Of a stretch of 64,000 bases of DNA, positions 1 through 64,000 are shown piece after piece (within the stretch, counting starts at the first letter, position 1; each line of letters begins with the position of its first letter). Both the position numbers and the translations under genes were made by a program. The stretch comes from a virus. Its lineage: Duplodnaviria > Heunggongvirae > Uroviricota > Caudoviricetes. The stretch is from the IMG/VR virus record IMGVR_UViG_2671180676_000004, positions 1 through 64,000 of that record. The stretch is one strand, 5' to 3'. The notes under the pieces were generated by a model, which did no database searches, was not told the origin of the DNA, and saw only the letters and a program-made list of their open reading frames with translations.

Positions 1-125
1 ACTATTGGTGGGTAAGATCAGGGCACTCTATAAGCAAGATCCCTTTGGACGTCATGAAAAGTCTGGGAGGGTATGATCCTGCGAATGTGATCAGGAAAAA
101 AAGACCATCAAAGAAGGCTGCTTAG
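1..125 (+). CDS. 3' end of an ORF running off the left edge (partial)
   Basis: Open frame ending at TAG 123-125 (…GYDPANVIRKKRPSKKAA*); followed by hairpin H1. Confidence 0.2.
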   Translation, partial: YWWVRSGHSISKIPLDVMKSLGGYDPANVIRKKRPSKKAA

Positions 126-146
126 TTTGTTCTGGCGTCTGTAATT

Positions 147-210
147 AGCCTGCTTCTGTATATATAAATAACTACATATTAATTATTAATATACGGAAGC
201 AGGCTGTTTT
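147..210 (+). terminator. Hairpin H copy 1, intrinsic-terminator-like
   Basis: Arms 147-163 / 190-205 (agcctgcttctgtatat … atatacggaagcaggct) with one T·G wobble, AT-rich loop, then GTTTT. Confidence 0.55.
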
Positions 211-310
211 GTATCAGAGACTCCAGACCTGAACATCACTACAGAATCCACTAGAACCCCTTCCCAGACGCTTTAAAATCGATTTTATGAACCACTTTAA
301 GGAAACCAAC

Positions 311-541
311 ATGTCATACCCGACTAATGTCGTTGCGCTCGTAGAGAGCGATTTTCTGGCCCAGGCTCGTGAAATGATGAAAGATCGTGAGCAGGCTTTC
401 AACTTGTACGAATGGGCAATTAAGTGCTTGCATCTTGGCGAGCATCGCGAACTTGTTGAACAGCTTTTAGGTGAGTTGATCAATGAGGTGTTTGCCTTGA
501 ATGTTCAACTACATGGTAGAGAAAATAATCAATCACAATGA
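311..541 (+). CDS. Hypothetical small protein (76 aa)
   Basis: ATG 311 preceded by AAGGA; track ORF 287..541 trimmed to the SD-supported start. Confidence 0.45.
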   Translation: MSYPTNVVALVESDFLAQAREMMKDREQAFNLYEWAIKCLHLGEHRELVEQLLGELINEVFALNVQLHGRENNQSQ

Positions 542-1126
542 TAGATAAGTACAAACTATTCATAAAGTGAATTGTAAGTGCTAAGATCTGATAGTTTCCA
601 GTCGTAGACTGGAGACTCGACCTGATGGGTGGGGGTAAGCGTCACTGGCGTCAGGTTTAAAAAAGCTCACTACCAGCGTAGAACTGGTGCCGTTTAGGTG
701 TCGGGGAAGGGGGAACCAAAGTGAGCGGAGACAAGGGTCACTTTATGATTGTCGAGTCTGGGGTGTTTCGAGAGGTTGAATCCAGTACTCCCCTTCATAA
801 AGTGTGGGAAGATCTCGGTTCTGGGGTGCTGTCATCCATAACTTCCCAAGTCTAAGCTGGCAGTAGACTTAGACCATAACTTTTCAGGTTATGAAACGAC
901 CAGGTTGGTGAGGGATTTTTATACTCACCTCCCTGGGAGAGTATTACCTGAAAAGACAACCTCTCACTTCGTTCGAGGTGAACTTCACTCACTTCGTTCG
1001 TTCAGTTCAGGTTTATAAAAACCTGTTCTGGGAAGTAATTTGTTTATTTTAATAATTATTAACACGCACGCGTGTGCGCACGCGCGAGGAAAAAAAATCG
1101 GCGCGGCGCTTGATTCAGGAGTTTAT

Positions 1127-1720
1127 ATGACGACGAAGACACCAGCCCGATCGCAAGAAAAAACTCGCAAAAAAGCCAAAAACAAAAATTCTCCCCGCAC
1201 CAATTCCACAACGCCTGTCGTAGAGTTCAATCCCCAGCTTAAAACCGTGAAAATCTTCAGTGATGGCTCTTGCCTTAAAAATCCGGGTGGCCCGGGCGGT
1301 TACGGTATAGTTCTCCAGTATCGTGGTGAGGAACGCGAGTTCTCAGATGGTTTTCATAGCACCACCAATAACCGCATGGAGATGATGGGGGCACTTATCG
1401 GGCTGGAGCGTTTGAAATATCCATGCAACGTTATTTTGCACTCTGATAGCCAGTATCTGAAAAACGGCATGACACAGTGGATGAAATGGTGGAAACGCAA
1501 TGGATGGGTGACTTCTGACAAAAAACCGGTAAAGAATGTTGATCTGTGGAAGCGTCTGGATGAGGCTGCAAGTCGACATAATGTTCGCTGGAAGTGGGTT
1601 AAAGGTCACGCCGGGCATCGTGAAAATGAAATATGTGATCGACTCGCGAAGATCGCAGCTTTTTCCGCAGCAGATATGCCTCACAAGAAAGATATTGGTT
1701 TTGTTTACAACAAGCAGTAA
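1127..1720 (+). CDS. RNase HI-family ribonuclease with basic N-terminal extension
   Basis: Aligns by eye to E. coli RnhA; catalytic D/E/D/D positions retained ([29 protein letters not shown]); SD CAGGAG before ATG 1127. Confidence 0.85.
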
Positions 1721-1737
1721 GTAAGTGTTTACCTATC
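1718..1737. repeat. Motif B copy (taagtaagtgtttacctatc)
   Basis: Near-identical to the copy at 63701-63720. Confidence 0.5.
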
Positions 1738-1865
1738 ATTTTAAATCATGTATCTTATCGGCGTCAGGATGACAATGTGTCGGTAAGACACAGTTCCAGG
1801 ATGGAACGAGAAAGGCGGCTGGCAATCGCCAGCCGCAACTCTTTCTGACACTGGATGGAGTCCAC

Positions 1866-2360
1866 ATGGCACGTCAAACCTATTTCACTTCTGCAACTAA
1901 ACGTCCTCGTTCACTACGTCAAATTTTGGCCGAATTATTTAGCGGTCGTGTTCTGTCACGTCTTGATGAACTAGAGACTGCCGTTCGGTTGCTGAATGAA
2001 CGTTTAGATAAGCAAGCGTCAGTTGTTGCGAACGTGGGGGCGATTGTTACCTCTGGTTCTTCACGCGAAGCGAAAAGTACACGGCCTTTAGTGAAGGAGA
2101 AAAACAACAAGGACAGTTCGAATGGAAAATTTTCAAAGAAAGAGGCTGAAACCAATGGCCTACGTTCTCATTATAGTTTCACTGGCGACGGTAGCCGTTC
2201 CAGCCGGCCAGAGCCTTTTGATGCCGGGTTCATCCATCACCACACCTCCGTCGACGACAATTACCACCACTCCAGTAGAGCGTCCTGTCACTCTGGATGG
2301 GATGACGGTGGATGCGATACCTCAAGTTCATCCAGTTACTCAGGATCATGCTGTGACTAA
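1866..2360 (+). CDS. Hypothetical protein; C-terminal half may be out of frame
   Basis: N-terminal 85 aa protein-like; C-terminal part low-complexity while overlapping frame 2122..2373 encodes a TM/Thr-Pro-rich segment. Confidence 0.3.
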   Translation: MARQTYFTSATKRPRSLRQILAELFSGRVLSRLDELETAVRLLNERLDKQASVVANVGAIVTSGSSREAKSTRPLVKEKNNKDSSNGKFSKKEAETNGLRSHYSFTGDGSRSSRPEPFDAGFIHHHTSVDDNYHHSSRASCHSGWDDGGCDTSSSSSYSGSCCD

Positions 2361-2369
2361 GGCGGTTGT

Positions 2370-2567
2370 ATGAACTGGTTTTCAAATCACTTTGGAAAAA
2401 CTTGGCTGGCGATTCTGGCTTTCATAGCTCTCATGGCCGCCGGTTGGGTATCGAACATTGTAAAACTCGTTTGCTCTGGTGATCTCCAGTTTCAGGCTGG
2501 TATGACCTTGGCTCGTGTTGTTGGGATTTTTGTTTTTCCAGTCGGTTCGGTACTTGGTTATTTCTGA
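2370..2567 (+). CDS. Small membrane protein (65 aa)
   Basis: Two hydrophobic segments; ATG overlaps end of frame 2122..2373. Confidence 0.4.
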   Translation: MNWFSNHFGKTWLAILAFIALMAAGWVSNIVKLVCSGDLQFQAGMTLARVVGIFVFPVGSVLGYF

Positions 2568-2621
2568 CGGTTGTTAGTGCATATGCATTGACCGTCTTTT
2601 CGTAAGCAATTCATGTAACTA

Positions 2622-2637
2622 GAAAACAACTTGTTTT
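2622..2637 (+). promoter_or_regulatory. Motif A palindrome (gaaaacaacttgtttt)
   Basis: Perfect 7-bp inverted repeat, about 30 nt upstream of ATG 2661. Confidence 0.45.
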
Positions 2638-2660
2638 AACAAATAACAAAAGGAAAGCAC

Positions 2661-3086
2661 ATGTTAGGTTTATTCAAAAAGAAAACTCGTAAAGCTGTTA
2701 TCGAGGTCAAAAAAATGGAGAACCGAGATGCGGTTGAAGCCACCGTGTGGGGCGCGTACATGATCTCCTATGCCGATGGCACATGCGACGCAAAGGAAAT
2801 TTCCATTCTTGAGAAAACAATTGCAGCTCTGCCTGCGTTTTCTCCGTTTGCTGGTGAGATTGCCCAAATGAGCGCCAATATCCGTGCTCAATACGAAGCC
2901 TCACCGCGCCGCGCTAATGCCCAGGCTTTACGTGAGCTGGCTGATGTGGCCGGGACTAATGATGCAGTAGATGTACTGTGTCTGTGCCTTGATATTGCCG
3001 ACCAAGACGGTATTGGCGAACAAGAAGAGCTGGCCCTGAAAAAGATCGCACAGGCGCTTCAGTTGTCACTGGATGCTTATCTCTAA
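2661..3086 (+). CDS. TerB-like domain protein
   Basis: Two repeats of the h-x-ADG … E-E-L pattern (YMISYADGTCDAKEIS / CLDIADQDGIGEQEEL) typical of the TerB fold; SD AAAGGAAAG. Confidence 0.5.
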   Translation: MLGLFKKKTRKAVIEVKKMENRDAVEATVWGAYMISYADGTCDAKEISILEKTIAALPAFSPFAGEIAQMSANIRAQYEASPRRANAQALRELADVAGTNDAVDVLCLCLDIADQDGIGEQEELALKKIAQALQLSLDAYL

Positions 3087-3350
3087 TGCTTGAGAGATTC
3101 CGGCTTGTGACCGTCATTGCTCTTCTGGTGATGGCGGTGTTGGTGGATTTTACGGGAAAGATGATGTCTGTCATTTCTGATGGCGTCCTCATTGGTCTGG
3201 CGATCTACTTCGCTTATCCGCTAGTCCGTAAAGCAACGTGTTAATGACAAGGGCCAAATGGCCCTTGTGTTTCGTTGACCGAAATAGAGAGTTTGCACCT
3301 TTACGTTTAGCTTGCTCCCCTTTTATGCCACATCACAATAAAGCCAATAA

Positions 3351-3365
3351 GAAAACAACTTGTTT
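3351..3365 (+). promoter_or_regulatory. Motif A palindrome
   Basis: gaaaacaacttgttt, about 26 nt upstream of ATG 3384. Confidence 0.45.
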
Positions 3366-3383
3366 AAGCATTAGGAAAAACAC

Positions 3384-3953
3384 ATGTGCAAGAAATGCAA
3401 AGCGATAGCTGATGAACAAAACGCCTTATTCGAAGAAATGGATGCTAATGAACTGGTCAAAATGTTAGCCATTCTTCGAGGAATAGAAGACGTTTCCATA
3501 TTTGAGAGAGTGGTTACAGCACTTAATTTTGAGTCCACCTTTGAAGAGCCAACTCAGGTTGTAGCTTTAGCACATCATTTCGGTGTTCATTATCTTGCTG
3601 AAAAAGAGCGCGCTGATAAGTTGCAGGCGACTTTGGATATGGTGAGCGAGACTCAACGAACTGATGACACTAACAAGAGTGAGGCGATTATTGCCAGCAA
3701 AGATCGTGAAATTGCTGGGCTTAAATCCTCTCTAACGATGTTGATGTCTGCGTTCAATCTTATATCTTCTCAGGCGGGTTATAAAATGCCATCACTAAAC
3801 AGCGATGATCCGATGGCCGTTCGTCAGCTTTTGGGAGCAATGGCCGACCAACTCGACGACACAAAGAGTCGGCTTGAAGACATGATGCGTGAGTTAAGCC
3901 ATCGACATAACCTCGCAACACAGCCACACAAAGCCTTTCAAAGCTCTAATTGA
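3384..3953 (+). CDS. Hypothetical protein (189 aa)
   Basis: ORF with SD-like AGGAAA; followed by hairpin tatggccg…cggccata at 3959-3980. Confidence 0.5.
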   Translation: MCKKCKAIADEQNALFEEMDANELVKMLAILRGIEDVSIFERVVTALNFESTFEEPTQVVALAHHFGVHYLAEKERADKLQATLDMVSETQRTDDTNKSEAIIASKDREIAGLKSSLTMLMSAFNLISSQAGYKMPSLNSDDPMAVRQLLGAMADQLDDTKSRLEDMMRELSHRHNLATQPHKAFQSSN

Positions 3954-4008
3954 TCTGATATGGCCGCATGATCGGCCATATTGTGTTGATAAAAAACAAG
4001 GATGAAAA

Positions 4009-4290
4009 ATGGCATACGGTACAGGGATTTACAACAATAAAGGAATTAACGTTACTGGCTTCCTTACTCCTATTTTTTTTCTTGATCGATTTACTGCGTC
4101 ATCAGGCTCTAAGACGTACTCCAATCCGCCACCGGGTAAATCGCTACATGCCGTGTGGTCATTGATGCCTCTTAACAACGACAACTACATTAATTTACCT
4201 GTTCCAACAGTTACTATTAATGGAAATACGGTTAGTTGGTCAAATTTATATACGGGGCTTGGTTCTTACATATACACATACTGGGGATAA
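4009..4290 (+). CDS. Hypothetical protein (93 aa)
   Basis: ATG 4009 with SD CAAGGA 6 nt upstream. Confidence 0.4.
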   Translation: MAYGTGIYNNKGINVTGFLTPIFFLDRFTASSGSKTYSNPPPGKSLHAVWSLMPLNNDNYINLPVPTVTINGNTVSWSNLYTGLGSYIYTYWG

Positions 4291-4292
4291 TT

Positions 4293-4907
4293 ATGTTCGG
4301 GATGTCAATTACTCAATCAGATGGAAGTTTGTGGATGAGTCCAGAATTTACTCCGCAAAATCTGATTAATAAAGGGACAATGTCTACATCTAAAGGTTCT
4401 GTTTTTCAAACATCAATCCCATCAAACAAATCATGCTTTTTCTTCATAAAAAGCAGTAATAAGGCGAACATGATGTTTATTCATGAGCATAGTAACGGAT
4501 ACAATGCTCTCAGATTGCATCAGGTAAATGGTAGCCCCGGAACAATAACAGTTTATGCTTTTTCTGATATGGTGTTACCACATTCTGGCTATGGCATTGC
4601 CATGTATAACAGCGCAGGCGCAATGGTGTATCACGGTGAGATGATGCCCCTTGATGCGAAACTTATCACTATTTCTGACCCTCAATTTACAATAGATATG
4701 GGGTATCCATGTGCGGTAATGCCTGCTATGGTTGGGGTATATAACTATAGACGAACCGATTACGACAGACCTGTCTATGTAACAATGACAGGTGCAACTG
4801 AAAACCAAGTATATAACGGTCAATGGTATTCCGGTAATGTCACATGGGATATTAAGAAGATTTATACAAACAAAATTCTGGTGATAAATACCTCCAAGTA
4901 TGATTAG
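4293..4907 (+). CDS. Hypothetical protein (204 aa)
   Basis: ATG 3 nt after the upstream stop; frame already open from 4236, so possibly one gene split by a frameshift. Confidence 0.4.
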   Translation: MFGMSITQSDGSLWMSPEFTPQNLINKGTMSTSKGSVFQTSIPSNKSCFFFIKSSNKANMMFIHEHSNGYNALRLHQVNGSPGTITVYAFSDMVLPHSGYGIAMYNSAGAMVYHGEMMPLDAKLITISDPQFTIDMGYPCAVMPAMVGVYNYRRTDYDRPVYVTMTGATENQVYNGQWYSGNVTWDIKKIYTNKILVINTSKYD

Positions 4908-5010
4908 CCAATGCCTTTATTTGAAGGATTGCCTGTTTATTTCTATTTAGTACCTTTTCATTTTTGAAATAATTGCACCATTAAACAAATCACTTCTTAA
5001 TGGTGCAATT

Positions 5011-5487
5011 ATGAATACAGCCCTTTCCATCATCGACGATGCCAACTCAAACACTGCTATCGACTATCGGCAGGAAATGAACGTCATCCACGAAATTGTG
5101 GCCGAGTGCGAGAAAGAGATCGCCTTCATGTATCAGGTACACGACTTCGTTTATGGCGACGAACGCCACAACATGATTAATCGCCTGCTGAGACTAAACC
5201 ATCGACCAGATGAAGATCGCTCGCGTTTAAATCGAGGTTGGTTGGATAAAGTCGATCTGGAATGGGTGAAACAGAATATTTGGGCCGAGTACTGGAGGAA
5301 GGTCACGGACATGACTAACGTTTTGCTGATCATGCCAGCTTCCCGTCGTGACGAGTGGTATGAGCAATTTATCGAGGGCAAGCAGGAAGTCATCAAAACT
5401 GACAGAACCGGCTATCAGATGAAGGTTAAAGAGTTCGTTGGTGTACCTGAGTTCAAAGTGGATACAGACATCCCTACGATGGCTTGA
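5011..5487 (+). CDS. Hypothetical protein (158 aa)
   Basis: ORF preceded by inverted repeat gcaccattaa…ttaatggtgc at 4974-5008; convergent with hsdR. Confidence 0.5.
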   Translation: MNTALSIIDDANSNTAIDYRQEMNVIHEIVAECEKEIAFMYQVHDFVYGDERHNMINRLLRLNHRPDEDRSRLNRGWLDKVDLEWVKQNIWAEYWRKVTDMTNVLLIMPASRRDEWYEQFIEGKQEVIKTDRTGYQMKVKEFVGVPEFKVDTDIPTMA

Positions 5488-5545
5488 TCTGACAGCTATC
5501 TGCAAATTGCACAGATATCTGCCAGATCTGGTTCAGATTAATACA

Positions 5546-8500
5546 CTATATCTGCCCACCTACTCCTTTGAACTTTTCAATAAACGTGACGATTTTCTGG
5601 AAAACCGTCTGTTTTTTCGTTTTATATTGCGGGTTTAACGGACTAAGTTTTGGTAATGTCTCGTTTAATTCTGTGCCATTTTCGGTGGCGTATTCGCGTT
5701 TTAAAGACGTGCGAATATAGCGTTTCGCCGCCTCTTCATTGAGATTTTCTTCTTTAATCAACGCTTCTGCTTCACGTAGCTGTTCGTGTTGAGCAAAGGT
5801 AAAGAACGCGTCAATGATGCTGGCTTTGTCTGGTAAATCATCCAGGTTCGTTTGCTGAATAAAATCGACCACCAGGCCCTCTTTAGCACGGTTCCCTAGG
5901 CTTGAACGAATTAAGCGTTTGACCTCTTCGATCATTTCGCCCTTGCCTTTATTTTGTCTGTTGTGTTCGAAAATCAGTCCAAGGATATAATCCAGGTTTA
6001 TTTCCTGAGACTTCAGCAAATCGACCTCAAAAACTACGTCATCCCAGTCAGTGGTTGATTTCTCTTTTTTCTCAGCTTCTTTCTCACGGCGCTGCCAGTC
6101 GCGAATATCGTTATAGGCAGAACGATAATCCTGAATCTTGCGATCAGCAGGGAGACGAATTGTTTGCAATTCAGCGAACTTTTCATCATCCACATAATGT
6201 TCTGCTTTGAATTTTTCTACCGCAACAGGATCGCTAAGATCGATTTGTTGCAGGGCTTTTAGCGTGGCAAATTCATCATAGTTTTGCAGGATGTTCTCGG
6301 CACGCAGGTATTCGCCAAACAGTTTAACGAAGTCTTTCTTCTCTTTTTCACTTTCAATACTGGCAGGGTCAGGGAACCGTTGTTCCAGTTCTGAAACTAC
6401 TGCCATAAAGCCGCGTTTAGCTTCACCTGTAGCAGCATCAGTAAAGCCTTCCATATACTCTGCATAACTCTTTTCTAACACTACATTTTTGGTGTTTTTG
6501 TCACCAAACAGCGTTATGGCATCGATGGTTGAGCGTTCCAGATCGCGGAAAGTGACGATATTACCGAAGGTTTTAGTCGCGTCATAAATGCGGTTGGTAC
6601 GGGAAAATGCCTGCATCAGGCCGTGAAAACGCAAGTTTTTATCGACGAATAGCGTGTTTAATGTTGGAGCATCGAAGCCGGTTAAAAACATCCCCACGAC
6701 GATTAACAAGTCAACATCCTGATTTTTAACCCGCTGAGCCAGGTCCCGATAGTAGTTCTGAAAACCCTTGCTATCAGTGCTGAAATTCATTTGAAAATGG
6801 TCGTTATACTCACGAATTGCAGCGTCCAGAAACTCTTTAGCACTGCTGTCCATTGCACTGGTATCAAAAGATTCATCGGATATTTCACCAATGGCATTTT
6901 GTTCTTCATTAGCGGCAAAGGAGAAGATTGTCGCAACACGCAGTGGTTTATAGGTAGCAGATTTATTAGCTGCTTCCTCTTGTAACCGTTTAAACGTCGC
7001 GTAATAGGCTTTCGCGGCATCCACGCTGCTCACTGCCAACATAGCATTAAAACCTTTTGAGCCAGGGAAGGTACGGTGGGTTTTCTGGCGGAAATTATTC
7101 AGAATATATTGCGTGATTTCCTGAATACGCATGGGATGAAGAAACGCCTGCTGATTTTCAGCCGCACTCAGTTTTTTCTCGTCAGTTTCTGTCTCTAAAG
7201 ACTTAAACTGTGGCCGCACATCGTTGTAGTCCACCTTGAATTTGAGCACTTTTTCGTCACGAATCGCATCGGTAATTACATACGAATGCAATTCACGACC
7301 AAATACGCTGGCGGTTGTTTCTGAGCCTAAGGCGTTTTCCGGGAAAATAGGGGTGCCGGTAAAACCAAACTGATAATAACGTTTGAATTTCTTCTTCAGG
7401 TTTTTCTGCGCTTCTCCAAACTGGCTGCGGTGGCATTCATCAAATATAAACACCACTTGCTGATTATATACAGGCAGGTCGCTTTCTGCTTTCATCAGGT
7501 TATTGAGTTTCTGAATAGTAGTGACGATAATTTTGTTATCGTCCTTATCCAGATTTCGTTTAAGGCCTGCGGTATTTTCCGAGCCGTTGACGCTGTCTGG
7601 CGAAAAACGCTGATATTCCTTCATGGTCTGGTAATCGAGGTCTTTCCTGTCGACCACAAAGAAGACTTTATCAATAAAGTCCAGCTCTGTTGCCAGACGC
7701 GCGGCTTTAAAGCTGGTGAGGGTTTTACCAGAACCGGTAGTGTGCCAGATATACCCACCGCTTTCCGGTTTTGACCAGTTCTTCGCTGTAAAGGAACTCT
7801 TAATTTTCCACAGAATGCGCTCGGTGGCGGCAATCTGGTACGGTCGCATCACCAGTAGCGTCTGACTACTGTCAAAAACGCTGTAGTTCACCAGAACATT
7901 CAGCAGAGTATGTTTCTGGAAAAAGGTAGCGGTAAAGTCTTTGAGGTCTTTAATCAGCGTGTTGTCTGATTTCGCCCAATTCATGGTGAAGTCAAAACTG
8001 TTTTTATCGCGCTTTGTGGTGTTGGCAAAATAACGGGTATCAGTGCCGTTGGAAATGACGAACAGCTGCAGATACTTAAACAGGGAATTTTCGCTGTTAA
8101 AACTCTCTTTACTGTAACGATGTATCTGGTTGAAAGCCTCACGAATCGCCACCCCGCGTTTTTTTAGTTCGATTTGCACCAGCGGTAAACCATTAACCAG
8201 GATCGTGACGTCATAACGGTTAGCATGAGAACCCGTCTGTTCAAACTGCTGGATAATCTGCACCTTATTGCGCATGAGATTCTTTTTATCTATCAAATAG
8301 ATGTTCTCAAGTCGCCCGTCGTCAAAAATAAAGTCGCAGATATAGTCGATATGGATTTTACGGGTTTTATCCAGAATACCATCGCTGGGGTTGTCCAGAT
8401 ACTGCTCCGTGAAGCGCCGCCACTCGCTGTCATTAAACATCACACCATTGAGGCTCTGAAGCTGTTCCCGAACATTGGACAGCATTGCCGACTGTGATTT

Positions 8501-8662
8501 TACGGAAATAAATTCATAACCCTGATTCCGCAGGTCCTGAATCAGTTCACGTTCCAGGTCCGATTCGCTCTGGTAGCTGTCGCTTGTTTGCTCAGCTTTG
8601 ATGTACTTATCAAGGACGATAAAGTTATTGGATTCAGCAATGGTGTGTGTTTGATGAGTCAT
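5546..8662 (-). CDS. hsdR: Type I restriction enzyme R subunit
   Basis: 1038 aa; SF2 motifs TGSGKT and DECH ([10 protein letters not shown]); directly downstream of hsdM-hsdS. Confidence 0.9.
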
Positions 8663-8784
8663 AGCGCATCCTTTGTGCCGCCTGGCAAGAGCCGGAAGGG
8701 CGTTAAGAGTGACTTCCGGCGCGTAAAAAAATAGTCTATATACTGACCGGGTGTTAAGGTGGCCCGATCGGTAGCAATGGTCAA

Positions 8785-10023
8785 TTAATTACTGACAGTT
8801 TCAGGTTTCGGGAAACTGAACAGTAAATCACGGTAGTATTCGTATTGTTTCTGGCGCAACTCGATTTCACGCGGGAGACCTTCGGTGATGGAGTTGGTCA
8901 GGGTGTCGAATTTATCGAGCAGAGCAGATATTCGCTCTTGTTTCTGTTTATCAGGCAATGGCACTGGTAATGTTTTTATAATATCTGCATTCAAGTTACT
9001 GACCGACCCGCTATTGATTTTACTTTCCCAATAATTTTTCACCTTTTTTGATGAAAGATAGTGATACAGATAATCAGCATTTAATTTTTCACCAAAATTG
9101 CTGATTGATGCCCATCCATCATGGATAGCTCCGGTTATCCTTAAAATATATGGTCTGCCAAAGCTCATAGAGTTAGAAATGACGAAATCACCGGGGTTCA
9201 AGATTCGCGATTTTTGGGCACCCTCTGCAGTTATTTTTTGTAAGGTTTTGTCAATGTATTTAGAGCCGGGGATAGTATCTCCGATTTTAATCCATGGGAT
9301 ACCATTTCCTTGTTCAGTAAGATAATTAACAATTGGCCTGGGGGATGCCCCACGTTGTATTTTGGCTACTTCTCCCAATGCCTTCCACTCAACCTCACCC
9401 TCTTTAAAACTCAGCAACTGGTCGCGATAGTAGTTGTACTGTTTTTTACGCATGTTAAGCTCAGCGGTAAGCTCAGCGGTAAGTGCAGTAAACTTATCCA
9501 GAATCCGAACAATTTCAGACTGGATGGCAAGGGATTTTCCCGGGGCGCTGGGACAAGGGATGGGTATTTGATAGTTTAAAATTGCATCTTTACTGCCTCG
9601 AGGCATCTTTGCCCCTTTAGCGTGCTGCATACTGTAAGAAAAAAATGAATCCGACGATAATGCATAGTAGAGATATTCTGGACTAATAATTTTTTTACAG
9701 TCTGCTAAAATGCGTATAGCAAGGACATCACCACTGCACCCGCCATTATTCTCCGCCATCCAAACTTTCTTTAAATATGGGCGAATATTACCTAAAAGAA
9801 TATCACCTGGCTCATAGGCAGTTAAACGTGCCGTATTAGGCTGATAGGTGGCGTCAATGCGACCGCCTTTATCAGCAAGGAGATTATCAACGCCAACGAA
9901 TGAAGTGGCATCAAGTTTATCAGCATCAACTTTGGTTGTTGAATACCCGGCGATATCGCCCACTGCTTTCCACTCAACCTCAACCCCATCCAGCAATTTT
10001 TCCAGATAACTCAACTCGCTCAT
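8785..10023 (-). CDS. hsdS: Type I restriction-modification specificity subunit
   Basis: 412 aa with two target-recognition halves, each ending in a conserved coiled spacer (…[16 protein letters not shown] / …[16 protein letters not shown]); overlaps hsdM by 4 nt. Confidence 0.85.
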
Positions 10024-11582
10024 TTCTGCACCTCGCAGCCTTCAATTTCAGCCACAATCGCATCAATATCTTTACGCAACTGGTCGATTTTGCTGACCGT
10101 GGTTTTCAGCTCTGCATTCAACTCAGCGATATCGATAATTTCGCGAGTATCTTTCACTTCAACATAGCTGCTCACCGACAGGTTATAGTCATTAGCAACA
10201 ACAGTCTCAAACGCAACAGATTTCGCCAGATGAGCAACATCTTCCTTGCTGGCAAATACCTGCATAATTTTTTCTATATGGGCATCGGTCAGAATGTTGT
10301 TGTTAGTCTCTTTTTTGAACAGTTCGCTGGCATCAATAAACTGAACTTTGGTATCCGTTTTATGTTTAGACAGCACCAGAATATTGACGGCAATGGTGGT
10401 GCCAAAGAACAGGTTCGGTGCCAGTGAAATCACGGTTTCGACATAGTTATTGTCAACCAGATACTGACGGATTTTCTGCTCCGCGCCGCCACGGTAAAAA
10501 ATGCCCGGGAAGCAGACAATCGCAGCACGACCTTTGGCAGAAAGATAGTTCAGCGCATGTAATACAAACGCAAAGTCAGCTTTGGATTTGGGGGCCAGAA
10601 CGCCAGCCGGGGCAAAACGTTCATCGTTAATCAGCGTCGGGTCATCGCTGCCAATCCATTTCACCGAATACGGCGGGTTAGAAACGATGGCATCAAACGG
10701 TTTTTCATCTCTGAAGTGCGGCTCAGTCAGCGTATTGCCCAGCTTGATATCAAACTTGTCGTAGTTGATGTTGTGCAAAAACATGTTCATACGCGCCAGG
10801 TTATAGGTCGTATGGTTGATCTCCTGACCGAAAAAGCCTTCTTCGATGATGTGGTCATCGAACTGCTTTTTCGCCTGCAACAACAGCGAACCGGAACCTG
10901 CTGCCGGGTCGTAGATTTTGTTAACGTGGGTCTGGCCGTGCATTGCCAATTGTGCAATCAGCTTAGAGACGTGCTGCGGTGTAAAGAACTCGCCGCCTGA
11001 CTTACCAGCATTCGCGGCATAGTTAGAAATCAGGAACTCATAGGCATCGCCGAACAGGTCAATCTGATGTTCGTTGAAGTCACCAAGTTTTAACCCTTCA
11101 ACCCCTTTCAGAACCGCAGCCAGGCGGGCATTTTTATCTTTAACGGTGTTACCCAGGCGGTTACTGGTGGTATCGAAATCAGCAAACAAACCTTTGATGT
11201 CAGCTTCTGAAGGATAACCGTAAGCAGAACTTTCGATAGCAACGAAGATGCTGTTTAAATCTGCGTTCAGTCTGTCATTGGTATTTGCTTTCGCCGCTAC
11301 GTTGCAGAAAAGCTGACTGGGGTAGATGAAGTAGCCTTTAGTTTTGATGGCATCGTCTTTAATGTCATCAGTAATTACGCTGTCATCCAGTTTCGCATAA
11401 CAGATACTGTCATCACCGGCTTCAATATAGCTGGAAAAATTTTCGCTGATAAAACGGTAGAAAAGTGCGCCCAGAACGTATTGCTTAAAATCCCATCCAT
11501 CGACCGAACCCCTGACATCGTTAGCAATTTGCCAGATTTGACGATGAAGCTCTGCACGTTGTTGAATACTTGTCATTTTCAT
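10020..11582 (-). CDS. hsdM: Type I N6-adenine DNA methyltransferase subunit
   Basis: 520 aa; SAM motif [10 protein letters not shown] and catalytic NPPYS. Confidence 0.9.
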
Positions 11583-11706
11583 CCACTTATTTCAGGCTTA
11601 TGTAATTGGCGGTGATTCTACAGCAACTTGGATGCTTTAGCAGTTCGGACATTAGGCAACGAATGACCTAATTAGAGCTTTTTGGAAAAGCGGTATTGTC
11701 GGTGCG

Positions 11707-11931
11707 ATGATAGCTATGTTTGGGTGCGCGATGGTGCAATACAATGACGGTGAAAAGGTAAGCATCCAGTCTGATGGCTGGTATGGGCTGGATAGCCTGC
11801 AAAAAACCGCAGATAAAGCCTGTCAGCAATATGGAAAGTCTAAAGCCGTATATCAGCATAGCGCGAACGCTAATCCACATCTCGCGCCCGGCACGGGCGT
11901 TCAGAACACTATTTGGAAATGCGAACCATAA
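11707..11931 (+). CDS. Hypothetical small protein (74 aa)
   Basis: ORF only; no clear SD. Confidence 0.25.
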   Translation: MIAMFGCAMVQYNDGEKVSIQSDGWYGLDSLQKTADKACQQYGKSKAVYQHSANANPHLAPGTGVQNTIWKCEP

Positions 11932-12114
11932 CGCAGGTTGGCTTTTTACATCTTGGGCCGAATACTGATTCCGCGCTAAGTTGTTTGTGCGGAAGTGACA
12001 CTGTGGAGCTTAGAAATAGTAAATACTGGTGGGCAACAAATTGAGCCTTCACACGCTCACCAGCACACACAAAAAATGGTTAAACAGCAAGGGAATTAAT
12101 ATCTCATCGCGACA

Positions 12115-12252
12115 TTAAATAAGCCAGCGCACGCCTCTGTTTATCACTGACTTGAAAAACCATATCAGAACCACGATGAAGACAATCGCCAGCACTTGGC
12201 TAAGAACAGGCGCATTTAAAAATGCACTTAGAAACTGAAAAAATACAATCAT
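12115..12252 (-). CDS. Small hydrophobic peptide (45 aa), type I toxin-like
   Basis: Not in ORF track; minus-strand ATG at 12252-12250 with SD GAGGA; product MIVFFQFLSAFLNAPVLSQVLAIVFIVVLIWFFKSVINRGVRWLI. Confidence 0.35.
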   Translation of the reverse strand: MIVFFQFLSAFLNAPVLSQVLAIVFIVVLIWFFKSVINRGVRWLI

Positions 12253-12708
12253 CAGGGTAATCCTCGTCTAATGTAAAGCTGTGTGCTCTCACGTTGACGT
12301 AGAAACCCAACCTCTATATAGTTGGATTCGGTGAAAGAAAGTCGTTAACGTGAACTTACGGCACATGTTTTCGGTATAAAAATCAGGGAACTGTGAATTC
12401 CTTGATGTAGTTGGGGCCTGTAATGCAGGCCCTATCTATTAATGTCATGATTACATCTCAAATTTTCTCCTTATCATTATTATTTAATAAAATTCAATTA
12501 ATATAATATCCATTTCCTGTGTGTGCAAACACAGTATGAGGAAAATGGCCCCGTTGCAAGTGCATAACTTTGTGGATAACTCTGAAGGCGAATTTACATT
12601 TCGGCGCACCGCAAGCCAGATAAGCTGTGCGCAAAAAGCAATGGGGTGAGAAAAAAACTTTGAAGATATTGCGGCGACTAAATAATAGCCGTTATTCAAT
12701 TATTCTGG

Positions 12709-12972
12709 ATGGGATTTAATATGAACGAATGGAACATAGCAGCCAAAAGCCAGGAAGAAAGGAATAAAGTTAACGTTGACCTGGCTGCCAGGGGGGTTGC
12801 CTACAAAGAGCGATTGAACATACCCGTCATAGCGGAACAGGTAGCCCGTGAGCAACCTGAGAACCTGCGCACCTATTTCATGGAACGGCTACGGCACTAC
12901 CGGCAGTTAAGCCTCCTGCTGCCAAAAGGAAACGATCCGGTATATCAGAAAGAAGATATAGCCAAAAAATAA
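12709..12972 (+). CDS. Hypothetical protein (83-87 aa)
   Basis: ORF; alternative ATG at 12721; immediately upstream of the UmuD'-like gene. Confidence 0.4.
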
Positions 12973-13070
12973 CGCGCCACCAGGCGAGCGCAAAGCATCG
13001 CGCTATTGCACACTTCAAGCATCTTTAATGTATACTGTATGGATAAACAGTACTCTGAGGTGAAAACGCT

Positions 13071-13460
13071 ATGGGCTTCCCTTCTCCTGCGGCGGATTAT
13101 GCTGAGAGTCGTATTTCTCTTGATCAGCAGATAATTAGACATCCTTCAGCGACCTACTTCTTGAGGGCAGCTGATAGTCATCATCGTGAGGGAATATTAC
13201 AGGGTGCATTGCTGGTGGTCGATTCCTCACTTACCCCGGTTGATGGTTCTCTGCTTGTATGCGCTCTGGATGGGGAATATCGCGTAAAAAGATACCGGAA
13301 GTATCCACGTCAGCATCTGGAGGATTTGAGAACCGGTAAGAAGGAAGCATTGCCAAAGGATGACGATGGATGCACGGGCAGCAATGCCGTGTTTGGTGTG
13401 ATCACTCACATTATCAACGACGCAAGAAGTGGCGAGTTTGATGATTGTCCCGTGATGTAG
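13071..13460 (+). CDS. UmuD'-like S24-peptidase domain protein
   Basis: Begins MGFPSPAADY…HPSATYF, matching UmuD from its Cys-Gly autocleavage site onward; Ser and Lys positions kept (ADSH…VKRY); no umuC partner. Confidence 0.6.
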   Translation: MGFPSPAADYAESRISLDQQIIRHPSATYFLRAADSHHREGILQGALLVVDSSLTPVDGSLLVCALDGEYRVKRYRKYPRQHLEDLRTGKKEALPKDDDGCTGSNAVFGVITHIINDARSGEFDDCPVM

Positions 13461-13496
13461 GAGAACTGATTAGGCGGTGCAATGCACCGCCTTTTA

Positions 13497-14597
13497 TCAC
13501 ACTGCGCGGAATGCGATCTCGCCAGGTATTACTTCGCCTTGCCAATACATTTGGGCAGCAACGCGATCTGCGAGGTCACGATAAATAGCCGTAAATTCGC
13601 TATCTGGACGACTAATAACGGTTGGTGTTCCGTTATCCAGATCTTCACGAAGAGAGATATGAAGTGGCATTTGGCCTAACAACTGCGTGTTGTATTTCTC
13701 GGCCAGTTTCTGTGCGCCACCGGTGCCAAAAATTGGCTCGTGATGACCGCAGTTACTGCAAATATGCACACTCATGTTTTCGACGATACCCAGTACCGGC
13801 ACTTCGACTTTTTCGAACATCACAATGCCTTTCTTCGCATCGATCAGCGCGATGTCTTGCGGCGTAGTTACCACAACCGCACCAGTTACAGGAATGTTCT
13901 GCGCCAGCGTCAACTGAATATCACCAGTGCCCGGCGGCATATCGAGAACGAGATAGTCCAGATCAGGCCATAGAGTTTCCTGCAACATCTGCATCAGCGC
14001 CTTGCTGGCCATCGGTCCACGCCACACCATTGCATTGTCGTCGGTGACCAGATAACCAATAGAGTTGGTTGCCAGGCCATGAGACATGATAGGTGCCATG
14101 TGAGTACCGTCCGGTGAGGTTGGACGTTGGTTTTCCGCGCCCAGCATGGTTGGAATTGATGGACCATAGATATCGGCATCCAAAATACCAACTTTCGCAC
14201 CTTCAGCAGCCAACGCCAGTGCCAGGTTTACCGCCGTGGAGGATTTACCCACGCCGCCCTTGCCTGAGCTGACGGCGATAATGTTCTTAACGCCATTAAT
14301 GCCTGGTTGGTTTTTGACGCGCTTAAGCGTGGCAATGTTGTACGACAGCTTCCAGTCAATAGCCTTTGCGCCAGTGATACGGAGCAGATCACCACTACAT
14401 TGCTCTTTCAGGTCTTCAAAAGGCTTATTCCACACGAAAGGCATGATTAGTTCGACATGCAGTGTGTCATCCATCAACGCAACATGGTGTAACGCTTTAA
14501 GCGTAGTCAGGTTGTGTTTCAGGGTTGGGTGCTGAAAATTAGCCAGCGTACCGGCTACCATTGCTCTCAGGGCATCCGGCGATTTGGACTCGCTCAT
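13497..14597 (-). CDS. apbC: Fe-S cluster carrier ATPase Mrp/ApbC
   Basis: 366 aa; P-loop SSGKGGVGKSST; MinD/Mrp family; divergent from metG as in E. coli. Confidence 0.95.
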   Translation of the reverse strand: MSESKSPDALRAMVAGTLANFQHPTLKHNLTTLKALHHVALMDDTLHVELIMPFVWNKPFEDLKEQCSGDLLRITGAKAIDWKLSYNIATLKRVKNQPGINGVKNIIAVSSGKGGVGKSSTAVNLALALAAEGAKVGILDADIYGPSIPTMLGAENQRPTSPDGTHMAPIMSHGLATNSIGYLVTDDNAMVWRGPMASKALMQMLQETLWPDLDYLVLDMPPGTGDIQLTLAQNIPVTGAVVVTTPQDIALIDAKKGIVMFEKVEVPVLGIVENMSVHICSNCGHHEPIFGTGGAQKLAEKYNTQLLGQMPLHISLREDLDNGTPTVISRPDSEFTAIYRDLADRVAAQMYWQGEVIPGEIAFRAV

Positions 14598-14754
14598 CCC
14601 GTCTCCTTTATTTTAATTTGCGCAATTGTCGCCTTGTAGTGTACTCCAGCTACGACATTTAATCATTTATGAGAAATGCTGTTATCACATGGCAGACATA
14701 AGGCCATTTTGTTACTATCAAGCCCCTTTTCACTACAAAGAAGTAATGCCTACT

Positions 14755-16788
14755 ATGACCCAAGTCGCGAAGAAAATTCTGGTGACGTGCGCGCTGCCGT
14801 ACGCTAACGGCTCAATCCACCTCGGCCATATGCTGGAGCACATCCAGGCTGATGTCTGGGTTCGTTACCAGCGAATGCGCGGCCACGAGGTTAATTTCAT
14901 CTGTGCCGACGATGCCCACGGTACGCCGATCATGCTGAAAGCACAGCAGCTTGGTATCACACCGGAGCAGATGATTGGCGAAATGAGTCAGGAACACCAG
15001 ACTGATTTCGCAGGCTTTAACATCAGCTATGACAACTATCACTCGACGCACAGCGAAGAGAACCGTCAGTTGTCTGAGCTTATCTATACTCGCCTGAAAG
15101 AGAACGGTTTTATTAAAAACCGCACTATCTCTCAGTTGTACGACCCGGAAAAAGGCATGTTCCTGCCGGATCGTTTTGTAAAAGGCACCTGCCCGAAATG
15201 TAAAGCGCCAGATCAATACGGCGATAACTGTGAAGTCTGCGGCGCAACATATAGCCCGACTGAATTGATCGAGCCGAAATCGGTGGTTTCTGGCGCTACC
15301 CCGGTAATGCGTGATTCCGAACACTTCTTCTTTGATCTACCTTCTTTCAGCGAAATGTTGCAGGCATGGACCCGCAGCGGCGCGTTGCAGGAGCAGGTGG
15401 CGAACAAAATGCAGGAATGGTTTGAATCCGGCCTGCAACAGTGGGATATATCCCGCGATGCGCCTTACTTCGGTTTTGAAATTCCGAACGCGCCGGGCAA
15501 ATATTTCTACGTCTGGCTGGACGCGCCGATTGGCTACATGGGTTCCTTCAAGAATCTGTGCGACAAGCGCGGCGATACCACCAGCTTCGATGAATACTGG
15601 AAGAAAGACTCCACCGCCGAGCTGTACCACTTCATCGGTAAAGATATTGTTTACTTCCACAGCCTGTTCTGGCCTGCCATGCTGGAAGGCAGCAACTTCC
15701 GCAAGCCGACCAACCTGTTTGTTCATGGCTATGTGACGGTGAACGGCGCGAAGATGTCCAAGTCTCGCGGCACCTTTATTAAAGCCAGCACCTGGCTGAA
15801 TCATTTTGACGCTGACAGCCTGCGTTACTACTACACTGCGAAACTCTCTTCGCGTATTGATGATATCGATCTCAACCTGGAGGATTTCGTTCAGCGTGTG
15901 AATGCCGATATCGTTAACAAAGTGGTTAACCTGGCGTCCCGTAACGCTGGCTTTATCAATAAGCGTTTTGACGGTGTGCTGGCAGGCGAACTGGCTGACC
16001 CGCAACTGTATAAAACCTTCACTGATGCTGCTGAAGTGATTGGTGAAGCATGGGAAAGCCGCGAATTTGGTAAAGCTATCCGTGAAATCATGGCATTGGC
16101 TGACCTGGCTAACCGCTATGTCGATGAACAGGCTCCGTGGGTGGTGGCGAAGCAGGAAGGACGCGATGCCGATCTGCAGGCGATTTGCTCTATGGGCATT
16201 AACCTGTTCCGCGTGCTGATGACGTACCTGAAGCCGGTACTGCCGAAACTGACTGAACGTGCAGAAGCATTCCTGAATACAGAACTGACCTGGGATGGTA
16301 TCCAGCAACCGCTGCTGGGCCATAAAGTGAATCCGTTCAAGGCACTGTATAACCGCATCGATATGAAGCAGGTTGAAGCACTGGTGGAAGCATCCAAAGA
16401 AGAAGTGAAAGCCACAGCCGCACCGGTAACTGGCCCACTGGCTGACGACCCGATTCAGGAAACTATCACCTTTGACGACTTCGCCAAAGTTGACCTGCGC
16501 GTGGCGCTGATTGAAAACGCAGAGTTTGTAGAAGGTTCTGACAAACTGCTTCGCCTGACGCTGGATCTCGGTGGTGAAAAGCGTAATGTCTTCTCAGGCA
16601 TCCGTTCCGCTTATCCAGATCCACAGGCACTGATTGGTCGTCACACCATTATGGTGGCTAACCTGGCACCACGTAAAATGCGCTTCGGTATCTCTGAAGG
16701 CATGGTGATGGCTGCTGGCCCCGGCGGGAAAGATATCTTCCTGTTAAGCCCGGATGCTGGTGCTAAACCTGGCCACCAGGTTAAGTAA
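14755..16788 (+). CDS. metG: Methionyl-tRNA synthetase
   Basis: 677 aa from [11 protein letters not shown]; class I HIGH (HLGH) and KMSKS motifs; zinc knuckle CPKC…CEVCG; C-terminal tRNA-binding domain. Confidence 0.97.
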
Positions 16789-16810
16789 TTAAACAACCTC
16801 TCTTCGCAAT

Positions 16811-16836
16811 GCCCGGCAACACGCCGGGCATTTTCA
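16811..16836 (+). terminator. Intrinsic terminator of metG
   Basis: gcccggc-aacac-gccgggc followed by TTTT. Confidence 0.8.
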
Positions 16837-16871
16837 TATAGACACAATCCCTTCTGATTTACACAGTACCT

Positions 16872-16886
16872 AAAACAATTTGTTTT
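16872..16886 (+). promoter_or_regulatory. Motif A palindrome
   Basis: aaaacaatttgtttt; first of two tandem copies downstream of metG. Confidence 0.45.
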
Positions 16887-16921
16887 CTACCTTTTGTTGA
16901 TGGAGATAATAAACCACATAA

Positions 16922-16937
16922 GAAAACAACTTGTTTT
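16922..16937 (+). promoter_or_regulatory. Motif A palindrome
   Basis: gaaaacaacttgtttt, 13 nt before ATG 16950. Confidence 0.45.
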
Positions 16938-16949
16938 GGAGTGGTTGAA

Positions 16950-17249
16950 ATGTTGAACATTACCCAAGCCTACCAGGTGGCATTGATCAGCTCATCTCAT
17001 ACATCAGAGGAAGATGCTCGCCGATTCATGATCGCAAGCAATGAGCTGGATTGGGTTTCACAAATTGAGTACGGTTGCATTGTCCACGCCGGGTTACAGG
17101 ACGATGACTGGAAAGATGAGTTGCGTCGATATGGTATATCCGAGGGCGCGATTGCGAACATTCAGAAAGTACTTGATGTAGGCTTTGACTCTGTACATTT
17201 TGATTGTGGTGCACCGGTCGTTGAAGGGCTAGAGTGCTGGCAATGGTAA
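16950..17249 (+). CDS. Hypothetical protein (99 aa)
   Basis: ATG 16950 with SD GGAGTGG; the track start 16941 is GTG. Confidence 0.5.
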   Translation: MLNITQAYQVALISSSHTSEEDARRFMIASNELDWVSQIEYGCIVHAGLQDDDWKDELRRYGISEGAIANIQKVLDVGFDSVHFDCGAPVVEGLECWQW

Positions 17250-17285
17250 TCCGGCAATCGCTTCATACTAGACAACGGAGAATTT

Positions 17286-17471
17286 ATGCTTAAAGAAGAC
17301 TCATATCTACTAAAGGCGCTTGAAATGCGTGGCGTTGAACCTACAGTGAAAAACGCTCACGATATCTACCTTCAGTTTTCACCGGAGCTGAAACGGTTCA
17401 TAAATCAATACGGGGTTAATGACTCAAGTGTTAAAGCAATGATAGATGATGAATTAGACCATCTCATCTAA
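17286..17471 (+). CDS. Hypothetical small protein (61 aa)
   Basis: ATG 17286 with SD GGAG. Confidence 0.45.
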   Translation: MLKEDSYLLKALEMRGVEPTVKNAHDIYLQFSPELKRFINQYGVNDSSVKAMIDDELDHLI

Positions 17472-17623
17472 TCGTTTCCTATGATAATGGTTTTCACTTT
17501 GAGATTGTTATTTTTCATAGCTAAAGCTGATGTTTGTGGAAGGTGGATTGATAAACGGATGCGTATTTAGGTTATACAAGTGAGAAAATTGATAATATAT
17601 AAACGCGATTTTTATGTGATGGA

Positions 17624-18193
17624 ATGGATGTGATGGAAACCCAGAACCAACAAACAAAACCTCTGAATAACATTTATGCGTGGATTCTAGCGTTCATGCC
17701 TTTCTTCTTTGGAGTATCGCCGGAAGAGTATACCAATTACGCTATTATAATTGGGGGTGTAACTACCATCGGTTTGTTAGTAGCTGACAGAATGGCTCTA
17801 TCGGAGTCTGGCTGTGAACCACCTTCAATTCTATGGGGGGTATTCCTCCTGCCTGTCTATCTCTGGAAGCGCGCGACTATTACAAAAGGCAGCAGAGTGC
17901 CATTTATCATAATCGTTGCGTCGCTGGCTTGGGTTATCTTCATCGGCATCCCACACAAGGACGAGGTTGCTCTTGAAGAAGCAGCCTGCCCTCTCGTGAC
18001 AACTATTCTGAAAGAGAATAACGGTTCGACTGCACCAAAATGTATGAAGGTGACAATAGAGGACAAGGTGACGGATAAGTTCTATAGAGCAACGGCTACA
18101 CTAGACAATGGTAATGACATTAACATTACTCTGGAACTTACCGGCGACAGGAACTTCTACGTCCGTGTTCCAAATGTTTATCTGAACAACTAA
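17624..18193 (+). CDS. Membrane protein with four predicted TM helices and a soluble C-terminal domain
   Basis: Hydrophobic segments IYAWILAFMPFFF, AIIIGGVTTIGLLV, ILWGVFLLPVYLW, FIIIVASLAWVIFIGI; alternative start 17633. Confidence 0.5.
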   Translation: MDVMETQNQQTKPLNNIYAWILAFMPFFFGVSPEEYTNYAIIIGGVTTIGLLVADRMALSESGCEPPSILWGVFLLPVYLWKRATITKGSRVPFIIIVASLAWVIFIGIPHKDEVALEEAACPLVTTILKENNGSTAPKCMKVTIEDKVTDKFYRATATLDNGNDINITLELTGDRNFYVRVPNVYLNN

Positions 18194-18289
18194 CGGTTGC
18201 AACTCATTGATAATGGCGGTCACAATTTGATTCTTTTCTATAAGAATCCGTTGATCGCCACTACTCCCCTTCCATACCCGCAATCACAT

Positions 18290-19100
18290 CCTTAAATATC
18301 AATAAGTTATAGTTGTTTATACAATCAAGAAAACAACTGAATAACAGATCAACGAAACATCAACGCTTTCACCCGATTTGGTCTAAAAAATTGACGTTTT
18401 CACACATCACTGCTTATACCCGTAATTCTACGCAGCAGACAGCGCCACAGCGTCCAATTTTCACCACAGACGACCCAACACACTACCAACAAAAACACAC
18501 GCTCAAAATCGTTCCCGTTGCGTTACATAACCATATAAACAACTTATTTCAGGCATAACAAAACAACTAAATAACACATATGCCATTCCCAAAACAACCA
18601 ACCTCTTTATGGCAGGCTACCGAAAAGACCCACCTCTTCTTCCCAGGCTACCGGACAACCAACCTAACTTTCACAGGCAATCCGAAAACATTCATACGCG
18701 CGATACCCACGACACGCCATTACCCAAACAGCGAAGAAACATCAGAATCACTGAAACCCCAACGAAGCCTGTAACCGCAAGGTTTCTCTCAATCCCAAAA
18801 GACACGAAACATAACAATCACGGGAAACGCCATTACCCAATACACGAATAACTACAAAAGCCCTTCACGCACTCCAGACAAACAACTCAAACACAATAAC
18901 GAAAGGAATCGCCCACCTGCCATTACTCCATACACGGAGAAGAACAATCACCAAAACGACGAGAACACCCCATAGAAGAACCACCGCAAAACGAACGAAA
19001 CCATTTACACCGACAGAGAGAACAACACGCCCAATTCACCAACAGAAATAGTCGCCGTATAGAACGTTCTGGAAGGAGTGAGCATTAACGCCTATAGAGA
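18290..19100 (+). repeat. A+C-rich, G+T-poor strand-skewed region with degenerate tandem repeats
   Basis: Repeated units such as acgccattacccaa(a/t)ac… and caggctaccg…; track ORFs here have implausible Thr/Pro/His/Gln-rich translations. Confidence 0.5.
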
Positions 19101-19261
19101 GGTTGAGACAGATAAAACACGAAGAAAACACAACATGTATAGCGAAGAAGCCAGGTATGTATAAGTGGGGAGGGAAGGAGGGGTGTCGCCTCCTTTTTCG
19201 TATTTATTCAACTCCTGATTTTATCCCCCGTAACACCCCTACGGTCAGCCTTCGGTCCATA

Positions 19262-19395
19262 CAGGGAAAAGGTTGCATCCCGCTACAGAAACGGCTGGGT
19301 TGCCTTCGGGGAACGGCTGGAGGTTTTCAGGGAAACGGTCGAGTTGCCTGTGTGGATTTCGGGAAAAGGCTCGATGCCGGTTCAGGAACGGCGGC
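19262..19395. repeat. Iteron-like direct repeat array (GGGAAAcGGc)
   Basis: Six copies (gggaaaagg, agaaacgg, gggaacgg, gggaaacgg, gggaaaagg, ggaacgg) spaced about 21-24 bp, one gap about 31 bp. Confidence 0.45.
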
Positions 19396-19728
19396 GTACC
19401 GGTATAGCGTGAGGGAGAGTTGCGGCTACCCACCTGTAATGTGCGGGAAGAAGAGAGGCGCTCACGTGCAGGCGAACTTACTTACCGCTGGATTCCCTCT
19501 GAATGCCCAGCTACAGCGTAATTGTGCCAGACAGCCAACGGGTCACAATCGATTTCAGTAGGTTTTCGGGGAGAGGATTATTCTGCCCACCAGCCACCTT
19601 CGGCCACTAAATCAGAATAATGTAAAAAGTGTACTCGATACTGAACCTGAAAACTCACTGCCAAAACAACATTCACCGGAATAAAATCCTTTTTCGCCTG
19701 TGCGTTATTGCGATAATAACACCAACGA

Positions 19729-19743
19729 GAAAACAATTTGTTT
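19729..19743 (+). promoter_or_regulatory. Motif A palindrome
   Basis: gaaaacaatttgttt, 13 nt before ATG 19756. Confidence 0.45.
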
Positions 19744-19755
19744 AAGGATTGCTTT

Positions 19756-20085
19756 ATGTTTGCAAATATCGACATCAACCAAATCAAGAAATTAACTCAA
19801 AAAGAGTTTGATCAGTTTTATGAGTTAGAAGGTTGGTCTTCCACTCTGATCAATTCGCGGTGGGTGCTTGAGCTGATGACTCGTGATGACGCACCTGCTT
19901 TGATGATTTGCGACATGGGTGAAGATGCTGACTTTATGGATATGAGCGAATTTTGTGTGGACACATACAACCGCAGCCAGAAGTACTACTTCACATGCGA
20001 TAGCGAAAATGACGTGATTTCTAAGGTCTATCTTCACCTCGTCCAGCATTGGGACGTTCAGGAGTTTCTTGAAGTATTCGAGTAA
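19756..20085 (+). CDS. Hypothetical protein (109 aa)
   Basis: ATG 19756; track start 19738 is TTG. Confidence 0.5.
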   Translation: MFANIDINQIKKLTQKEFDQFYELEGWSSTLINSRWVLELMTRDDAPALMICDMGEDADFMDMSEFCVDTYNRSQKYYFTCDSENDVISKVYLHLVQHWDVQEFLEVFE

Positions 20086-20212
20086 CCCCAACCAAAGCCA
20101 GCAATGCTGGCTTAATTTCTCTATAGCCGCAGGGAGGAACCTGCATATCGATCATGCACCTGATCATTATGCTTTGTAGCCGTTTTCTTACTGGTATTAT
20201 TTACGCCATTGA

Positions 20213-20227
20213 GAAAACAAGTTGTTT
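20213..20227 (+). promoter_or_regulatory. Motif A palindrome
   Basis: gaaaacaagttgttt, 12 nt before ATG 20239. Confidence 0.45.
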
Positions 20228-20238
20228 ACGGAGTTGTG

Positions 20239-20550
20239 ATGAAAAAATCATTGGTTCTTGGTCTGGACAAAGACCAGAAGAGAAAAGAGAAGCCTGCACT
20301 GGTTGCTCAATTAACTTTGCTAGACATCGTTGCCAATGGAACTTCTATTCGTCTGTTCCGTGAAACAGCGGTGTCTTTCGATAAAAACACCTTTACTCGT
20401 TATGTAATGAATGTTCGTCGCCAGCGTGGAAAAGGATGGGTGGCATTTCAAAGAATGTGGCCGGAACATCAGCTCGAACTGGCCTTGATGGAAGTTAACC
20501 GCGTGGCCCAGCAAGAAATTCAGAGAGCATCAGTGATGGCAATAGCCTGA
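20239..20550 (+). CDS. Hypothetical protein (103 aa)
   Basis: ATG 20239 with SD GGAG. Confidence 0.5.
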   Translation: MKKSLVLGLDKDQKRKEKPALVAQLTLLDIVANGTSIRLFRETAVSFDKNTFTRYVMNVRRQRGKGWVAFQRMWPEHQLELALMEVNRVAQQEIQRASVMAIA

Positions 20551-20584
20551 TAATGTGCAAGTGGTAATTAGTCGACAGTACGAC

Positions 20585-20612
20585 AGCCCCGCCATCCTTA
20601 CGGGGCTTTTTT
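20585..20612 (+). terminator. Intrinsic terminator
   Basis: agccccg-ccatcctta-cggggct + TTTTTT. Confidence 0.8.
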
Positions 20613-20618
20613 GTATTG

Positions 20619-20634
20619 TAAGTACATACTTACG
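20619..20634. repeat. Motif B palindrome (gtaagtacatacttac)
   Basis: 7-bp arms GTAAGTA/TACTTAC upstream of gene 20677. Confidence 0.5.
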
Positions 20635-20676
20635 ATCATAGAATATAAAAATAACCAATACACTACGGAGAGTGAA

Positions 20677-21072
20677 ATGACCGTTAAACGCGAAAAACTG
20701 ACAGTTGATGTTTACTATGCCTCTGAAACCGCCGAAGGTAAGAATGTGGCAAAAATCACCGTTGTTACGTACAACACCGAAACTGGTGCCGAAGTCCAGG
20801 CCAGTACGATCGTGCGTAAAGGTGACGCCTCCGGCGGCGAGTACGCGACTCAATACCAGTCCATTCTCGATGCAACTGACCCGCTGCTGCTGAAAATCGA
20901 GAACTACTTCCGCCAGGTTGATGAAGAGGTGTTTGAAACCATGATGAATATGGTTAACACCGTATTCGCCTCCAGCCTGAACACCAGCACCACCTGGATT
21001 GGCCAGTACGGTCTGCGCATTACCTCTGGCATTCCTGCCGACACCTTAATCCCTGAAAGCGTATTCGCTTAA
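20677..21072 (+). CDS. Hypothetical protein (131 aa)
   Basis: ATG 20677 with SD GGAG; bracketed by intrinsic terminators. Confidence 0.5.
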   Translation: MTVKREKLTVDVYYASETAEGKNVAKITVVTYNTETGAEVQASTIVRKGDASGGEYATQYQSILDATDPLLLKIENYFRQVDEEVFETMMNMVNTVFASSLNTSTTWIGQYGLRITSGIPADTLIPESVFA

Positions 21073-21081
21073 TCCTCTTTA

Positions 21082-21108
21082 AATGGCGCGTAAACCGCGC
21101 CATTTTAT
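21082..21108 (+). terminator. Intrinsic terminator
   Basis: aatggcgcg-taaac-cgcgccatt + TTATTA. Confidence 0.7.
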
Positions 21109-21118
21109 TATGCCCGAT

Positions 21119-21131
21119 AACAATTTGTTTT
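21119..21131 (+). promoter_or_regulatory. Motif A variant (aacaatttgtttt)
   Basis: Upstream of ATG 21154/21190. Confidence 0.35.
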
Positions 21132-21189
21132 CTGCCTTATCAGATTTGTGAAAATGATTTCACTGAAGCAACTTAATAAGGAAACCATC

Positions 21190-21564
21190 ATGGGACTTGA
21201 TATCTATATCGAGACACAGCCTAAAAACGATCTGAATAACGAGGCATCCAGAAAGCAGGTTGCTTACTTCCGTAAGTTCAATGCGCTCGTTGGGTGGATG
21301 GAGCGCAACGTAGGTGAAGTCGAAAATTGTGAGCTTTTAGAATTAACGATGAATGACATTTGTCTTCTGAAAGCTCATTTGATGCACATAAACGAAAGCA
21401 ATTGCGAAGAGTACTTGCCTACTCGGGAAGGTTTTTTCTTCGGCAGTCAGGAGTACGACGAAGGTTACTGGCATGACGTGGATAAGCTGAAAAAACTTGT
21501 GGAAGACCTGATCAGGAACCACGACTTTCACAATAACAGACTGACCTTCTGCGCCTGGTGGTAA
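21190..21564 (+). CDS. Hypothetical protein (124 aa)
   Basis: ATG 21190 with SD AAGGA; in-frame alternative ATG 21154 lacks an SD. Confidence 0.45.
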   Translation: MGLDIYIETQPKNDLNNEASRKQVAYFRKFNALVGWMERNVGEVENCELLELTMNDICLLKAHLMHINESNCEEYLPTREGFFFGSQEYDEGYWHDVDKLKKLVEDLIRNHDFHNNRLTFCAWW

Positions 21565-21566
21565 AT

Positions 21567-21710
21567 ATGGGCGATTTCAAGAAACGCCTGAAGGAAAGAG
21601 CCGAGATGGTCAGAAAGCAAAACGCCTCTTCTGTCATCAGATACGCAAGGCAGTTTAGTCGCAACAACAAATCAGTTGAGGAAAAGATCCTTAGCGTAAT
21701 CGGTCGATAA
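21567..21710 (+). CDS. Possible coupled small ORF (47 aa)
   Basis: ATG 2 nt after upstream stop (MGDFKKRLKERAEMVRKQNASS…); followed by hairpin 21716-21741. Confidence 0.25.
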   Translation: MGDFKKRLKERAEMVRKQNASSVIRYARQFSRNNKSVEEKILSVIGR

Positions 21711-21715
21711 TTATT

Positions 21716-21741
21716 AAGGCCATCAGCATTGATGGCCTTAA
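21716..21741. terminator. Perfect 8-bp-stem hairpin (ggccatca-gcat-tgatggcc)
   Basis: Perfect stem but no T-run, so terminator function uncertain. Confidence 0.35.
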
Positions 21742-21764
21742 ATGACCATCCTGTTTCCCGCAGG

Positions 21765-21850
21765 CTAAAAACACCAACCTCTTACCTCCAGGCAACCGAC
21801 AAACCCACCTGTTCCCGTCCGGCTACCGCAACTTTCCACTTTGACGCCTT
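21765..21850. repeat. Repeat related to 18590-18680
   Basis: accaacctctt…caggc(a/t)accg(a)ca(a)acccacct… shared between the two loci. Confidence 0.45.
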
Positions 21851-21879
21851 ATTCGTACAACGATAATTAACACCAATAA

Positions 21880-21893
21880 GAAAACAATTTGTT
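21880..21893 (+). promoter_or_regulatory. Motif A palindrome
   Basis: gaaaacaatttgtt, 22 nt before ATG 21915. Confidence 0.45.
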
Positions 21894-21914
21894 ATTTACG
21901 ATAAGGAATTAATC

Positions 21915-22397
21915 ATGAATTTTATCGCTACTGTAAACGCACCCGCACATGGCAATATCGCTGTAACGTTCTCTGACATTGAAAAACGAGTACTTGGTGC
22001 ATGGCGCGACAATGAGACGGTAGAACTGTCAGCACAAGAAAAATGCATTATTGCACGCGACATCATTGGCAATCGTCGTTACTCGCGGGTATTTGAGAAA
22101 GCGTATGTGGTAAATTCTGGATTCGGAACGTTCGTCTTTCCGGTGCGCTCCGGGCGATTCTGCCAGTCCAAGCTGATTGAGTTCGCTACGCAGATTTCTG
22201 TCTGGATTAAAACTCAATCGTCGTTCAAATTTTCCGACGATGAAGCAGTATCGCAGGGGATGCGGATCGCCAACAATGCGATTAAATGCAAAAACATTAC
22301 GTATACCGCTGGCGTTGACACATGGAAACTGTTTTGCGCTAACTTTATGCTGAATGTATACGCAAGCAACCGCATCCACATCCTTGATGGCGTGTAA
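21915..22397 (+). CDS. Hypothetical protein (160 aa)
   Basis: ATG 21915 with SD AAGGA. Confidence 0.5.
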   Translation: MNFIATVNAPAHGNIAVTFSDIEKRVLGAWRDNETVELSAQEKCIIARDIIGNRRYSRVFEKAYVVNSGFGTFVFPVRSGRFCQSKLIEFATQISVWIKTQSSFKFSDDEAVSQGMRIANNAIKCKNITYTAGVDTWKLFCANFMLNVYASNRIHILDGV

Positions 22398-22404
22398 CTG
22401 AGAA

Positions 22405-22428
22405 GAGGGCCAGAAACGGCCCTTTATC
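22405..22428 (+). terminator. Terminator-like hairpin (gagggcc-agaaac-ggccctt)
   Basis: Stem-loop right after the stop of 21915..22397; weak T tract. Confidence 0.45.
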
Positions 22429-22440
22429 TATAGCCACCAG

Positions 22441-22525
22441 CTGCCGCAGGGAAATTTTCAGAAACGGCGAGGAACGTATTCATGAGCCGACGGGGAACGG
22501 CCAGGATTTTTTCGGGAAACGGCTG
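22441..22525. repeat. Second iteron-like block (GGGAAAcGGc-type repeats)
   Basis: cagggaaa, cagaaacggcg, aggaacg, ggggaacggcc, cgggaaacggctg. Confidence 0.4.
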
Positions 22526-22987
22526 CATTCGCCTTTATGTAGAAAAAACATCGGGAAGCTGGTGGAATCCAACCAGCGGTTGTCGGACAGGTGAGCGGGG
22601 AAAATTATGATGACTTTCGTCACCTGAGACATCCAGATTTCTTTCGTAGCATAATTACATACGTGATTAAGTGGTGTGATTATGTGAAAAATCACGCGCA
22701 CATAATACGCGAGCGGATACGGAACAAAACAAAATGCCGATCCGCGCCGACAAATAAACGCGGATCATAAAGCAAGACTAAAAGCCAATGATTAACCATA
22801 CTCTATAGCGCAATATAACGCGTTTTAAGCGCGTTAATGTGTTAAGTAATGGGTATGTACTGGTAAGGATATAAAAGCGCGTCTATGGCGTTATTTTGGC
22901 GCTTATTTTTATGTTGTTGGAGTGAGTTAAAGACAATAAAAAACGCGCTAATGATGGCGCGTTATGGTGGGAGTATTGGAAACGAAA

Positions 22988-23006
22988 AAAGCGCCCATAG
23001 TGGGCG
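22988..23006. terminator. Bidirectional hairpin (agcgccca-tag-tgggcgct)
   Basis: On the minus strand it is followed by TTTTTT, so likely terminates the minus-strand operon ending at 23014. Confidence 0.6.
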
Positions 23007-23013
23007 CTCGATT

Positions 23014-23244
23014 TTATTTGTGTAAACTGATTTTAAATCCCATTTCTACAAACGCTTTTAACATTAAAAATATATCAGCGTCGTTCACGTCTGCTTTTTT
23101 TCGCTCCTGGTCGCTCAATAAGTCAATTTTGCGCGTCGTTTCATCTATAAGCTCGACTGCGCGCCCAGCGTAACCAGCGATCCCAGCGATGCGATTAACA
23201 TAATATTCATTATGGACGTTAACGCCAGCGATAAGAACAAACAT
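23014..23244 (-). CDS. Hypothetical protein (76 aa)
   Basis: ORF in the AT-rich cassette. Confidence 0.4.
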   Translation of the reverse strand: MFVLIAGVNVHNEYYVNRIAGIAGYAGRAVELIDETTRKIDLLSDQERKKADVNDADIFLMLKAFVEMGFKISLHK

Positions 23245-23263
23245 GATTAAGCTCCTTAAAAAA

Positions 23264-23467
23264 TTAAATAGAATTTTGAAGTTTTCCGATTAATGCGCTT
23301 AAACGTAAGTATTCACGTTTACGCTTGCAATCTCGCTTGCTGTTAAGCAAATCAGAAAACGTAAAATTTAATTGGTCGCGTTGCGCGATCAAATCATCGA
23401 TTAATTCCAGTTTATAAGCGCGATACTTTGCGCGATATTCCGCGCGGATCTTGTCATAGCTGACCAT
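23264..23467 (-). CDS. Hypothetical protein (67 aa)
   Basis: ATG 23467 with SD AGGAG; track ORF trimmed because its upstream part overlaps the hairpin. Confidence 0.4.
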   Translation of the reverse strand: MVSYDKIRAEYRAKYRAYKLELIDDLIAQRDQLNFTFSDLLNSKRDCKRKREYLRLSALIGKLQNSI

Positions 23468-23488
23468 TTTTAAAGCTCCTTTAAAGCG

Positions 23489-23507
23489 CCCACTATGGGC
23501 GCTTGAT
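23489..23507. repeat. Inverted copy of the 22988-23006 hairpin
   Basis: agcgccca-cta-tgggcgct, reverse complement of the first copy. Confidence 0.5.
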
Positions 23508-23515
23508 TCCATTAA

Positions 23516-24166
23516 TTACGCTTTGAAAGCATCAGCTAAATAATTGTAGAAATCATTTTTAATGAAGCGATATTGCTGAGTACCAGCTTTCGCACTCCCA
23601 GCTCCTTTGACTTTTTCAACAAGTCCAAGACGTTCGCAAAGATTGATCAACTGGTTGGCTTGAGTATAGCCAGCGTCCAATTTAATTTCACACGCTTTTT
23701 TAGCTTCATTCATTAAATCGAAAACAGCGCCATTGGTGAACGTGTCGATCTCGTCGTTAATCATATCGATTAAAGCGAATACACGAGATCCAGACATATC
23801 AGCGATGGAATAAACGCATTTACCAGATTTAATTGATTTAACCAGATAAACCAGTTTTTCCAGAGAATAACTATTAGTCATTGCATCACGAAAAAATACT
23901 TCTGGCGCTTGTTTGCTTGCTTTAATCGCATAGTAGAAAACAGAGCATAATTTTTCGTCTTCTACTGCGTTTACGACGTTGTTGATGAAGTAAGCAAGTT
24001 TAGTGGTCGCAGCTTGCATATTTGCTTTGTCTGCTTTAGTGTGCGTACCATTTTTATAATGTTCGTTATATGTTTGAGTTGCCAGATCTGCTTTTTCGCG
24101 CAGTTCATCGGATACAATGGAAGCAGCTTCAATGATGGATTTTTTAGAAATGATAATGTTAGCCAT
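23516..24166 (-). CDS. Hypothetical protein (216 aa)
   Basis: ORF in AT-rich DNA; no recognisable motif. Confidence 0.5.
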   Translation of the reverse strand: MANIIISKKSIIEAASIVSDELREKADLATQTYNEHYKNGTHTKADKANMQAATTKLAYFINNVVNAVEDEKLCSVFYYAIKASKQAPEVFFRDAMTNSYSLEKLVYLVKSIKSGKCVYSIADMSGSRVFALIDMINDEIDTFTNGAVFDLMNEAKKACEIKLDAGYTQANQLINLCERLGLVEKVKGAGSAKAGTQQYRFIKNDFYNYLADAFKA

Positions 24167-24449
24167 GATAATTTTTCCTTATGTAAATTTAAAATTTATT
24201 GTCGTTAGCGTCTTCGCTTTCGACGAGTTCAATTATCGATACGCGAAAAAAGATTGCAAGTGTTTTTTTAAAATTTTTTGCAGGGATGAAAGTCCTAGAA
24301 ATAAAAGCGAGATCGTCGAAGGTGTTCCCTAAATAAATAATCGATTCCGGCTTTCGACCTTATATATATTTAGATTATTTGATTTATAGATATAAAGAAG
24401 TGATGTGAAAAATAATAACCGGACTTAGCCGGTTATTAACCTTATAGAT

Positions 24450-24758
24450 TTATTGAACAGACTCTACAGCCTTACGATTGGTGTCAAATAGCGCATCAAC
24501 GAACTGTGCCGATGACTCGCTAGATTCGCAATCCAACATTGCCCGTTCTTCATTTGCCACTTTCTTACACAGTTCCACATTCTCACCTATCGCTTTTCCT
24601 GCTTTTACGGCTGCCGAAAATTGATACATGCAAACTGATACATTCTGAGACGTTGAGCACACGTCATTCATCAGCGACTGAATGACAGGCTTATAGTCCA
24701 TTGCATTTGCCGCAACTGAGCAAAGTAAAAATAATGGTGGTAACAATATCGATTTCAT
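24450..24758 (-). CDS. Secreted Cys-containing small protein (102 aa)
   Basis: N-terminal signal peptide MKSILLPPLFLLCSVAANA; four later Cys. Confidence 0.5.
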   Translation of the reverse strand: MKSILLPPLFLLCSVAANAMDYKPVIQSLMNDVCSTSQNVSVCMYQFSAAVKAGKAIGENVELCKKVANEERAMLDCESSESSAQFVDALFDTNRKAVESVQ

Positions 24759-24761
24759 AAC

Positions 24762-25286
24762 TCAAAAAGGCAAAATTCGTTCAACCCAATCGAACAAAAC
24801 AACTATTTTTCTACCGTTCTCGACACGTAGTGTAACCTGACAAGCATCTGCGCCTGCTGACACCCCCTCAATTTCACGGCCATCCGCCATGTACACCCTT
24901 ATAGATTTGTTTGCTTTGTAGGCTTGGTTGCAAATTGCAAAAAAATCGCGGCGTGATGGCCGATTATCGACATAATCAGGGTGAACTGTTAGTCGACCTT
25001 TGAAATCGTGAGCGATACTGTCAACCACACCTGATTCAATTGTACTAATGCGTTCAAGTGGGAGCCTTATACGATTTTCTTTGTCAAAAGGGGCTGGGCA
25101 AAGGTCAACTTTGTTACGAGATGGCATGAGGCCATAAACGTACATGCAAAACGCCTGGCCATCTTCGAGAGTGACCCTTACAGGAATTTGTTCTCTGCGC
25201 CAGAACATCAGTAGTTTTTCAACGTTAGTGTAATCTCGCGGCCAGAGTTCAGCTTGGATACCGTAGGTAATATCTTTGGTTGTCAT
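24762..25286 (-). CDS. Hypothetical protein (174 aa)
   Basis: Start set at MTTKD to avoid overlap with the upstream lipoprotein gene. Confidence 0.45.
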   Translation of the reverse strand: MTTKDITYGIQAELWPRDYTNVEKLLMFWRREQIPVRVTLEDGQAFCMYVYGLMPSRNKVDLCPAPFDKENRIRLPLERISTIESGVVDSIAHDFKGRLTVHPDYVDNRPSRRDFFAICNQAYKANKSIRVYMADGREIEGVSAGADACQVTLRVENGRKIVVLFDWVERILPF

Positions 25287-25290
25287 GTCA

Positions 25291-25713
25291 TCACAGAGTT
25301 GTTGGCAGAATGTCGATGTCACCAGAATTGCTGGTGAACACCCTGAACGCTTTTGTGTCTCCATTCTTCAGAGTCGTTTCTCGCTCTTGACGAGCGGGGT
25401 TTAGAGCACATAAACCTGCACCTTCAAGAGATGCACCCACAATTAATTCTCCGGCATTTAAATGGAAAGTCGCTTTTTCGCCTGTAGCCAGTTTTGCGAC
25501 AGTTTCGCCGTTGATGAAAATGGAAGCATCACATCCAGCTCCTACAAAACCTGTGTCTCTCATTACCACCAACGTAGCTGGCGCTGCGCTTTGATACTTG
25601 AACACTTTGGCCTGCGGTGCTGGTTTGGCGTCATGGATTGATATTGGGCGTGATTGGCACGCGGTAAGCATCAACACTGGTAACGTTAGTAGAGGGAGAA
25701 GCGAGTATTTCAT
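25291..25713 (-). CDS. Putative lipoprotein (140 aa)
   Basis: Signal peptide with lipobox MKYSLLPLLTLPVLMLTAC. Confidence 0.5.
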   Translation of the reverse strand: MKYSLLPLLTLPVLMLTACQSRPISIHDAKPAPQAKVFKYQSAAPATLVVMRDTGFVGAGCDASIFINGETVAKLATGEKATFHLNAGELIVGASLEGAGLCALNPARQERETTLKNGDTKAFRVFTSNSGDIDILPTTL

Positions 25714-25781
25714 GATAGTTTTAGAACAGAAAGTGAACAGTATGGGAGACTTCATCTTTGTCTCCCTAATTGATAGCGTGA

Positions 25782-26060
25782 TTATTTTAATCTGCTTAAT
25801 AGCGTTTCGAGATCTTCCTTTGTCATATTAGAGTTCTCATAGATACGCATGATTTTCTCACGAGTCTTAGCGGAAGCCCCGACAGAAGATATAACCTTGT
25901 CAAAGTCGGCCATTGTCAATTGTTCCAGAATGGTATTTATGACTTCAGCCTTAGACATTTTGATATTTTTTTCTTTTAGTTTCACTTGAAACTTTCCAAG
26001 TTTGTCATTGGCCTTATCAGACAATGCTACCTGACAATAAGTTGTTTTCTTTTCGCTCAT
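25782..26060 (-). CDS. Hypothetical protein (92 aa)
   Basis: ORF 2 nt downstream of the helicase gene. Confidence 0.45.
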   Translation of the reverse strand: MSEKKTTYCQVALSDKANDKLGKFQVKLKEKNIKMSKAEVINTILEQLTMADFDKVISSVGASAKTREKIMRIYENSNMTKEDLETLLSRLK

Positions 26061-26062
26061 AA

Positions 26063-27622
26063 CTAATCTCGTTTCAGAACTCCAAAATCGAATGCTCCAT
26101 CAATAGGCAATACACCTTCTGCAAAGCCAGGTGTGGTGTCGATGATGTGTTTTCGCTCATAAGAGTGAGACAACAGGTATTTGTTGCTAATGTCAATGAA
26201 ATCAGTGATAAAACACACGTTTGCCTGATTTTTTTTGGCTCGTAAGCCACGACCGACACGCTGCCTCATTTCAACTTCTGCTTTCCCACCACCAGCAAGA
26301 ATGACCGCACCAACGCTTGGCACATCAACACCGACATCCAGAATAGTCGAGCCTATTAAAACATCTATTTCTCCAGACGCTAAACTGTTCAGCTTTGCTT
26401 GCCTTGTCGCCTGGTTAGATTCCCCATAGATGAAGTCAACTCTAAGGCCGGACTCTTTCATCATTTCCATCAGGATTTGCCCGTGGCGTTTAAGACGAAC
26501 CAGAGTCATACAATTGAGAGAATGTTGCTTATAGAGCAATGCTTCGCGAACAATGGCCTCGTTACGTCCCAAATTATACACGATCCCCAACTGATAAGCC
26601 TTTTGGTAGGCGGTGCTCATACCAACTCTAAAATTGAGGTGTTTGTTGGCAAGTTCGGCCTTGATTCTGGCCTCGTCTGGCTTGTAGGCAACTTTATGAT
26701 AAAGGAAGTACGGCTTTGCCAGAATGCCTCGATCAATCAGGTACTTTTCTGTGACTTTAATTTCAATTCGCCCGGCCACCGCCATCAGGCGCATGTTGGC
26801 TTCCGTCGAATCCTTCATGAACGGCGTGGCTGTAAGCGCCAGACGATAGTCTGCGTTCACACATAATCTGGCGATGTCATAGAAATTTGAGCCTGAAGAC
26901 TCATGCGCCTCTTCCAGAATAAGAAGAGAGACACTTGAAAGGAAGCGTTTCACCAACTCCCGACGTTTGAGGTGGTAGCTTTTCTTATCTGGTGTTGCAT
27001 CGCGTGGTGGTTCTTCGAGGAAACTTGCAAGAGTTTGAACTGTAGCGACGTTGATATGTCGTGATACCTGGAACTCACCCGAGCCAATGACTCCAACCTT
27101 TTGGTCTTTTAACCACGGTTCGCCATTTTCGGCGCGGTAGTCGATGGATCTCTGGAAGTTTTCGGCCATTTGAAACATCAGAACAGAGCGGGTTGTTAAA
27201 AATAATGTCATTCGACCGATACGTGCAGCTGCTTTGCAGGCAACGTTAGATTTCCCGCCACCAGTAGCGATCTGCGCAATCATCATTCCCTCTCGAACCA
27301 GTGTTTCCACAGTCTGATCCTGATACGCATAATCAGGATTGTATGGGAATGGGTTAACCGCAGGATTTGGTTTACCAAGCGCCGGGGCTTTGTCTTTGCG
27401 GATATGAACACATTTGATGCCCGCCTTGTTCAAGTTCGCCGCTACAGGCTTGGCAAAGCCAGCAGGGAACGAGTTTTTACTCCAGTTGAACATCGTGCTT
27501 GTGCCCTTCCAGTCGCCAGTCTCGACTTCGTAGCTCAACATCTGTTGCACCATTTGCTTTACCTTGTCATCTGCGCCAGAAATAAGCGCATTAACTGCGT
27601 TAGATACAATCCGAACAGTCAT
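26063..27622 (-). CDS. SF2 DEAD/DEAH-box-type helicase
   Basis: Motif I ATGGGKS, motif II LEEAHE, motif VI QRVGRGLR. Confidence 0.8.
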   Translation of the reverse strand: MTVRIVSNAVNALISGADDKVKQMVQQMLSYEVETGDWKGTSTMFNWSKNSFPAGFAKPVAANLNKAGIKCVHIRKDKAPALGKPNPAVNPFPYNPDYAYQDQTVETLVREGMMIAQIATGGGKSNVACKAAARIGRMTLFLTTRSVLMFQMAENFQRSIDYRAENGEPWLKDQKVGVIGSGEFQVSRHINVATVQTLASFLEEPPRDATPDKKSYHLKRRELVKRFLSSVSLLILEEAHESSGSNFYDIARLCVNADYRLALTATPFMKDSTEANMRLMAVAGRIEIKVTEKYLIDRGILAKPYFLYHKVAYKPDEARIKAELANKHLNFRVGMSTAYQKAYQLGIVYNLGRNEAIVREALLYKQHSLNCMTLVRLKRHGQILMEMMKESGLRVDFIYGESNQATRQAKLNSLASGEIDVLIGSTILDVGVDVPSVGAVILAGGGKAEVEMRQRVGRGLRAKKNQANVCFITDFIDISNKYLLSHSYERKHIIDTTPGFAEGVLPIDGAFDFGVLKRD

Positions 27623-27668
27623 AAACCTCTTTCCTTAGTGCCTTTTGTATGTTATTTGGCTATTATAA

Positions 27669-27687
27669 TAAGTAAGTGATTACTTAG
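27669..27687. repeat. Motif B copy (taagtaagtgattacttag)
   Basis: In the divergent region between the helicase and ParB-like operons. Confidence 0.5.
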
Positions 27688-27704
27688 TGGATTGTAGCAA
27701 TAAA

Positions 27705-28385
27705 ATGGATGTAAAAATCACGATTTTGCAGGTTGATGTTGCCAACCTTCGCCCGAATACCTGGAACACCAATTCGGTTGGTGCGCAGAATTTTGAAAAA
27801 CTGAAAGGTTCTATCGAAAAATTGGGCTTTTTTAAGCCAATTTTGGCTCGTGAACTTGAAGATGGATTTTTTGAAATCCTCGGCGGCGAACATCGCTGGC
27901 GTGCTGCTATTGAGCAAGGAATTTCAACGGTTCCGGTGCTTTCTGTGGGCAAAATTAGCGATGTCGTAGCTAAACAGATGTCACTGGTGGACAACGAGCG
28001 ATACGGTGAAGACGACCAAATCGCATTGCAACGCTTCATTGAAGAAATTCAGTCAGAACTTGACTATCAACTGTCTGAAATCGCCCCGTATGACGACGAA
28101 ATCTCGATGGTTTTAGCAAAAGAGGCGGCAATCGACCTTGAAGCACTGGAGGCGTTGTCTCGTGGTAGTGATGAGCCTGTCGATACCGACAAACGAGAGA
28201 AAACCGAACGTGTGGGTGCGGAACATCAGACCATGCGCTTCAAAGTAACTTTCGATGCGTCAGATCGTGTTGCAGAAACCATAAAAAACATCATCAAAGA
28301 GCAGGCTATTAACACCGGTAATGAAATGGAGAACGCTGGTGAGGCTCTGGTGTGGCTGGTCGACTACTACAAGGAGCGTATGTAA
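27705..28385 (+). CDS. ParB/Srx-like nuclease-domain protein
   Basis: ParB N-domain motif GGEHRWRAA. Confidence 0.7.
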   Translation: MDVKITILQVDVANLRPNTWNTNSVGAQNFEKLKGSIEKLGFFKPILARELEDGFFEILGGEHRWRAAIEQGISTVPVLSVGKISDVVAKQMSLVDNERYGEDDQIALQRFIEEIQSELDYQLSEIAPYDDEISMVLAKEAAIDLEALEALSRGSDEPVDTDKREKTERVGAEHQTMRFKVTFDASDRVAETIKNIIKEQAINTGNEMENAGEALVWLVDYYKERM

Positions 28386-29053
28386 TGACCAAAAAGTTTG
28401 AAATCGTATATCGCGACCCGGCAGATCTTATTCCCTATGAGATGAATGCCAAAAAGCATGATGAACAGCAGATCCGAGATCTGGCCGCAGCCATTAAAAA
28501 GCGCGGATTTGACCAGCCAATTACGGTCGATAAGAACGACGTAATTATTACTGGCCACGGCCGCCGTGAGGCTGCAATTTTTGCTGGACTTGAGCGCGTA
28601 CCGGTTATTGTTCGCGATGATCTCAGTGATGACGAGGTTCGTGCGAAGCGCCTTGAAGATAACCGACTTGCCAGCATTGATTACGATGCAATTAAGCTAC
28701 AGAAAGAGCTTGAGTCGCTTGTTCTGGACGATATCGAGGTTTTCGGCTTTGAAGAGCGTGAGTTGAATGTTCTCGTTGGCAGTATGACAGAAGAAATGGA
28801 CACCGACTCGCTAGTTATCGATCTTGGCGAAGAAACTAAACGACAGAAGGATGAACACACCGAGATCAGTCGTGAAGTTGCAGCGGAAGAAGTACGTGTT
28901 GTCGACGTATTGGGCTTTAAAACGCTCCCTGCTGGCTCTGCCATTGTTGTTGGTGATTTGCTTGCCCATATGGAAGAAATGACGGGAGAAAGCGGGGTAG
29001 ACGCATTTGTGGCATATGCGGAGAAGATCTCTTCCGGGGAGATGGCTGCATGA
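28385..29053 (+). CDS. ParB/Srx-like domain protein (paralogue)
   Basis: Motif TGHGRREAA; ATG overlaps the upstream stop (TAATG); SD AAGGAG. Confidence 0.7.
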   Translation: MTKKFEIVYRDPADLIPYEMNAKKHDEQQIRDLAAAIKKRGFDQPITVDKNDVIITGHGRREAAIFAGLERVPVIVRDDLSDDEVRAKRLEDNRLASIDYDAIKLQKELESLVLDDIEVFGFEERELNVLVGSMTEEMDTDSLVIDLGEETKRQKDEHTEISREVAAEEVRVVDVLGFKTLPAGSAIVVGDLLAHMEEMTGESGVDAFVAYAEKISSGEMAA

Positions 29054-29715
29054 GCAAATACATCATCAACATATCGTTTCAGACACGCGTAAATAAAACC
29101 ACGCGCACGTTGGAAATCGCTGAGTCGTTCGGGCTTGGCCTGGACGAAAAAGAGTGGACGCTTTACGACAATCTGGAGCTGGAAGTGAAGCAGGGCGATG
29201 TGGTGTACATCACCGGCCAATCCGGTTCCGGCAAATCCGTTGTGCTGCGCGAGTTGCAACGACAGATGAAGGATGAAGGGCTGTCTGTAGCCTCCATCGA
29301 TGATTTTACCTTCGATAATGAGGTTAACGTCATCGATCAGTTGGGCAAAACGACCAGTGATGCGCTTGGGTTGTTATCTATGGCTGGTCTGAACGATGCA
29401 TATCTGTTTGTTCGCAAGCCTTCTGAAATGTCAGACGGCCAGAAATATCGTCTCAAGATTGCCAAACTGATTGAGTCAGGCGCTAAAGTGTGGGCTGCTG
29501 ACGAGTTCGGCGCTGTTCTCGACCGTGTAACCGCTCAGGTTGTGGCGTCTAACCTCCAGCGTGCCGCGCGAAAGGTTGGTGCGACGGTAATGGTGGCGAC
29601 GACTCACGAAGACCTGAAGAACGCGCTGCGCCCGGATATGCAGATCACCAAGCACTACAAAGAACGCGTGAAGGTGGAATATCACAATGGTAGTCATGAT
29701 GAGGTCCATTCATGA
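29050..29715 (+). CDS. ABC-type ATPase (nucleotide-binding-domain-like)
   Basis: Walker A GQSGSGKS, signature-like SDGQKYRL, Walker B VWAADEF, H-loop ATTHE; ATGA overlap. Confidence 0.65.
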   Translation: MSKYIINISFQTRVNKTTRTLEIAESFGLGLDEKEWTLYDNLELEVKQGDVVYITGQSGSGKSVVLRELQRQMKDEGLSVASIDDFTFDNEVNVIDQLGKTTSDALGLLSMAGLNDAYLFVRKPSEMSDGQKYRLKIAKLIESGAKVWAADEFGAVLDRVTAQVVASNLQRAARKVGATVMVATTHEDLKNALRPDMQITKHYKERVKVEYHNGSHDEVHS

Positions 29716-30602
29716 CGGACATCATCATTAAACGCTACCGCCCTGAAGAGTTTCCGCGTCATCTGGACTTTCTGGAGCGAATGACTGTTACAAAGGGAAC
29801 TGTAGAGGACTGGCACGCTCTTAAGTCGCTTCACTACAAAACAGACGGCAAACCTTTCGCGCCAACTTACTATCGCTGCGAACTTGATGACCGTCTGGTG
29901 GGCGTCGTGGTTATGGCTTACCCGAAACTACTGTTGGCACCTCGCCACCGCATGTTTCCTAAGTTGAAACCAACCACTAATACCACCGTGGCTAACCAGT
30001 ACTGGGGTCGGTACGTGAATAACAACTTTGCGGTGATCAGTCGCTCAGTTGTGGATACTCAGTATCGTGGCGTAGGCGTCTCTTATCGAATGATTAACCT
30101 GGTTAGCAGGATGCATGACCGGCCAATCATTGAGATCCAGTCCTCGATGAGCAAATACAATCCCTTCGCCATGAAAGCAGGGTTTAAGTTCATCCGCCCT
30201 GAGCGACCGAAGAGCTATGAAAGTGCACTGCGTGTATTCCAGCGCCATTTTCGTTCCGACCCGGGTGATAACGAGGCGATCGTCAAAGAGTTGTTCGCAA
30301 TGAGCGAGTCTCGTCGTCGCCGTGCACTGCGTGATCTGGTGGCGGACTACCATAAGAACAGTTCCCTGGCAAAAGCTGGGCGGAATCGTGGCACGACGAT
30401 TCAGGACATTGCCGACAGTCTGGTGGACGAGGCCAGCATTGTGAAGTTGCTCAAGGACATTCACAACCTGAGCTTTACGTCTCCGTTGTATGGGGTGTAT
30501 CGAAACCCTGACTTTGGTCGTCGACTGCCTGACACGCTGCCACTGCTGGCATTCGACAAACAACCTTTGGATAAACCGTTAGAAATTGCTTTACCGGCAT
30601 AA
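29712..30602 (+). CDS. GNAT-fold acetyltransferase-like protein with C-terminal extension
   Basis: GNAT motif A-like QYRGVGVSYRMI and motif B-like NPFAMKAGFKFI. Confidence 0.4.
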   Translation: MTDIIIKRYRPEEFPRHLDFLERMTVTKGTVEDWHALKSLHYKTDGKPFAPTYYRCELDDRLVGVVVMAYPKLLLAPRHRMFPKLKPTTNTTVANQYWGRYVNNNFAVISRSVVDTQYRGVGVSYRMINLVSRMHDRPIIEIQSSMSKYNPFAMKAGFKFIRPERPKSYESALRVFQRHFRSDPGDNEAIVKELFAMSESRRRRALRDLVADYHKNSSLAKAGRNRGTTIQDIADSLVDEASIVKLLKDIHNLSFTSPLYGVYRNPDFGRRLPDTLPLLAFDKQPLDKPLEIALPA

Positions 30603-30611
30603 GGATTTGCC

Positions 30612-30878
30612 ATGACGTTAACCGATAAACAAAAGGACATCATCAAAACGCTCAATCTCGGTTATGAGCGAGGTCATCTACTTGATCTGGACGAATTGCT
30701 TGAAGTTTTGCCGTACAAGACAACCAAGCAAAGTATCCAGTTCTCAATTCGCGCTCTGATAAAAAAGGGGCTTGTGGAGAAAGGGCATACGCGCCAACGC
30801 AGTGACAATCGCTATCACCGCCGAACTCTTGGGTTAACCACTTTAGGTCGAGCCAAAGCGAAGTTACTGGTGATGTAA
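30612..30878 (+). CDS. Small basic putative winged-helix DNA-binding protein
   Basis: 88 aa; last gene of the coupled operon; followed by hairpin H2. Confidence 0.4.
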   Translation: MTLTDKQKDIIKTLNLGYERGHLLDLDELLEVLPYKTTKQSIQFSIRALIKKGLVEKGHTRQRSDNRYHRRTLGLTTLGRAKAKLLVM

Positions 30879-30900
30879 TCGGTCTGGGAGCTTATTTAAA

Positions 30901-30960
30901 GACCTGCTTCTGTATATATAAATAATAAGTAACTTATTAAATATATACGGAAGCAGGCTT
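30901..30960 (+). terminator. Hairpin H copy 2
   Basis: cctgcttctgtatatat … atatatacggaagcagg with the same T·G wobble; nested inside outer inverted repeat ggtctggg (30881-30888) / cccagacc (30972-30979). Confidence 0.5.
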
Positions 30961-30994
30961 AATAAGACATGCCCAGACCTAATTAAACAACCCA

Positions 30995-31035
30995 GAAAAC
31001 AAGTTGGTTAGAAAATGCAGTAAACAAGTTGTTTT
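30995..31035 (+). promoter_or_regulatory. Tandem motif A copies upstream of the small terminase gene
   Basis: gaaaacaagttgg and aaacaagttgtttt, followed by palindrome agagcgc-atggac-gcgctct. Confidence 0.4.
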
Positions 31036-31074
31036 AGAGCGCATGGACGCGCTCTGTGTGTTTTAGAGGGATCT

Positions 31075-31707
31075 ATGACGGTCGAAAAAGACGAGGTAAA
31101 AACTCGCCTGACACCAGCGGAGTGGGCCGAAGCTGAAGCCAAATGGACGTCAGGCGAATATACACTCTCAAAGCTGGAGGAAGAGTACGGCATTCGTCGT
31201 GAAACACTCTCCAGACATTTCAAAAAGCGAGGATTAGAGAAAGGCGCGGACTCTGTTGGGAAGATGGTTCGTGAGTCTCTTAAATCTGACGCAGAGCTTC
31301 GCGCTAAAGCCCGTGCGGAAAAGATAGAAGAACGTCGTACACGTTATGACGGCTGGGCGTATGCGTTGGGGCAGATGGTGATGGTCGAAGTCACTACGGC
31401 CAAACGTGAGGGTAAGCCTTTAGGGGCGATTGAGGATTCTCTCAAGAGCTTACAGAGAGCCAGTAATACCCTTGCAAAATGCTTTGAAGTTTCGTCCAAA
31501 GCATTGGGCATGGATCATGCGGAAAATGACGAGGAAGAAATTCCGAACCTGGTATTTGGTGAGCTTACGCCTTCCCAGGTGGCGAAATTACGTCAGGAAG
31601 ACGACGAGCCTGAAATCATCGATGACGAATTGCTTGAGACGTTGGAAGAAGAAGCTCTAAGCGAATTTGATGCGACAGATGATGGAAGTGAAGGGGAGGA
31701 CGAATAA
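31075..31707 (+). CDS. Terminase small subunit (putative)
   Basis: 210 aa directly upstream of and overlapping TerL; acidic C-terminus. Confidence 0.55.
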   Translation: MTVEKDEVKTRLTPAEWAEAEAKWTSGEYTLSKLEEEYGIRRETLSRHFKKRGLEKGADSVGKMVRESLKSDAELRAKARAEKIEERRTRYDGWAYALGQMVMVEVTTAKREGKPLGAIEDSLKSLQRASNTLAKCFEVSSKALGMDHAENDEEEIPNLVFGELTPSQVAKLRQEDDEPEIIDDELLETLEEEALSEFDATDDGSEGEDE

Positions 31708-32963
31708 TGGCAATCCCGTCCTCGCTCAGTCTTGTGCAACTGCATTCTGGACAGATGAAAGTCTTCCAGTCTCCGCATCGATTTAAAGTTGTTTGTGCTG
31801 GTCGACGCTGGGGAAAATCCCGGTTGTCGATCTCCACTATTATTCGTGCGGCGGCAAAGGAAAAAAAGCAAAGGGTCTGGTATGTCGCTCCTACTTACCA
31901 GATGGCTCGCCAGATTTTGTGGGACGATCTACAGGAAGTTCTGCCTCGTAAGTGGGTTAGGAAAAAGAACGACACCACGATGACAATCGTGTTGAAGAAC
32001 GGTTCGGAGATCGCCCTCAAAGGTGCTGATAAGCCTGACACTCTGCGCGGCGTAGCGTTGCATTTTGTAGTGCTTGATGAATTTCAGGATATGAAGGCTG
32101 ACACCTGGTACAAGGTGTTACGACCTACTCTTTCATCGACACGCGGCGGTGCACTGATCATTGGTACGCCAAAAGGTTTCTCGGAATTTCACAAACTGTG
32201 GACTATAGGCCAGAACGTAGAGCTGCAAAGAAAGGGACAGTGGAAGAGCTGGCAGTTTGTAACTGCCGATTCTCCGTTTGTGCCTACGGCGGAAATTGAA
32301 GCTGCTAAGAACGATATGGACCCGAAATCGTTCGCTCAGGAGTACCTGGCGAGCTTTGAGAACATGTCCGGGCGCGTTTACTACCCGTTCGATCGTAACG
32401 TGCATGTAAAACCGCTTCAGTTCAACCCTCGGTTGCCTATATGGGTAGGGCAGGACTTCAACATTGACCCGATGTCTTCAGTAATTTTGCAACCTCAGCC
32501 AAATGGTGAGCTATGGGCAATTGATGAATTGGTGCTCTTTTCCTCTAACACGGCAGAGGTTTGTGATGAGCTTGAGAGACGCTTCTGGCGCTGGAAATCA
32601 CAGATAACGGTATTTCCAGATCCGGCAGGTGCTTATCGCCAACATGCTCGCGGGGAGTCTGACGTCGACATATTCAAAGAGAAGGGATTCTTACGTGTCG
32701 ATTATTCGAAAAAGCACCCGCCAATTGCGGATCGTGTTAATGCTGTTAACCGAATGCTGATGACCGCATCTGGAGATATCCGGTTGTATATCGATCCGAA
32801 GTGCAAGCATTTGATTGATTCACTGGAAAAAGTCATCTACAAGCCTGGAACACGAGATATGGATAAGACAGGTGGCATTGAGCATAGTGCAGACGCATTG
32901 GGCTATCCAGTACATCGTAGGTATCCAGTCAAAAACCGTGTTATTCTTGGTGGTTCTCGATAG
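31707..32963 (+). CDS. Terminase large subunit
   Basis: Walker A-like VVCAGRRWGKS; C-terminal acidic nuclease-type segment. Confidence 0.85.
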   Translation: MAIPSSLSLVQLHSGQMKVFQSPHRFKVVCAGRRWGKSRLSISTIIRAAAKEKKQRVWYVAPTYQMARQILWDDLQEVLPRKWVRKKNDTTMTIVLKNGSEIALKGADKPDTLRGVALHFVVLDEFQDMKADTWYKVLRPTLSSTRGGALIIGTPKGFSEFHKLWTIGQNVELQRKGQWKSWQFVTADSPFVPTAEIEAAKNDMDPKSFAQEYLASFENMSGRVYYPFDRNVHVKPLQFNPRLPIWVGQDFNIDPMSSVILQPQPNGELWAIDELVLFSSNTAEVCDELERRFWRWKSQITVFPDPAGAYRQHARGESDVDIFKEKGFLRVDYSKKHPPIADRVNAVNRMLMTASGDIRLYIDPKCKHLIDSLEKVIYKPGTRDMDKTGGIEHSADALGYPVHRRYPVKNRVILGGSR

Positions 32964-32980
32964 GTAAGTAATTATCTAAG
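32961..32980. repeat. Motif B copy (taggtaagtaattatctaag)
   Basis: TerL/portal junction. Confidence 0.45.
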
Positions 32981-32989
32981 GTTATTCAA

Positions 32990-34564
32990 ATGGAATTGAA
33001 CGACAAACAAATTAAGGATCTGGTGGCGCGACGCCACCCGGAATACGAAAAGAAAAAAGAACATTGGGACTTCCTCGCCAGCACTTACGCTGGCGGGCGT
33101 GGTTGGTTTACAGACAATATCTTTCGTTACTTTAAAGAGGGAGATCAGGAGTTTAAGGAGCGAGTTGAACGTGCTTATCGCTTCAACCACACTCGTGAGG
33201 TGGTAAACCTCATCAACAAATATCTCTTTAAAGAAGACATTCATAGAAATATCGAAGAGGCACCAGAGCAGATCCGCAATTTCTGGAAACGTGCGACTCG
33301 CCAGAATGCCTCTATTGACTCATTTATGGCCGCTATTGATTTGCAGTCGTCTATTTACGGTCGCATATGGGTTGTTGTCGATAGCACGATGAGTGGTGAT
33401 GTTGAGTCAGTAGCTGACGAGAAAAAGAAAGATGCTCGCGCCTACGCCTACTGGATTTCACCTCAGCAAATGCTGGATGTGGCATGGGACGACGACGGGA
33501 ATATGTTGTGGGCGTTAATTGTGGAAGTCGCTCGTGATGACGCAGATCCTTTTACTTCTACAGGTCAGGAATACCAACGTTATCGTCTGTGGACACAAAA
33601 CGAGTGGTATCTGTTCCGTGAGGAAGTGAAGAAGGGCGCTGGTGGAGCAGGTCGCCGTCAGGCAAAAGTTATTTTAGAGGATAGCGGTGAGCATAATCTC
33701 GGCGTAGTTCCTGTGTTTCCTGTTGATTGTATTGGAGAAAGTGAATCACCGTATTTCAGCCCATCGTTGATCGATGATATCGCTTATCTTGATCGTGCGG
33801 TTGCAAACTATCTGTCAAACCTTGATGCCATTATTCAGGATCAGACATTTAGCCAGTTGGCTATACCGGTACAGTCGCTTTTACCTGGTGATGAAAACCA
33901 CACTAAAGTGCTTGAAATGGGCACAAAGCGAGTCTTCACCTACGATTCTGAAGGTGGAAACCAGCCGTTTTATCTGTCACCAGACCCGAAACAAGCTCAG
34001 ATGATCATCACTACGATTAAGACGGTGATTAACGAAATCTACCATTCAGTTGGTGTAGCTGGTGAGCGAACGAAGCAGGACAACGCACAGGGAATCGATA
34101 ATTCATCTGGTGCCGCAAAAATGTATGACTTCCAGCGTGTAAATAGCTTGCTTGTCACAAAAGCAGAGCGTCTGGAAAGGGCTGAACGCCAAATCATGCT
34201 ACTGGTTGCGAAATGGATGGGGGTAGATCTGGACGAAGACCACTCTTTAATTGCGTATCCAGAAAGTTTCGATATTCGTGGCCTTACTGATGAATTTTCT
34301 GTTGCCGAGAAACTGTCATTACTTCAGGCACCGGACTCTGTACGTCGTCACCAGATGGAAATGCTTATTGAGAAGATTTTCCCGAACATTACTGAGGCGA
34401 TGAAAAAGGAATTTGATAAAGATCTCTTGAATTTTCCTCCAAAAAATGATCTAAATACCCTTGAAAATAAGTCAGTACTTACTTATGATCGTGGTGCAGC
34501 CCAAGAAAGCGGGCAAGATCAACCCCGAGGGAATGGGGACTCATCTACTCAAGAGAACGAGTGA
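32990..34564 (+). CDS. Portal protein
   Basis: 524 aa immediately after TerL; acidic C-terminal tail. Confidence 0.75.
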   Translation: MELNDKQIKDLVARRHPEYEKKKEHWDFLASTYAGGRGWFTDNIFRYFKEGDQEFKERVERAYRFNHTREVVNLINKYLFKEDIHRNIEEAPEQIRNFWKRATRQNASIDSFMAAIDLQSSIYGRIWVVVDSTMSGDVESVADEKKKDARAYAYWISPQQMLDVAWDDDGNMLWALIVEVARDDADPFTSTGQEYQRYRLWTQNEWYLFREEVKKGAGGAGRRQAKVILEDSGEHNLGVVPVFPVDCIGESESPYFSPSLIDDIAYLDRAVANYLSNLDAIIQDQTFSQLAIPVQSLLPGDENHTKVLEMGTKRVFTYDSEGGNQPFYLSPDPKQAQMIITTIKTVINEIYHSVGVAGERTKQDNAQGIDNSSGAAKMYDFQRVNSLLVTKAERLERAERQIMLLVAKWMGVDLDEDHSLIAYPESFDIRGLTDEFSVAEKLSLLQAPDSVRRHQMEMLIEKIFPNITEAMKKEFDKDLLNFPPKNDLNTLENKSVLTYDRGAAQESGQDQPRGNGDSSTQENE

Positions 34565-34585
34565 TAAGTAACAAAGGGAATTTTT

Positions 34586-35473
34586 ATGAAACTGTGGCAA
34601 ATGCTTTTGGCCCGTCGTGGTCTGATGGATGTTGCTGAAGCGCATGAGCGTGGGGGCGCTGGCGGTGTAGCTGCTGATAATGAGCAGAGTACACAAGATC
34701 CTGACAAGCAGGGTGAACAAAAAGAGCAGCCGAAGGGTGATGACGAATACGCTGGCATGACTCATGAAGAGTTACTGGCCGAACTTCGCAAAACCAAGAA
34801 AGCTGGTGCTGAACTGCTGAAAGAGAACATGAAGCGCAAAGAGAAAGAGCGCACATTGGCCGATCAGCTTGCTCAGTACGGTGAAATCGACCCGGCGCGT
34901 GCTCGCCAGCTTTTAGAAGCTGAACAGGCCGCAGAAAACGCACGTCGTGAGGCGGAGCAAGCTGAACTGGAGCGTCGTGGTGAGTTCGATGCTGTTAAAA
35001 AACAGATGATCGAAGCACACCAGGCAGAGCTGGCACAGCGTGACGAACGTTATGCAGCACTGGAAAGTGAAAACGCATCACTGAAATCTCAATTAGTCGA
35101 GATGACCGTGGGCGCTTCCTTCAGTAACTCTCTCTTCCTACGTGACAAAGTTCTGATGACTCCGGCAAAAGCCCGCGTGATCTACGGTTCTCATTTTGAA
35201 GTGGGTGAAGACGGTAGCGTAGTGGGTTATGACAAACCGGCAGGTCATAAAGAACGAGCTGTTCTGGTTGACGGTGAAGGTAAGCCGTTGCCGTTTGAAT
35301 CCGCGATTGAACGCATTGTGCGGGCAGATCCGGAAGCTGACGCATTGATGCGTAGCGAAGCCAAGCAGGGTGTAGGCTCACATTCCAAATCGACCTACAC
35401 AATATCCCAACCGAAGAACAAGTCGACTATGGATAAGTTGGCCTCCGGTCTGGGGAAAATTGGACTTAAGTAA
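34586..35473 (+). CDS. Head scaffolding protein (putative)
   Basis: Charged helical/coiled-coil composition; between portal and capsid genes. Confidence 0.55.
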   Translation: MKLWQMLLARRGLMDVAEAHERGGAGGVAADNEQSTQDPDKQGEQKEQPKGDDEYAGMTHEELLAELRKTKKAGAELLKENMKRKEKERTLADQLAQYGEIDPARARQLLEAEQAAENARREAEQAELERRGEFDAVKKQMIEAHQAELAQRDERYAALESENASLKSQLVEMTVGASFSNSLFLRDKVLMTPAKARVIYGSHFEVGEDGSVVGYDKPAGHKERAVLVDGEGKPLPFESAIERIVRADPEADALMRSEAKQGVGSHSKSTYTISQPKNKSTMDKLASGLGKIGLK

Positions 35474-35498
35474 CATCTAAATCAAAGGGAATTGATAG

Positions 35499-36374
35499 AT
35501 GCCATTACTGCGTGAAGAAGCTGAAAAGCTGTCTAACAACGAACTTGAACAGGGCGTGATTGAAACCATCATCGATCGCGATGACCTGTTTGCCATCCTG
35601 CCTTTTATGAAAATTACTTCAAAGGCATATCTGTACAACCGTGAAAAAACGCTGAGTGAAGCTACCTTCATCGACGTTAACGACACCATCCCGGAAGGTG
35701 CAGCAACCTTCGAAGAATGCGTTGCGAAACTGCGTATTCTGGCTGGTGACGTAGACGTTGATAAATTCCTGGCAACCACTATGGCCGACACCAATAACCA
35801 GTTGGCTATTCAGGTTCGTCAGAAAGTTAAAGGTCTGGCTCGTGCGTTCCGTCGCAATCTGATTTTGGGTGACTCCAGCACCAACAACAAAGCGTTTGAC
35901 GGCATTCCACGCCTGATGCACGCAGATCAGAAGATCGATATCGCCGGTGCATCTATGACTTTCTCTATGTTCGACGAACTGGTCGATGCGGTGAAAGATC
36001 TTGGTGCTGACTGCATCATGATGCGTTCAGAGCACCTTCGTGCTTACCGTGCGCTGCTGCGTACAGTAAACGTAGGTCCGTCTGAAATCATGATGGAGAA
36101 CTTCGGTCGTCCGATGCTGTGTCATAACGGCGTTCCGTTCATCATCAACGACTTCATCCCGACTGATTCTGGCAAAGCAAGCATCTACTGCTTGCATCTG
36201 TCAGAAGAGAACGGCGTTACTGGTCTGTATGGCGGCGATAACGCAGGTATCGTTGTTGAAAACATTGGTACTGTACAGAACAAAGACGCAGTACGTACCC
36301 GTGTGAAGTGGTACTGCTCTCTGGCGAATAAGCACGATAAGGCTATCGCTGCACTGACCAATGTAAAAATTTAA
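35499..36374 (+). CDS. Major capsid protein (putative)
   Basis: 291 aa after the scaffold gene; followed by a strong intrinsic terminator. Confidence 0.7.
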   Translation: MPLLREEAEKLSNNELEQGVIETIIDRDDLFAILPFMKITSKAYLYNREKTLSEATFIDVNDTIPEGAATFEECVAKLRILAGDVDVDKFLATTMADTNNQLAIQVRQKVKGLARAFRRNLILGDSSTNNKAFDGIPRLMHADQKIDIAGASMTFSMFDELVDAVKDLGADCIMMRSEHLRAYRALLRTVNVGPSEIMMENFGRPMLCHNGVPFIINDFIPTDSGKASIYCLHLSEENGVTGLYGGDNAGIVVENIGTVQNKDAVRTRVKWYCSLANKHDKAIAALTNVKI

Positions 36375-36384
36375 TCAGTGTAGT

Positions 36385-36400
36385 AGATAAGTAGTTATCT
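36385..36400. repeat. Motif B-like palindrome (agataagtagttatct)
   Basis: Capsid/decoration junction. Confidence 0.35.
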
Positions 36401-36407
36401 ATGTTAA

Positions 36408-36436
36408 AGGGTGGGCTATACGCCCACCCTTTTTGT
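36408..36436 (+). terminator. Intrinsic terminator after the major capsid gene
   Basis: agggtgggc-tatac-gcccaccct + TTTTGT. Confidence 0.85.
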
Positions 36437-36447
36437 AGGAGCGAGAA

Positions 36448-37368
36448 ATGCCAGAACAAAAGATGAAGATTACGGAAGAGGCATTTTCGGATTTTACGGG
36501 GCATATGTGCCGTGCCGGATTTACCAATTCTATCTCCGATGAACCTTTAACCGAGCGGCAACAAAGTCAGCTATCTGCTTGTTTGCAGGCGGTTCCCCTC
36601 TCCCAATCCGTAAACATAACCCCGGCTTCACCGTCAGTTTTGGTTGGGAAAACTGTTCAACTTAGTGCAGGTATTAGTATGGGTAAGAGTGCCAGTTCAT
36701 TCACCTGGAAGTCAGCCAATGACCAAATTGCAACCGTTAACGGCACTGGATTAGTAACTGGCGTAGCACCAGGCAAAGTAAAAATTACTGCAACTGATCA
36801 GGAAACCCAGCTTTCCGCTTCAGTGGAAGTCACCGTAAATCCGGTAGCCGTTCAATCCGTAACGGTAACGCCAGAATCAACGTCTGTTGAGAAAGGGAAA
36901 TCAGTCAGTCTGAAAGCGAATGTTCAGCCGTCAAATGCGACGAATAAGGCTGTTACCTGGTCTTCCAAAAATGAAGATAAGGCAACGGTAGACCAGAGCG
37001 GGAACGTTACTGGTGTAGAAGTTGGCACTGCGACGATTGAGATCGTTTCCCAAGATGGCAGCAAAAAGGCAACTGCAACGGTGGAAGTAACTGCGCCTGT
37101 TGTGGCTGTTACCGGCGTCGAAATCGACCCAAATAGCACAACCGTTGAGGCAAACAAAACTGTTCAGCTGACAGCAAATGTCGAGCCGGCAGGAGCCACA
37201 AATAAAACCGTTACTTGGGAATCCAAAAATACCGAGTTTGCAACGGTTGACAGCGAAACCGGTGTTGTAACTGGTGTTGCGGCTGGTACTGCCACAATCG
37301 AGGTTACTACCCAAGATGGTAGCCACAAAGCGACAGCAACTGTAGAAGTTACTGCCGCACAGGAATAA
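36448..37368 (+). CDS. Ig-like (Big_2-type) repeat protein, putative head decoration
   Basis: Three repeats of a roughly 90-aa unit (…VTV/VTA…KxVxLxANVxPxxATNKxVTW(S/E)SKN…ATVD…GVxxGTATIEV…DGSxKATATVEVTA). Confidence 0.6.
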   Translation: MPEQKMKITEEAFSDFTGHMCRAGFTNSISDEPLTERQQSQLSACLQAVPLSQSVNITPASPSVLVGKTVQLSAGISMGKSASSFTWKSANDQIATVNGTGLVTGVAPGKVKITATDQETQLSASVEVTVNPVAVQSVTVTPESTSVEKGKSVSLKANVQPSNATNKAVTWSSKNEDKATVDQSGNVTGVEVGTATIEIVSQDGSKKATATVEVTAPVVAVTGVEIDPNSTTVEANKTVQLTANVEPAGATNKTVTWESKNTEFATVDSETGVVTGVAAGTATIEVTTQDGSHKATATVEVTAAQE

Positions 37369-37412
37369 CCGATATTGGGCGGCTTTCGCCGCCCAAGTGG
37401 AGAGAAAGCGTT

Positions 37413-37847
37413 ATGAAACCAGCAAAAATTGTTTTATTAGAACCGCAATTTTCCGGTTATTCGGGAATGCTGTGTGGCGTTCAGTTCGAGAACGGGGTAT
37501 CCGTAGCGGAGTTGCCTTTTATCGATCAGCAGAGGATTTGTGCTTCAATGCGAGCGTCAACAGTAGAGGGCAAAAATGTTTCTCCGTCTGCCGCATACAG
37601 TGATCGTGGTGAATTGACAGCAGACCTGATTACCGAGCCAGCAGCGCCTGACATTGTGCCAATGAAACGTGGGACACCAGATGAACCGGCCAAACAGATC
37701 CAGACTTTCACACGAGAAGAGCTGGAGTCAATTGCAGACAACGAAGGTATTGCCGGTCTACGAGTTATTGGTAATCAGGTTGGTGTCAAAGCGAAAGGAA
37801 TTGTCGAAATGATTGACGGCATCCTGAAAGCACAAGGCGGTGAGTAA
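37413..37847 (+). CDS. Hypothetical head/neck protein
   Basis: ORF in the morphogenesis operon. Confidence 0.45.
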   Translation: MKPAKIVLLEPQFSGYSGMLCGVQFENGVSVAELPFIDQQRICASMRASTVEGKNVSPSAAYSDRGELTADLITEPAAPDIVPMKRGTPDEPAKQIQTFTREELESIADNEGIAGLRVIGNQVGVKAKGIVEMIDGILKAQGGE

Positions 37848-38680
37848 TGGCGCAGATCGACTCGTATCGTAGCGGTGAAGCTGTTTCTCTTTCATTTGCC
37901 TTCAACGTGCTGGATATCGAATCTGCCACCTACACAGTAAAGGACAGCACCGGGGCTATTCTCGTTGATGGCGAGCCGCTAGAAATTACCATCGGTCAAA
38001 TGTCGATTCCGGTTGTCGTGTCGGCTGAATATAACCAGCTCTCTGAGAAAGAGCGAGATCTGCGGTACGTCATTGTGAAGGCTGTTGCATCGGGTCTGAC
38101 GCATGAAGAGCGGCAAATGTATGTTCTGCTGAATAGTTTTGAACTGTCGATACCAGAACAGTCGTTTGCAACTGTCGCTGATGCTCAAATGCAGGCGATC
38201 GATATGCTGAATGGGGACACTTTGCTGTCGGATGGTGAAGGCTTAATGCGCAAGCGTCTCATTGAGGCTACCAGACGAATTAAAACTTTACCGTTCTCAA
38301 TCCGCAAAATTCTACGTATCGACTTTGACCGATACGATCGCCCTCAAAATATGCTGAATGTGTATGACATTCCGTGGGGAGCAGATGGAGCGTACCGGCA
38401 TGATTTAGTCGATTGGGAAAAGATGACGCAGGAGAAGTTTGAAGAGTTCCCTGACTACTTCAAAGAAGCGTTGATGCTTGCCGTTGTCAACGAAGCGTGT
38501 GAGATCGCAAATGGCAATGATGTAGCCGCAGCACGAGAGGATGGCATTTTGTCAGAGTCCATCGGTGAAACAACCAACATGTACCGTACCGGTAAAGCTG
38601 CAAACGTGCATGTGGCTCGTAGTACCTGGCGCTTGCTGGTCAGTTACATCAACAACCGTATGATTGTTCGCCGTGCGTAA
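37847..38680 (+). CDS. Hypothetical head-tail connector/completion protein
   Basis: ATG overlaps the upstream stop; position. Confidence 0.45.
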   Translation: MAQIDSYRSGEAVSLSFAFNVLDIESATYTVKDSTGAILVDGEPLEITIGQMSIPVVVSAEYNQLSEKERDLRYVIVKAVASGLTHEERQMYVLLNSFELSIPEQSFATVADAQMQAIDMLNGDTLLSDGEGLMRKRLIEATRRIKTLPFSIRKILRIDFDRYDRPQNMLNVYDIPWGADGAYRHDLVDWEKMTQEKFEEFPDYFKEALMLAVVNEACEIANGNDVAAAREDGILSESIGETTNMYRTGKAANVHVARSTWRLLVSYINNRMIVRRA

Positions 38681-38759
38681 CGCCAGTCGCATTATTTACT
38701 TTTGGTCGAAAGGTTTTTTGGCCAGTAATGAGAGCGACCGACAACAACAGGGAGAGAGC

Positions 38760-39104
38760 ATGAATATTTCATGGCAAACAGAAATTGCGATCTACCGCTT
38801 TGGCGCAAAGAACGTTTACGGTGAGGCGCAATTACAATTCGTCAGGAAGACGAATGTCGGCGTGGTTAAGTTCGAACAGAGTAATGAGAAATCGTCAGTT
38901 CGTGCTGATAGCTCTGGTAGTCGTGGTAAGGCGAGTCTGGAGCTGTTTGATGCTGTGTTAGTTGTCCCTTTAGAAGCGGCTGTACAACTTGATGATGTAC
39001 TGATCCTTGAAGGTCAAAAATTAAAGGTGTCCAGTGTTCATCGCCGCTGGGGGCTACGAGGAAGACCTGGGCATCTTGAAGTAGGGGCGAATATATGGGT
39101 CTGA
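38760..39104 (+). CDS. Hypothetical head-tail joining protein
   Basis: ATG 38760 with SD GGGAGAG. Confidence 0.45.
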   Translation: MNISWQTEIAIYRFGAKNVYGEAQLQFVRKTNVGVVKFEQSNEKSSVRADSSGSRGKASLELFDAVLVVPLEAAVQLDDVLILEGQKLKVSSVHRRWGLRGRPGHLEVGANIWV

Positions 39105-39568
39105 AATACGATGCGCATCAGTTCAAACGTGCGGGGAATAGACTCAACAACAGCCAGAAAGCATTTAAGCGATATCTTATTCGGGACATGGAAAAGCTGG
39201 CGCGTTTGGTTGAGCGCCTCAGCCGTGCAATGGCCCCGCTGGAAACCGGATCTCTGGAGACAGCCATCTTTGCCAGGGTGATTAAAGAAGGTTATTCAGG
39301 GCTGCGTATTGAGCTTTCTGTGTCTGGAGCAAAACCACGTCAGGGGCATCCGGGCGTAGAAGTAGGTGACTATGCTAAGTACATGGAGCTGGGTAAATAC
39401 CGACTCGGTTATCTTTCTCGAATGAAGAACGTGACAAACCCACCAATTGCCGGTGTTAAACCCCGTGTTGGGCCACACTTTCTGGAAAGAGCGGTGGAAA
39501 TTAGCGAGAAGCAGTTCTCAGAAGCGATTCTTGAGGCTGCCAGAAAAGCCGGATTTACGAGAGGTTAA
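39095..39568 (+). CDS. Hypothetical tail completion/neck protein
   Basis: Coupled ORF. Confidence 0.45.
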   Translation: MGLKYDAHQFKRAGNRLNNSQKAFKRYLIRDMEKLARLVERLSRAMAPLETGSLETAIFARVIKEGYSGLRIELSVSGAKPRQGHPGVEVGDYAKYMELGKYRLGYLSRMKNVTNPPIAGVKPRVGPHFLERAVEISEKQFSEAILEAARKAGFTRG

Positions 39569-39569
39569 T

Positions 39570-39953
39570 GTGTTTATTGAAGCGTTTGCAAGTTTGATGC
39601 AGAAGGCAAAGATTGGCACGGTCGGGACTGACATTTTCTGTCACTACTTGCCTGCCAATGTGAAATCTGGCGTCCTGCTTATTAACCCAAATACCGGTAT
39701 CAGCATCGATCATGAGCTACAGGGCTTTTATCACGAATCATTCACAATCATTGTGCGTGGTTCGTCAATTACTACGACGGTTGAGAAAGCCAATAAAATC
39801 ATTGAGATGTTTCCAGTAGAGGAAACGGAATCTGGTGGTGTTTATTTTCGACTTGTACGACCGATGGCGATGCCAATCATTTATCCCAAAAATGATGGGG
39901 CATTAATAGAAGCAGGCATTCCTGTTGAATTTGCTGGCTATTTATTGAATTAA
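39570..39953 (+). CDS. Hypothetical tail terminator-like protein
   Basis: GTG 39570 with SD GAGAGG; the track ORF from 39447 overlaps the previous gene. Confidence 0.4.
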   Translation: MFIEAFASLMQKAKIGTVGTDIFCHYLPANVKSGVLLINPNTGISIDHELQGFYHESFTIIVRGSSITTTVEKANKIIEMFPVEETESGGVYFRLVRPMAMPIIYPKNDGALIEAGIPVEFAGYLLN

Positions 39954-39960
39954 CTCAATT

Positions 39961-39978
39961 GGTAAGTATATACTTACT
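39961..39978. repeat. Motif B perfect palindrome (ggtaagtatatacttact)
   Basis: GTAAGTATATACTTAC is a perfect 16-bp palindrome; upstream of the major tail gene. Confidence 0.5.
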
Positions 39979-40027
39979 ATTAGCGCAATGAATGCGTAGA
40001 ATTAACGGAAAAAGGAGTTTTCCATCA

Positions 40028-40774
40028 ATGTCTAATACCCATGTAAAAAACATCAAACTTGGTGCCTGTAAGGTGTCGTTTGGTGGTGTGGATTTGGGTT
40101 ACACCAAAGGTGGTGTTCAGGTTGAAGTAGCCACTGAAACGCTGAAAGTCACCGTCGATCAGTTGGGGCAGACCGTAATTTCCGAATTAGTTCAGGGGCG
40201 CAACATTACCATCACCGCGCCTCTGGCTGAGTCTGTACTCCAAAACATGGTTGACCTGATGCCTGGTTCTACTCTGAGCGAAGATGACAACTCTGTCACG
40301 ATCACATCTGCACAGGGCGTTAACCTGATTGATGTGGCGAAGGAGCTGGTTCTGACTCCGCAGGACACCACCGACTATGTGTTGACCATCCCGAAAGCGG
40401 CAACCGCGGGCAACTTCACTATGACCTACCAGTCTGATGATGTTCGTGTGTTCTCTGTTCAGTTCAGCGCATACCCGGATGATGAAGGCGTTCTGGGCAA
40501 AATGAGCGGTCCTAAACCGGTAAAAACTGTGTCGATCTCACCGGAATCTCCAACCGTAAAAGCTGGAGAAACTGTGCAACTGACAGCCGAAATCACTCCA
40601 GCTGATGCCGCAGACAAAACCGGTGTTTGGGAATCCGAAGACCAGGAAAAGGCCACGGTAGATCAAACGGGTCTTGTGCGCGGTGTGGCGCAGGGTACTG
40701 CAAACATCTCCTTCACCAGCAATAGCGGTTCTAAGAAGGCTACTAAGTCAGTAACGATTAACTCCGCAGATTAA
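40028..40774 (+). CDS. Major tail protein with C-terminal Ig-like domain
   Basis: ATG 40028 with SD AAGGAG; C-terminus resembles the 36448 repeats (…AEITPADAADKTGVWESEDQEKATVDQTGLVRGV…). Confidence 0.65.
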   Translation: MSNTHVKNIKLGACKVSFGGVDLGYTKGGVQVEVATETLKVTVDQLGQTVISELVQGRNITITAPLAESVLQNMVDLMPGSTLSEDDNSVTITSAQGVNLIDVAKELVLTPQDTTDYVLTIPKAATAGNFTMTYQSDDVRVFSVQFSAYPDDEGVLGKMSGPKPVKTVSISPESPTVKAGETVQLTAEITPADAADKTGVWESEDQEKATVDQTGLVRGVAQGTANISFTSNSGSKKATKSVTINSAD

Positions 40775-40829
40775 TCAGTAATTAAGCAGAGGCTCAGGAT
40801 GAGCCTCTCTTTTAAAAGGATTTTAACCA

Positions 40830-41147
40830 ATGACCAAATTACTCGATCTCGATTCCATTCTGCCTCCGAAGAAAAGCATCAAATTTGGCGGTCAGGAATA
40901 TCCCATCGTTGAAATGACGGTAGGTCTGTTCGTTTCCATCAAGCAGATGGAAGGCAAAGATCTCATGAACATGTCTCCTGTTGAGCAAGTGACAGCTTAT
41001 GCAGATCTGGTTCGTAAGGTTATCCCTTCAGTACCTGACGAAGTTCTTGAAAAACTGACTGTTCCGCAACTCCAGCAGATCTTCACCTTCGCTATGGAAG
41101 TGATTGATGAAGAAAACGAAAAAGCGGCTGGCGAAGGGGCAAAGTAA
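40830..41147 (+). CDS. Tail assembly chaperone (lambda G-like)
   Basis: Small acidic protein between major tail and tape measure genes. Confidence 0.65.
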   Translation: MTKLLDLDSILPPKKSIKFGGQEYPIVEMTVGLFVSIKQMEGKDLMNMSPVEQVTAYADLVRKVIPSVPDEVLEKLTVPQLQQIFTFAMEVIDEENEKAAGEGAK

Positions 41148-41227
41148 TTTCCCGCGATGAATCCGGGACAAGGACCGTCTCAATAGATCTCGGATTCTAT
41201 TTCAGTCGTGTAGTTGCTCACTACGCC

Positions 41228-41497
41228 GTGTCGCCATTAGAGCTACTGAACGTTCCTCTCACGATGTTCTGGATGCTCAGTCGCAATATAGACCGTCTGC
41301 GTGCGGAAGAGGATGTCCGCAACTTACAAGTCGCTCGTGCGTCCCAGGCGGATGGCGAGGCTGTGAAGGCGTTCATGGAGGGTTTGCAACTCAGGATTGG
41401 AAGACCAGTCGTAACAGATAAAGTCTACGATCCAAGCCAGGATAAGGCAGACCCTGACGCCAAAGAGCAACTGATGCAAATATTTGGCAGAGGATGA
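41228..41497 (+). CDS. Tail assembly chaperone frameshift extension (lambda T-like)
   Basis: -1 frame open from 41111, overlapping the last 12 codons of the G-like gene; no independent ATG (track start is GTG). Confidence 0.45.
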   Translation: MSPLELLNVPLTMFWMLSRNIDRLRAEEDVRNLQVARASQADGEAVKAFMEGLQLRIGRPVVTDKVYDPSQDKADPDAKEQLMQIFGRG

Positions 41498-41504
41498 CAA
41501 GGGA

Positions 41505-44500
41505 ATGTCACAAAACGTAGAGTTTATCCTGTCGCTGGAAGACAAACAGTTTACAGCGTCAATCGATCGTGCGGGGAAACTGCTTACTCGATTTGGTGAG
41601 CAGGTAACAAAGCCTGCTCAAAAAATCCAAACCTTTGAACGCTCTTTGGGTTCGGTCGCCCGTATCATGGGCGTTCTGGAAAGCAAGCTCGATTCTACGG
41701 CAGATAAACTACAGGATGTAGCTGCCGGTTTTGAGCTTGCTTCAGATGCTACGCGTAAAATGCGTGGCAACATCACCAGCCTCAATTCTGGTCTTAAAGC
41801 CCTGATTGAGCGCGTCGATACGACAACTTCTTCAGTAGATAAACTCACCGCGTCATTACGTAAAGTGCAATCAGAGCTAAATGATTTCTCTGATTGGGCG
41901 ACCTATGCAAGCAAAAGCGCAAGCCGCTTTGGTACGGAGGTCAAAGAAGCCTCTGCGTCCGTGAGTGGCATGAATACGCGCCTTAATACCACGACGAAGC
42001 GACTCAGTAATTGGGGTGTCACAACGAGTCAGGCTGCCGAGGGACTGAAAAAGGTTCGTGAGCAGATGGACGAAGTTATCGGACGTCAGCAACTGATTAG
42101 CAAGCCGGTACGCGTTCGTACATCTGGAAGTGGCGATGGTGGTAGCGGGCGGCGTAGCGGCGCTTCTGGCCATAGCGGTAAAAGTAACGAAGGAGGTATG
42201 TTCTCTGGCCTTCGTGGCAACATTTTCCTGCTTGGCGAGATCGGAGATGCAGCCAGAACGGTTACTGACATAATGTTTGGGTGGCAGAAGCCTATTGTTG
42301 AAGCTGCGGCCGAAATGGAACGTATGCGGGTGATGCTTCGAGGGTTGAATAAGGAGAAGTCCAACCCGGGCCAGGCTGCCGCTGATGATATGAAGTACAT
42401 CGTAGACATGGCGCAAAATGCGCCGTTCGCGATGCAGGCGTTAACAGATTCCTTCGTGAAGTTTCGTTCTGCTGGCTTAGATCCAACCGATGGTTCTCTG
42501 AAGGCGCTGGTGGACTCCGTTGCTCGTTTTGGTGGTGATAGTGAGCTGTTGAAACGTGCGGCTGTGGCCGTTCAGCAGATGTCCGGTAAGGGCGTTGTGT
42601 CAATGGAAGAGCTACGTCAGCAATTAGGTGAAGCCGTTCCTAACGCGATGCAGGCAATGGCAGACGCCGCAGGCATCACTATGGGGGAACTGACTAAAGC
42701 CGTTGCCAGCGGTACGGTTGAGGCAAAACAGGCGTTGTCTCTGATGTTTGTTGGTCTGCGTGCGGAGAATGAGAACGCAGCGAAAGACATGATGCAAACC
42801 TACACAGGTGCGCTGGCACAACTTCAGACCTCATTTACGCTATTTGCAGATCGTGTTGGTCAGGCCGGATATCTGGATTCTCTATCAAAGGGGATGAAAG
42901 AACTGGCTTCAATCATGAATAGCGCGGAAGGGATTTCGTTTGCCAATTCTTTAGGTTCGGGGTTAACGACGGCAATCGATGGGTTGCGTCAGCTTGCTCA
43001 ATGGTTAGCAAAGAACCAAGAGTTGGTAATTAATCTCGGTAAGGTTGTGGCCGCGATGGTTGCGTTCAAACTGATGCGAGCAGGGGTCATGGGGGTAGTT
43101 GGCGCTGGCAGCCAGATGGTTAGCACCTTTGCCACGATGGCGACCGCTATACAGACTCCATTTAACCTCGGCGCTACAGCAGTAACTCGATTCAATCGTG
43201 CGGCACGTATGGGGCTGGCTCCGATCCCCTCTCTTATTTTCGCCATCCGTGGGGCGATTACGGGGCTTAAAGGCGCTTTTGCAGGATTAACGGCGTTCAT
43301 TGCGGCAAACCCTATAGGGGCAGCATTTACAGTCGCCACTGTAGCTGTTGCTGGCCTAATCACGTACATGACCATGCTCCGCAGCGAAACTTCAAAGGTC
43401 GTTGACGAGATTAGGAAAATACCAGAGGCGATGACGGCGGCCAAACGTGCACAAATGGCCGACCGCGCAGAAAAGCTCGAAAAGCAGATTCTTGCTGATC
43501 AACGAGCATTAAAAACTGGTGAGGGTGTTAATTACGTATCTAACTCTGCCGGTGTTATTACTCACAAAGAGTCGAAGGCTGACATCGAAGCACGCCTGAA
43601 AAAAAATCAGGAGGAGTATCAAAAGATAACCGGCACGATAGCTCTTGGTGACGGCGCTGTAGCAAAGCGTTTGGCTAAAGAGGCTGCCGAATCTCAGATT
43701 GAGAAAATTCGAGCGGAAAACCAGATTTTCGCGGCAACATTCGTGAAAGCCCGGCAAGAGGCTCTGGATAAGATCCAGAAAATCAATGATGACGGTTCAC
43801 TTTCAGATGACGAAAAGAACAAGCTATTGGCACCGTTACGTGAAACGGTAAACAAAAGCTATCTGGAGCCTGCGCAAAAACTGGTTGATTCACTTTCTTC
43901 TCGTAAGAATGCGACCGAGAAGCAAATTGCGACTCTTAATGATCAGCTTGAAAAAGCCAAAAAGGATGGAAATACCGAGCAGATCCAGAAACTGCAAGGC
44001 AGTATTCGTGGTTATCAGGAGCATTTGGAAGCCGTTGCTCAGGAGCTGACTCAGGCAGAGTTCGAGAGAGATAACGCGGCCAAAACTGGTAAGGGCGTAA
44101 TGTCAAACCAGGGGACTGTTCTTGGGTTAGGTACAACTGATAAAGCTGCTCAGAAGGCGCTGGCGCAATATATGCGAAACCAGATGGATTCTGCGACTTA
44201 TCAACGTACTTTGCCTGACGGCACTCCGATGATGGACTTCGAAGGTAAGCCGATTATTGGGCCTAAACAACTCAAGACGCAGCTTAATTTGCAGAAAGCA
44301 TCCAGTGCCAGCTCTCTGGAGAAAATGAGCGATGAAGAGCGTGCCGCAGCCATTGCCGCACTTACTAAAGCTCGTGAACAGGATGCCGCAGCCGCCGAGA
44401 AAGCAGCCCAACGATCAGCTAATGCCTCGCAGCGTGCGGCCAAGAAAGAACAGGCAGCGCAACAGAAACTGGCGGCCGGATATCAGAAGGCTCTGGATAA

Positions 44501-46076
44501 AGCCGATCAGCTTATGGGGCAAATGGGTGAAAGCTCTAAGGCTACGGTATCGTTTGATCAGTCTCTTCGCGATACAACAAAATCGCTAACTGATTTGGCT
44601 AATGCGATTCCTAACGAGTTCATCACTCAAGAGATGATCGACAAGGCGAAAAAACGTCTTGAAGACCTCAAAAATGCGACACCTGAATATCGCGAGATGT
44701 TTAATCGCCGCAATGTTGAGCAGATGATCTCCACTTGGGCACCGGAGGCGGATTCCATTATTAGTGCTGGCTATACGCCATCTCGCGAAGAGAAAGTTGC
44801 TGATTTCGAAGACACCTACAACCGCAATCTCAAAGCGTTGATAGAACTTCGTGATAAGGCGTCTGATCCTAAAGTTGTGGCGCTTTATACAAAGAAAATC
44901 AATCAACTGATTGCTGCTGGCAATACCGCGCTTATTAAAGAGACGGGGACTGCGACGCAGAAGTTGGCACTGGAATACGAAAACCTGGCAGAGCAGGTCG
45001 AAAGCACCTGGACTGATTTGTTTAGTGGCTTAACTGATGTCCTGACTGATTTCGTTATTAACGGGAAGATGAGCTTCTCCAGCCTATCTCAGTCCATTTT
45101 GAAAGATATCACCAATATGGTCGTGAAGTCGCAGATCACGCTGCCTCTAATGAACATGTTGGGGATGGGAACCACCGCAGCTGGTAGTTCACAGAGTGGC
45201 AATTTGCTGACCGGGGTTGCTTCTGCCGTTGCCAATCAAGGTGTACGAATGGGCAACACTGTTAATGGCGACAAGTCGGTAGGAGAAGCCACGAAGGAGA
45301 CGTCCAGTTCGGTAACTGGATTGGGGCAAACAACACAGCAGACCACCAGCGCAATTGGCACAGCAACAAATGCGATTGGTAGCTGGGTATCGGGGCTATT
45401 TGATAGCACCGAAGCCAAAGATGCTGAGACAAAAGCAGTGAAGGACTCCATCTTCTCGATGCAGAATCTCAGCTCTGTTACCGGCGCTCTGTCAGCCGCG
45501 TTTGCAATGCTTGGAGCTAATGCTTCCGGCTCTGGTAATAAGTGGTTGAATTTCGGCGCGACAGTTGCATCTGGTTTGGTTTCAGTATGGGCTGGTGGTG
45601 GATTCGATGGATTGATGTCCGGTTCTTCTGGCTCAACTTCCGGGTTCAACAATCTGACCAGTTCTGCTGCCGATGGCACGAATGGTATTCCTGCAATTCC
45701 GAAGTTTGCAAATGGTGGCATATTCGGAAAAGACGGCGTGATCCCGCTCCGGGCATACCAGAAAGGCGGTATCGCCAACTCACCTCAATTGGCGTTGTTT
45801 GGGGAAGGCGATATGAATGAGGCGTATGTTCCATTGCCTGATGGTCGAACAATCCCTGTAACGCTCAGTACCGATGGTATGAGTGGAGGAGGAAATGTTC
45901 TTTCTCCGGTATCAATTGAGATCAACGTCCATAGTGACGGTAGCACAACTGAATCCGGCGATACAGAAAGCATATGGAACAATGCCGCTCAACGGATGAA
46001 AGCAATCGCGCTTGAGACTATCGCTCAAGAGAAACGCCCTGGCGGATCACTCAACCCAAACACTCAACGTAACTAA
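41505..46076 (+). CDS. Tail tape measure protein
   Basis: About 1520 aa, helical, Gly/Ala-rich TM-like central block; ATG 41505 with SD AAGGGA. Confidence 0.85.
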   Translation: MSQNVEFILSLEDKQFTASIDRAGKLLTRFGEQVTKPAQKIQTFERSLGSVARIMGVLESKLDSTADKLQDVAAGFELASDATRKMRGNITSLNSGLKALIERVDTTTSSVDKLTASLRKVQSELNDFSDWATYASKSASRFGTEVKEASASVSGMNTRLNTTTKRLSNWGVTTSQAAEGLKKVREQMDEVIGRQQLISKPVRVRTSGSGDGGSGRRSGASGHSGKSNEGGMFSGLRGNIFLLGEIGDAARTVTDIMFGWQKPIVEAAAEMERMRVMLRGLNKEKSNPGQAAADDMKYIVDMAQNAPFAMQALTDSFVKFRSAGLDPTDGSLKALVDSVARFGGDSELLKRAAVAVQQMSGKGVVSMEELRQQLGEAVPNAMQAMADAAGITMGELTKAVASGTVEAKQALSLMFVGLRAENENAAKDMMQTYTGALAQLQTSFTLFADRVGQAGYLDSLSKGMKELASIMNSAEGISFANSLGSGLTTAIDGLRQLAQWLAKNQELVINLGKVVAAMVAFKLMRAGVMGVVGAGSQMVSTFATMATAIQTPFNLGATAVTRFNRAARMGLAPIPSLIFAIRGAITGLKGAFAGLTAFIAANPIGAAFTVATVAVAGLITYMTMLRSETSKVVDEIRKIPEAMTAAKRAQMADRAEKLEKQILADQRALKTGEGVNYVSNSAGVITHKESKADIEARLKKNQEEYQKITGTIALGDGAVAKRLAKEAAESQIEKIRAENQIFAATFVKARQEALDKIQKINDDGSLSDDEKNKLLAPLRETVNKSYLEPAQKLVDSLSSRKNATEKQIATLNDQLEKAKKDGNTEQIQKLQGSIRGYQEHLEAVAQELTQAEFERDNAAKTGKGVMSNQGTVLGLGTTDKAAQKALAQYMRNQMDSATYQRTLPDGTPMMDFEGKPIIGPKQLKTQLNLQKASSASSLEKMSDEERAAAIAALTKAREQDAAAAEKAAQRSANASQRAAKKEQAAQQKLAAGYQKALDKADQLMGQMGESSKATVSFDQSLRDTTKSLTDLANAIPNEFITQEMIDKAKKRLEDLKNATPEYREMFNRRNVEQMISTWAPEADSIISAGYTPSREEKVADFEDTYNRNLKALIELRDKASDPKVVALYTKKINQLIAAGNTALIKETGTATQKLALEYENLAEQVESTWTDLFSGLTDVLTDFVINGKMSFSSLSQSILKDITNMVVKSQITLPLMNMLGMGTTAAGSSQSGNLLTGVASAVANQGVRMGNTVNGDKSVGEATKETSSSVTGLGQTTQQTTSAIGTATNAIGSWVSGLFDSTEAKDAETKAVKDSIFSMQNLSSVTGALSAAFAMLGANASGSGNKWLNFGATVASGLVSVWAGGGFDGLMSGSSGSTSGFNNLTSSAADGTNGIPAIPKFANGGIFGKDGVIPLRAYQKGGIANSPQLALFGEGDMNEAYVPLPDGRTIPVTLSTDGMSGGGNVLSPVSIEINVHSDGSTTESGDTESIWNNAAQRMKAIALETIAQEKRPGGSLNPNTQRN

Positions 46077-46118
46077 CTATCGACTGCCCCGACCGGGGCA
46101 GTCTCACAAGGATGTGAG

Positions 46119-46454
46119 ATGGAAAGACAAACGTTTAATTGGTATCCAGATTACGAATCTGAAAAAAGCGTAAAACCGAATGTAACGGTACTTAATTTTG
46201 GTGATGACTACGAGCAGCGACAGGCTCAAGGTCTTAATCGTATTAAAGAAGAATGGTCGTTAACCTTTACCAGATCATACAACGAAATTAATGCAATCGA
46301 TGACTTCCTGACTGAGCGATCAGGCGTTGAATCGTTCTATTGGGTTAATCCAAGAGGCAAGCAGATTGTAGTTGTATGTGACAGTCATACGGTCAAGCGA
46401 TATCAGGGGCACTGTGTCTTAACTGCTACATTCAGACAAGTATTTGAGGCTTAA
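46119..46454 (+). CDS. Minor tail protein M (lambda M-like)
   Basis: Pattern F.W…FGD.YEQR…GLN…W…FL.ERSG.ESFYW…V.C…FRQVFE matches lambda M. Confidence 0.65.
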   Translation: MERQTFNWYPDYESEKSVKPNVTVLNFGDDYEQRQAQGLNRIKEEWSLTFTRSYNEINAIDDFLTERSGVESFYWVNPRGKQIVVVCDSHTVKRYQGHCVLTATFRQVFEA

Positions 46455-46460
46455 GTATCT

Positions 46461-46479
46461 GGATAAGTAAGTACTAATC
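46461..46479. repeat. Motif B-like copy (ggataagtaagtactaatc)
   Basis: M/L junction. Confidence 0.35.
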
Positions 46480-46536
46480 TACTATCATTGTGGCGCTGAC
46501 AGGATGTTAGCGCCTACTTATTTCAAGGATGAAACA

Positions 46537-47235
46537 ATGGGAATTAAAGCTGATATTCAGAGCTTATCTCCCTCTGCACTCATTGAGTTGTTCGTACTGG
46601 ATATGTCGAACACAACTTCAGGGGGGAAGCTATTCTTCCACGCCGGAACAAACGAACTGATGCAACCGGTCGTCTGGCAAGGGGTGACATACGAGCCGTG
46701 GCCAATCAAAGCATCAGGCTTTGACAAAACGGGCCAGGGAACGTTGCCACGTCCAAAAATTCAGGTATCGAACTTTGCCGGAACCGTCTCTGCGGAAGTT
46801 CAGGCGAACGACGATCTTGTTGGCTGCCGCATTATTCGCAAGATGACGCTGGCTCGCTTCCTCGATGCCGTTAATTTTAAAGACGGCAACCCAACAGCAG
46901 ATCCAAACCAACATTTCCCGGATGAAATGTGGTTTATCGAACAGAAAACTCTCGAAACTCATCAGGTTGTCGAGTTTGAATTGTCCAGTGTGTTCGATTT
47001 GATGGGGGTGCAACTGCCGTATCGTCAGATCATTAAAAACACCTGCCCGTGGAAATACCGAGGGCCAGAATGCGGCTATACCGGTCCATATTTCGACAAA
47101 AATAACCAGCAGACGTCTATGTCTGGTGCGGATTACTGCACAAAACGTTATGACGCCTGTAATGCGCGTCGGAATTATTTTGCCGACGGTGTGATCCATT
47201 TTGGCGGATTTATTGGAGCTACGCGGTATGGGTAA
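46537..47235 (+). CDS. Minor tail protein L (lambda L-like)
   Basis: ARFLDAVNF…G…ADP and Cys cluster CPWKYRGPECGY…C…C match lambda L. Confidence 0.75.
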   Translation: MGIKADIQSLSPSALIELFVLDMSNTTSGGKLFFHAGTNELMQPVVWQGVTYEPWPIKASGFDKTGQGTLPRPKIQVSNFAGTVSAEVQANDDLVGCRIIRKMTLARFLDAVNFKDGNPTADPNQHFPDEMWFIEQKTLETHQVVEFELSSVFDLMGVQLPYRQIIKNTCPWKYRGPECGYTGPYFDKNNQQTSMSGADYCTKRYDACNARRNYFADGVIHFGGFIGATRYG

Positions 47236-48025
47236 TAAAGCAATCCCTGAGCTTGGCTCTGACGTTATGCAGCAAATCTATCTCTGCGCCATAAATCGCT
47301 ACCCTAATGAAGCGTGTGGCTTTCTGGTTAGAACTAATGGCGACAAATATCGCTTTATGGAAGCGCGGAATGTTTCGGAGAACCCGCAGAACACTTTTGT
47401 AATGCACGTTGACGACATTATGGCGGCAGAGGATGCGGGTGATGTTATCGCAATCTGGCATTCACATACTGATGAATCAGCAGAAGCATCTGATGCCGAT
47501 CGTGCAGGCTGCGAAGCGACGGAAGTTCCGTGGATGATTCTGGCTATTCGCAAGAATGTTGAGGGAGATGCCCCTTTCCATTTTAGCGAGATGAATGTGA
47601 TCACACCTGATGGTTTCGAAATGCCATACCTGGGTAGACCGTATGTATTTGGCGTATTCGATTGCTGGATGTTGTGTCGGGACTATTTGAAGCGTGAGTT
47701 TAACGTCGAGCTTAACCCGAACGCACACCTGCATATTCCATCGTGGTACACCGGCGATAACGACATTCTCGACCAGAACTACCGAAACGAAGGGTTGGTA
47801 CGGCTTGCGCCTGGAACAGAGCCTCAACGTGGGGACGTCTTCTTTATTCAATACGGGAAAATGCCAGATCACTGCGCGGTTTATATCGGTGATGGAATGA
47901 TTCTTCATCACCAGATCGACCGTCTTAGTTGTCGTGCTTATTACGGCGGAATGTATCAGAAACATACGACGCATCACTTGCGTCACAGAGACTTGCTCAA
48001 GGGAGATGAGACGTGTCTGAGTTAG
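47201..48025 (+). CDS. Tail tip assembly protein K (JAB/MPN + NlpC/P60)
   Basis: JAB-like HSHTDESAEASDAD plus C-terminal NlpC/P60-like Cys/His segment; start uncertain. Confidence 0.7.
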   Translation: MADLLELRGMGNKAIPELGSDVMQQIYLCAINRYPNEACGFLVRTNGDKYRFMEARNVSENPQNTFVMHVDDIMAAEDAGDVIAIWHSHTDESAEASDADRAGCEATEVPWMILAIRKNVEGDAPFHFSEMNVITPDGFEMPYLGRPYVFGVFDCWMLCRDYLKREFNVELNPNAHLHIPSWYTGDNDILDQNYRNEGLVRLAPGTEPQRGDVFFIQYGKMPDHCAVYIGDGMILHHQIDRLSCRAYYGGMYQKHTTHHLRHRDLLKGDETCLS

Positions 48026-48606
48026 TTCATGTGCAGCTTGGCGGACCTATGGCTAAACATTTTGGTCGCCACTGGCATCTAAAGGTGCGCAATACAAAAC
48101 AGGCTCTGGATTTAATTGAAGCCAACAAGCCTGGGTTTAAAGCATGGATGAAGCGCAATATCAAAACCTATGACAGTTACCACATCCAGATCACCAATAA
48201 ACAGGGCCACAAGTGGTCTGTTGACGAAAGTGAATATCAGATGATGGGGCAGTCTGACAACATTGCCAAAATCCGCATTACACCTGTTCCGCGAGGAAGC
48301 GGTGGATCTGCTTTTGGGTGGTTTCAGACGGTAGTAGGGGCCGCTTTGTTGGTTGTATCGGCGGTAGTGATGCCTGCTTTAGCACCTCTCGGTTTGTCAC
48401 TGATGATGGGCGGCATATCACAAATCATATCGCCGCAAGCCACTAACGAAAGTGTGAGACAGGCAGATAACTCGAACTCTTATTATTTCGACGGCCCTCA
48501 AAATACAGAAAACCAGGGCAACCCAGTACAACTTATCTATGGCGAGGAAATTCTGGTTGGCTCACAGGTTGTGAGTTCTTCAATCACGATTGACCAGCTA
48601 ATGTAA
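48013..48606 (+). CDS. Tail tip assembly protein I
   Basis: Position after K; hydrophobic central segment GWFQTVVGAALLVVSAVV. Confidence 0.65.
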   Translation: MSELVHVQLGGPMAKHFGRHWHLKVRNTKQALDLIEANKPGFKAWMKRNIKTYDSYHIQITNKQGHKWSVDESEYQMMGQSDNIAKIRITPVPRGSGGSAFGWFQTVVGAALLVVSAVVMPALAPLGLSLMMGGISQIISPQATNESVRQADNSNSYYFDGPQNTENQGNPVQLIYGEEILVGSQVVSSSITIDQLM

Positions 48607-48617
48607 ACAAGGATTTT

Positions 48618-51600
48618 TTGAACATGGAACAGTTCAAGAAGAAAAAGCTACCGCTGTTTATTGCCGGTGCGGGTGGTAAAAAAAGCAGCAAAAGCTCCAG
48701 CCGTACACCGGTTGAAGCCGACGATACCGTAAATTCTCGTGCAATGGCCGCTATCCTCGATCTTCTTGGGGAAGGGGTAATTGGCGGCTTAGTAAATGGC
48801 GCAAGATCTATTTTTATCGACGATCTGCCGATTGTAAATGAAGACGGTTCCTCCAACTTCAGCGGAATCACATGGGATTTTCGCGACGGTTCACAAGACC
48901 AGACTCCAATGTCTGGCTTTGATTTCGTTGAAACGCCTAAATCCGTCAATATCCAGTTAAAAAAAACACATTATGTAACGGTTTCAATCGATAACGATGA
49001 AGCTGATCGGGTTCGTGTCATCATGAAGTTTCCTTCTTTGCGAAGCATAGATAAAAAAACTGGTGACACGAACGGTACGACTGTTGAGTACAAGTTCCAG
49101 ATAGCAAATGGCGACTCAACATTTGTAGATGTGGTCGCGGAAGGTGAAAAAAGCGTTGGCATTAAGCTAACAGCAAAGAAGACCGGCGTTTATTACCGTA
49201 GCTACGAGCTGAAGCTGCCTAAGCCTGGACGCGCATACAAGGTTCGTGTAGTCCGTATTACCGATGATAACAGTAGCCAGTATCTCTATAACGATACATG
49301 GGTGGATTCAATCGGGGAAATTGTCGATACACCGATGAACTATCCAAACTCTGTTTTGGTTGGATTGAAGGTAAACTCTGAGCAATTCGGCAGCACCATG
49401 CCATCTCGCTCTTATCTGGTGCGTGGCCTAAAAATTCGAGTACCTTCAAACTATAACGAGTCCAGTAACACTTACGCTGGGGTATGGGATGGTACTTTTA
49501 AGCTGTTGTCTTCTTCGAACCCCGCGTGGATTCTCTTTGATTTGCTGACCAATGCTCGATATGGCCTTGGTCAGTATGTGTCGGAATCTATGATTGACCT
49601 TGGCCAGTTGTACCAGATTGGTCGATATTGTGACGAAGAGGTCGATGATGGCTTTGGTGGCAAAGAGAAACGCTTTGCAATCAATACGCAGATCACCAGT
49701 CGACAGGACGCATACCGGCTAATTCAGGATATTGCTGGAGCATTCCGCGGCATGGTGTTTTGGGCTGGTGGGATGGTTAACATCATGCAGGATAGCCCAT
49801 CAGATCCGGTAATGATGTTTACCAACTCCAACGTCAAAGATGGATTGTTTACCTATAAAGGTTCTGCGCGTAAAGATCGCCCATCCGTTGCGCTCGTAAC
49901 CTACAACAACAAGGAGGACGGTTATAAGCAAAACATCGAGTACGTCGAAGATCAGGACGCAATGCGCCGTTATGGTGAGCGTAAAACAGAAGTCGTAGCA
50001 TTTGGCTGTACAAGCCGAGGGCAGGCTCACCGAGTTGGTTTGTGGCTTTTATATACCGCCAGAATGGAGTCGGATGTAATTACATTTACTGCCGGCTTAG
50101 ACGCGTCATTTCTGATGCCTGGTGAAACCGTTCTGATTCAGAACAAATATCGCGCAGGCAAACGTAACTCAGGTCGAATTGTGGCGTTTACCAAAAACAG
50201 CGTCACACTCGATGCGCCTGTGTCGTTAGCCAAAGGCGGCTGCTTTATTCGAATACTGAATAAGGAAGGCAAAATCGTTGAACGCGATGTTCTTGAAACT
50301 GGCGAAAATATAACAAAAGTTACGTTTTCAAAAGCCCTGTCTTCGGCTGAAACGCCTGTTTTGAACGGCGTCTGGACTATTACAGAACCAGACCTCGAAC
50401 CTATGCGCGTTCGCATCGTTAACATCGCGCAGGGGGAAACGCCGGGTAGCTTTGACATCACCGCTGTTGAGAACAATCCGTCTAAATATGAGGCGATCGA
50501 CAATGGTGCAACGCTTATCCCTCAAAATACGACGGTATTGGACCCGACTTACTCCAAGCCGTCTAATTTGCAAATCACCGAAGGGACTTATCTCTCAAGC
50601 CCTGGCAACCTGTCAGTAAAACTGACTGCAACATGGGAAGGGAAATCTCCAGAGTATTGGATCAGTTGGCGACGTTCTGATGAAAACAATGTATCGAACT
50701 GGCAATCGGCGCGTGTAACCGAAGAGCAATACGAAATCGTTAATGTTGCGGAGAATGGACGCTACGACTTCCAGCTGTATGCGGTTTCATTCAACGGTAA
50801 AAAAACAGAGATTATCAGTACCGTTTATCAGGTGCTGGGCACAATGACACCGCCAGATGCCCCAACGTCATTAACGGCCGTTGGAGACTATCGTAATGTG
50901 ATACTGAATTGGGTTAATCCAGATTCGGTAGACCTTGATCACATTAATGTTTACGCATCCCAGACCAACAATCTGGATACGGCGAAACTGATCGCAGAGT
51001 CTGCAAGCACCACCTTTACACATGCTGGTCTTGGGGATAGCGAAACGTGGTATTACTGGGTTCGAGCATCGAACAAGCGAGGTATGTTAAGTCCTCCGAA
51101 CTCAAACTTGGGTACAGAGGCGACAACTCGCGATGTACTGTCGTTCCTGACTGGCAAAATTACATCTTCCGAGCTTGGTCAGGCTCTGCTTGAGGACATC
51201 AACAGCAAAGTCTCTCAAGAAGCAGTTGACGAGTTAAATGAGCATATCAACCAGAGCGTCGAATCTTTGGAGGGGTCGGTAAACGACGTTAAGGAAGATA
51301 TAGCTGAATTAGATAAGCAGTTCAGCGATAACCTCGCGGATTTTGAAATAAAATTCAACGAGCGTAGCGATGCTTTGGAGAACGCACAAACCGAGCTTAA
51401 AGGTGAGGTTTCGGCAACGATCGACAAGGTCAATGAAGCGTTTGAAAAAATTGATGCTACTGATGCTGCAATTGTTGAAATCGAAAACACCGTATCTGAA
51501 CACGATAAAGCTCTCGCTAATACAGTCGAGGCAATAAAGGCTGCAAGAGATGAAGCGGCGGCTCTTATTGCTAAGGAAAGCGAGGCTCGTGTTGAAGGCG

Positions 51601-53351
51601 ATGCTGCAAACGCTAAACAATTGGAAGTGTTGCAGTCAACGGTAGAGGAAAGCTCCGCTGCCGTTGAAGAAATGAAAAAGACGGTTGCAGAGGTCGATCG
51701 TGCAAGTGCAGAACTGACTACGAACATTGAGGCTTTGGCCAAAACAAATATTGACCTGGCTCTTCGTCAAGATGAAGACCAGCACAAGCAGATGGTCAAT
51801 AACGCGAAGATCGCAACAACACAGAAAACCTTTGCTGATGATATGTCTGCAATGGCCACGAAGGTTGAGGAAATTCGCGTAGAAATTGGCGAAGACATTA
51901 AGGCCAGTATTCTGGAAGAGTCCACCGCTCGTGCCGATGGCGATGAAGCGTTGGCAAAGCGTGTCACTCAGCTGCAATCTAAGTTTGAAGGAGATATCAG
52001 CGCGGCGATTAGTACAGAGCAGGAGGCTCGTACATCTGCCGATGAAGCTCTGACGACACAGATCACTCAGCTTGAGTCGAAAGTAAGCAACGATATCGTC
52101 GCAGCTATTAAGGAAGAGCAAGAAGCCCGAGCAACGGAAGATTCGGCTCTGGCAAGCCAGATCACCCAACTTCAGGCAAAGGTTGATGATGATATTTCTG
52201 CTGCAATACGTAGTGAGCAGGAGGCCCGAGCAAGCGGGGACTCTGCGTTAGCCAAACAAATAAACCAGCTTCAGTCAAAGGTTGACGGTGATATATCCGC
52301 GGCCATCACTCAGGAGCAGGAGGCCAGAGCAAGTGCTGACCAGGCGCTCTCACGAGAAATTAACAGCCTGCGAGCACAAACCGGAACTGATATTGCCGCA
52401 GCGGTTGCTGTAGAGACAAAAGCAAGGACTGATGCCGATAGTGCATTGTCTACCCAGATTACGTCTCTTACAGCAAAAGCTAATGATCTCGAGGCGTCTC
52501 TTGCCAGAGAAACAACGGCTCGTGCAGATGGTGATACCGCTTTAACAAAAGAGGTTTCAAGTTTAAAAGCACAGACAGCGAAAGATATTAGTGCGGCCGT
52601 TGCAGTTGAAACGCAGGCTCGAACTGATGCTGACTCGGCGTTGTCGTCTCAGATCACCAAGCTGACCTCTCAATACAAAGAGGATATTAAAGCGGCTGTA
52701 GCAACCGAAACGAAAACGCGTACAGAGCAAGATGCTGCATTGGCGACTCAAATCACAAACTTAGAGTCTCAAACGGCAGCCAACATTTCCGCGGCGGTCA
52801 CAACTGAAACGACAGCGAGAACGCAGGCAGATAATGCTCTGAGTGGGCGAATCGATACTCTGAAAGCAGAGGTGAATGGAAATACCGCGACAATTCAACA
52901 GCAGGCAACAGCTATTGCTGATACCAACAAAAAAGTGTCAACCGCGTGGACGTTGAAAATGGAGACTTCAACGAGCGGAGGGCAGAAGTATATTGCCGGT
53001 ATTGCGCTTGGTATTGACACCACTGGGCTATCTCAGTTTTTGGTTCAGGCGGACAGGTTTGGTTTGGTCAACTCTGTTAACGGGAAGATCACAACGCCAT
53101 TTGTTATCGAAAACAGTATCGCCTATATGAATGGAGCGTATATCAAGGATGGCACAATCACCAATGCAAAAGTAGGCGATCTGCAATCTACCAATTTTGT
53201 TAGCGGTAGATCTGGATGGCGGTTCGGCAAAAATGGAACGCTTGAGATCAACGGTAATAGCGGCGGCAATGGGCGATTGGTTATAAATGGTCAGCGGATT
53301 GACGTTTATGACGATAACAACGTCCTACGAGTAAGAATTGGCCGTCTGTGA
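48618..53351 (+). CDS. Host-specificity / central tail fibre protein J-like
   Basis: 1577 aa; N-terminus J-like; central run of about ten 29-aa heptad-type repeats. Confidence 0.85.
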   Translation: MNMEQFKKKKLPLFIAGAGGKKSSKSSSRTPVEADDTVNSRAMAAILDLLGEGVIGGLVNGARSIFIDDLPIVNEDGSSNFSGITWDFRDGSQDQTPMSGFDFVETPKSVNIQLKKTHYVTVSIDNDEADRVRVIMKFPSLRSIDKKTGDTNGTTVEYKFQIANGDSTFVDVVAEGEKSVGIKLTAKKTGVYYRSYELKLPKPGRAYKVRVVRITDDNSSQYLYNDTWVDSIGEIVDTPMNYPNSVLVGLKVNSEQFGSTMPSRSYLVRGLKIRVPSNYNESSNTYAGVWDGTFKLLSSSNPAWILFDLLTNARYGLGQYVSESMIDLGQLYQIGRYCDEEVDDGFGGKEKRFAINTQITSRQDAYRLIQDIAGAFRGMVFWAGGMVNIMQDSPSDPVMMFTNSNVKDGLFTYKGSARKDRPSVALVTYNNKEDGYKQNIEYVEDQDAMRRYGERKTEVVAFGCTSRGQAHRVGLWLLYTARMESDVITFTAGLDASFLMPGETVLIQNKYRAGKRNSGRIVAFTKNSVTLDAPVSLAKGGCFIRILNKEGKIVERDVLETGENITKVTFSKALSSAETPVLNGVWTITEPDLEPMRVRIVNIAQGETPGSFDITAVENNPSKYEAIDNGATLIPQNTTVLDPTYSKPSNLQITEGTYLSSPGNLSVKLTATWEGKSPEYWISWRRSDENNVSNWQSARVTEEQYEIVNVAENGRYDFQLYAVSFNGKKTEIISTVYQVLGTMTPPDAPTSLTAVGDYRNVILNWVNPDSVDLDHINVYASQTNNLDTAKLIAESASTTFTHAGLGDSETWYYWVRASNKRGMLSPPNSNLGTEATTRDVLSFLTGKITSSELGQALLEDINSKVSQEAVDELNEHINQSVESLEGSVNDVKEDIAELDKQFSDNLADFEIKFNERSDALENAQTELKGEVSATIDKVNEAFEKIDATDAAIVEIENTVSEHDKALANTVEAIKAARDEAAALIAKESEARVEGDAANAKQLEVLQSTVEESSAAVEEMKKTVAEVDRASAELTTNIEALAKTNIDLALRQDEDQHKQMVNNAKIATTQKTFADDMSAMATKVEEIRVEIGEDIKASILEESTARADGDEALAKRVTQLQSKFEGDISAAISTEQEARTSADEALTTQITQLESKVSNDIVAAIKEEQEARATEDSALASQITQLQAKVDDDISAAIRSEQEARASGDSALAKQINQLQSKVDGDISAAITQEQEARASADQALSREINSLRAQTGTDIAAAVAVETKARTDADSALSTQITSLTAKANDLEASLARETTARADGDTALTKEVSSLKAQTAKDISAAVAVETQARTDADSALSSQITKLTSQYKEDIKAAVATETKTRTEQDAALATQITNLESQTAANISAAVTTETTARTQADNALSGRIDTLKAEVNGNTATIQQQATAIADTNKKVSTAWTLKMETSTSGGQKYIAGIALGIDTTGLSQFLVQADRFGLVNSVNGKITTPFVIENSIAYMNGAYIKDGTITNAKVGDLQSTNFVSGRSGWRFGKNGTLEINGNSGGNGRLVINGQRIDVYDDNNVLRVRIGRL

Positions 53352-53391
53352 TGGTGGAAAAAAAATTTTATATCGGTAAAAATAGGTAAGT

Positions 53392-53410
53392 ATTTACTTA
53401 ATGGCGGACA
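53392..53410. repeat. Motif B copy (ataggtaagtatttactta)
   Basis: J/tail fibre junction. Confidence 0.5.
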
Positions 53411-53444
53411 AGGATAACCCGCCAAATCAAGGAGCATATTCAAC

Positions 53445-56400
53445 ATGTGGTACAGGGAAGGTACTATCACATTTACACAGGGTAGCAATACTCTGGTTGG
53501 GGCAGGGACAGCCTGGAACGTAACAGCTAATGGTGTGTTGCCGGGGATGATCGTCATTGGCCCCGACAATAAGCTGTATGAGATCAAGCGCGTAATAAGC
53601 GATACGAATATTGTTCTCTCAGAACCTTATACCGGCGAAACTCAGTCTGAGGTTCCGTGCCGAATCATTACGACCTATGAAGGCGACTTAACACAGTTTA
53701 GCGCGCGCTTTACAGCACTAATGTCGCGTATGTCGGCTGATTCCAAGTCTATGCGCAGTTGGTTGACTGCTCTGGATGAGGTGACAATCGAGCGTGAAGA
53801 CGGTACAGAAGTAACCGTTAAGCCGCTAATGCAGATCGTCAACGAGCACAACGAAAACGTTGAGTGGTATAAAAATAACACTGACGCGATTGATGCTGCT
53901 GGCGACAAAGCTCGTGAGGCGGCGGCCAGTGCTGCCGCAGCAGCAGAAAGCGCCAATACCGCTGGAGAAAAAGCCTCTCAAGCGTCTCAAAGTGCATCCG
54001 CTGCGGCATCCTCACAAAGTGCCGCAAGTGCGAGTGCAACTGCTGCGAAAAAATCTGAAACGAATGCCGCAGCGTCACAACAATCAGCAGCCACTTCTGC
54101 ATCCACCGCGACCACGAAAGCGTCAGAAGCTGCCACCTCAGCCCGGGATGCGGCGGCCTCAAAAGAGGCAGCGAAATCATCAGAAACGAGCGCAGCCTCG
54201 AGCGCCAGTAATGCCGCTTCCTCGGCAACGGCGGCAGGAAATTCCGCGAAGGCGGCAAAAACGTCCGAGACGAACGCCAGGTCTTCTGAAACGGCAGCGG
54301 GACAGAGCGCCTCGGCTGCGGCAGGCTCAAAAACAGCGGCTGCGTCGTCTGCCAGTGCCGCGTCAACAAGTGCCGGGCAGGCCTCAGCCAGTGCCACCGC
54401 CGCCGGAAAATCGGCAGAAAGTGCCGCATCGTCTGCTTCAACAGCCACAACGAAGGCTGGCGAAGCCACTGAACAGGCCAGCGCAGCAGCGAGGTCTGCT
54501 TCCGCAGCGAAGACATCCGAAACGAACGCGAAAGCGTCGGAAACCCGTGCAGAATCCTCAAAAACGGCAGCCGCATCGTCCGCCAGTTCGGCAGCGTCAT
54601 CGGCATCATCGGCGTCTGCTTCAAAAGATGAGGCGACCAGACAAGCGTCCGCAGCGAAGGGCAGCGCCACGACAGCATCCACGAAAGCAACAGAGGCGGC
54701 AGGCAGTGCGACGGCAGCATCTCAGAGCAAAACTGCTGCTGAATCCGCTGCGACCCGTGCGGAAGCTGCTGCTGATCGTGCTGAAGAGATTGCCGGTGCA
54801 GTTGCGATGGAAGATGCAAGCCTTACCACCAAAGGTGTTGTGAAACTTAGCAGTGCTGTCGACAGCACCAGTGAATCTTTAGCCGCGACACCAAAAGCAG
54901 TTAAGACCGCATATGATAATGCTGAAAAACGACTACAGAAGGATCAGAATGGTGCTGATATCCCCGACAAGGGCCGCTTCCTGAATAACATTAATGTTTA
55001 CAGCAAAGGTGAAGTGGATCAGAAAAAGGGGATGCGATACGTTGTGGTCAATGCCCCGGCGGGTGTCCAGGAAGGTAAATATTATCCGTTAGTGATAAAA
55101 AGGAATGACAGCCATCGGGCATCCCGCGTTGTCATTTCAACGCCAAGTCGCACAGCTAATCACAGAATGAATAACTGTGAGTTTAATGGTTTTGTTTGCG
55201 CAGGCGGCTGGACGGACCGGGGTAGCTATGCCTGTGGTATGTTCTGGGCTTATTCATCATCGGAACGCGCTATTCATTCCATTCTGATGAGTAATAAAGG
55301 CGATACCGTAGACAGCGTATTCTATATAGAAGGTGGGGCATTTCCCGTAGAGGTCTTTTTAGAAGAAGGACTTTCTGTTACTGCTCCTGCTTCTGATTAT
55401 GTTGTTGCTGAAACGACTTATAAATTTGGCGCAACTGATCCTTATTCTGAATCAGTTGCGGTAAATTTAATTTTAGATTTTAAACAAGGTAATGGATTTT
55501 ATAGTTCGTATCCTGTTTTGAGTAAGTCAGACATTAGCGGTAATAAGGTTTACGCTAATGATGAAGTTATTGTCCGTAGTCAGAATGCGTTAAGGATGAT
55601 TGCTGGCGATTACGGTGTCATATGGCGAAATGATGGAGCAAATACTTACTTGCTCATGACTGATAAAGGCGACCAGTACGGTGGCTGGAACGGTCTTCGA
55701 CCATTTGCAGTAAATAACGCAACAGGTGAAGTGACGATCAATACACCACTTAATTCTCCAAAAGGGGTTAAGGGGAACTCTGATACAGCTACGAAACTTC
55801 AGACTGCAAGAAAAATATCCGGTGTTCCATTTGATGGCTCTACTGATATCACTTTAACCGCCGCGCATGTTGCCGCTTTCGCAAGAAGAGCAACAGGGTC
55901 ATATGCTGATGCTGATGGCGGCGTGCCGTGGAATGCTGAATCTGGTGCTTATAATGTAACTAGAACGGGCGACAGTTATATTCTTGCCAACTTTTATACT
56001 GGTGTAGGTAGTTGCCGTACGCTTCAAATTAAGGCTCACTATAAAAATGGTGGGTTGTTTTATCGTTCATCTCGCGATGGAAGTGGTTTTGAAAGTGGTT
56101 GGGAGCAGGTTTACACGACTGGATTTAGACCTCAGCCGGCTGATATAAACGCACCAACCGCTGCCGCCGGATGGTTAAATAGTGGTAACGGAACAGCATT
56201 TACGACTGCTCAGTTTATAACGTGGCTAAATAATCAGGGTGCATTTTCAAACAAATATTGGATTGCACGGTGCTCATGGACTTACGCCAACAATAATTAT
56301 ATAGACGACACTGGATGTGGCAGGATCGATCTATCTGGTTCCGTGATTGAGGTGTTTAGTAATAAGTCAACAAGCCACTACACTATTCGTGTTACAACGA

Positions 56401-57734
56401 CAACAACATCGGGCCATGGTGGTGTTAATAATGCGGAGTTTATTTATGTGTACAATGGCAGTGATTACTCGCCAGGCTGGCGTCGTTCTTATAATACTAG
56501 AAACAAACCAACAGCTTCTGATGTAGGAGCATTATCGCTTTCTGGAGGAGCGTTAACTGGCGGATTAACTGCTGCTGGCGAGATTATTTCAAAATCGGCG
56601 AATGGTCTGCGCATTGCCTACGGAAACTACGGATTCTTTATCCGAAACGATGGTTCAAGCACATACTTCATGTTGACCGATTCGGGTAACAGCCTGGGAA
56701 CCTATAATAGTTTAAGGCCGCTTATCATTAACAATGCCAATGGTGCTGTTAGGATCGGTAATGGACTCAATGTTACTGGCGGCATCAATGGTAGTTTGGA
56801 CGGTAATGCTTCAACAGCTACGAAGTTGCAAACAGCGAGAAACATCAATGGTGTTAAGTTTGATGGTTCAGGCGATATCAATATTAATACATTGGTATCT
56901 CGTGGCCGAGTTACGGCGTTAAGCGGCTCTACTCAAGGCACTGCTGGCATTCAAATGTATGAGGCGTACAACAATAGCTACCCGACCATGTATGGCAACG
57001 TATTGCACATGAAAGGTGCGAGTGCTGCTGGTGAGGGAGAGTTGCTTATTGGCTGGAGTGGTACGAGCGGTGCACATGCGCCAGTTTTCATTCGCTCACG
57101 AAGAGATAACACAGGTGCGGCATGGTCAGCGTGGGCGCAGGTATATACCGCTAAGGATTCAATCCCTGGTGTGAATACAACTGGTAATCAGAACACTACT
57201 GGTAATGCCGCAACCGCCACAAAATTGCAGACAGCAAGGAAAATTGCTGGTGTGGCATTTGATGGCTCTGCCGATATAACTTTGACTGCGGCTAACCTTA
57301 ATGCTTACACGAAAACAGAGGTAACAAACCTTCTAAGTTCCTATGTGAAGAGCAGTGCTCTTCCAAGCATGACTGTGCGAACTTCCTCTGTTTCAGGTGG
57401 GGATATGGGCATGAGCTTGTCCGCATTCATTAGCCACCTAAAATCAAATGGGGCGTTTAGCAAAAGTTATTGGATTGGCTTTGGCGATGCTATGGGATTC
57501 AATGCTGGCAGTATCAACAATATAACGGGATTTGGTGCTGTAGAATTAGCAGAATCTATAATCGAAGTTTTTAATCTACCTAACGGTGATTATACAATTC
57601 GTTTAACAACGTCACATAAAGCTGACTACGGTGGAGTTACAAACGCAATCCTCGTTTATCACTACCGTAGTAATAGAAGTCCGTCAGGTCAATGGCTGAA
57701 ATTTGCAGGTACTGTTGGGGCAACAAGTAACTGA
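53445..57734 (+). CDS. Side tail fibre protein
   Basis: 1429 aa; long Ala/Ser-rich segment; fibre motif ATPKAVKTAYD; three ATKLQTAR(K/N)I.GV.FDGS.DI repeats. Confidence 0.8.
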   Translation: MWYREGTITFTQGSNTLVGAGTAWNVTANGVLPGMIVIGPDNKLYEIKRVISDTNIVLSEPYTGETQSEVPCRIITTYEGDLTQFSARFTALMSRMSADSKSMRSWLTALDEVTIEREDGTEVTVKPLMQIVNEHNENVEWYKNNTDAIDAAGDKAREAAASAAAAAESANTAGEKASQASQSASAAASSQSAASASATAAKKSETNAAASQQSAATSASTATTKASEAATSARDAAASKEAAKSSETSAASSASNAASSATAAGNSAKAAKTSETNARSSETAAGQSASAAAGSKTAAASSASAASTSAGQASASATAAGKSAESAASSASTATTKAGEATEQASAAARSASAAKTSETNAKASETRAESSKTAAASSASSAASSASSASASKDEATRQASAAKGSATTASTKATEAAGSATAASQSKTAAESAATRAEAAADRAEEIAGAVAMEDASLTTKGVVKLSSAVDSTSESLAATPKAVKTAYDNAEKRLQKDQNGADIPDKGRFLNNINVYSKGEVDQKKGMRYVVVNAPAGVQEGKYYPLVIKRNDSHRASRVVISTPSRTANHRMNNCEFNGFVCAGGWTDRGSYACGMFWAYSSSERAIHSILMSNKGDTVDSVFYIEGGAFPVEVFLEEGLSVTAPASDYVVAETTYKFGATDPYSESVAVNLILDFKQGNGFYSSYPVLSKSDISGNKVYANDEVIVRSQNALRMIAGDYGVIWRNDGANTYLLMTDKGDQYGGWNGLRPFAVNNATGEVTINTPLNSPKGVKGNSDTATKLQTARKISGVPFDGSTDITLTAAHVAAFARRATGSYADADGGVPWNAESGAYNVTRTGDSYILANFYTGVGSCRTLQIKAHYKNGGLFYRSSRDGSGFESGWEQVYTTGFRPQPADINAPTAAAGWLNSGNGTAFTTAQFITWLNNQGAFSNKYWIARCSWTYANNNYIDDTGCGRIDLSGSVIEVFSNKSTSHYTIRVTTTTTSGHGGVNNAEFIYVYNGSDYSPGWRRSYNTRNKPTASDVGALSLSGGALTGGLTAAGEIISKSANGLRIAYGNYGFFIRNDGSSTYFMLTDSGNSLGTYNSLRPLIINNANGAVRIGNGLNVTGGINGSLDGNASTATKLQTARNINGVKFDGSGDININTLVSRGRVTALSGSTQGTAGIQMYEAYNNSYPTMYGNVLHMKGASAAGEGELLIGWSGTSGAHAPVFIRSRRDNTGAAWSAWAQVYTAKDSIPGVNTTGNQNTTGNAATATKLQTARKIAGVAFDGSADITLTAANLNAYTKTEVTNLLSSYVKSSALPSMTVRTSSVSGGDMGMSLSAFISHLKSNGAFSKSYWIGFGDAMGFNAGSINNITGFGAVELAESIIEVFNLPNGDYTIRLTTSHKADYGGVTNAILVYHYRSNRSPSGQWLKFAGTVGATSN

Positions 57735-57854
57735 TTTAGACATTATTTATATGGCTGTGAGGTTTAAAATGCGATCTCACAGCCGCAATCATAGGGATAT
57801 ATTAGTGAGTTACTAGATACGAATTTGAACAGCCGTTAAACGGTATATACATAG

Positions 57855-57874
57855 ATAGGTAAGTATATACCTAT
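57855..57874. repeat. Motif B palindrome (ataggtaagtatatacctat)
   Basis: 7-bp arms ATAGGTA/TACCTAT; tail fibre/lysis junction. Confidence 0.5.
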
Positions 57875-57936
57875 AATTGAAAGGAGAAGTGTGATATAAA
57901 TCCGCCATCCCGATTTGACTTTTCATGGAGGAAAAC

Positions 57937-58260
57937 ATGTCGAACGAGATGGCGGGCGTTACAACAGAGCAAGTTGAGCGTATAGCCGCGATCGTTGCTC
58001 GGGAGGTTGTTGGCAAATTAGGTAAAGAGCTACGTGAAGAAATTGGCCAGGAGGTCAATGATCAGCTGAAAACCTACTTTGGTGATATGACCCCGGCGCA
58101 ACATAGTATTCAACACTCCAATCTGGACAAACTCCTTAACCGGTTAGATTCCATCTCAAGTGGGTTCTTTGGCGGCATTGTTTCTAAAATAACGTCGTTC
58201 ATTATTACCGCACTGCTTTTGGGGTTAGCCGCGTATGGCGTAAAAAGTGGACTGCAATAA
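57937..58260 (+). CDS. Putative holin-like protein with one C-terminal TM helix
   Basis: ATG 57937 with SD GGAGG; TM FIITALLLGLAAYGV; first gene of the lysis cassette. Confidence 0.35.
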   Translation: MSNEMAGVTTEQVERIAAIVAREVVGKLGKELREEIGQEVNDQLKTYFGDMTPAQHSIQHSNLDKLLNRLDSISSGFFGGIVSKITSFIITALLLGLAAYGVKSGLQ

Positions 58261-58273
58261 CAGGAGATCAAGG

Positions 58274-58966
58274 ATGAAGACTCCGAGAGGCATTCGTAAT
58301 AATAACCCCGGTAATCTTGATAAAGGATCACCGTGGCAAGGTCTGGTTGCGAATCCAGACGAACCGCGCTTTTGCACGTTTAAAGACCCTGTTTGGGGGA
58401 TTCGTGCGCTGGCGGTGACTCTAATTACCTACCACGATAAACGTCGCGCAAAAGACGGCACAAGTATCGATACCATTCGTGAAGTTATTGAACGCTGGGC
58501 ACCGCCGAATGAAAACAATACTGACGCCTACATTAATGAGGTGTCTAAAGCCGTTGGTGTAACCGCAGACATGATCATCGATCTGCATGATTACGACATC
58601 CTTCGACCTTTGGTTGAGGCAATCATTCGCCACGAGAATGGCCGAGGCCCGCTAAAAACGCTGAACACCTGGTATGCGGCAGAAGTTATTGAGGAAGGTC
58701 TGCGTCGAGCTGGCGTTGTTAAGCCGGTGAAAACCGTGAAGGCTGTTCCTGTAACTAAAGAAACCGCAGGCGCAACTGTTACAGCAGGTATTGGTCTGGC
58801 GCAGCTGGCCGATGTTATGCCGCAGGTTTCCGCTGCTATGGATAAAGCACAAGGTCATATCTCTAGCGGGGATACAGTACGCATCATCTTCGGTATTGCC
58901 ACTATTGTTGTGGCAGGATTCATTGCCTGGTCGCAGGTAAGAAAACATCAGAAAGGGATGGTCTAA
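58274..58966 (+). CDS. Putative lysis protein / candidate endolysin (family unassigned)
   Basis: Sits between holin-like and spanin genes; motif GIRNNNPGNL; C-terminal hydrophobic segment IFGIATIVVAGFIAW. Confidence 0.4.
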   Translation: MKTPRGIRNNNPGNLDKGSPWQGLVANPDEPRFCTFKDPVWGIRALAVTLITYHDKRRAKDGTSIDTIREVIERWAPPNENNTDAYINEVSKAVGVTADMIIDLHDYDILRPLVEAIIRHENGRGPLKTLNTWYAAEVIEEGLRRAGVVKPVKTVKAVPVTKETAGATVTAGIGLAQLADVMPQVSAAMDKAQGHISSGDTVRIIFGIATIVVAGFIAWSQVRKHQKGMV

Positions 58967-58967
58967 T

Positions 58968-59219
58968 ATGCTAGGCAGCCTGATGACAAAGCTAAAAGTT
59001 GCTTTGATTACGCTGGCTGCCGTTCTTTTCGTTCTTGTCGGCGCTTACACGATGGGCGGGAATGCGGCGCGACGAGCAATGGAAGAGAAGGCAAAACAGG
59101 AAGACAGAAAACGACTTCAAAGCACAGTGGAAGTGGTGAATGAGACGAGCAATAAAATACGTCAGAAAGATGCTTCTGCCGTTCATCGTGAGTTGTATGA
59201 TAAGTGGGTGCGTCATTAA
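58968..59219 (+). CDS. i-spanin (Rz-like)
   Basis: N-terminal TM VALITLAAVLFVLVGAY then charged helical periplasmic part. Confidence 0.6.
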   Translation: MLGSLMTKLKVALITLAAVLFVLVGAYTMGGNAARRAMEEKAKQEDRKRLQSTVEVVNETSNKIRQKDASAVHRELYDKWVRH

Positions 59220-59355
59220 ACCACAAACCGCCAGCGTATTGTTCTGCGATGGAGCTGGGCCTATCTATATCAGCAATAATGATGTGATGACCGAAGAAAC
59301 CGAACGCCAAATCCTTTTTCACAATACGATGGGAGAGAGAGTTTGCGGTTGGTGA
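59140..59355 (+). CDS. o-spanin (Rz1-like lipoprotein), overlapping Rz in another frame
   Basis: Lipobox MISGC after a basic n-region; starts inside the Rz gene and extends past its stop. Confidence 0.5.
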   Translation: MRRAIKYVRKMLLPFIVSCMISGCVIKPQTASVLFCDGAGPIYISNNDVMTEETERQILFHNTMGERVCGW

Positions 59356-59386
59356 TGCGAAGTTCCCCTCACTTGAGGGGAGTACA

Positions 59387-59908
59387 TTATTCTTCGAACA
59401 ATTTTTCGATAGATTTTGTAGGATAGAACAAAGAACGCTCGTTGTTACCAACCAGCTGGATAAAGCCTAAACTTTTATAAAACGCCTTGGCTTTGTCATT
59501 TAACGCCTCAACGAAAAGTCCATGAATGCCTACAGCAAGAGATGCATTGTACACAACGCGCATTGCATGTGTTACAAGCATTGAGCCAAATCCTTGACCT
59601 TGAAGGGACTTGTCCAAAGCCAGCCTACCCAAAGTAACACTTGGAACATTCCGATAAGGTACCTTCTTTTGCTGGCTTCTTGAAGGTAAGGACTCCTTTT
59701 CAAAGCAGCTGCCTGACAAAGTGTAATACCCTAACACTTTTGGTCTGTCTTCTTTCGTGAAAAGCACATAAGCGCGAAGAATTTTTCCCTCATGCTGCCT
59801 TTTTAAGTGGTTGGTTAAAAAGGCATTTAGTGATTCTTCACCGCAATCAAAACCATTCAAATCATAATCTTTCTCTCCAGAGAAAATTTCTATCTTTATA
59901 TTATCCAC
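59387..59908 (-). CDS. GNAT-family tRNA-acetylating toxin (AtaT/ItaT/TacT-like)
   Basis: 173 aa; strong resemblance to remembered AtaT (…DYDL..FDCGEE.LN.FLT.HL.RQH…ILRAY.L…VLGYYTL.GSCFE…LPS.S.QKK.PY.N.PSVTLGRLA.D.SLQGQG…GIHGLFVEALN.KA..FYKSLGF). Confidence 0.8.
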   Translation of the reverse strand: MDNIKIEIFSGEKDYDLNGFDCGEESLNAFLTNHLKRQHEGKILRAYVLFTKEDRPKVLGYYTLSGSCFEKESLPSRSQQKKVPYRNVPSVTLGRLALDKSLQGQGFGSMLVTHAMRVVYNASLAVGIHGLFVEALNDKAKAFYKSLGFIQLVGNNERSLFYPTKSIEKLFEE

Positions 59909-59915
59909 GAGTAAA

Positions 59916-60185
59916 CTACTCCATGCTTTTCAGACGATCAGCAGCTCGTTTCAGCTTGTCGTTCGGTGCCGGAGGATTGCTTATAGCGTCCATAACCAGA
60001 TTCCAGGATTCTTCATTCAGAACTAGTCTACGGTGTTGCTCTATAACTTTCACGGCACGTTCAGATGCACTGCTAACCATAAACTGAGTAATGCTCTGGT
60101 TAGACATTGCGGCAGCTTCCTCGATGATGCTTTTATCGTCATCGGTTAATCTCAAATCGATGCGCTGCTTTTTTAGTGCTGACAT
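59916..60185 (-). CDS. DUF1778 (RHH) antitoxin, AtaR-like
   Basis: …KKQRIDLRLTDDDK…NQS..QFM..SAS.RA..VIEQHRR..LNEESW…NPP.P..KLKRAA.RL; ATG 60185 with SD AGGAGG; 7 nt upstream of the toxin. Confidence 0.8.
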   Translation of the reverse strand: MSALKKQRIDLRLTDDDKSIIEEAAAMSNQSITQFMVSSASERAVKVIEQHRRLVLNEESWNLVMDAISNPPAPNDKLKRAADRLKSME

Positions 60186-60453
60186 GTATTCCTCCTGATG
60201 GCCGTGATGTAGGAAGGCCATCAATCTCCTCTGTTCAAACTGAGTTTTCGACTCAAAAATTACTTTAAAAGGCTATAGCCCATTACGTGTGCATTATCAA
60301 ATTGTGTACGGCATATCACCGTACTTGTAATATAGAGGTCATTGTTACTTTTTTCAACAGACAAATACAAGCTATGATTGCCAATTGTTAATCACAACCT
60401 ACCATTTAACCTTTACACCGCAGCCGTAGGCATTTAGGCTATATCACATATAA

Positions 60454-60468
60454 GAAAACAAGTTGTTT
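60454..60468 (+). promoter_or_regulatory. Motif A palindrome
   Basis: gaaaacaagttgttt, about 35 nt before ATG 60504. Confidence 0.45.
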
Positions 60469-60503
60469 CAGACGATAATTATATACGCAAAGGGAACTCT
60501 CCA

Positions 60504-61172
60504 ATGACCAAGATCTTTGTGGTTGGCGGCACAAAGGGCGGGCCTGGCAAATCCACCGTTGCCCAGCAAATTGCCGTTTGCCTGAAAGTCAAAAAGAAGA
60601 AGAAGGTTTATATTACCGATATAGATATTCAGCGCACGACAACGAGCTGGTGTGAAGACCGTCGACAGAACGAAGACCTTGAGCTGATTCCTTTTGCATA
60701 CGTTCAGGATGACATCATTAAGCACCTAAAATCGCTTCAGGGTAGAGCTGAGTTTGTAGTGGTAGATGCTGGTGGCTTCGACTCCGAAATTCAGCGACAA
60801 GCGATGCTGATGGCTGACGTTATCATTATCCCGCTGCGTCCTAAGCGTCGTGATTTGAAATCTTTACGTGACATCGATCCTATTATCGACAATGTTCGCA
60901 ATGTAAACGATAAAGTGAAGGTCCGCGCGGTCATGAACCAGTGCCCGGCTTTGCCATCACAAGTGTCTCGCATTCTGGCGGCTAAAGAGATTGTCGAGAC
61001 GTTTGGCATCGAGTCTGCGCCAGTCAATCTATATAACCGCAACGTCTACGATGATGCGGAAGAGTCTGGTCGTTCTATCTTCGAAATGACCGGTAGCGAG
61101 CGCGACAAAAAGGCGGAAGCCGAGTTTGAAGAATTTGTAGATTATCTGTTGAGTCTGGAGGAAGAAGAATAA
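60504..61172 (+). CDS. ParA/MinD-family partition ATPase
   Basis: Deviant Walker A GGTKGGPGKST. Confidence 0.75.
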   Translation: MTKIFVVGGTKGGPGKSTVAQQIAVCLKVKKKKKVYITDIDIQRTTTSWCEDRRQNEDLELIPFAYVQDDIIKHLKSLQGRAEFVVVDAGGFDSEIQRQAMLMADVIIIPLRPKRRDLKSLRDIDPIIDNVRNVNDKVKVRAVMNQCPALPSQVSRILAAKEIVETFGIESAPVNLYNRNVYDDAEESGRSIFEMTGSERDKKAEAEFEEFVDYLLSLEEEE

Positions 61173-61531
61173 TGTCCATGAAAATGGGTGACCTAGCAAA
61201 GCGCAAAGAGCCTGATGCACCGGCTAAGAACACAACTCCTTTGCGCCAACCAGTCAGACCACAAGGACGCCCGACTCGTGGCAAAGAGAAAATTAAAAGC
61301 CGCACCATGTCACTGGAAGACGAATACTTCGAGCTTCTGGAAATGATGAAGTTTATCCCTCGTTTCGAGAAGTTCACCCGCTCTGATGTGATTCGTGCTG
61401 CTATTTTCCATCTGGCAGAGAAGTCGCCGCAGGAAATCGAGGATATCGTGAAACTTAACGAGGCGATCACTGCTGCCGACGTCACGATGCGTACCGATGA
61501 AATCAAACGCGAGTTGATGAAGAAAGGTTAA
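61172..61531 (+). CDS. Small partner protein of the ParA-like ATPase
   Basis: 119 aa; basic disordered N-terminus then helical domain; ATG overlaps parA stop. Confidence 0.45.
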   Translation: MSMKMGDLAKRKEPDAPAKNTTPLRQPVRPQGRPTRGKEKIKSRTMSLEDEYFELLEMMKFIPRFEKFTRSDVIRAAIFHLAEKSPQEIEDIVKLNEAITAADVTMRTDEIKRELMKKG

Positions 61532-61538
61532 TTTTATT

Positions 61539-61563
61539 GAGGTGCTGCTTGGCACCTCTTTCT
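61539..61563 (+). terminator. Intrinsic terminator
   Basis: gaggtgc-tgcttg-gcacctc + TTTCT. Confidence 0.7.
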
Positions 61564-61575
61564 ATAGGTTCCCTA

Positions 61576-62295
61576 ATGCTCTACAAATATATTGGAAGTG
61601 AAGATTCGCAAAAAGTGTTACGTAACCTCAAACGGTTTGTAGAGGACGGCACTATCTCTGCTAGCGCACCTTCTTCATTCAACGACCCATCAGAGTTCAA
61701 AGTTTCGATAACGATGGGAGGTACAGAAGTGGAGCGCCGGAAACACTTTGAAGACAATGGATGTAAGGATTTTTCCTTTGAAGACTGGGATGCTGTAGCT
61801 CCTGAAGCTGCAAAATCGTTGGCTGTGGATTTGCGGAAAGAATCATTAGGGGCTTTTGGTGTGGTGTGCTTGTCACCAAACGAAGATAACATCTTGATGT
61901 GGTCACATTACTCAGTGTCGCATAAAGGTTTCTGCATAGGCTTTGATGATGATTTTGTTACCTCTATTGAGGGGTATCACAGCTTTGATAATGTGAAATA
62001 TATACCTTCTGTTCCCGTGTTCGATGAAGTTACAGATGAGTTTAAGGTACTTTTTGATAAGCTCTTTTTCTACAAGCACGAATGCTGGAAATATGAGGAA
62101 GAACAAAGGGTTATTACTAAAAAAATAGGCGCTCAGGCATTTGATAAGAAATATATTAGAGAGATCATTCTTGGACATAACGTTTCTCCTGAAGTAGAAG
62201 AATATGCCCGGACACAGCTAGACACGAGCATCGAGGTTTACAAAATGAGTACACCTGATGATGGTTATCTTCTTGTCAAAGAAAAGCTGAAGTAG
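61576..62295 (+). CDS. DUF2971-like protein
   Basis: Starts MLYKY…; motifs SFNDPSEF and MWSHYS as I recall for DUF2971. Confidence 0.5.
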   Translation: MLYKYIGSEDSQKVLRNLKRFVEDGTISASAPSSFNDPSEFKVSITMGGTEVERRKHFEDNGCKDFSFEDWDAVAPEAAKSLAVDLRKESLGAFGVVCLSPNEDNILMWSHYSVSHKGFCIGFDDDFVTSIEGYHSFDNVKYIPSVPVFDEVTDEFKVLFDKLFFYKHECWKYEEEQRVITKKIGAQAFDKKYIREIILGHNVSPEVEEYARTQLDTSIEVYKMSTPDDGYLLVKEKLK

Positions 62296-62361
62296 CTCCA
62301 GACTTTCCTCAAATGATTATGTTGGGCGCTTTTCTTATTGAACTGGTTAGTGAGGCTAATA

Positions 62362-63534
62362 ATGGATTTGTTCTCAACCAAAATAGCAAAAAACAAGCTG
62401 CACGAATCTTTTAAACAGATTTATCAAGATAATACATATGCTCCAGTAAGAGAAGTGATACAGTCGTGGGGGCGTGGGTTACTGGAGCGTAGCGGTGAGC
62501 AGACTAAATTCGTTAAAGAGTTTCAGACAACCTTCAATTCCGCCTTATGGGAATTGTATCTGAACGAAATGTTTATTCGTCTCGATTATTCTGTCGACTA
62601 CACAAAAGACAGTCCCGATTTCTGTGTTACTACACCGTCAGGCTACCAGTTTAACGTCGAAGCTGTGATATCAGATCGGCCACATAATCCACCTGCAGGT
62701 GCTCTTTTTAGCGAATTAAAATTCAAACATCAATCAACGCTAAAATTAATCGGAAAAATCAAAGACAAACATGATCTTTTTACAGGAGTTAATGGCAAAA
62801 AATTCCCGTACTCTACGATGTCTCATGTAGTTAATAAGCCGTTTGTTCTGGCGCTTGCACCCTTTGACTCCGATTTATCATTGTCTCAAAATAACACAAT
62901 CATCAATCGAGTGTTGTTTGGCATTGAGGAACCTACCACCAGAAATTTGGTGACTGGCAGCCAAACTAAAGTTACCTCAATCAAAAAGAATGAAGACGTT
63001 GAAATTCCATTAGGTATATTTACTAACGACTCATATAAAGAAATAAGTGCGGTTATTTTCTCCACCACCGGCACTTTTGGAAAAGCCGTGGTTCAAAGCG
63101 GTATCGGTAGATATGTAAGGTCAACACGATATCGAGCCATTGATGTGAATGATTTCATCGCCAATGAAGGGATGAAAAACGAGGGAAAGCACACACAAAG
63201 GATAGGACCTGATCATTTCATCACTACATATCGGCATTTTTTAAATAACGAAGTCACTGGTGCGGATATTGTAGTTTGTCATTCCACTGCTCATGAAGAG
63301 ACGCACTTTGACGGCCTTCATATTTACTACAATCCTTTTGCGACAGTGCCACTGGACAGAAATATTTTCTTCCCCCCAGAGATAACTCATAATTTTTACG
63401 ATATGGAAAAAGAACAGTCTGTTCAGAATCATCCTGATGGAGCGCTGGTATCTAGACAGGTTTTTGAACCAACTAGAGCACATTTTAGGTATATCATGAA
63501 ACATTGGTTTCCAGGCTTTCTAAAAGATGTTTAA
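62362..63534 (+). CDS. Hypothetical protein (about 390 aa)
   Basis: ATG 62362 with SD GAGG; track start 62338 is TTG; followed by hairpin H3. Confidence 0.5.
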   Translation: MDLFSTKIAKNKLHESFKQIYQDNTYAPVREVIQSWGRGLLERSGEQTKFVKEFQTTFNSALWELYLNEMFIRLDYSVDYTKDSPDFCVTTPSGYQFNVEAVISDRPHNPPAGALFSELKFKHQSTLKLIGKIKDKHDLFTGVNGKKFPYSTMSHVVNKPFVLALAPFDSDLSLSQNNTIINRVLFGIEEPTTRNLVTGSQTKVTSIKKNEDVEIPLGIFTNDSYKEISAVIFSTTGTFGKAVVQSGIGRYVRSTRYRAIDVNDFIANEGMKNEGKHTQRIGPDHFITTYRHFLNNEVTGADIVVCHSTAHEETHFDGLHIYYNPFATVPLDRNIFFPPEITHNFYDMEKEQSVQNHPDGALVSRQVFEPTRAHFRYIMKHWFPGFLKDV

Positions 63535-63556
63535 GCATCCTGCTGGTTGAATTTGG

Positions 63557-63619
63557 AACCTGCTTCTGTATATAAATACTAAGTTACTTATTATTATTTA
63601 TACGGAAGCAGGTCTTTTT
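63557..63619 (+). terminator. Hairpin H copy 3, intrinsic terminator
   Basis: acctgcttctgtatataaata … tatttatacggaagcaggt, same T·G wobble, then TTTTT. Confidence 0.6.
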
Positions 63620-63700
63620 CTATGCCAACTTCCCAGACACATTCCCTTCCGTTTCCACTTCCAAAAACTGCCACCAGTCGCTATCATCCGCTCATTGCAA

Positions 63701-63720
63701 TAAGTAAGTAACTACCTATC
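63701..63720. repeat. Motif B copy (taagtaagtaactacctatc)
   Basis: Near-identical to the copy at 1718-1737; just upstream of the last partial gene. Confidence 0.5.
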
Positions 63721-63731
63721 TGGTGAGCCAC

Positions 63732-64000
63732 ATGAGCCAAATCTTTTTTGATACCATTGACAACGACCAGTACGACTTCATGACAGAGTGGAATACCGCT
63801 GTTATGGACAAGTGGGTCGCTGAAAACATTGGTTTGTCGCGCTGCAAAGACGAGGCTGAACTCTTCGAGACGAAGTGGTTTGATTACCGCGATATGCATC
63901 CTCTCATGGCCACCTGTCTGTTTACGGAGGCGTACAAACGTCAGTACTCAAATATCATGCTGACGCACGGTCGCGAACACTTTGAAACAGCTCCGTTCAC
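63732..64000 (+). CDS. Hypothetical protein, 5' part (runs off the right edge)
   Basis: ATG 63732; frame open to the window end (MSQIFFDTIDNDQYDFMTEW…). Confidence 0.35.
   Translation, partial: MSQIFFDTIDNDQYDFMTEWNTAVMDKWVAENIGLSRCKDEAELFETKWFDYRDMHPLMATCLFTEAYKRQYSNIMLTHGREHFETAPF

Follow-up and report, generated by a model that had tools for sequence, protein, structure and literature searches.

An apbC-metG cassette in a variable slot of an SSU5-type phage-plasmid of Escherichia coli

Results

apbC and metG are cargo of a single phage-plasmid

The window, by which we mean the whole stretch of 64,000 nt analyzed here, is very probably part of an E. coli phage-plasmid of the SSU5 supergroup that carries an apbC-metG cassette in its plasticity zone. 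Our analysis covered the identity and boundaries of this element, the integrity of the cassette genes and the selection acting on them, the prevalence of the cassette, and the statistics of the sequence motifs that surround it. The element is of the same type as pUTAK-6-1, Cyrano (pLF82) and Shigella sonnei p38. Alignment to pUTAK-6-1, a circular E. coli plasmid of 111,466 bp, revealed 99.98% identity over positions 21-37500 (6 mismatches, bases 1-20 being unmatched) and 100% identity over positions 39001-64000, and the two sequences are colinear over both stretches compared. The segment 13000-17500, which contains the cassette, is 100% identical to pUTAK-6-1, 97.8% identical to phage Cyrano, and 96-97% identical to three further phage records. 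The left arm of the window corresponds to positions 78172-82972 of SSU5 and the right arm to positions 88315-95656, with conserved synteny and 68-78% nucleotide identity; by this alignment both arms are contiguous SSU5 backbone.

The genes of the window match those anticipated for an SSU5-supergroup element, which would be a temperate siphophage maintained as a low-copy circular plasmid. A phage structural module and a ParA-type partition gene lie within the window (Table 1), while RepA of Cyrano (CYRAN_63) is encoded in a region of that phage outside the window's extent. A survey of 5426 complete E. coli genomes located the terminase and portal genes of the element in 237 of them, at 245 places that were all on plasmids and never on a chromosome. 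Virion production, reported for the close relative Cyrano only, and a copy number of ~5.5 per cell were described together with an identity of 81% between Cyrano and SSU5 over 65% of SSU5 (PMC9928086). Searches against Rfam (whole window at gathering thresholds, 18100-19800 in E-value mode) and a tRNA scan of the window returned no match.

The original prediction had noticed that the same motif families lie on both sides of apbC and metG, and had proposed that these genes belong to, or were captured by, one mobile element, that two related elements flank them, or that one element was split by rearrangement. The first proposal is borne out by the colinearity of the window with one circular plasmid and by the synteny of both arms in SSU5, which lacks the cassette. 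The prediction had named neither the phage-plasmid nature of the element nor the earlier description of such a metG capture. The other two had to be abandoned, as the arms are contiguous in SSU5 and a single plasmid accounts for the window. Furthermore, neither flank resembles that of E. coli K-12, as had been suspected: K-12 has yehE and yehF where the window has humD and a DUF5983 gene. We give practically no credence to the idea that apbC-metG is a resident chromosomal locus between two elements or within a split one, or an assembly chimera of chromosome and plasmid. In some IMG/VR scaffolds, K-12-like DNA of the yeh-mrp-metG region adjoins phage-plasmid DNA, but two of these joins sit on single N characters and a third on a 10-nt stretch, in the manner of scaffold gaps, and for the same reason we do not rely on them as traces of integration or of tandem arrays. 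The junctions seen in the window recur among finished plasmids (177 records) and phages (4 records), and the alleles have diverged by 6% (metG) and 18% (apbC) from a chromosomal copy that every genome retains. These observations, together with the contiguity of the arms in SSU5, argue strongly for cargo of a single phage-plasmid.

The cassette fills a slot with flush boundaries

Alignment to relatives, which had been suggested as a way to find the insertion boundaries, delimited them precisely. Homology to the chromosome is limited to positions 13501-16789, from the apbC stop codon to the metG stop codon. The variable slot is slightly larger (13461-16872) and is located between a P1-like humD gene and the DUF5983 gene, its right neighbour, whose ATG is at 16950. 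In a cassette-less relative (L002), homology to the window extends until 13460, the last position of the humD stop codon, and starts again from 16873, and the slot is occupied by a DUF4145 gene in place of apbC-metG. humD shares ~86-87% nucleotide identity with humD of P1, P7 and D6 and is also found in L002. Further variable cargo, the hsdRMS genes, lies between the left arm and hot/humD, a position that harbors other genes in Cyrano, p38 and SSU5.

Table 1. Coordinates of the features discussed in the text, numbered from the first base of the window.
Feature	Position	Strand	Remarks
Motif A, degenerate copy	1717..1739	.	Left arm, downstream of RNase H gene; 2 mismatches, match at 1718
Motif B copy	2622..2636	.	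Left arm, upstream of terB-like gene (ATG 2661)
Motif B copy	3351..3365	.	Left arm, upstream of ORF at 3384
hsdR, hsdS, hsdM (type I restriction-modification)	5546..11582	-	From annotation of near-identical plasmid
hot (DNA polymerase III theta subunit homologue, P1-like)	12709..12972	+	PF06440, E 2.7e-31
humD (UmuD'-like S24 peptidase), P1-derived	13071..13460	+	PF00717; conserved left neighbour of slot
Slot left edge	13461..13496	.	Hairpin AGGCGGTGCAATGCACCGCC followed by TTTT; could terminate humD, and apbC from the opposite side
apbC (mrp), Fe-S cluster carrier P-loop NTPase, 366 aa, phage-plasmid allele	13497..14597	-	Intact ORF
Divergent apbC/metG intergenic region	14598..14754	.	Came in with the genes; own promoters presumed
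metG, full-length methionyl-tRNA synthetase, 677 aa, phage-plasmid allele	14755..16788	+	Intact ORF
Slot right edge	16789..16872	.	Contains terminator-like hairpin 16808-16835, 3' of metG
Motif B copy TAAAACAATTTGTTTTC	16871..16887	.	Exactly on right junction of slot
Motif B copy	16922..16936	.	14 nt upstream of DUF5983 gene; GATAAT at 16905-16910
Motif B, four copies (19729, 20213, 21116, 21880)	19729..21894	.	Each immediately 5' of a small gene of the right arm
Motif B pair (30995, 31020), 25 bp apart	30995..31034	.	Upstream of ORF 31075-31707, itself followed by the large terminase gene; beginning of late operon
Phage structural module	31707..46076	+	From annotation of near-identical plasmid
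Large terminase; portal; major capsid; tape measure	31707; 32990; 35499; 41484		From annotation of near-identical plasmid
Motif B copy	60454..60468	.	Upstream of parA-type partition gene
ParA-type ATPase, partition	60504-61172		Plasmid-maintenance function within the window

No transposase or integrase ORF was found within 13461-16872, and the slot edges showed no insertion sequence ends, no flanking direct repeats and no direct or inverted repeats pairing the two edges. Capture mediated by a transposon, an insertion sequence or an integron was rejected on these grounds, the edges bearing neither terminal repeats nor a target-site duplication. Both edges are flush with a stop codon and the right edge falls on a copy of motif B, an arrangement that fits illegitimate or short-homology recombination. 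We infer that the cassette was captured by such an event and that recombination between conserved flanking sequences would then have spread it.

Integrity of apbC and metG and selection on both genes

That apbC and metG are standard housekeeping genes, as first supposed from their open reading frames, was confirmed by full Pfam domain matches to both intact products. ApbC aligns over its full length with the NUBPL/ParA-type family PF10609 (E 2.4e-102, positions 2-245 of 246), and its translation contains both the P-loop GKGGVGKS (deviant Walker A) and the CSNC (CxxC) motif. The start of metG is given as TTG 14626 in the list of open reading frames, but the N-terminus of the product is identical to that of K-12 MetG from ATG 14755. 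MetRS carries the tRNA-synt_1g (PF09334), Anticodon_3 (PF19303) and C-terminal tRNA_bind (PF01588) domains, with intact HLGH (at 22), KMSKS (at 333), CPKC (at 146) and CEVC (at 159) motifs. Its identity with the host enzyme is 98.7%, and at each of the 9-10 positions where it departs from K-12 it has a residue that is common among chromosomal orthologues. Judged by their sequences, both products are ordinary, fully functional proteins.

Compared with K-12, metG is 94.0% identical at the nucleotide level (93.4-94.2% among the sampled chromosomal E. coli copies), whereas apbC shares 82% nucleotide and 94.5% amino acid identity, and dN/dS is 0.023 for each gene. A dN/dS of ~0.02 is also the value found between chromosomal orthologues and is maintained here although dS to the chromosomal copies, whichever is taken, amounts to 0.3-1.5, a pattern that points to strong purifying selection on both genes.

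Prevalence of the cassette

The cassette (at least 80% of the query covered) was detected in 209 complete E. coli genomes, ~4% of the total, compared to 237 that bear the terminase and portal genes of the element. Roughly 88% of E. coli carriers thus retain it, and in this lineage of the element it is close to fixation. It was also found in 177 PLSDB plasmids, including some of S. sonnei, and at 34 IMG/VR loci. Among E. coli genomes, metG occupied 220 plasmid-borne and 5424 chromosomal places, and every carrier genome still possessed a chromosomal apbC/metG copy beside the diverged phage-plasmid allele.

Neutral hitch-hiking, in which the cassette would be an accidental piece of chromosome with no selected function, is very unlikely. 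The slot lacks mobile-element machinery, the two genes have no obvious functional tie to their neighbours, and apbC has drifted toward AT, as might be the case for such a passenger. However, the low dN/dS despite the high dS, the integrity of both ORFs in every phage-plasmid copy examined, the retention of the cassette by most E. coli carriers, and a phenotype described in a secondary summary of published work all argue for a maintained function.

The two genes differ in their divergence

apbC displays a dS of ~1.5 to every chromosomal copy and 49 lineage-specific changes, of which 30 are GC-to-AT and 9 AT-to-GC. In contrast, metG nests inside Escherichia with a dS of 0.30, at 6% from the sampled E. 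coli chromosomal alleles. The placement of apbC on a long AT-biased branch beside an Escherichia-like metG may be a new detail. The switch from apbC-like to metG-like divergence lies no more than ~50 nt away from the ATG of metG: the final 47 nt of the intergenic region before the ATG are 89-91% identical to Escherichia, while the remainder aligns best with Citrobacter (77-78%) and poorly with K-12.

Polymorphism among phage-plasmid copies is patchy, as exemplified by a 320-bp patch of apbC with 20 differing sites between the window's element and Cyrano. Together with the divergence at two speeds, this patchiness would mean that metG was repeatedly exchanged with Escherichia chromosomes. We rejected clean gene-conversion tracts from a K-12-like chromosome, since the differences are clustered but the tracts are not identical to K-12. 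We tentatively suggest, while regarding it as rather doubtful, that the cassette was captured long ago from the Escherichia stem lineage, that its apbC and metG evolve at different rates, and that the motifs and the hairpin described below constitute an undescribed regulatory code of the SSU5 family.

The cassette probably lies outside the motif-marked transcription units

The 3.4-kb cassette consists of divergent chromosomal apbC and metG, a presumed intergenic control region of their own, and a terminator hairpin at either end. Its genes are likely to use these signals and to stand outside the motif-marked transcription units of the element. If expressed in this autonomous way during lysogeny, the cassette would qualify as a prophage moron. 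Terminator hairpins are located at both ends, no phage motif lies inside, and SSU5 and L002 exist without the cassette. Of the two genes, only the orthologue of apbC has documented expression in the literature: CYRAN_99 was classed as a moron and was expressed 9-fold above the prophage background in the uninduced Cyrano lysogen (PMC9928086). A strict sigma-70 consensus scan of the intergenic region returned no promoter.

Motif families of the element

Motif B is the palindrome GAAAACAA-N-TTGTTT, for which 24 strand-hits were counted in the window when 1.46 were expected (at most 2 mismatches). Motif A, the palindrome TAAGTA-NN-TACTTA, gave 19 hits for 1.83 expected; besides the degenerate copy of the left arm, it occurs to the right of the cassette at 20619, 27673, 32965, 34468, 36388, 39963, 46464, 53387, 57860 and 63705. 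Hairpin H (~58 nt) is found at 147-205 in the left arm and at 30903-30959 and 63559-63612, with folding z-scores of -5.3 to -7.5, free energies of -14 to -20 kcal/mol, and a T-run after two of the three copies. The presence of all three families on both sides of apbC-metG, as originally described, was therefore recovered far above chance. Neither motif A nor motif B had a copy (at most 1 mismatch) within the cassette, and no motif A was listed between 1722 and 20619. Instead of conserved chromosomal backbone strewn with the same motifs, we found non-chromosomal flanks, and the motifs were sparse in enterobacterial chromosomal loci (3 and 4 copies in 783 kb) compared to phage-plasmid DNA (9-13 per 14-64 kb), where their density is ~100-fold higher.

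Motif B follows a (TGn)GATAAT -10-like element at a distance of 13 nt and comes shortly before the ribosome binding site of many small genes; most of the four right-arm copies between 19729 and 21894 come after a terminator hairpin. By eye, many sites show TGn-GATAAT extended -10 elements without a -35 element, a configuration that a sigma-70 consensus scan cannot score, and the scan found no promoter at these sites. Motif B is probably the operator of a regulator encoded by the element. Given that it also precedes the parA operon, it is not a simple lytic-only operator; a role as the lytic-only operator of the lysogeny repressor was rejected for this reason and on account of its absence from the repressor/cro-like intergenic region of Cyrano. 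An RNA hairpin is likewise unlikely, as it would have six mostly A-U pairs and a 3-nt loop, and the DNA symmetry extends to 8-1-8. The 13-nt motif B sequences were not found in the literature searched.

Motif A is a second palindrome of intergenic gaps genome-wide, including in the late operon. GGTAAG half-sites reminiscent of motif A were observed in the Cyrano repressor/cro-like intergenic region. Hairpin H, long and conserved, occurs at operon ends and resembles a terminator. We infer that the three families are the phage-plasmid's own punctuation; the occurrence of the two palindromic families across the SSU5 family may be new.

Discussion

Functional extra genes imply that a lysogen has its chromosomal metG plus one more per copy of the phage-plasmid. 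Since this MetRS resembles that of the host so closely (98.7% identity) and has no unusual residues, any effect must be one of dosage. Extra and variable MetRS dosage may generate a sub-population that survives antibiotics, a phenotype drawn from the literature, as are expression in lysogeny and copy number: multi-copy metG borne by a phage-plasmid was linked to a surviving sub-population in S. sonnei (Tam et al., doi 10.1101/2024.10.27.24316207, as summarized in PMC12452169). The sequence itself revealed nothing that would account for tolerance through extra wild-type MetRS.

The cassette could also serve mainly the phage, extra MetRS and ApbC supporting the lytic burst and antibiotic survival being a side effect, a view that we consider unlikely but that is compatible with host survival through MetRS dosage rather than exclusive of it. 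In that case, the element would be amplified during lytic replication while MetRS charges initiator and elongator tRNA-Met and ApbC delivers Fe-S clusters. The many replication and nucleotide-metabolism genes of the element, its three tRNA genes (Cyrano annotation), the near-fixation of the cassette and the strong purifying selection acting on it would all agree with a benefit to the phage. However, the cassette is devoid of the element's motifs and retains a bacterial control region, its apbC orthologue is expressed in an uninduced lysogen, and both SSU5 and the E. coli relative with the DUF4145 gene manage without it.

A housekeeping aminoacyl-tRNA synthetase gene at variable dosage on a transmissible phage-plasmid would be a route to antibiotic survival that is missed by screens for resistance genes. 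This point has already been made for S. sonnei, and, to the extent conveyed by the secondary summary, published work already names metG on phage-plasmid pWPMR2 as driving survival under antimicrobials; capture of metG by a phage-plasmid is real but already known. Our analysis adds the slot and its flush boundaries, the wild type-like enzyme, the selection on apbC and the near-fixation in the E. coli lineage, and the motif families provide handles for studies of regulation in SSU5-like phage-plasmids.

The closest relatives differ mostly in their cargo. Cyrano (OV696614) shares 97-98% identity with the window over the cassette and each of the arms, and its annotation gives 'MetRS' and, for apbC, 'MinD' at the same position, but it has Eae- and Ea22-like genes left of humD instead of hsdRMS. 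S. sonnei p38 (NZ_CP099775) carries a 98.0% identical cassette in the same slot, but bears ISEcp1-blaCTX-M-15 left of humD where the window has type I restriction-modification genes and hot. The type members SSU5 and pHCM2 are syntenic with the window in the backbone of either arm and contain both of its palindromic motif families, but their nucleotide identity is only ~68-78%, they lack humD, apbC and metG, and they have other genes between the arms. pWPMR2 of S. sonnei belongs to the SSU5 supergroup, with pWPMR2-like elements in E. coli CC131, CC23 and CC73 (bioRxiv 10.1101/2025.09.12.675607). It resembles the window's element in being an SSU5-type phage-plasmid that bears an extra metG, a likeness drawn through the p38 cassette (98%) and the secondary summary. 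No defence systems were detected in pWPMR2-like elements (bioRxiv 10.1101/2025.09.12.675607), whereas the window's element has a type I restriction-modification system.

More broadly, the cassette may be likened to phage morons, autonomous transcription units with their own terminators within a prophage. P1 has multiple C1 repressor operators scattered over its genome; the window similarly displays scattered operator-like motifs, and its humD and hot are P1-derived. However, P1 C1 operators are asymmetric, whereas the motifs of the window are palindromic, unrelated in sequence, and only putatively operators. Finally, mupA/ileS2 are plasmid- or transposon-borne aminoacyl-tRNA synthetase genes that confer inhibitor resistance. 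Like metG of the window, they provide a second aminoacyl-tRNA synthetase gene on a mobile element, but they encode divergent, inhibitor-insensitive enzymes, unlike the host-like MetRS described here.

Apb­C and metG lie in an exchangeable slot of an SSU5-like phage-plasmid

Our analysis confirmed the original prediction that apbC and metG are set between two arms sharing the same motif families, with 24 strand-hits of motif B (1.46 expected), 19 hits of motif A (1.83 expected) and three copies of hairpin H. Among the readings then offered, that of one mobile element carrying or having captured both genes proved right, as the window matches the circular plasmid pUTAK-6-1 and the arms form a contiguous-order SSU5 backbone. 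Both arms match SSU5, a type member of this phage-plasmid group, in the same order and orientation, and are therefore the backbone of one element. Segment 13000-17500 is 100% identical to pUTAK-6-1, a 111,466-bp plasmid of bovine E. coli, and shares 96-98% identity with four phage records. One of these is Escherichia phage Cyrano (pLF82), an SSU5-like phage-plasmid that yields siphovirus particles and is present at ~5.5 copies per cell (PMC9928086). The near-identical plasmid record is annotated with large terminase, portal, major capsid and tape measure proteins, and the window contains a ParA-type partition gene. Of 5426 complete E. coli genomes, 237 contain the terminase and portal genes, at 245 places that are all on plasmids.

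Over 21-37500, pUTAK-6-1 differs from the window at six single bases (5339, 16889, 17337, 19426, 19737 and 21823), and 39001-64000 is identical. The two are distinct, as window bases 1-20 are unrelated to the plasmid. Two of the six fall in or near motif B copies, 19737 at the centre of one and 16889 2 nt 3' of another.

Between the arms lies a plasticity zone (~5.5-16.9 kb), occupied here by a type I restriction-modification system, hot, humD and the apbC-metG cassette, whereas SSU5 lacks humD, apbC and metG and carries unrelated genes between its arms, S. sonnei phage-plasmid p38 bears ISEcp1-blaCTX-M-15, and Cyrano has Eae- and Ea22-like genes. hot and humD are ~86-87% identical to phage P1, a sign that the P1 and SSU5 groups of phage-plasmids have exchanged genes. 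As also predicted, the flanks do not resemble K-12, where yehE and yehF replace humD and the DUF5983 gene as neighbours.

Homology to the K-12 chromosome (88.4% identity) is confined to 13501-16789, a span bounded by the stop codons of apbC and metG. The slot is defined by NZ_CP141793, a related, cassette-less E. coli phage-plasmid of 106 kb, whose match to the window ends with the humD stop codon (13460) and resumes at 16873; in between, this relative carries a DUF4145 gene that has a terminator of its own. A terminator-like hairpin was found at either cassette end, and no transposase, integrase or flanking repeat was found in the ORFs, the annotation or a repeat comparison of the cassette edges.

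Main features of the window
Feature	Position	Strand	Remark
Left arm	1-5500		Matches SSU5 78172-82972
hsdR, hsdS, hsdM	5546-11582	minus	Complete type I restriction-modification system
hot, humD	12709-13460	plus	P1-like hot (Pol III theta), then humD (S24 peptidase); adjoin hsd genes and, on the left, the cassette
Exchangeable slot	13461-16872		
apbC	13497-14597	minus	Intact ORF
metG	14755 (ATG)-16788	plus	N-terminal protein sequence exactly that of K-12
DUF5983 gene			Right neighbour of cassette
Right arm	16789-23000		Matches SSU5 88315-95656
Motif B, both classes	16879/16930		51 bp apart
Region without annotated gene	18193-19756		~1.5 kb
CA-rich, G-poor stretch	18440-19100	top	GC skew -0.33; several repeat families
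Tandem units (~30 nt, x3)	18591-18687 and 21739-21832		ACCaACCTCTT....CAGGCTACCG; 3.1 kb apart
GGGGAACGGC...GGGAAACGG block	19302-19338 and 22486-22522		In duplicate, 3.2 kb apart
fljA-type ORF	24762-25364	minus	PF03614, full length, E 2.4e-84

The right slot junction coincides exactly with a motif B copy, and a junction-like sequence (CCTAAA..TTGTTTTCT) also occurs 40-50 nt 3' of chromosomal metG in Escherichia. This resemblance may reflect microhomology used in capture or may be coincidence; it hints at short-homology recombination as the capture route but is not proof. In K-12, CCTAAAGTTGTTT(T/A)C lies ~46-62 nt past the metG stop, and likewise just downstream in Escherichia sp. E1V33; a TTGTTTTC-type sequence occupies the same spot in Lelliottia, Huaxiibacter and Klebsiella grimontii. 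In Escherichia, the sequence is similar to that of the right junction, CCTAAAACAATTTGTTTTCT (16866-16890).

The two cassette genes have diverged to different degrees

In neighbour-joining trees, both phage-plasmid genes group with Escherichia, metG nested within the genus on a short branch and apbC as its sister on a very long branch. metG shares 94.0% identity with K-12 (dS 0.30), comparable to the divergence between E. coli and E1V33 (dS 0.28). apbC is 82% identical to both its Escherichia and Citrobacter counterparts (dS 1.4-1.7), compared to a dS of 0.58 between K-12 and E1V33. Its 49 lineage-specific changes are biased from GC to AT (30:9), and its GC3 is 0.54 versus 0.60-0.68 in chromosomes. 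Identity to K-12 rises from ~56% to 97% inside the 50 nt preceding the metG start codon. The mechanical ORF list starts metG earlier, at TTG 14626; the ATG was taken from the K-12 match. Against the phage-plasmid allele, the E. coli chromosomal metG alleles sampled show 93.4-94.2% identity, with none closer among the matches listed. Three phage-plasmid copies differ from one another in clusters, e.g. at 20 sites in 319 bp of Cyrano apbC. From these sequence comparisons, we infer an old capture followed by allele exchange, above all in metG.

Two IMG/VR scaffolds, IMGVR_UViG_2671181056_000013 (1-21051) and IMGVR_UViG_2740892421_000017, join K-12-like yeh-mrp-metG DNA (97-99.6% identical) to phage-plasmid DNA comprising humD-apbC-metG and the right flank. 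Several joins coincide with lone N characters or with 10 nt lying outside the sequence compared, and two gap-free pieces change type inside metG. The scaffolds may represent true recombinants, tandem arrays or chimeras from short reads.

Motif families mark the backbone and spare the cassette

Motif B (GAAAACAA-N-TTGTTT) is also conserved in SSU5, with 13 sites in 19 kb, in the cassette-less relative, with 13 in 13.7 kb, and across the rest of Cyrano, and is rare in enterobacterial chromosomal loci (3 sites in 783 kb). The consensus of 25 sites, CcTTtTct..t.G..atAaTaAcaCcAataAGAAAACAA.TTGTTTAa, contains a -10-like element, GATAAT, often with TGn in front of it; the palindrome lies 13 nt further downstream, and a ribosome-binding site follows 8-35 nt after the palindrome. 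In a second class, the palindrome directly follows a terminator, upstream of the same -10 element. Downstream genes include small early-region genes, helicase, cobT, nrdB and parA, as well as the ORF opening the late (terminase) operon. We take motif B to be a putative operator of an element-encoded global regulator acting at extended -10 promoters.

Motif A (TAAGTA-NN-TACTTA) occupies intergenic gaps throughout, late operon included, with a family specificity similar to that of motif B. No copy of either motif with at most one mismatch was found inside the cassette. The hairpin H copies have strong folding z-scores, and two of the three are followed by a T-run, at operon ends.

In Cyrano, the immunity-like intergenic region between the repressor gene CYRAN_45 and CYRAN_46 (12600-12800) contains a 21-nt tandem repeat and GGTAAG/CTTACC inverted repeats (e.g. 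GGTAAGTGCTTACC) that have motif A's GTAAG half-site at a different spacing; these repeats may be the repressor's operators.

In the right arm, the stretch at 18193-19756 lacks an annotated gene in all the E. coli and Shigella relatives examined, yet includes long blocks unchanged between SSU5 and E. coli phage-plasmids, and its CA-rich part is followed by a G-rich one with about six GGGAAACGG-like units. An Rfam search of this region gave no match; candidate roles are those of a long non-coding RNA, an iteron/origin field or centromere-like sites. Further right, an ORF annotated as hypothetical in the plasmid record encodes a FljA-type repressor of phase-1 flagellin, and may be a lysogenic-conversion gene shutting off host flagellin. 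A literature search for fljA with SSU5, pHCM2 or phage-plasmids found no linking paper.

The cassette is widespread and may act through dosage

At ≥80% query coverage, the cassette was found in 209 complete E. coli genomes, i.e. ~88% of the 237 backbone carriers, and in 177 PLSDB plasmids, Shigella among them, and 34 IMG/VR loci. metG occupied 5424 chromosomal and 220 plasmid places, the chromosomal copy being kept in every genome. dN/dS of apbC and metG against Escherichia, Citrobacter and Salmonella copies was 0.013-0.031, similar to chromosomal orthologue pairs (0.006-0.036). As judged from sequence, both genes are functional and under selection. In the E. coli phage-plasmid NZ_CP048306.1 (77588-80491), metG matches in two pieces with ~870 bp of extra separation, and an 'HD domain-containing protein' is annotated under the match; this looks like an insertion disrupting plasmid-borne metG.

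ApbC has a full-length NUBPL-type P-loop NTPase domain, and MetG full class I MetRS catalytic, MetRS anticodon-binding and C-terminal tRNA-binding domains (Pfam). The phage-plasmid MetRS has 9-10 substitutions relative to K-12, all to residues common among 75 chromosomal orthologues, and retains HLGH, KMSKS and both zinc knuckles. As this MetRS is wild-type-like, any effect would come from dosage, which would scale with phage-plasmid copy number. The cassette lies outside the motif-marked units and probably retains bacterial control and terminator sequences. PMC9928086 lists the Cyrano orthologue of apbC, CYRAN_99, as a moron whose expression in a lysogen is 9-fold above the prophage background; MetRS is absent from this list. 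A benefit to the phage in lytic growth is a live alternative, compatible with a dosage and survival role.

According to the account of Tam et al. in PMC12452169, multi- and variable-copy phage-plasmid-borne metG in S. sonnei yields an antimicrobial-surviving sub-population predisposed to acquire cephalosporin resistance. The metG-bearing pWPMR2 belongs to the SSU5 supergroup and is reported from E. coli CC131, CC23 and CC73 as well (bioRxiv 10.1101/2025.09.12.675607), and heterogeneity driven by copy number was shown in another phage-plasmid family (bioRxiv 10.64898/2026.08.19.745698). Public phage records already annotate apbC-metG on SSU5-like phage-plasmids, and the clinical relevance of this carriage has been published; what may be new is the apparent difference in evolutionary speed between the two cassette genes, the anatomy of their slot and the family-wide motif code.

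Follow-up and report, generated by a model that had tools for sequence, protein, structure and literature searches.

What maintains some 800 bp of DNA that is rich in A and C on one strand, poor in G and T, and situated between the cargo genes and the early genes of a phage? The tract came to our attention through a sequence-only reading of a 64,000-nucleotide stretch of viral DNA (the window), which had described an A/C-biased, G+T-poor top strand. Base counts confirmed this description: the plus strand of the tract contains 318 A, 242 C, 109 G and 142 T (39%, 30%, 13% and 17.5%), and with z = 7.4 the tract is the sole compositional outlier of the whole 111-kb element. Measured in 800-bp windows, A+C reaches a maximum of 0.704 at start 18254 (window mean 0.498, sd 0.030). 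The GC skew is -0.29 to -0.47 over 18200-19100 and +0.17 beyond 19100, and the C/G ratio was at least 1.5 in all 78-nt windows sampled from 18210 to 18990 (window-wide 95th percentile 1.71).

The 1,051 bases around the tract are identical to E. coli plasmid pUTAK-6-1 (NZ_CP157149.1, 111,466 bp), 94-98% identical to the Escherichia phages Cyrano, PhiR41_1 and CMS-2020a, and approximately 70% identical to Salmonella phage SSU5. Judging from these identities, the window is part of an SSU5-like phage-plasmid, a temperate siphovirus maintained as a plasmid. We found the region in 836 PLSDB plasmids (including 428 from Klebsiella, 224 from Escherichia, 90 from Enterobacter, 49 from Salmonella and 25 from Citrobacter), in 243 of 5,426 complete E. 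coli genomes, and in 13 phage records, all of them SSU5-like. The tract lies within a gap of about 1.55 kb (18194-19755) that is featureless in the NCBI pipeline (PGAP) annotation and likewise unannotated in nearly all relatives; among the 25 genomes listed of the 243 from E. coli, the one exception is an IS1 transposase. To its left is a block of cargo at approximately 5-18 kb of the window, with type I restriction-modification, metG, apbC and S24 peptidase genes, and to its right are early phage genes. The element's own replisome genes (dnaE, a DnaB-like helicase, ligase and RNase HI) are located outside the region, which also contains no tRNA or tmRNA.

Three overlapping open reading frames are present in the tract (18313-18558, 18580-18774 and 18609-18851), and the sequence-only reading had regarded their products as implausible. 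Our comparison agrees, because the position, frame and length of these frames are not kept among relatives. Every lineage has open frames of 60-170 codons in each of the three plus-strand frames, since stop codons are scarce in A+C-rich DNA. No frame between 18313 and 19561 matched Pfam or PHROG, while every flanking gene has a PHROG match. Three-base periodicity, which is the strongest period in the neighboring genes, is absent from the tract, and alignment gaps of 1, 11, 12 and 22 bases, none a multiple of three, disrupt any frame. We therefore rejected a coding sequence: the tract is non-coding. Nor is its body a decayed copy of the gene for a 160-aa protein that lies downstream, to which neither blastn nor tblastn found any similarity. 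The notion of inert DNA, cleared of promoters, start codons and Shine-Dalgarno words on either strand, found no support, as depletion is limited to palindromes and to stop codons on the plus strand.

For comparison across relatives, we fetched 76 IMG/VR loci using the conserved 160-aa gene as the anchor. Where the upstream sequence was long enough, nearly all of these loci show an A+C content of 0.66-0.72 in an 800-bp window at the same relative position. Five lineages (E. coli, Klebsiella, Enterobacter, Salmonella and Citrobacter) are represented among the 31 non-redundant sequences, and their tracts are approximately 61-72% identical to the window and 61-85% identical among themselves. The sequence-only reading had looked to conservation in related elements, and this is what we see: all five lineages have the region, with the skew retained. 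Across the five, A+C amounts to 74% at invariant columns and is still 63% at variable columns, which argues that strand composition itself is maintained, and that selection acts on the composition of a single strand and not only on motifs.

The rate of change points the same way. In three lineages the tract is 0.61-0.67 identical to the window, compared with 0.44-0.47 at third codon positions in the 160-aa gene of the sampled members. Within the E. coli lineage, pi is 0.015-0.037 in the tract and approximately 0.09 at third positions (8 sequences, subject to the caveat of mosaicism). The tract thus diverges less than third codon positions and evolves more slowly than synonymous sites do; it is under purifying selection, of about the strength seen at non-synonymous sites. 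The lineages are mosaic, in that identity to the window varies between adjacent segments. In the Klebsiella lineages, the neighboring upstream gene is directed away from the tract. Some natural variants have lost or interrupted it: plasmid pSCW13-2 of Kluyvera has an IS3 element within the tract, one E. coli plasmid has an IS1 there, and the tract is missing from several IMG/VR elements, of which one retains the G-rich array alone. Since these interrupted and deleted variants persist as plasmids, the tract is dispensable for plasmid replication or partition.

The features of the region are collected in Table 1.

Table 1. Features in and around the A+C-rich tract (window coordinates)
Feature	Position	Strand	Basis
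Block 1, imperfect palindrome GTTGAyAtTGGCGGTCAC ... TTTCTATAAGA ... GTTGATCGCC, nearly invariant	18198..18275	.	Alignments
A+C-rich, G+T-poor non-coding body	18290..19100	+	Composition, absence of coding, conserved bias, purifying constraint
Operator-like half-site AAGAAAACAA(c/a)T(g/a)AATAACA, then two direct TCAAyG repeats	18327..18366	+	Invariant in 31 non-redundant relatives
Putative sigma-70 promoter directed into the A+C-rich body, preceded by an A-tract	18391..18420	+	Conservation, 31 sequences
Copy of the promoter/operator module	18517..18550	+	Alignments
Motif A, ACC(A/C)ACCTCTT-N5-CAGGCTACCG, 3 copies, 30-31 nt period	18591..18687	+	Repeat analysis; conserved in relatives
Motif B, ACGCCATTACCCAAtACACGgAGAAgAAC, dispersed, starts 18714, 18827 and 18917, remnant 18582	18714..18947	+	Repeat analysis
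G-cluster GGGGAGGGAAGGAGGGG, its 3' part a hairpin GGAGG...CCTCC, then TTTTTCGTATTTATT	19166..19203	+	Terminator scan
Six G-rich units C(A/G)G(G/A)(G/A)AA(A/C)GG, 21-32 bp spacing	19262..19400	+	Repeat analysis, alignment
Second motif-A triplet, nearly invariant in all lineages	21739..21832	+	Repeat analysis, alignment
Terminator hairpin of the 160-aa gene, then second G-unit array, collinear with the first	22405..22560	+	Comparison of arrays

Homology between lineages starts exactly at 18198, and the sequence to the left of this point is unrelated cargo; the variable cargo region thus has its right edge at block 1. Its outer arms are invariant, and no T-run follows it, so it is not a canonical intrinsic terminator. 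The half-site downstream of it is common to a promoter/operator module found throughout the plasmid, and a third copy of TCAAyG, inverted, lies inside the -35 region of the putative promoter. This promoter consists of a -35 hexamer TTGACG (18391-18396), a spacer of 18 nt, and a -10 hexamer TATACC (18415-18420). Both hexamers (the second as TATAyC) are invariant in the 31 sequences from five lineages, with a spacer of fixed length and variable sequence between them. A simple promoter scan missed it because the -10 hexamer lacks the final T. The plasmid-wide module, a -10-like element followed by AGAAAACAAnnTGTTT, occurs in about 15 copies, always on this strand and directly 5' of the ribosome-binding sites of operons. 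In the copy within the tract, the palindrome is perfect (TAAACAAnTTGTTTT) in four lineages, Klebsiella, Salmonella and Enterobacter among them, and degenerate in the E. coli lineage, where it reads AAACAACTTATTT at 18537-18549 of the window. At the other end of the tract, the hairpin at 19172-19198 and the T-run after it look like an intrinsic terminator that closes the G-poor sequence; the hairpin is retained in all lineages, weakly, with many G-U pairs.

Degenerate tandem repeats were also part of the sequence-only reading, and here our results divide: the repeats are real, but they are not arranged in tandem. Tandem Repeats Finder reported nothing in 18290-19100 at a score of at least 30, the tract has no dominant period, and motif A alone is tandem, with only three adjacent units, so we rejected an array for the tract as a whole. 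The related block that had been placed at 21765-21850 proved to be the second motif-A triplet, which lies between the hairpin after the preceding gene and the -35 hexamer of the promoter of the 160-aa gene. In IMG/VR, motif A is confined to SSU5-like contigs. The core of motif B, GCCATTAC, is found at 18716, 18829 and 18919, compared with an expectation of 0.01 occurrences of this 8-mer in the region, and SSU5-type relatives have 4-5 copies of the motif. The minus strand of the G-unit array is itself a C-rich tract (C/G approximately 1.7), and the array is less structured than shuffled sequence on both strands. A motif-A triplet and a G-unit array occur in the same order, approximately 700 nt apart, both at the tract and around the 160-aa gene; given this paralogous frame, the A+C-rich body occupies the slot of a protein gene. 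We did not find in the region the combination of tandem RNA repeats, a terminator and a toxin gene of the ToxN/AbiQ family that defines a type III toxin-antitoxin system.

A and C cannot pair with one another, and a strand poor in G and T has the least foldable composition of all. The sequence-only reading had expected a G-poor transcript to be largely unstructured, and predicted folding bears this out: the plus-strand RNA has a folding energy of -119.8 kcal/mol over 781 nt (-0.15 kcal/mol/nt), compared with -208.7 kcal/mol (-0.27) for the opposite strand. The low structure of the plus strand is due to its composition, since its z-score against shuffled sequences is approximately zero; neither strand is structured beyond what its composition implies. 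A conserved RNA structure was rejected, because block 1 shows no compensatory changes in the alignments, the terminator hairpin shows one compensatory pair, and the G-array falls below its shuffles. A role at the level of the duplex would need no strand bias, and the bias therefore speaks for selection acting on a single strand, be it RNA or DNA in a transiently unwound state. Searches for a known RNA function gave little: Rfam returned no match at the gathering score and a single chance-level one at E <= 10; Hfq-type (ARN)n or AANAANAA words and CsrA-type GGA words occur at or below the counts expected from composition; and complementarity to possible antisense targets in the plasmid was limited to chance-level 11-12-mers.

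A view of transcription comes from strand-specific RNA-seq of E. coli LF82 (GSE154648), as re-analysed by Misson et al. (PMC9928086). LF82 carries the phage-plasmid Cyrano, whose sequence in this region has 98% identity to that of the window; the values below are those of S1 Table of that study, given as log2(fpkm+5) with a floor of 2.32. CYRAN_102, the gene that ends at window position 18193, has values of 5.6-6.0 in LB and up to 9.2 elsewhere (PMC9928086). CYRAN_103, corresponding to window positions 18313-18669, is at 2.32 in both LB replicates and at 2.7-4.3 in four other conditions, and CYRAN_104, in the G-rich part, is at 3.5-4.1 in LB and 2.6-4.7 in the other conditions (PMC9928086). 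In Cyrano, the counterpart of window positions 18669-19157 bears no annotation. In macrophages, the downstream early genes reach 5.5-7.8 and the capsid gene 7.3-7.8 (PMC9928086). A similar step occurs at the second motif-A block, where CYRAN_109 has values of 5.6-8.2 and the next gene 2.3-3.1 in LB (PMC9928086).

The drop from CYRAN_102 to CYRAN_103 exceeds 100-fold. Judging by these two genes, the left edge of the region is a very efficient stop for transcription that enters rightward from the cargo genes. The drop occurs before 18313, upstream of most of the tract, and block 1 may be the actual stop signal. When the early neighbors and the capsid gene rise in macrophages, CYRAN_103, which represents the first 357 nt, stays 10-20 fold below them. 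Neither lysogens nor partially induced populations, then, contain the tract as an abundant RNA. Strand-specific RNA-seq was one of the checks that the sequence-only reading had proposed for a transcript resembling protein-sponge RNAs, and the published Cyrano data speak against it, with the first 357 nt at or near the detection floor; nor are Hfq and CsrA words enriched, and Rfam has no match.

Taken together, these data make the segment most likely the central part of a control region, conserved and non-coding, that lies where cargo and early lytic genes meet in SSU5-like phage-plasmids. As to what it does, we tentatively favor a Rho-loading barrier that halts rightward transcription before the early lytic genes. 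Rho loads on nascent RNA that is untranslated, C-rich, G-poor and unstructured over at least about 80 nt, and it silences foreign and prophage DNA. RNA polymerase moving rightward, either from cargo genes or from the region's own conserved putative promoter, would produce a long, untranslated, C-rich, G-poor and structure-free transcript. Such an RNA would be a preferred rut substrate of the host Rho, so that transcription would be aborted and the RNA would not accumulate. The early genes downstream, each with an operator-controlled promoter, would then be insulated from read-through. The G-rich array past the hairpin, being C-rich on the other strand, may act likewise on leftward transcription; the block may work in both directions, because the array faces leftward genes in some lineages and its second copy faces a convergent leftward operon. 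The embedded words (motifs A and B, the TCAAyG repeats and the operator half-sites) would presumably be binding sites for regulators. Both the part of Rho and insulation as the function under selection are our inferences.

Several observations favor this Rho-loading barrier. Without a conserved ORF, three-base period or protein family, and with indels that break every frame, no ribosomes would shield the RNA, and the sequence offers what a rut site needs, namely at least 70-80 nt of C-rich, G-poor, untranslated RNA with little structure. Its position is also suitable, directly after unrelated cargo with homology starting at 18198, at the point where transcripts of freely exchanged cargo genes could otherwise run on into the early lytic genes. 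The strand bias kept in all five lineages and the silence of CYRAN_103 beside an expressed upstream gene also speak for it. There are points against it as well. The 800 nt of the tract are several times what a rut site requires, a function of composition only leaves both the sequence-level constraint and the sequence-specific repeats unexplained, and expression drops before most of the tract is reached. A conserved promoter that fires into a terminator zone requires an extra assumption, such as a regulated attenuator, and the Klebsiella lineages keep the element although no adjacent upstream gene points toward it.

In another reading, the region serves the DNA metabolism of the lytic cycle as a cis-acting DNA element, most plausibly as a transcription-activated lytic origin apart from the RepA/iteron origin; we consider this somewhat unlikely. 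Opening driven by the promoter would expose the unfoldable A+C-rich strand as a loading zone for the phage's own helicase and polymerase, and the arrays would be initiator sites. This would give a role to a conserved non-coding block of 1.5 kb with four repeat families, including the six units spaced at 21-32 bp, to the promoters directed into it, and to the abrupt switch from G-poor sequence to a G-cluster at 19166, in an element with genes of its own for DnaE, a DnaB-like helicase, ligase and RNase HI. Silence in lysogens is compatible with it, and dispensability for plasmid maintenance, as seen from the IS insertions and deletion derivatives, fits a function confined to the lytic cycle. However, the region has no AT-rich unwinding element (its GC content is 43-46%), inspection revealed no convincing DnaA or IHF sites, the repeats are unlike the RepA iterons, and the cumulative GC skew has no turning point here. 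Moreover, the same pair of arrays, a motif-A triplet and G-units, also brackets the ordinary 160-aa gene, so that the arrays resemble features of a transcription unit rather than of an origin. The origin that the sequence-only reading had mentioned as another option was rejected in the form of a plasmid origin: repA, encoding a RepB-family initiator, and at least 15 GTATGCTGTCAGCGGT iterons lie approximately 75 kb away, at 12.8-14.6 kb of the plasmid record and outside the window, none of the iterons occurs in the region, and variants with an interrupted or deleted tract persist. If instead the selected strand is RNA, the tract might encode a lytic-phase non-coding RNA of about 750 nt, from the putative promoter to the terminator-like hairpin, with a predicted start near 18427 and end near 19200, that titrates a host single-strand RNA-binding factor, with Rho as the most fitting target. 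The unit is gene-like without an ORF (a conserved putative promoter, operator-type sites as in early genes, a hairpin and a T-run), it fills the gene slot that a protein gene holds in the paralogous frame, it has repeated sequence words, and its strand-specific composition is kept at variable sites. We nevertheless judge such an RNA unlikely, because a stoichiometric sponge should be abundant and the first 357 nt stay at the floor or close to it under all RNA-seq conditions, even with early and capsid genes at log2 values of 7-8. The lack of enriched Hfq or CsrA words, of an Rfam family and of antisense targets in the plasmid also counts against it, as does the decay of the internal operator module in the E. 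coli lineage, and an untranslated C-rich RNA would itself be shortened by Rho. A narrower version, in which an early lytic burst of transcription from the operator-linked promoter makes the RNA a decoy that occupies Rho or another single-strand RNA-binding factor, seems to us improbable; it would relieve termination on the long operons of the phage and be an RNA counterpart of protein Rho inhibitors such as P4 Psu.

Two further readings remain. RecA prefers GT-rich single-stranded DNA, and the G+T-rich bottom strand could promote the exchange of accessory modules between phage-plasmids, with the tract as a recombination anchor at the edge of a cargo hotspot. The start of homology exactly at 18198, beside unrelated cargo, and the mosaic lineages agree with this, as does the preference of RecA, but we think it very unlikely: the tract has no cluster of Chi sites (the 21 in the plasmid are evenly spread, the nearest at 19594), any conserved flank would do, and the promoter and terminator signatures and the repeats would be left unexplained. 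Finally, the tract might have no function of its own and be a decayed remnant or spacer that owes its skew to a local mutational bias. It is transcriptionally silent, tolerates IS insertions and has no identifiable product, all as would be expected of neutral sequence. Set against this are its retention in five lineages and 836 PLSDB plasmids with the same skew, evolution slower than at synonymous sites, invariant hexamers around a variable spacer of fixed length, and sharp boundaries. A skew of 0.4-0.5 is also far above known mutational asymmetries; we know of none linked to transcription or replication that comes near it. A neutral origin is therefore highly improbable.

None of the papers searched describes this region. 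A preprint on heteroresistance concerns a different family of phage-plasmids. The explanations offered here (a Rho barrier, a lytic origin, a regulatory RNA) are already known as such, and the element itself is undescribed; it is unusual in its length, its strand composition and the organization of its repeats. SSU5-like phage-plasmids are common in clinical Enterobacteriaceae, with more than half of the 836 PLSDB plasmids coming from Klebsiella, and resistance and defense cargo is borne directly beside the region. A conserved block of 1.5 kb with no gene or annotation and an extreme strand composition thus sits exactly at the boundary of cargo and backbone. This makes it a candidate for what allows these replicons to take up arbitrary cargo without activation of lytic genes, or alternatively for a lytic origin, and either outcome bears on the stability and inducibility of these vectors. 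A long Rho-loading barrier, if that is what it is, would also offer synthetic constructs a compact, natural insulator.

Among known systems, the injection-stop region of phage T5 is a repeat-rich non-coding region, and it resembles the tract in being a block of more than 1 kb with several repeat families beside small early genes. To our knowledge, the two have no sequence similarity, SSU5-type phages do not inject their DNA in two steps, and no strand skew has been described for the T5 region. The likeness to P1 oriL, to the transcription-activated T4 oriF/oriG and to RNA-primed origins of the ColE1 type lies in a non-coding or regulatory repeat region, in the early region, with inward promoters; like separate lytic origins, the tract has no role in plasmid maintenance, and its element carries genes for a replisome and an RNase H of its own. 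In contrast to lytic origins, the tract has neither an AT-rich unwinding element nor a recognizable initiator gene adjacent to it, and its arrays are duplicated around an ordinary gene. The sponge RNAs CsrB/CsrC (for CsrA) and CrcZ (for Hfq/Crc) are likewise non-coding promoter-terminator units with repeated short words and little structure in the binding region. The tract is about twice as long as these, and, unlike them, its RNA is not abundant in published RNA-seq, is not enriched in GGA or A-R-N/AANAANAA words, and has no Rfam match. Compared with a typical rut site, the tract is approximately ten times longer, is enriched in A and depleted in T besides being poor in G, and has conserved specific repeats and a conserved putative promoter of its own; the link to Rho is one that we infer. 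What it shares with rut regions, such as rutA/rutB of lambda tR1 and those through which Rho silences prophage and foreign DNA, is an untranslated, C-rich, G-poor and unstructured RNA, and a position downstream of expressed genes and upstream of genes that need silence, just as in the relative Cyrano the upstream gene is on and the tract is off.

Conservation between the lineages of relatives starts exactly at an invariant imperfect palindrome, GGCGGTCAC...TTTCTATAAGA...GTTGATCGCC, and the cargo genes that adjoin it are unrelated. In the window, the variable cargo region to the left of the A+C-rich tract carries a type I restriction-modification system, metG, apbC, an S24 peptidase and the theta subunit of DNA polymerase III; in Klebsiella relatives this segment is swapped for a DUF262 protein and a type I methylase, and the deletion derivative L085 is without it. 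The palindrome, in which we saw no compensatory changes, could be the actual stop signal for cargo transcripts, or it could be a recombination junction. Within the tract itself, we found IS3-family and IS1 insertions in phage-plasmids that are otherwise complete.

A collinear frame, consisting of three copies of motif A (a word repeated at a period of 30-31 nt), approximately 700 nt of intervening sequence, a hairpin terminator and an array of G-rich units, occurs twice in the window. The A+C-rich non-coding body lies inside one copy, a conserved 160-aa gene inside the second, and we detected no similarity between these two bodies. The arrays are kept in all lineages, and both of their strands have less structure than shuffled sequences. 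Because GGA is not enriched in them beyond what composition predicts, a reading of the arrays as CsrA sponges is not supported.

The plasmid contains about 15 copies of a promoter/operator module, in which a -10-like element is followed after approximately 7 nt by AGAAAACAAnnTGTTT. Every copy lies on the + strand, 10-30 nt 5' of the ribosome-binding site of an operon, and the operons headed in this way include the early genes, the terminase operon, the partition ATPase and the DnaB-like helicase. The module looks like a binding site for a single global regulator of the phage-plasmid.

In the published RNA-seq table for Cyrano, the related phage-plasmid of LF82, the most expressed phage-plasmid feature by far (log2 11.5-14.9; PMC9928086) is CYRAN_43, annotated as a 'hypothetical protein'. 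This feature could represent either an RNA gene or a moron resembling a toxin-antitoxin system. We saw no homologous slot at the corresponding position in pUTAK-6-1.

Locations of the features discussed
Feature	Location	Strand	Remark
Variable cargo region	window 5100-18190		
Imperfect palindrome	window 18198-18275		
Frame around A+C-rich body	window 18591-19400		
Frame around 160-aa gene	window 21739-22560		
G-rich unit arrays, C(A/G)G(G/A)(G/A)AA(A/C)GG	window 19262-19400, 22411-22560		units 21-32 bp apart, immediately 3' of terminators
Promoter/operator module	window 2624, 3353, 16873, 16924, 19731, 20215, 21118, 21882, 31022, 60455	+	more elsewhere in plasmid
Insertion in tract	L009 3774-4885		IS3-family; Kluyvera pSCW13-2
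Insertion in tract	hit H96		IS1; E. coli elppa10 plasmid
CYRAN_43	Cyrano record 40268-40822		not in window
Plasmid replicon	pUTAK-6-1 (L013) 12810-14600		outside window

The replicon of pUTAK-6-1 comprises a RepB-family repA and at least 15 iterons, GTATGCTGTCAGCGGT, with 4-5 upstream of the gene and approximately 10 downstream, an arrangement that resembles that of P1 or F.

Follow-up and report, generated by a model that had tools for sequence, protein, structure and literature searches.

Two phased arrays of a short conserved motif in an SSU5-type phage-plasmid, predicted binding sites for a DNA-binding protein

Results

Organization of the locus

The repeats described here form two intergenic blocks in a stretch of 64,000 nucleotides of viral DNA (hereafter the window), and both blocks are placed outside transcription units. 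Block 2 is always immediately preceded by the gene of a conserved 160-aa protein (phrog_1641; positions 21915-22397, + strand). From the other side it is approached by an operon on the - strand, whose last gene spans 23014-23244, and block 2 thus sits at converging transcription. The - strand also encodes a family-specific 216-aa protein (phrog_1513; 23516-24166), 1 kb from block 2, and a protein of the FljA family (24762-25364), 2.3 kb away.

Segment 19100-22700 of the window is 99.9% identical to the E. coli plasmid pUTAK-6-1 (111,466 bp) and shows 93-98% identity to the Escherichia phages CMS-2020a, Cyrano and PhiR41_1. Weaker matches were obtained with plasmids of Klebsiella, Enterobacter, Citrobacter and Salmonella, with Yersinia pestis pMT1 and with phage SSU5. 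Because of the matches to the three phages, pUTAK-6-1, pMT1 and SSU5, the window was assigned to a phage-plasmid of the SSU5/pHCM2/pMT1 type. Phage-plasmids of the SSU5 type, S. Typhi pHCM2 and Y. pestis pMT1 among them, are frequently met with in E. coli, Klebsiella, Salmonella and Enterobacter and in some cases bear resistance genes. A plasmid replicon and a partition system are recognizable in them. The cargo of the window (5546-11576 and 13497-16788, coordinates converted from the pUTAK-6-1 annotation) comprises a complete type I restriction-modification system, an ApbC/Mrp-type ATPase, a full-length methionyl-tRNA synthetase, the theta subunit of DNA polymerase III and an UmuD-like peptidase.

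Two arrays of one motif

The preliminary description had claimed that the repeat family of block 1 recurs in 22405-22525, and that this is not due to chance. The repeated core is ~10 bp long, (G/C)(G/A)G(G/A)AA(C/A)GG(C/T), and runs head-to-tail on one strand, with copies about two, sometimes three or four, helical turns apart. Used as the degenerate pattern [GC][GA]G[GA]AA[CA]GG[CT], which is derivable from block 1 alone, it matched the 64-kb window ten times, always on the + strand: six matches fell in 19264-19392, four in 22411-22523, and none outside the two blocks. In 200 first-order Markov simulations of the whole window the mean number of matches was 3.6. The largest same-strand cluster within 150 nt was one match in 189 runs, zero in 10 and two in a single run, as compared to the observed clusters of six and four. 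The expectation for four matches in a given 113-nt stretch, calculated by us from the simulation figures, is ~0.003, hence block 2 is not a chance echo. Both claims were thus borne out, the second by the statistical motif test. A position-weight matrix was made from the ten strict copies, all of which score at least 14 bits. Apart from these copies, the highest score in the window is 13.1 bits, and no site of at least 14 bits was detected in the ~66 kb of pUTAK-6-1 scanned outside the window (1-65,880 of the record).

Block 1 (19264-19392, + strand) is located 3.1 kb upstream of block 2. Its six copies, recognized by the strict pattern and by the weight matrix, start at 19264, 19286, 19308, 19330, 19361 and 19383, giving spacings of 22, 22, 22, 31 and 22 nt. 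In block 2 three + strand copies recognized in the same two ways are in helical phase: CAGAAACGGC at 22459-22468, GGGGAACGGC at 22492-22501 and GGGAAACGGC at 22514-22523, with spacings of 33 and 22 nt. On the same strand a half copy, GGGAAATTTT (GGGAAAtttt; 22449-22458), follows a CCGCAGGG element that is invariant in the alignment, and the sequence has a degenerate copy, GGGAAGCTGG, at 22553. In both blocks, therefore, one motif is directly repeated at intervals of helical turns, the arrangement of an iteron-type array.

The fourth strict match of block 2, a second CAGAAACGGC (22411-22420, + strand), overlaps the loop and the 3' arm of the terminator hairpin 22401-22429, whose loop is AGAAAC. 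This agrees with the earlier observation that the terminator loop carries the motif. The copy is 48 nt from the next one, off the helical phase, and reads CTGGAAACGCC in most other lineages. Because it is out of phase and only partly conserved, its membership in the array is uncertain.

Conservation of the arrays

Searching viral contigs with the 160-aa protein yielded 76 loci with 67-100% protein identity. The last two copies of block 2 (22492 and 22514), 22 nt apart and just 3' of the 160-aa gene, were present in 76 of the 76 loci including SSU5 and pMT1, and constitute a universal core pair. Block 1 was found in most of the loci, 2.3-4 kb upstream of block 2; in pMT1-type lineages and a few others it was not found in the 4 kb upstream. 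The infectious phage SSU5 has both blocks, and in its block 1 the spacing is identical (22, 22, 22, 31, 22) with different spacer sequences. Both arrays, with the core (G/A)GAAACGG, were also retained in loci identified through the most divergent homologues of the 216-aa protein (53-62% identity).

In an alignment of 13 diverse sequences the pairwise identity of the three in-phase cores was 0.87 (22459), 0.89 (22492) and 0.94 (22514, the best conserved copy), as compared to 0.61-0.81 for the spacers and 0.59 for the next 180 nt. The mean pairwise identity of the copy in the terminator loop was 0.78. In relatives, 92 distinct arrays provided 269 pairs of adjacent copies, of which 160 were 22 nt apart and the rest mainly 31, 33, 34 or 44 nt, counts that are inflated by shared ancestry, just as conservation among close relatives partly reflects common descent. 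These other spacings are close to whole numbers of helical turns, and a 48-nt class corresponds to the terminator-loop copy. That spacing stays while spacer sequence drifts argues for constraint at the DNA level. Taken together, the comparisons indicate that the arrangement of the arrays has been held by selection over the entire SSU5/pHCM2/pMT1 supercluster.

A scan of viral sequences for the motif found it almost only in the SSU5/pHCM2/pMT1 family. Judging by their hosts, most of the matches listed in the genome-wide scan look like chance occurrences. An unrelated GC-rich contig (IMGVR_UViG_3300046714_000194) carries at 1500-1700 a cluster of GGGAAACGG in both orientations, directly 3' of the gene of an AAA_25 (RepA-like) helicase, whose end was read as a winged-helix-like tail. 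This cluster is possibly an origin-like analogue that shares the 9-mer, perhaps by coincidence.

Neighbouring genes and the candidate binding protein

The 216-aa protein combines a coiled coil at its N-terminus with a C-terminal winged helix. Comparisons identified nothing more specific than a generic winged helix, with TubR and AspA among the structural neighbours, and no informative match to a viral structure was obtained. Homologues were not found outside this group of phage-plasmids, within which the gene is syntenic with block 2 even in the most distant members. In transcriptomes of an LF82 lysogen the gene (CYRAN_113) was near background (PMC9928086). By its position and fold, the 216-aa protein is the best candidate for the binder of the repeats. 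The plasmid sequence scanned has no third array near a regulator gene that could give a clue to autoregulation; as no copy of the motif lies near the promoter of any candidate regulator, there was no sign of such control.

The FljA-family protein ('repressor of phase-1 flagellin', PF03614, E 2.5e-84) has a weak Hfq-like match at its C-terminus. Its gene is conserved in the whole family including pMT1, is expressed in the LF82 lysogen, and may be a moron that silences host flagellin. The FljA family acts on RNA, and such a protein fits poorly, as the binder, with the DNA-level evidence.

Phased and clustered direct repeats are typical of parC and tubC and of some pac sites. This feature, together with the TubR and AspA likeness of the winged-helix protein encoded nearby, would suit a centromere-like site bound by an adaptor of the parC/tubC type, or a packaging site wrapped by the small terminase. 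However, the neighbourhood contains no gene for a partition NTPase (ParA, ParM or TubZ). What we take to be a P1-type parA, a gene with the sole annotation 'AAA family ATPase', is located elsewhere (pUTAK-6-1 26290-27525). The terminase genes are ~9 kb away, whereas pac is usually in or next to the small-terminase gene. Both functions are therefore considered unlikely.

Terminators and the question of DNA or RNA

The hairpin at the end of the 160-aa gene (22401-22429, + strand; stem AGAAGAGGGCC/GGCCCUUUAUCU) has a calculated energy of -15.6 kcal/mol and a z-score of -5.1 relative to shuffled sequences. In other lineages the stem is kept by compensatory changes (GGGCC/GGCCC versus GGGGC/GCCCC). 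A GC-rich gene-end hairpin with a U run and a compensated stem, it has the properties of an intrinsic terminator. A terminator-like hairpin with a T run (19172-19198, + strand), conserved in a Salmonella plasmid, SSU5 and other loci, lies ~65 nt 5' of block 1. On the - strand five serial terminator-like hairpins (23009-22989, 22963-22942, 22767-22738, 22711-22695 and 22624-22609) end the converging operon before it reaches the array. This series follows the last - strand gene, and several of its members read AAAAACGCG..CGCGTT. An isrK-like Rfam match at 22938-23007 was weak (19.9 bits, below threshold); small - strand RNAs could conceivably be made from 22609-23009. As terminators precede both arrays and the - strand hairpins end the converging operon, the arrays appear to be shielded from transcription on both sides.

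RNA folding of the arrays was no better than that of shuffled sequences (z-scores +0.19 and +0.61), no relevant Rfam match was obtained at E <= 1, and RNAalifold detected almost no covariation (term -1.04). A known or structured RNA family was rejected on these grounds. Open reading frames annotated over block 1 in some records (CYRAN_104, SSU5_109) were not called by PGAP, and the 22-nt period, together with indels of lengths not divisible by three, speaks against coding by the array.

There are some indications that the repeats could act at the RNA level: in 3' regions reached by read-through they would be single-stranded motifs bound by protein, as targets or sponges of an FljA-like protein or CsrA. 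Every copy reads in the sense direction of the genes upstream, GGA occurs often in the repeat units, a low-level signal was seen for CYRAN_104 in the LF82 transcriptomes, and the FljA-family protein with its weak Hfq-like C-terminus is encoded close by. Nevertheless, both arrays are 3' of terminators, one of them maintained by compensatory changes; structure beyond that of shuffles, covariation and Rfam matches are lacking; the strict helical-turn spacing has no obvious rationale in RNA; and AACGG, where the core is best conserved, is no determinant for CsrA. We regard action in RNA as rather improbable. Since the arrays follow terminators and fold like shuffled sequence, they resemble a protein-binding array at the DNA level rather than an RNA element, and the repeats most likely act as DNA sites.

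Chi octamers and the variable segment between the blocks

A Chi octamer in - orientation (22434-22441; CCACCAGC on the + strand), conserved in most lineages, closely borders the in-phase copies of block 2 on the left, and a second one, GCTGGTGG (22558-22565, + strand), lies just to the right of the array. The two octamers flank the in-phase copies in opposite orientation, and the array is thereby enclosed by an 8-bp inverted repeat. The right-hand Chi of other lineages is found ~45 nt further to the right, a positional turnover in which its presence is kept and its position is not. One more Chi octamer is located at 19587-19594, ~195 nt after block 1.

Chi octamers at both borders, and the variable gene content and length (about 2.3-4 kb) of the segment between the blocks among lineages, would be expected if the repeats were a functionless relic, left by tandem duplications or serving as linker homology for swapping cassettes. 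Yet conservation is higher in the cores than in the spacers, the spacing is preserved despite spacer divergence, and the motif is retained at 53-62% protein identity. An origin of this kind is thus as doubtful as action in RNA.

Other repeats and palindromes near the arrays

A different repeat family, with three ~30-nt copies (..CACCTnTT..CAGGCTACCG..; 21744-21831, + strand), is situated just 5' of the promoter of the 160-aa gene and is conserved in pMT1 and a Salmonella plasmid. The first unit (21744) includes GTTTCCC, the inverted core of the motif described above; the family may be a diverged relative of that motif in inverted form. A sister array of three ~30-nt units (..CACCTCTT..CAGGCTACCG..) occupies 18596-18686. 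The two arrays are offset by 3.1 kb, and each is upstream of a transcription unit that ends at one of the blocks.

The sister array lies within ~0.9 kb without a credible open reading frame (18180-19070), where the strand bias is extreme, with a GC skew of -0.3 to -0.63 and an AT skew that reaches +0.65. This region holds repeats of the type GCCATTACCCA..ACACGGAGAAGAACA and is conserved in SSU5, Salmonella and distant Klebsiella and metagenome loci. The 0.9-kb unit is downstream of a conserved promoter-like site, TTGACG-N17-TTATAC (18392-18420), and is followed by the terminator 19172-19198. It may give rise to a long unstructured RNA or act as a Rho-loading leader. Between the A+C-rich region and the terminator there is a purine-rich stretch with repeated CGTATAGAG-like units (19060-19165), which is much longer in a distant locus (L272).

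The palindrome AAACAANTTGTTT occurs in perfect form at 2624, 3353, 16873, 16924, 19731, 20215, 31022 and 60456, and with one mismatch at 18537, 21118, 21882 and 30997. Allowing at most two mismatches, 18 sites were found as compared to 6.6 expected, and no shuffled sequence reached 18. In the 18.5-22 kb region small genes with terminators of their own carry the palindrome downstream of a sigma-70-like promoter and upstream of the ribosome-binding site. The element resembles an operator of early or moron genes, either one for a global repressor or a translational one.

Relation to the plasmid replicon

The analogy with handcuffing drawn in the preliminary description implies a plasmid initiator. 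The RepA gene (RepB family; pUTAK-6-1 12833-14047) is outside the window, ~39 kb from the blocks, and is flanked by a different iteron, TATGCTGTCAGCGGT, with ~3 copies upstream (12820-12880) and ~12 downstream (14050-14580). The sequence upstream of repA (12720-12790 of pUTAK-6-1) is GATC-rich and contains a DnaA-box-like element. The repA gene with its TATGCTGTCAGCGGT arrays is the true plasmid replicon, in the classic oriR/incA layout. No copy of our motif was detected near repA in the weight-matrix scan of pUTAK-6-1. Conversely, no initiator-type gene adjoins either block, the genes next to the arrays being without a Rep-family match. The surroundings of the arrays contain no conserved DnaA boxes, just single one-mismatch matches at non-homologous positions, and no IHF consensus; their AT-richness is moderate (maximum 70-78% in 40-nt windows). 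With RepA elsewhere and served by other iterons, the motif absent there and DnaA boxes missing here, a literal handcuffing model of copy-number control is unsupported. Although two direct-repeat arrays with ~22-nt phasing resemble iteron replicons, it is highly improbable that the blocks are RepA iterons of the P1 oriR/incA kind, and this reading was rejected because the RepA motif is different and located elsewhere.

Two origin markers were tried and discarded. Over the whole plasmid, GC skew follows gene orientation and gives no signal at the blocks. Chi polarity fitted a two-domain model at 16 of 20 sites, but the permutation p was 0.22 and the best break was at 82.3 kb, not at block 2. A natural 52-kb deletion derivative is uninformative on autonomous replication, since it keeps both RepA and block 2.

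The blocks had also been proposed to be paired sites for one protein. Of this proposal, a single, conserved repeat family with the character of DNA sites was confirmed; obligatory pairing was not, as block 2 is universal and block 1 is missing, within 4 kb, from the pMT1-type lineages. Since block 1 has been lost there and in a few other lineages, plasmid life is possible without the pair. The two arrays may be in contact, though not of necessity in every lineage.

Discussion

We propose, with a probability of roughly 0.55, that both blocks serve one sequence-specific DNA-binding protein as iteron-like arrays of binding sites. This prediction is drawn from the sequence comparisons: the single orientation of the copies, their helical-turn spacing, the higher conservation of cores than of spacers and the location outside transcription units all point to DNA sites for such a protein. 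The putative binder is probably encoded by the phage-plasmid itself. At each array it would occupy one face of the helix cooperatively and assemble a stable nucleoprotein complex.

Two tentative suggestions of similar weight can be made for the role of such a complex. It might be a secondary (phage-mode) origin or the control element of one, or it might have a regulatory or roadblock function at the borders of the variable segment of small genes that the blocks bracket. In a fuller form of the first suggestion, likewise speculative, the insulated arrays would constitute a second replication or control locus, with a lytic origin and, at a distance from it, an enhancer or control array after the manner of P4 ori and crr, served by the 216-aa protein. 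Through R-loop priming, such an origin might also draw on the 0.9-kb A+C-rich untranslated unit, along with the RNase H and UvsW-like helicase that the element itself encodes. A classical theta origin is made less likely by the convergent transcription at block 2, an uncommon setting for an origin, and by the absence of DnaA boxes. An origin or control site would explain the conserved 2-kb non-coding stretch in the family. As deeply conserved, insulated arrays, the blocks supply short probes for a direct binding test, with two or three proteins as candidate binders.

We found no previous description of these repeats in the literature searched. They would be phased binding-site arrays of the kind known on plasmids and phages, but they fail the applicable tests for the established classes, having no adjacent cognate Rep, partition NTPase or DnaA boxes. 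Like the P1-type iterons of oriR and incA, which flank repA, they are head-to-tail direct repeats on one strand, about two turns apart, with two arrays per molecule; unlike these, they have no initiator gene between or beside them and no DnaA boxes, and the element has its own P1-type replicon elsewhere with a different iteron. They share with parC of R1 (bound by ParR) and tubC of pBtoxis (bound by TubR) the phased direct repeats in two groups and the nearby gene of a small TubR/AspA-like winged-helix protein. They differ in that no ParM, TubZ or ParA gene is adjacent, and in that the groups are 3 kb apart and do not flank one promoter. Head-to-tail direct repeats with a 22-bp period, all on one helical face, are also reminiscent of tandem pho boxes and other response-regulator sites of the OmpR/PhoB type.

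In the satellite phage P4, ori and crr are two iteron clusters ~4.5 kb apart, both bound by the alpha primase-helicase. The present arrays differ from these in having no adjacent gene for an alpha-like primase-helicase and in that block 1 is dispensable in some lineages, and an origin role is putative here. As in P4, however, two arrays of one short motif (19264-19392 and 22411-22523, with distances of 2.3-4 kb in relatives) lie a few kb apart in a phage able to live as a plasmid, and by analogy ori and crr are a plausible model for an origin with an enhancer acting in cis.

Follow-up and report, generated by a model that had tools for sequence, protein, structure and literature searches.

The most AT-rich segment in the 64,000 nt analysed here of an SSU5-like phage-plasmid is probably a single conserved minus-strand operon, in which copies of one GC-rich hairpin serve as terminator and intercistronic stem-loop and small genes are exchanged between them. 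The locus is an ordinary feature and not a foreign insert, the kinds of component found in it are all known, and no current concept is changed by it.

Setting and anatomy of the probable operon

Clinical Enterobacteriaceae widely carry SSU5-like phage-plasmids, most of whose genes lack annotation. The window, meaning the whole 64,000-nt stretch of DNA analysed, belongs to such an element: positions 22400–24460 have a 100% match in the 111-kb plasmid NZ_CP157149.1, and 769 plasmid records, 62 of them from Yersinia pestis, contain matches. GC content falls to 0.377 between 22600 and 24450, whereas the window averages 0.463 (sd 0.029 for stretches of equal size); only 0.08% of same-size windows are as GC-poor, and no other segment of that length in the window is as AT-rich. 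The 216-aa gene has the lowest GC3 (0.336) among the 44 ORFs of at least 120 aa. Terminator-like hairpins number 12 in 21800–25500, compared with 3.8 ± 2.0 in shuffled sequences, and lie mostly in 22690–23010. A preliminary description of the sequence had noted the AT-richness, the many short hairpins, and two small minus-strand genes between hairpins with a 216-aa gene beyond them; the contrast in composition and the excess of hairpins are real, and all three ORFs are present.

Read along the minus strand, a conserved upstream region is followed by a sigma70-like promoter, the 216-aa gene, a hairpin, a 67-aa gene, a 76-aa gene, and the same hairpin again with a T-run, past which lies a convergent 160-aa gene. 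A helicase and an FljA-like gene are also found in the neighbourhood. The features are listed below in this order (window coordinates):

24413..24438, minus strand: terminator-like hairpin belonging to the 102-aa gene upstream (dG −12.6 kcal/mol, z −4.2), marking the 5′ limit of the transcription unit
24286..24367, minus strand: conserved AT-rich upstream region, with boxes A–C near-invariant in alignments
24358-24367, minus strand: box A, ATATATAAGG, candidate regulator-binding site
24318-24337, minus strand: box B, TTTATTTAGGGAACACCTTC, candidate regulator-binding site, unique in the window
24286-24300, minus strand: box C, TTCTAGGACTTTCAT, candidate regulator-binding site
24232..24259, minus strand: sigma70-like promoter TTGCAA-N16-GATAAT with an A-tract ahead, from a sequence scan; predicted operon promoter
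23516..24166, minus strand: 216-aa gene, core to the SSU5-like phage-plasmids
23485..23503, minus strand: internal hairpin copy, sense-strand loop TAG, without a U-tract (d-score −16); putative intercistronic stem-loop
23473..23485, minus strand: TTTAAAGGAGCTT, the box for ribosome binding ahead of the 67-aa gene, marking the 5′ limit of the exchangeable cassettes
23264..23467, minus strand: 67-aa accessory gene (phrog_6145), restricted to SSU5-like elements; its product is a charged helical/coiled-coil peptide
23014..23244, minus strand: 76-aa accessory gene, allele a (phrog_1585), with a tentative ACT/ferredoxin-like fold
22984..23008, minus strand: terminal hairpin copy followed by TTTTTT, sense-strand loop CTA; by its sequence the intrinsic terminator of the operon (dG −15.6 kcal/mol, z −4.3, d-score +29)
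22942..22963, minus strand: second, back-up terminator-like hairpin AACGCGC-N8-GCGCGTT with a T-run (z −4.2), conserved across relatives
22738-22767, minus strand: GC-cored hairpin in non-coding spacer, lineage-specific and not conserved in the SSU5 clade
22695-22711, minus strand: GC-cored hairpin in non-coding spacer, lineage-specific and not conserved in the SSU5 clade

The sigma70-like promoter, behind the AT-rich control region, would drive the 216-aa gene. Boxes A–C are invariant in locus alignments even where the 216-aa homologues share only 33–54% identity, the CTTG(C/A) −35 element and A-run are invariant in the alignment of relatives, and the 24413..24438 hairpin is kept in SSU5 and Cyrano, both of which lack the 102-aa gene. 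Box B, which resembles the SP6 and K11 promoters, was rejected as a promoter for a phage single-subunit RNA polymerase, as its motif occurs once in 64 kb. The GRAACGGC repeats are unlikely to be the plasmid origin, the plasmid's RepB-family initiator being ~70 kb away. RNA-seq of the Cyrano lysogen shows practically no expression of the operon, with CYRAN_112 and CYRAN_113, the orthologues of the small genes, at the expression floor in LB (PMC9928086 S1 Table).

The 216-aa protein is predicted to be a winged-helix DNA-binding protein. Its model comprises an N-terminal helical bundle and a C-terminal domain in which a helix-turn-helix is followed by a β-hairpin wing, superposing structurally on known members of the fold class; that it binds DNA would follow from this fold. 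Unlike the ArsR/SmtB, MarR, PadR and TubR/AspA-like winged-helix proteins, it has no sequence-level family membership: searches of Pfam, NCBIfam and PDB sequences gave no match, and none was found for the N-terminal ~120-residue helical domain. The family is tiny, an exhaustive HMMER search with its profile recovering 23 cluster representatives among 1.84 billion proteins, and the examined loci of four full-length divergent matches (P0097, P0104 and P0106 for the 216-aa gene, P0185 for the 76-aa gene) share the same syntenic context. The gene occurs in 815 plasmid records, with per-genus counts nearly equal to those of the neighbouring helicase, and in essentially every enterobacterial plasmid that has this helicase. 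It remains syntenic in relatives of 33–54% identity and is AT-rich in all of them; being core, syntenic and AT-rich throughout, it was not recently acquired. Together with its conserved control region, the protein is a candidate regulator of the lytic programme.

One hairpin in two contexts

The hairpin reads AGCGCCCA-TAG-TGGGCGCT at 22990–23008 and AGCGCCCA-CTA-TGGGCGCT at 23485–23503, two matches in 64 kb where shuffled sequences predict 0.02, and neither the remaining window nor the remainder of the 111-kb NZ_CP157149.1 contains a further AGCGCCCA-N3-TGGGCGCT copy. The preliminary description had placed the pair at 22988 and 23489, 2–4 nt off, and had called the copies reverse complements. 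Their loops are indeed opposite; the stem, however, is a perfect palindrome, so that only the 3-nt loop is flipped.

Both copies are stable GC-rich stem-loops just past a stop codon, as in intrinsic terminators, with an 8-bp stem (dG −13.6 kcal/mol) and a short loop; the internal copy lies 9 nt from the stop of the 216-aa gene and the terminal copy 5 nt from that of the 76-aa gene. What follows the stem is different in each. The terminal copy has the U-tract of an intrinsic terminator, its 3′ tail TTTTTTCG scoring 4.2. The tail of the internal copy, TTTAAAGGAG, scores 1.7; lacking a U-tract, this copy is therefore not classed as a terminator. A ribosome-binding site lies directly 3′ of it, with 19 nt from hairpin to ATG. 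The same division holds in relatives: nearly all of 83 terminal copies (one exception) have a T5-6CGTTTC-type tail, with a mean tail score of 4.2, while 73/73 internal copies have weak T tails, always followed by ...TTTAAGGAG/GAT, with a mean score of 1.6.

The two hairpins would be paralogous copies of one stem-loop in two contexts. The terminal copy, with its U6, would act as an intrinsic terminator, shutting off the operon ahead of the convergent 160-aa gene. The internal copy, placed between cistrons without a U-run like known intercistronic stem-loops, would most likely serve as a pause, a weak attenuator or a 3′ mRNA stabiliser for the 216-aa cistron; stem-loops of this kind can set differential expression or protect the upstream mRNA. 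These terminating, attenuating and stabilising activities are suggested by sequence features.

Unlike ordinary intrinsic terminators, a single operon has two copies of the identical 19-nt element, whose stem sequence stays constant over wide divergence, including relatives with no more than 62% identity in the 216-aa protein. Such invariance exceeds what structure alone needs, and could reflect concerted evolution between the copies or sequence-specific recognition. Two distant homologues (L204, L205) have a hairpin of other sequence with T7-8 at the equivalent place; there, structure and position are therefore conserved rather than sequence. The same stem also forms the gene-end terminator in unrelated phage contigs without the 216-aa family. 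Tandem arrays of the palindrome at 44-nt spacing, found in two other contigs, L115 and L152, that are 72 and 107 kb long, carry T-runs and may be read as stacked terminators.

Among 160 hairpin copies of relatives, the sense-strand loop is CTA in 127 and TAG in 19, and most hairpin pairs are therefore direct repeats; the inverted arrangement does not mark a boundary, as had been proposed, and the TAG of the window is a recurrent loop flip. The frequency of flips looks high, these figures being counts and not a rate. Flips occur in at least 5 cluster-and-site combinations among relatives at least 98.5% identical, rarer loops are likewise paired as reverse complements (TTG/CAA, TTA/TAA, TCA/TGA), and the second terminator, AACGCGC-N8-GCGCGTT, shows them too. 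Inversion of the whole inter-hairpin segment was rejected as the cause, since the genes stay co-oriented and one loop only is flipped. Inversion of hairpin loops by template switching (quasipalindrome mutation) is documented (PMC8794818, PMC7202029), and the present case resembles it in the exact reverse complementation of the loop, the unchanged stem and the independent recurrence in close relatives; it differs in affecting the terminator hairpins of a phage-plasmid. The inverted look of the pair would be the expected product of such switching within the hairpin.

A variable slot behind a core gene

The region 3′ of the 216-aa gene is a slot for small accessory genes, here those of 67 and 76 aa. 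The 67-aa gene begins at the ATG at 23467, which has the ribosome-binding site AAGGAG; an 82-aa ORF call crosses the hairpin. A second copy of TTTAAAGGAGCTT at 23249–23261 precedes the 76-aa gene, and these two are the only copies within 1 mismatch in the window. In plasmid records the 67-aa gene is found 517 times and the 76-aa gene 374 times, corresponding to ~63% and ~46% of plasmids with the 216-aa gene; the 76-aa gene also occurs in Salmonella plasmids of ~106 kb. Across 83 related loci the slot is empty or is filled by the 67-aa gene alone, the 76-aa gene alone, the two together, or a pair of 76-aa alleles, giving 0–2 genes from three families or alleles. In near-identical relatives the slot is taken by a second 76-aa allele (46–51% identity), and L019 and L024 have both alleles, each followed by its own hairpin.

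The edges of the exchange are sharp. Compared with L012 and L023, identity is 88–100% up to the ribosome-binding box, 40–65% across the 76-aa ORF, and ~90–100% from the hairpin on; the breakpoints of allele replacement are the shared ribosome-binding box and the hairpin. These breakpoints suggest that recombination, homologous or by template switching, takes place between the recurring hairpins and ribosome-binding boxes, and would delete, duplicate or replace the small genes, because the same hairpin and the same box recur at the cassette edges. The cassettes were seen at this one locus only, and a chromosomal copy lies in the same FljA-like context.

Searches of Pfam, NCBIfam and PADLOC returned nothing significant for either small protein, DUF6899 reaching E 0.023 with the 67-aa product and a model of the acetolactate synthase small subunit E 0.046 with that of 76 aa, and PADLOC was equally negative for the 216-aa protein. 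PHROGs gave families of unknown function only, plus one mis-named family; PDB sequence searches gave no match, and a Foldseek search of BFVD nothing at E≤0.001. The ACT/ferredoxin-like fold of the 76-aa protein is tentative, its model having low confidence (pLDDT 65). A propagated annotation at this locus, ‘CorA/MIT transporter’, is untenable.

Alternative readings and significance

The preliminary description had proposed that the AT-rich segment was a separately acquired module. Its low GC and GC3, and the variation among relatives of the genes between the hairpins, would fit a horizontally acquired island whose ends are marked by inverted hairpins, and the inter-hairpin DNA did prove to be a variable slot. 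The hairpins, however, bracket only 476 nt, leaving out the 216-aa gene and the upstream region, the most AT-rich parts. The comparison across relatives separates the two: the small genes are patchy, while the 216-aa gene is found wherever the neighbouring helicase is, in synteny and AT-rich down to 33–54% identity. Genomic islands are patchy in presence and have mobility genes or repeats at both ends; here patchiness is limited to the small genes, the block as a whole showed neither a mobility gene nor a target-site duplication nor an empty site, and in most relatives the hairpins are direct copies. The pair looks like a terminator and an intercistronic stem-loop rather than the two termini of a mobile element. 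Acquisition of the whole block is largely refuted, and is very unlikely. The atypical composition recalls morons, which also have their own promoter and terminator and are expressed in the lysogen; overall the locus does not qualify as one, and the promoter scan found no promoter belonging to the small genes.

It is similarly improbable that the 19-bp palindromes act as duplex DNA, forming an operator, roadblock or centromere-like site for a dimeric protein, most plausibly the 216-aa product, with the hairpin incidental. Perfect 8-bp half-sites around a freely variable 3-bp spacer, a stem invariant down to 62% protein identity, a winged-helix protein gene immediately upstream, and the tandem arrays of L115 and L152 would all suit such a site. 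Yet every copy lies just 3′ of a stop codon, the last one nearly always with a sense-strand T-run, the arrays have T-runs as well, and the same stem ends genes in unrelated phages without the 216-aa family; moreover, the putative recognition helix (TQ..Q....ERLGL) persists in distant homologues, whose downstream hairpin has another sequence. That the hairpins are single-strand recombination sites of a dedicated enzyme mobilising the small genes, in the manner of integron attC, IS200/IS605 or REP/RAYT, is more improbable still. The cassette-like layout of gene plus hairpin, with 0–2 cassettes and a tandem two-cassette form, recalls such systems, but no integrase, HUH transposase or RAYT adjoins the locus, and the only site-specific integrase annotated in ~53 kb of pUTAK-6-1 (1–50,000; 108,000–111,466) is >50 kb off. 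Whereas attC sites are imperfect hairpins of 57–141 nt, accompanied in integrons by an adjacent IntI, attI and Pc, the present element is a perfect 19-nt palindrome; REP/RAYT and IS200/IS605 elements come in many copies, compared with two in 111 kb. The cassettes were also seen at this locus only, the chromosomal copy in its FljA-like context included, and their 5′ breakpoint is the ribosome-binding box and not the hairpin. A MITE was rejected alongside these candidates.

Small RNAs encoded in 22600–22990, with some hairpins as their terminators, would be compatible with the operon reading but are unlikely. The spacer offers ~400 nt without a credible ORF, has 4–5 terminator-like hairpins, and is partly conserved across relatives; an Rfam scan of 21000–26000 at E≤1 gave two sub-threshold matches only, bxd_5 and isrK, at ~20 bits (isrK 19.9 bits, E 0.45). 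Against this, no Rfam family reached its gathering score, conservation in the SSU5 clade does not extend past the first two hairpins, the scan gave no convincing promoters, and d-scores are mostly negative.

A close parallel is known from T4-type phages, whose promoter-early stem-loops (PeSLs) bring about modular shuffling (Arbiol et al. 2010, PMC2839356; Comeau et al. 2014, PMC4122927). In both, small genes without known function occupy a plastic spot and are flanked by repeats of a short regulatory motif that includes a terminator stem-loop, and insertion, deletion and replacement have their breakpoints at this motif. PeSLs combine a stem-loop with a sigma70 early promoter; here the linker is a hairpin with a ribosome-binding box, the 19 nt to the ATG leaving no room for a promoter, and none was predicted. 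There is also a single slot of 0–2 genes, compared with the numerous hyperplastic regions served by PeSLs, and the element is a phage-plasmid and not a T4-like virus; mini-circles are a feature of PeSLs. It is a rather unlikely, if arguable, extension of the operon reading that hairpin and box form a dedicated PeSL-like linker for plugging small host-takeover or anti-defence genes in and out behind the conserved and tightly controlled winged-helix regulator gene, with the stem kept because recombination acts on it, or because a protein or RNA recognises it, and not merely as a terminator.

As a probable operon with exchangeable small genes, the locus is a tidy instance of known mechanisms. For annotation, the start of the 67-aa gene is corrected and a misleading transporter name dropped, while attention is drawn, in SSU5-like phage-plasmids, to a core and strongly regulated protein that is predicted to bind DNA and whose control region is highly conserved. 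For their evolution, it provides a compact natural example of cassette exchange at repeated regulatory motifs, together with recurrent loop inversion.

The minus-strand operon and its control region

The region 22400-24460 is a 100% match to E. coli plasmid pUTAK-6-1 (NZ_CP157149.1, 111,466 bp), and it also matches the phages CMS-2020a, PhiR41_1, Cyrano and SSU5 and a further 769 plasmid records, which come from Klebsiella, Escherichia, Enterobacter, Yersinia and Salmonella; the window is thus an SSU5-type phage-plasmid. All genes of the studied segment are 'hypothetical' in the matching records.

Features of the operon and its surroundings
24450-24758 (-): 102-aa gene preceding the operon; signal peptide (MKSILLPPLFLLCSVAANA); phrog_9536
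24438-24413 (-): hairpin belonging to the 102-aa gene
24167-24449: AT-rich spacer (283 nt) between the 102-aa and 216-aa genes, containing a sigma70-like promoter
24259-24232 (-): predicted sigma70-like promoter, TTGCAA-N16-GATAAT
24166-23516 (-): 216-aa gene
23485-23503: internal hairpin, 9 nt past the 216-aa stop codon, UUUAAAGGAGCUUUAAAAAUG directly after
23467-23264 (-): 67-aa gene
23244-23014 (-): 76-aa gene
22990-23008: terminal hairpin, 5 nt past the 76-aa stop codon, then UUUUUUCGUUUCC
22963-22942 (-): further hairpin with T-run (second terminator)
22767-22738 and 22711-22695 (-): further hairpins
Beyond these hairpins: convergent 160-aa gene with its own terminator, 22408-22425

UUUAAAGGAGCUUUAAAAAUG supplies the 67-aa gene with its ribosome-binding site and start codon, and a second copy of the ribosome-binding box (UUUUAAGGAGCUUAAUCAUG) lies ahead of the 76-aa gene, the only other place in the window where it occurs. 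An 82-aa ORF call is a longer version of the 67-aa gene that spans the hairpin; the annotations of SSU5 and PhiR41_1 have the gene at 67 aa.

Three boxes, A-C, lie 5' of the promoter at fixed spacing (ATATATAAGG, TTTATTTAGGGAACACCTTC and TTCTA(A/G)GACTTT), and alignments revealed them to be near-invariant even in loci whose protein is only 33% identical. Box B occurs once in the window, and a regulator may bind at all three, which makes them candidate sites. An inverted repeat, TTCGACGA / TCGTCGAA (24220-24229 and 24314-24322, minus strand, ~85 nt apart), brackets the predicted promoter and is only partly conserved in relatives (TTCGA/TCGAA), and GAACAC-containing motifs are found in both the upstream box B and the 5' UTR; the repeat and these motifs may represent operator half-sites.

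Several neighbouring features were also observed. A 200-aa FljA-like protein (24762-25364, minus strand; Pfam Flag1_repress PF03614, E 2.5e-84; weak Hfq-domain match, E 0.001) is encoded by a gene that adjoins the 216-aa gene in all relatives, and a flagellin mRNA repressor homologue as a core phage-plasmid gene may merit separate study. The 102-aa gene, placed between the FljA-like stop codon and the conserved hairpin 24413-24438, is inserted here when compared with SSU5, Cyrano and PhiR41_1, and so is a second small variable cassette adjoining the segment. Two plus-strand clusters of GRAACGGC / GGAAACGG repeats, at 22413-22523 (4 copies) and 19288-19392 (3-5 copies), resemble an iteron-type array of protein-binding sites. 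GRAACGGC-type repeats number 11 in the window, where 4.25 ± 2.0 would be expected, and elsewhere in the plasmid there are just two isolated copies; the 22413-22523 cluster is kept in every SSU5-like clade, reaching 7-8 copies in the distant relative L204, and a RepB-family initiator lies ~70 kb from the clusters.

Roles and orientation of the hairpin pair

The hairpin reads AGCGCCCA-TAG-TGGGCGCT at 22990-23008 and AGCGCCCA-CTA-TGGGCGCT at 23485-23503. No third match to the pattern exists in the 64 kb with two mismatches permitted (shuffles give 0.02), nor are there copies in the other 47 kb of pUTAK-6-1. A tail and d-score calculation after d'Aubenton-Carafa 1990, whose values are indicative only, scores the terminal copy at +29 and the internal one at -16. 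This rule extends to 83 related loci, where the last copy nearly always carries a T5-6CGTTTC-type tail (one exception; mean tail score 4.2), and 73/73 internal copies precede the next gene's ribosome-binding site (mean tail score 1.6). Distant 216-aa homologues carry a hairpin of other sequence plus T7-8 at the equivalent position (ACGCGCC-N6-GGCGCGT in L204, AGCCCACT-N6-AGTGGGCT in L205), and the identical stem is found at gene ends in unrelated phage contigs. Together, these observations suggest that the terminal copy is the operon's intrinsic terminator and the internal copy an intercistronic stem-loop, acting as a pause or weak attenuator, or protecting the 3' end of the 216-aa mRNA.

The palindromes could instead be sites bound as duplex DNA by the 216-aa protein, a predicted winged-helix protein; this reading is favoured by an invariant stem beside a variable spacer, but opposed by their strict placement after stop codons with T-runs, by use of the palindrome in unrelated phages, and by the other hairpins of distant homologues that retain the recognition helix. 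It is also possible that small RNAs are encoded in the left spacer.

Elsewhere, the identical hairpin AGCGCCCATAGTGGGCGCT forms tandem series of 2-3 copies, spaced at 44 nt, in two IMG/VR contigs (72 and 107 kb; L115:8080-8142, L152:1497-1603), an A/T run with each copy giving the look of stacked terminators. With a different loop (CCA, AAA or TTT), this 8-bp stem also lies at gene ends in viral contigs of 22-46 kb that belong to two unrelated groups (L085, L088, L100, L105, L114, L158; and L091, L092, L106, L126, L128, L138, L147), and is either a recurrent terminator solution or has spread horizontally.

The preliminary description treated the hairpins as inverted copies marking the boundary of an element. 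Their loops are indeed reverse-complementary, but with a perfectly palindromic stem the inversion reduces to the 3-nt loop. Among 160 hairpin copies of relatives the sense-strand loop is CTA in 127 and TAG in 19, at either position, and flips distinguish loci 99.4-99.8% identical in the adjacent gene, in at least 5 cluster-and-site combinations. The orientation gives no evidence of an element boundary. Rarer loops likewise form reverse-complement pairs (TTG/CAA, TTA/TAA, TCA/TGA). The loop of the second terminator (22942-22963 and homologous positions in relatives) flips too (atcatt/aatgat, attgtt/aacaat), so that loop inversion is general among the hairpins of this region. Loop inversion is a signature of intra-hairpin template switching (PMC8794818), which these flips would seem to record.

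A conserved AT-rich gene and an exchangeable slot

The segment 22600-24450 had been described as AT-rich and packed with hairpins, and both impressions hold: GC is 0.377, where stretches of that size average 0.463 (sd 0.029) and practically none is lower, and terminator-like hairpins are enriched, with 12 over 21800-25500 vs 3.8 ± 2.0 in shuffles. GC is 0.307 in the spacer 24167-24449, 0.376 in the 216-aa gene, 0.387 and 0.403 in the two small genes, and 0.406 in the left spacer, while GC3 of the 216-aa gene (0.336) is the lowest of 44 ORFs (0.479 ± 0.064). The hairpin pair and compositional contrast are real and non-random. In every clade the 216-aa gene and the region upstream of it have a higher AT content than the locus around them (in L204, GC is 0.414 for the 216-family gene vs 0.530 for the locus), so AT-richness here is old and has been maintained. 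Unusual composition was also observed in the 1-kb profile at 18001-19000 (GC skew -0.33, AT skew +0.30) and 54001-55000 (GC 0.58, AT skew +0.31).

Separate acquisition, as previously proposed for the whole segment, does not fit the 216-aa gene, which is core and syntenic, or its control region. The gene is present in 815 plasmids (tblastn), and genus by genus its counts are almost the same as for the helicase next to it (Klebsiella 346/346, Yersinia 62/62, Salmonella 49/49, Enterobacter 91/92, Escherichia 217/229), and homologues of 33-54% identity share the gene order ParB_N, helicase, ~93-104-aa gene, FljA-like, 216-aa family, of which L204 covers only the helicase-to-216-family part. The proposal survives, refined, for the DNA between the hairpins, which is variable.

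Slot arrangements among related loci (76a, window allele; 76b, other allele)
hairpin only: about 11 loci
hairpin-67aa-hairpin: about 25 loci
hairpin-76aa-hairpin: about 18 loci
hairpin-67aa-76aa-hairpin (window type): about 20 loci
hairpin-76b-hairpin-76a-hairpin: 2 loci

The 67-aa gene is found in 517 plasmid records and the 76-aa gene, with two alleles of 46-51% identity, in 374. In two related loci, L012 and L023, identity with the window is 88-100% from the 216-aa gene through the hairpin and the 67-aa gene to the ribosome-binding box; it drops to 40-65% over precisely the 76-aa ORF and is back at ~90-100% from the terminal hairpin on. These breakpoints, the slot variants and the two-place box suggest an exchangeable unit of ribosome-binding box, small gene and hairpin, in which the repeated regulatory motifs (hairpin and box) would serve as recombination joints. 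Repeated regulatory motifs likewise act as joints in the PeSLs of T4-type phages (PMC2839356, PMC4122927), although the linker here lacks a promoter. Integron-like or HUH-type mobilisation of the small genes was rejected, as no enzyme was found next to the locus and there are two hairpin copies only, at one locus only.

Accessory proteins, expression and significance

The 67-aa protein is a charged helical peptide restricted to SSU5-like elements. Its SSU5 orthologue (SSU5_119, phrog_6145; orthologue of 23264-23467) is named 'MIT family metal ion transporter CorA', which is untenable for a 67-residue soluble charged peptide and found no support in any search; the name is a propagated mis-annotation. 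A weak model of the 76-aa protein (pLDDT 65) indicates an ACT/ferredoxin-like beta-alpha-beta-beta-alpha-beta unit.

In the Cyrano lysogen, 92.5% identical to the window over this region, CYRAN_113 and CYRAN_112 lie at the detection floor in LB (log2 2.3-2.8); at 6 h in macrophages they reach only ~5.6 and ~4.6, respectively (PMC9928086 S1 Table). This floor-level expression rules out a lysogeny or plasmid-maintenance function, and we infer that the operon comprises a lytic-cycle regulator and accessory genes.

The duplicated terminator stem-loop of this conserved AT-rich operon probably also serves as the joint at which small accessory genes are exchanged; the apparent inversion of the hairpin pair is a loop flip. 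The explanation is an ordinary one, providing a new example of already known kinds of feature.
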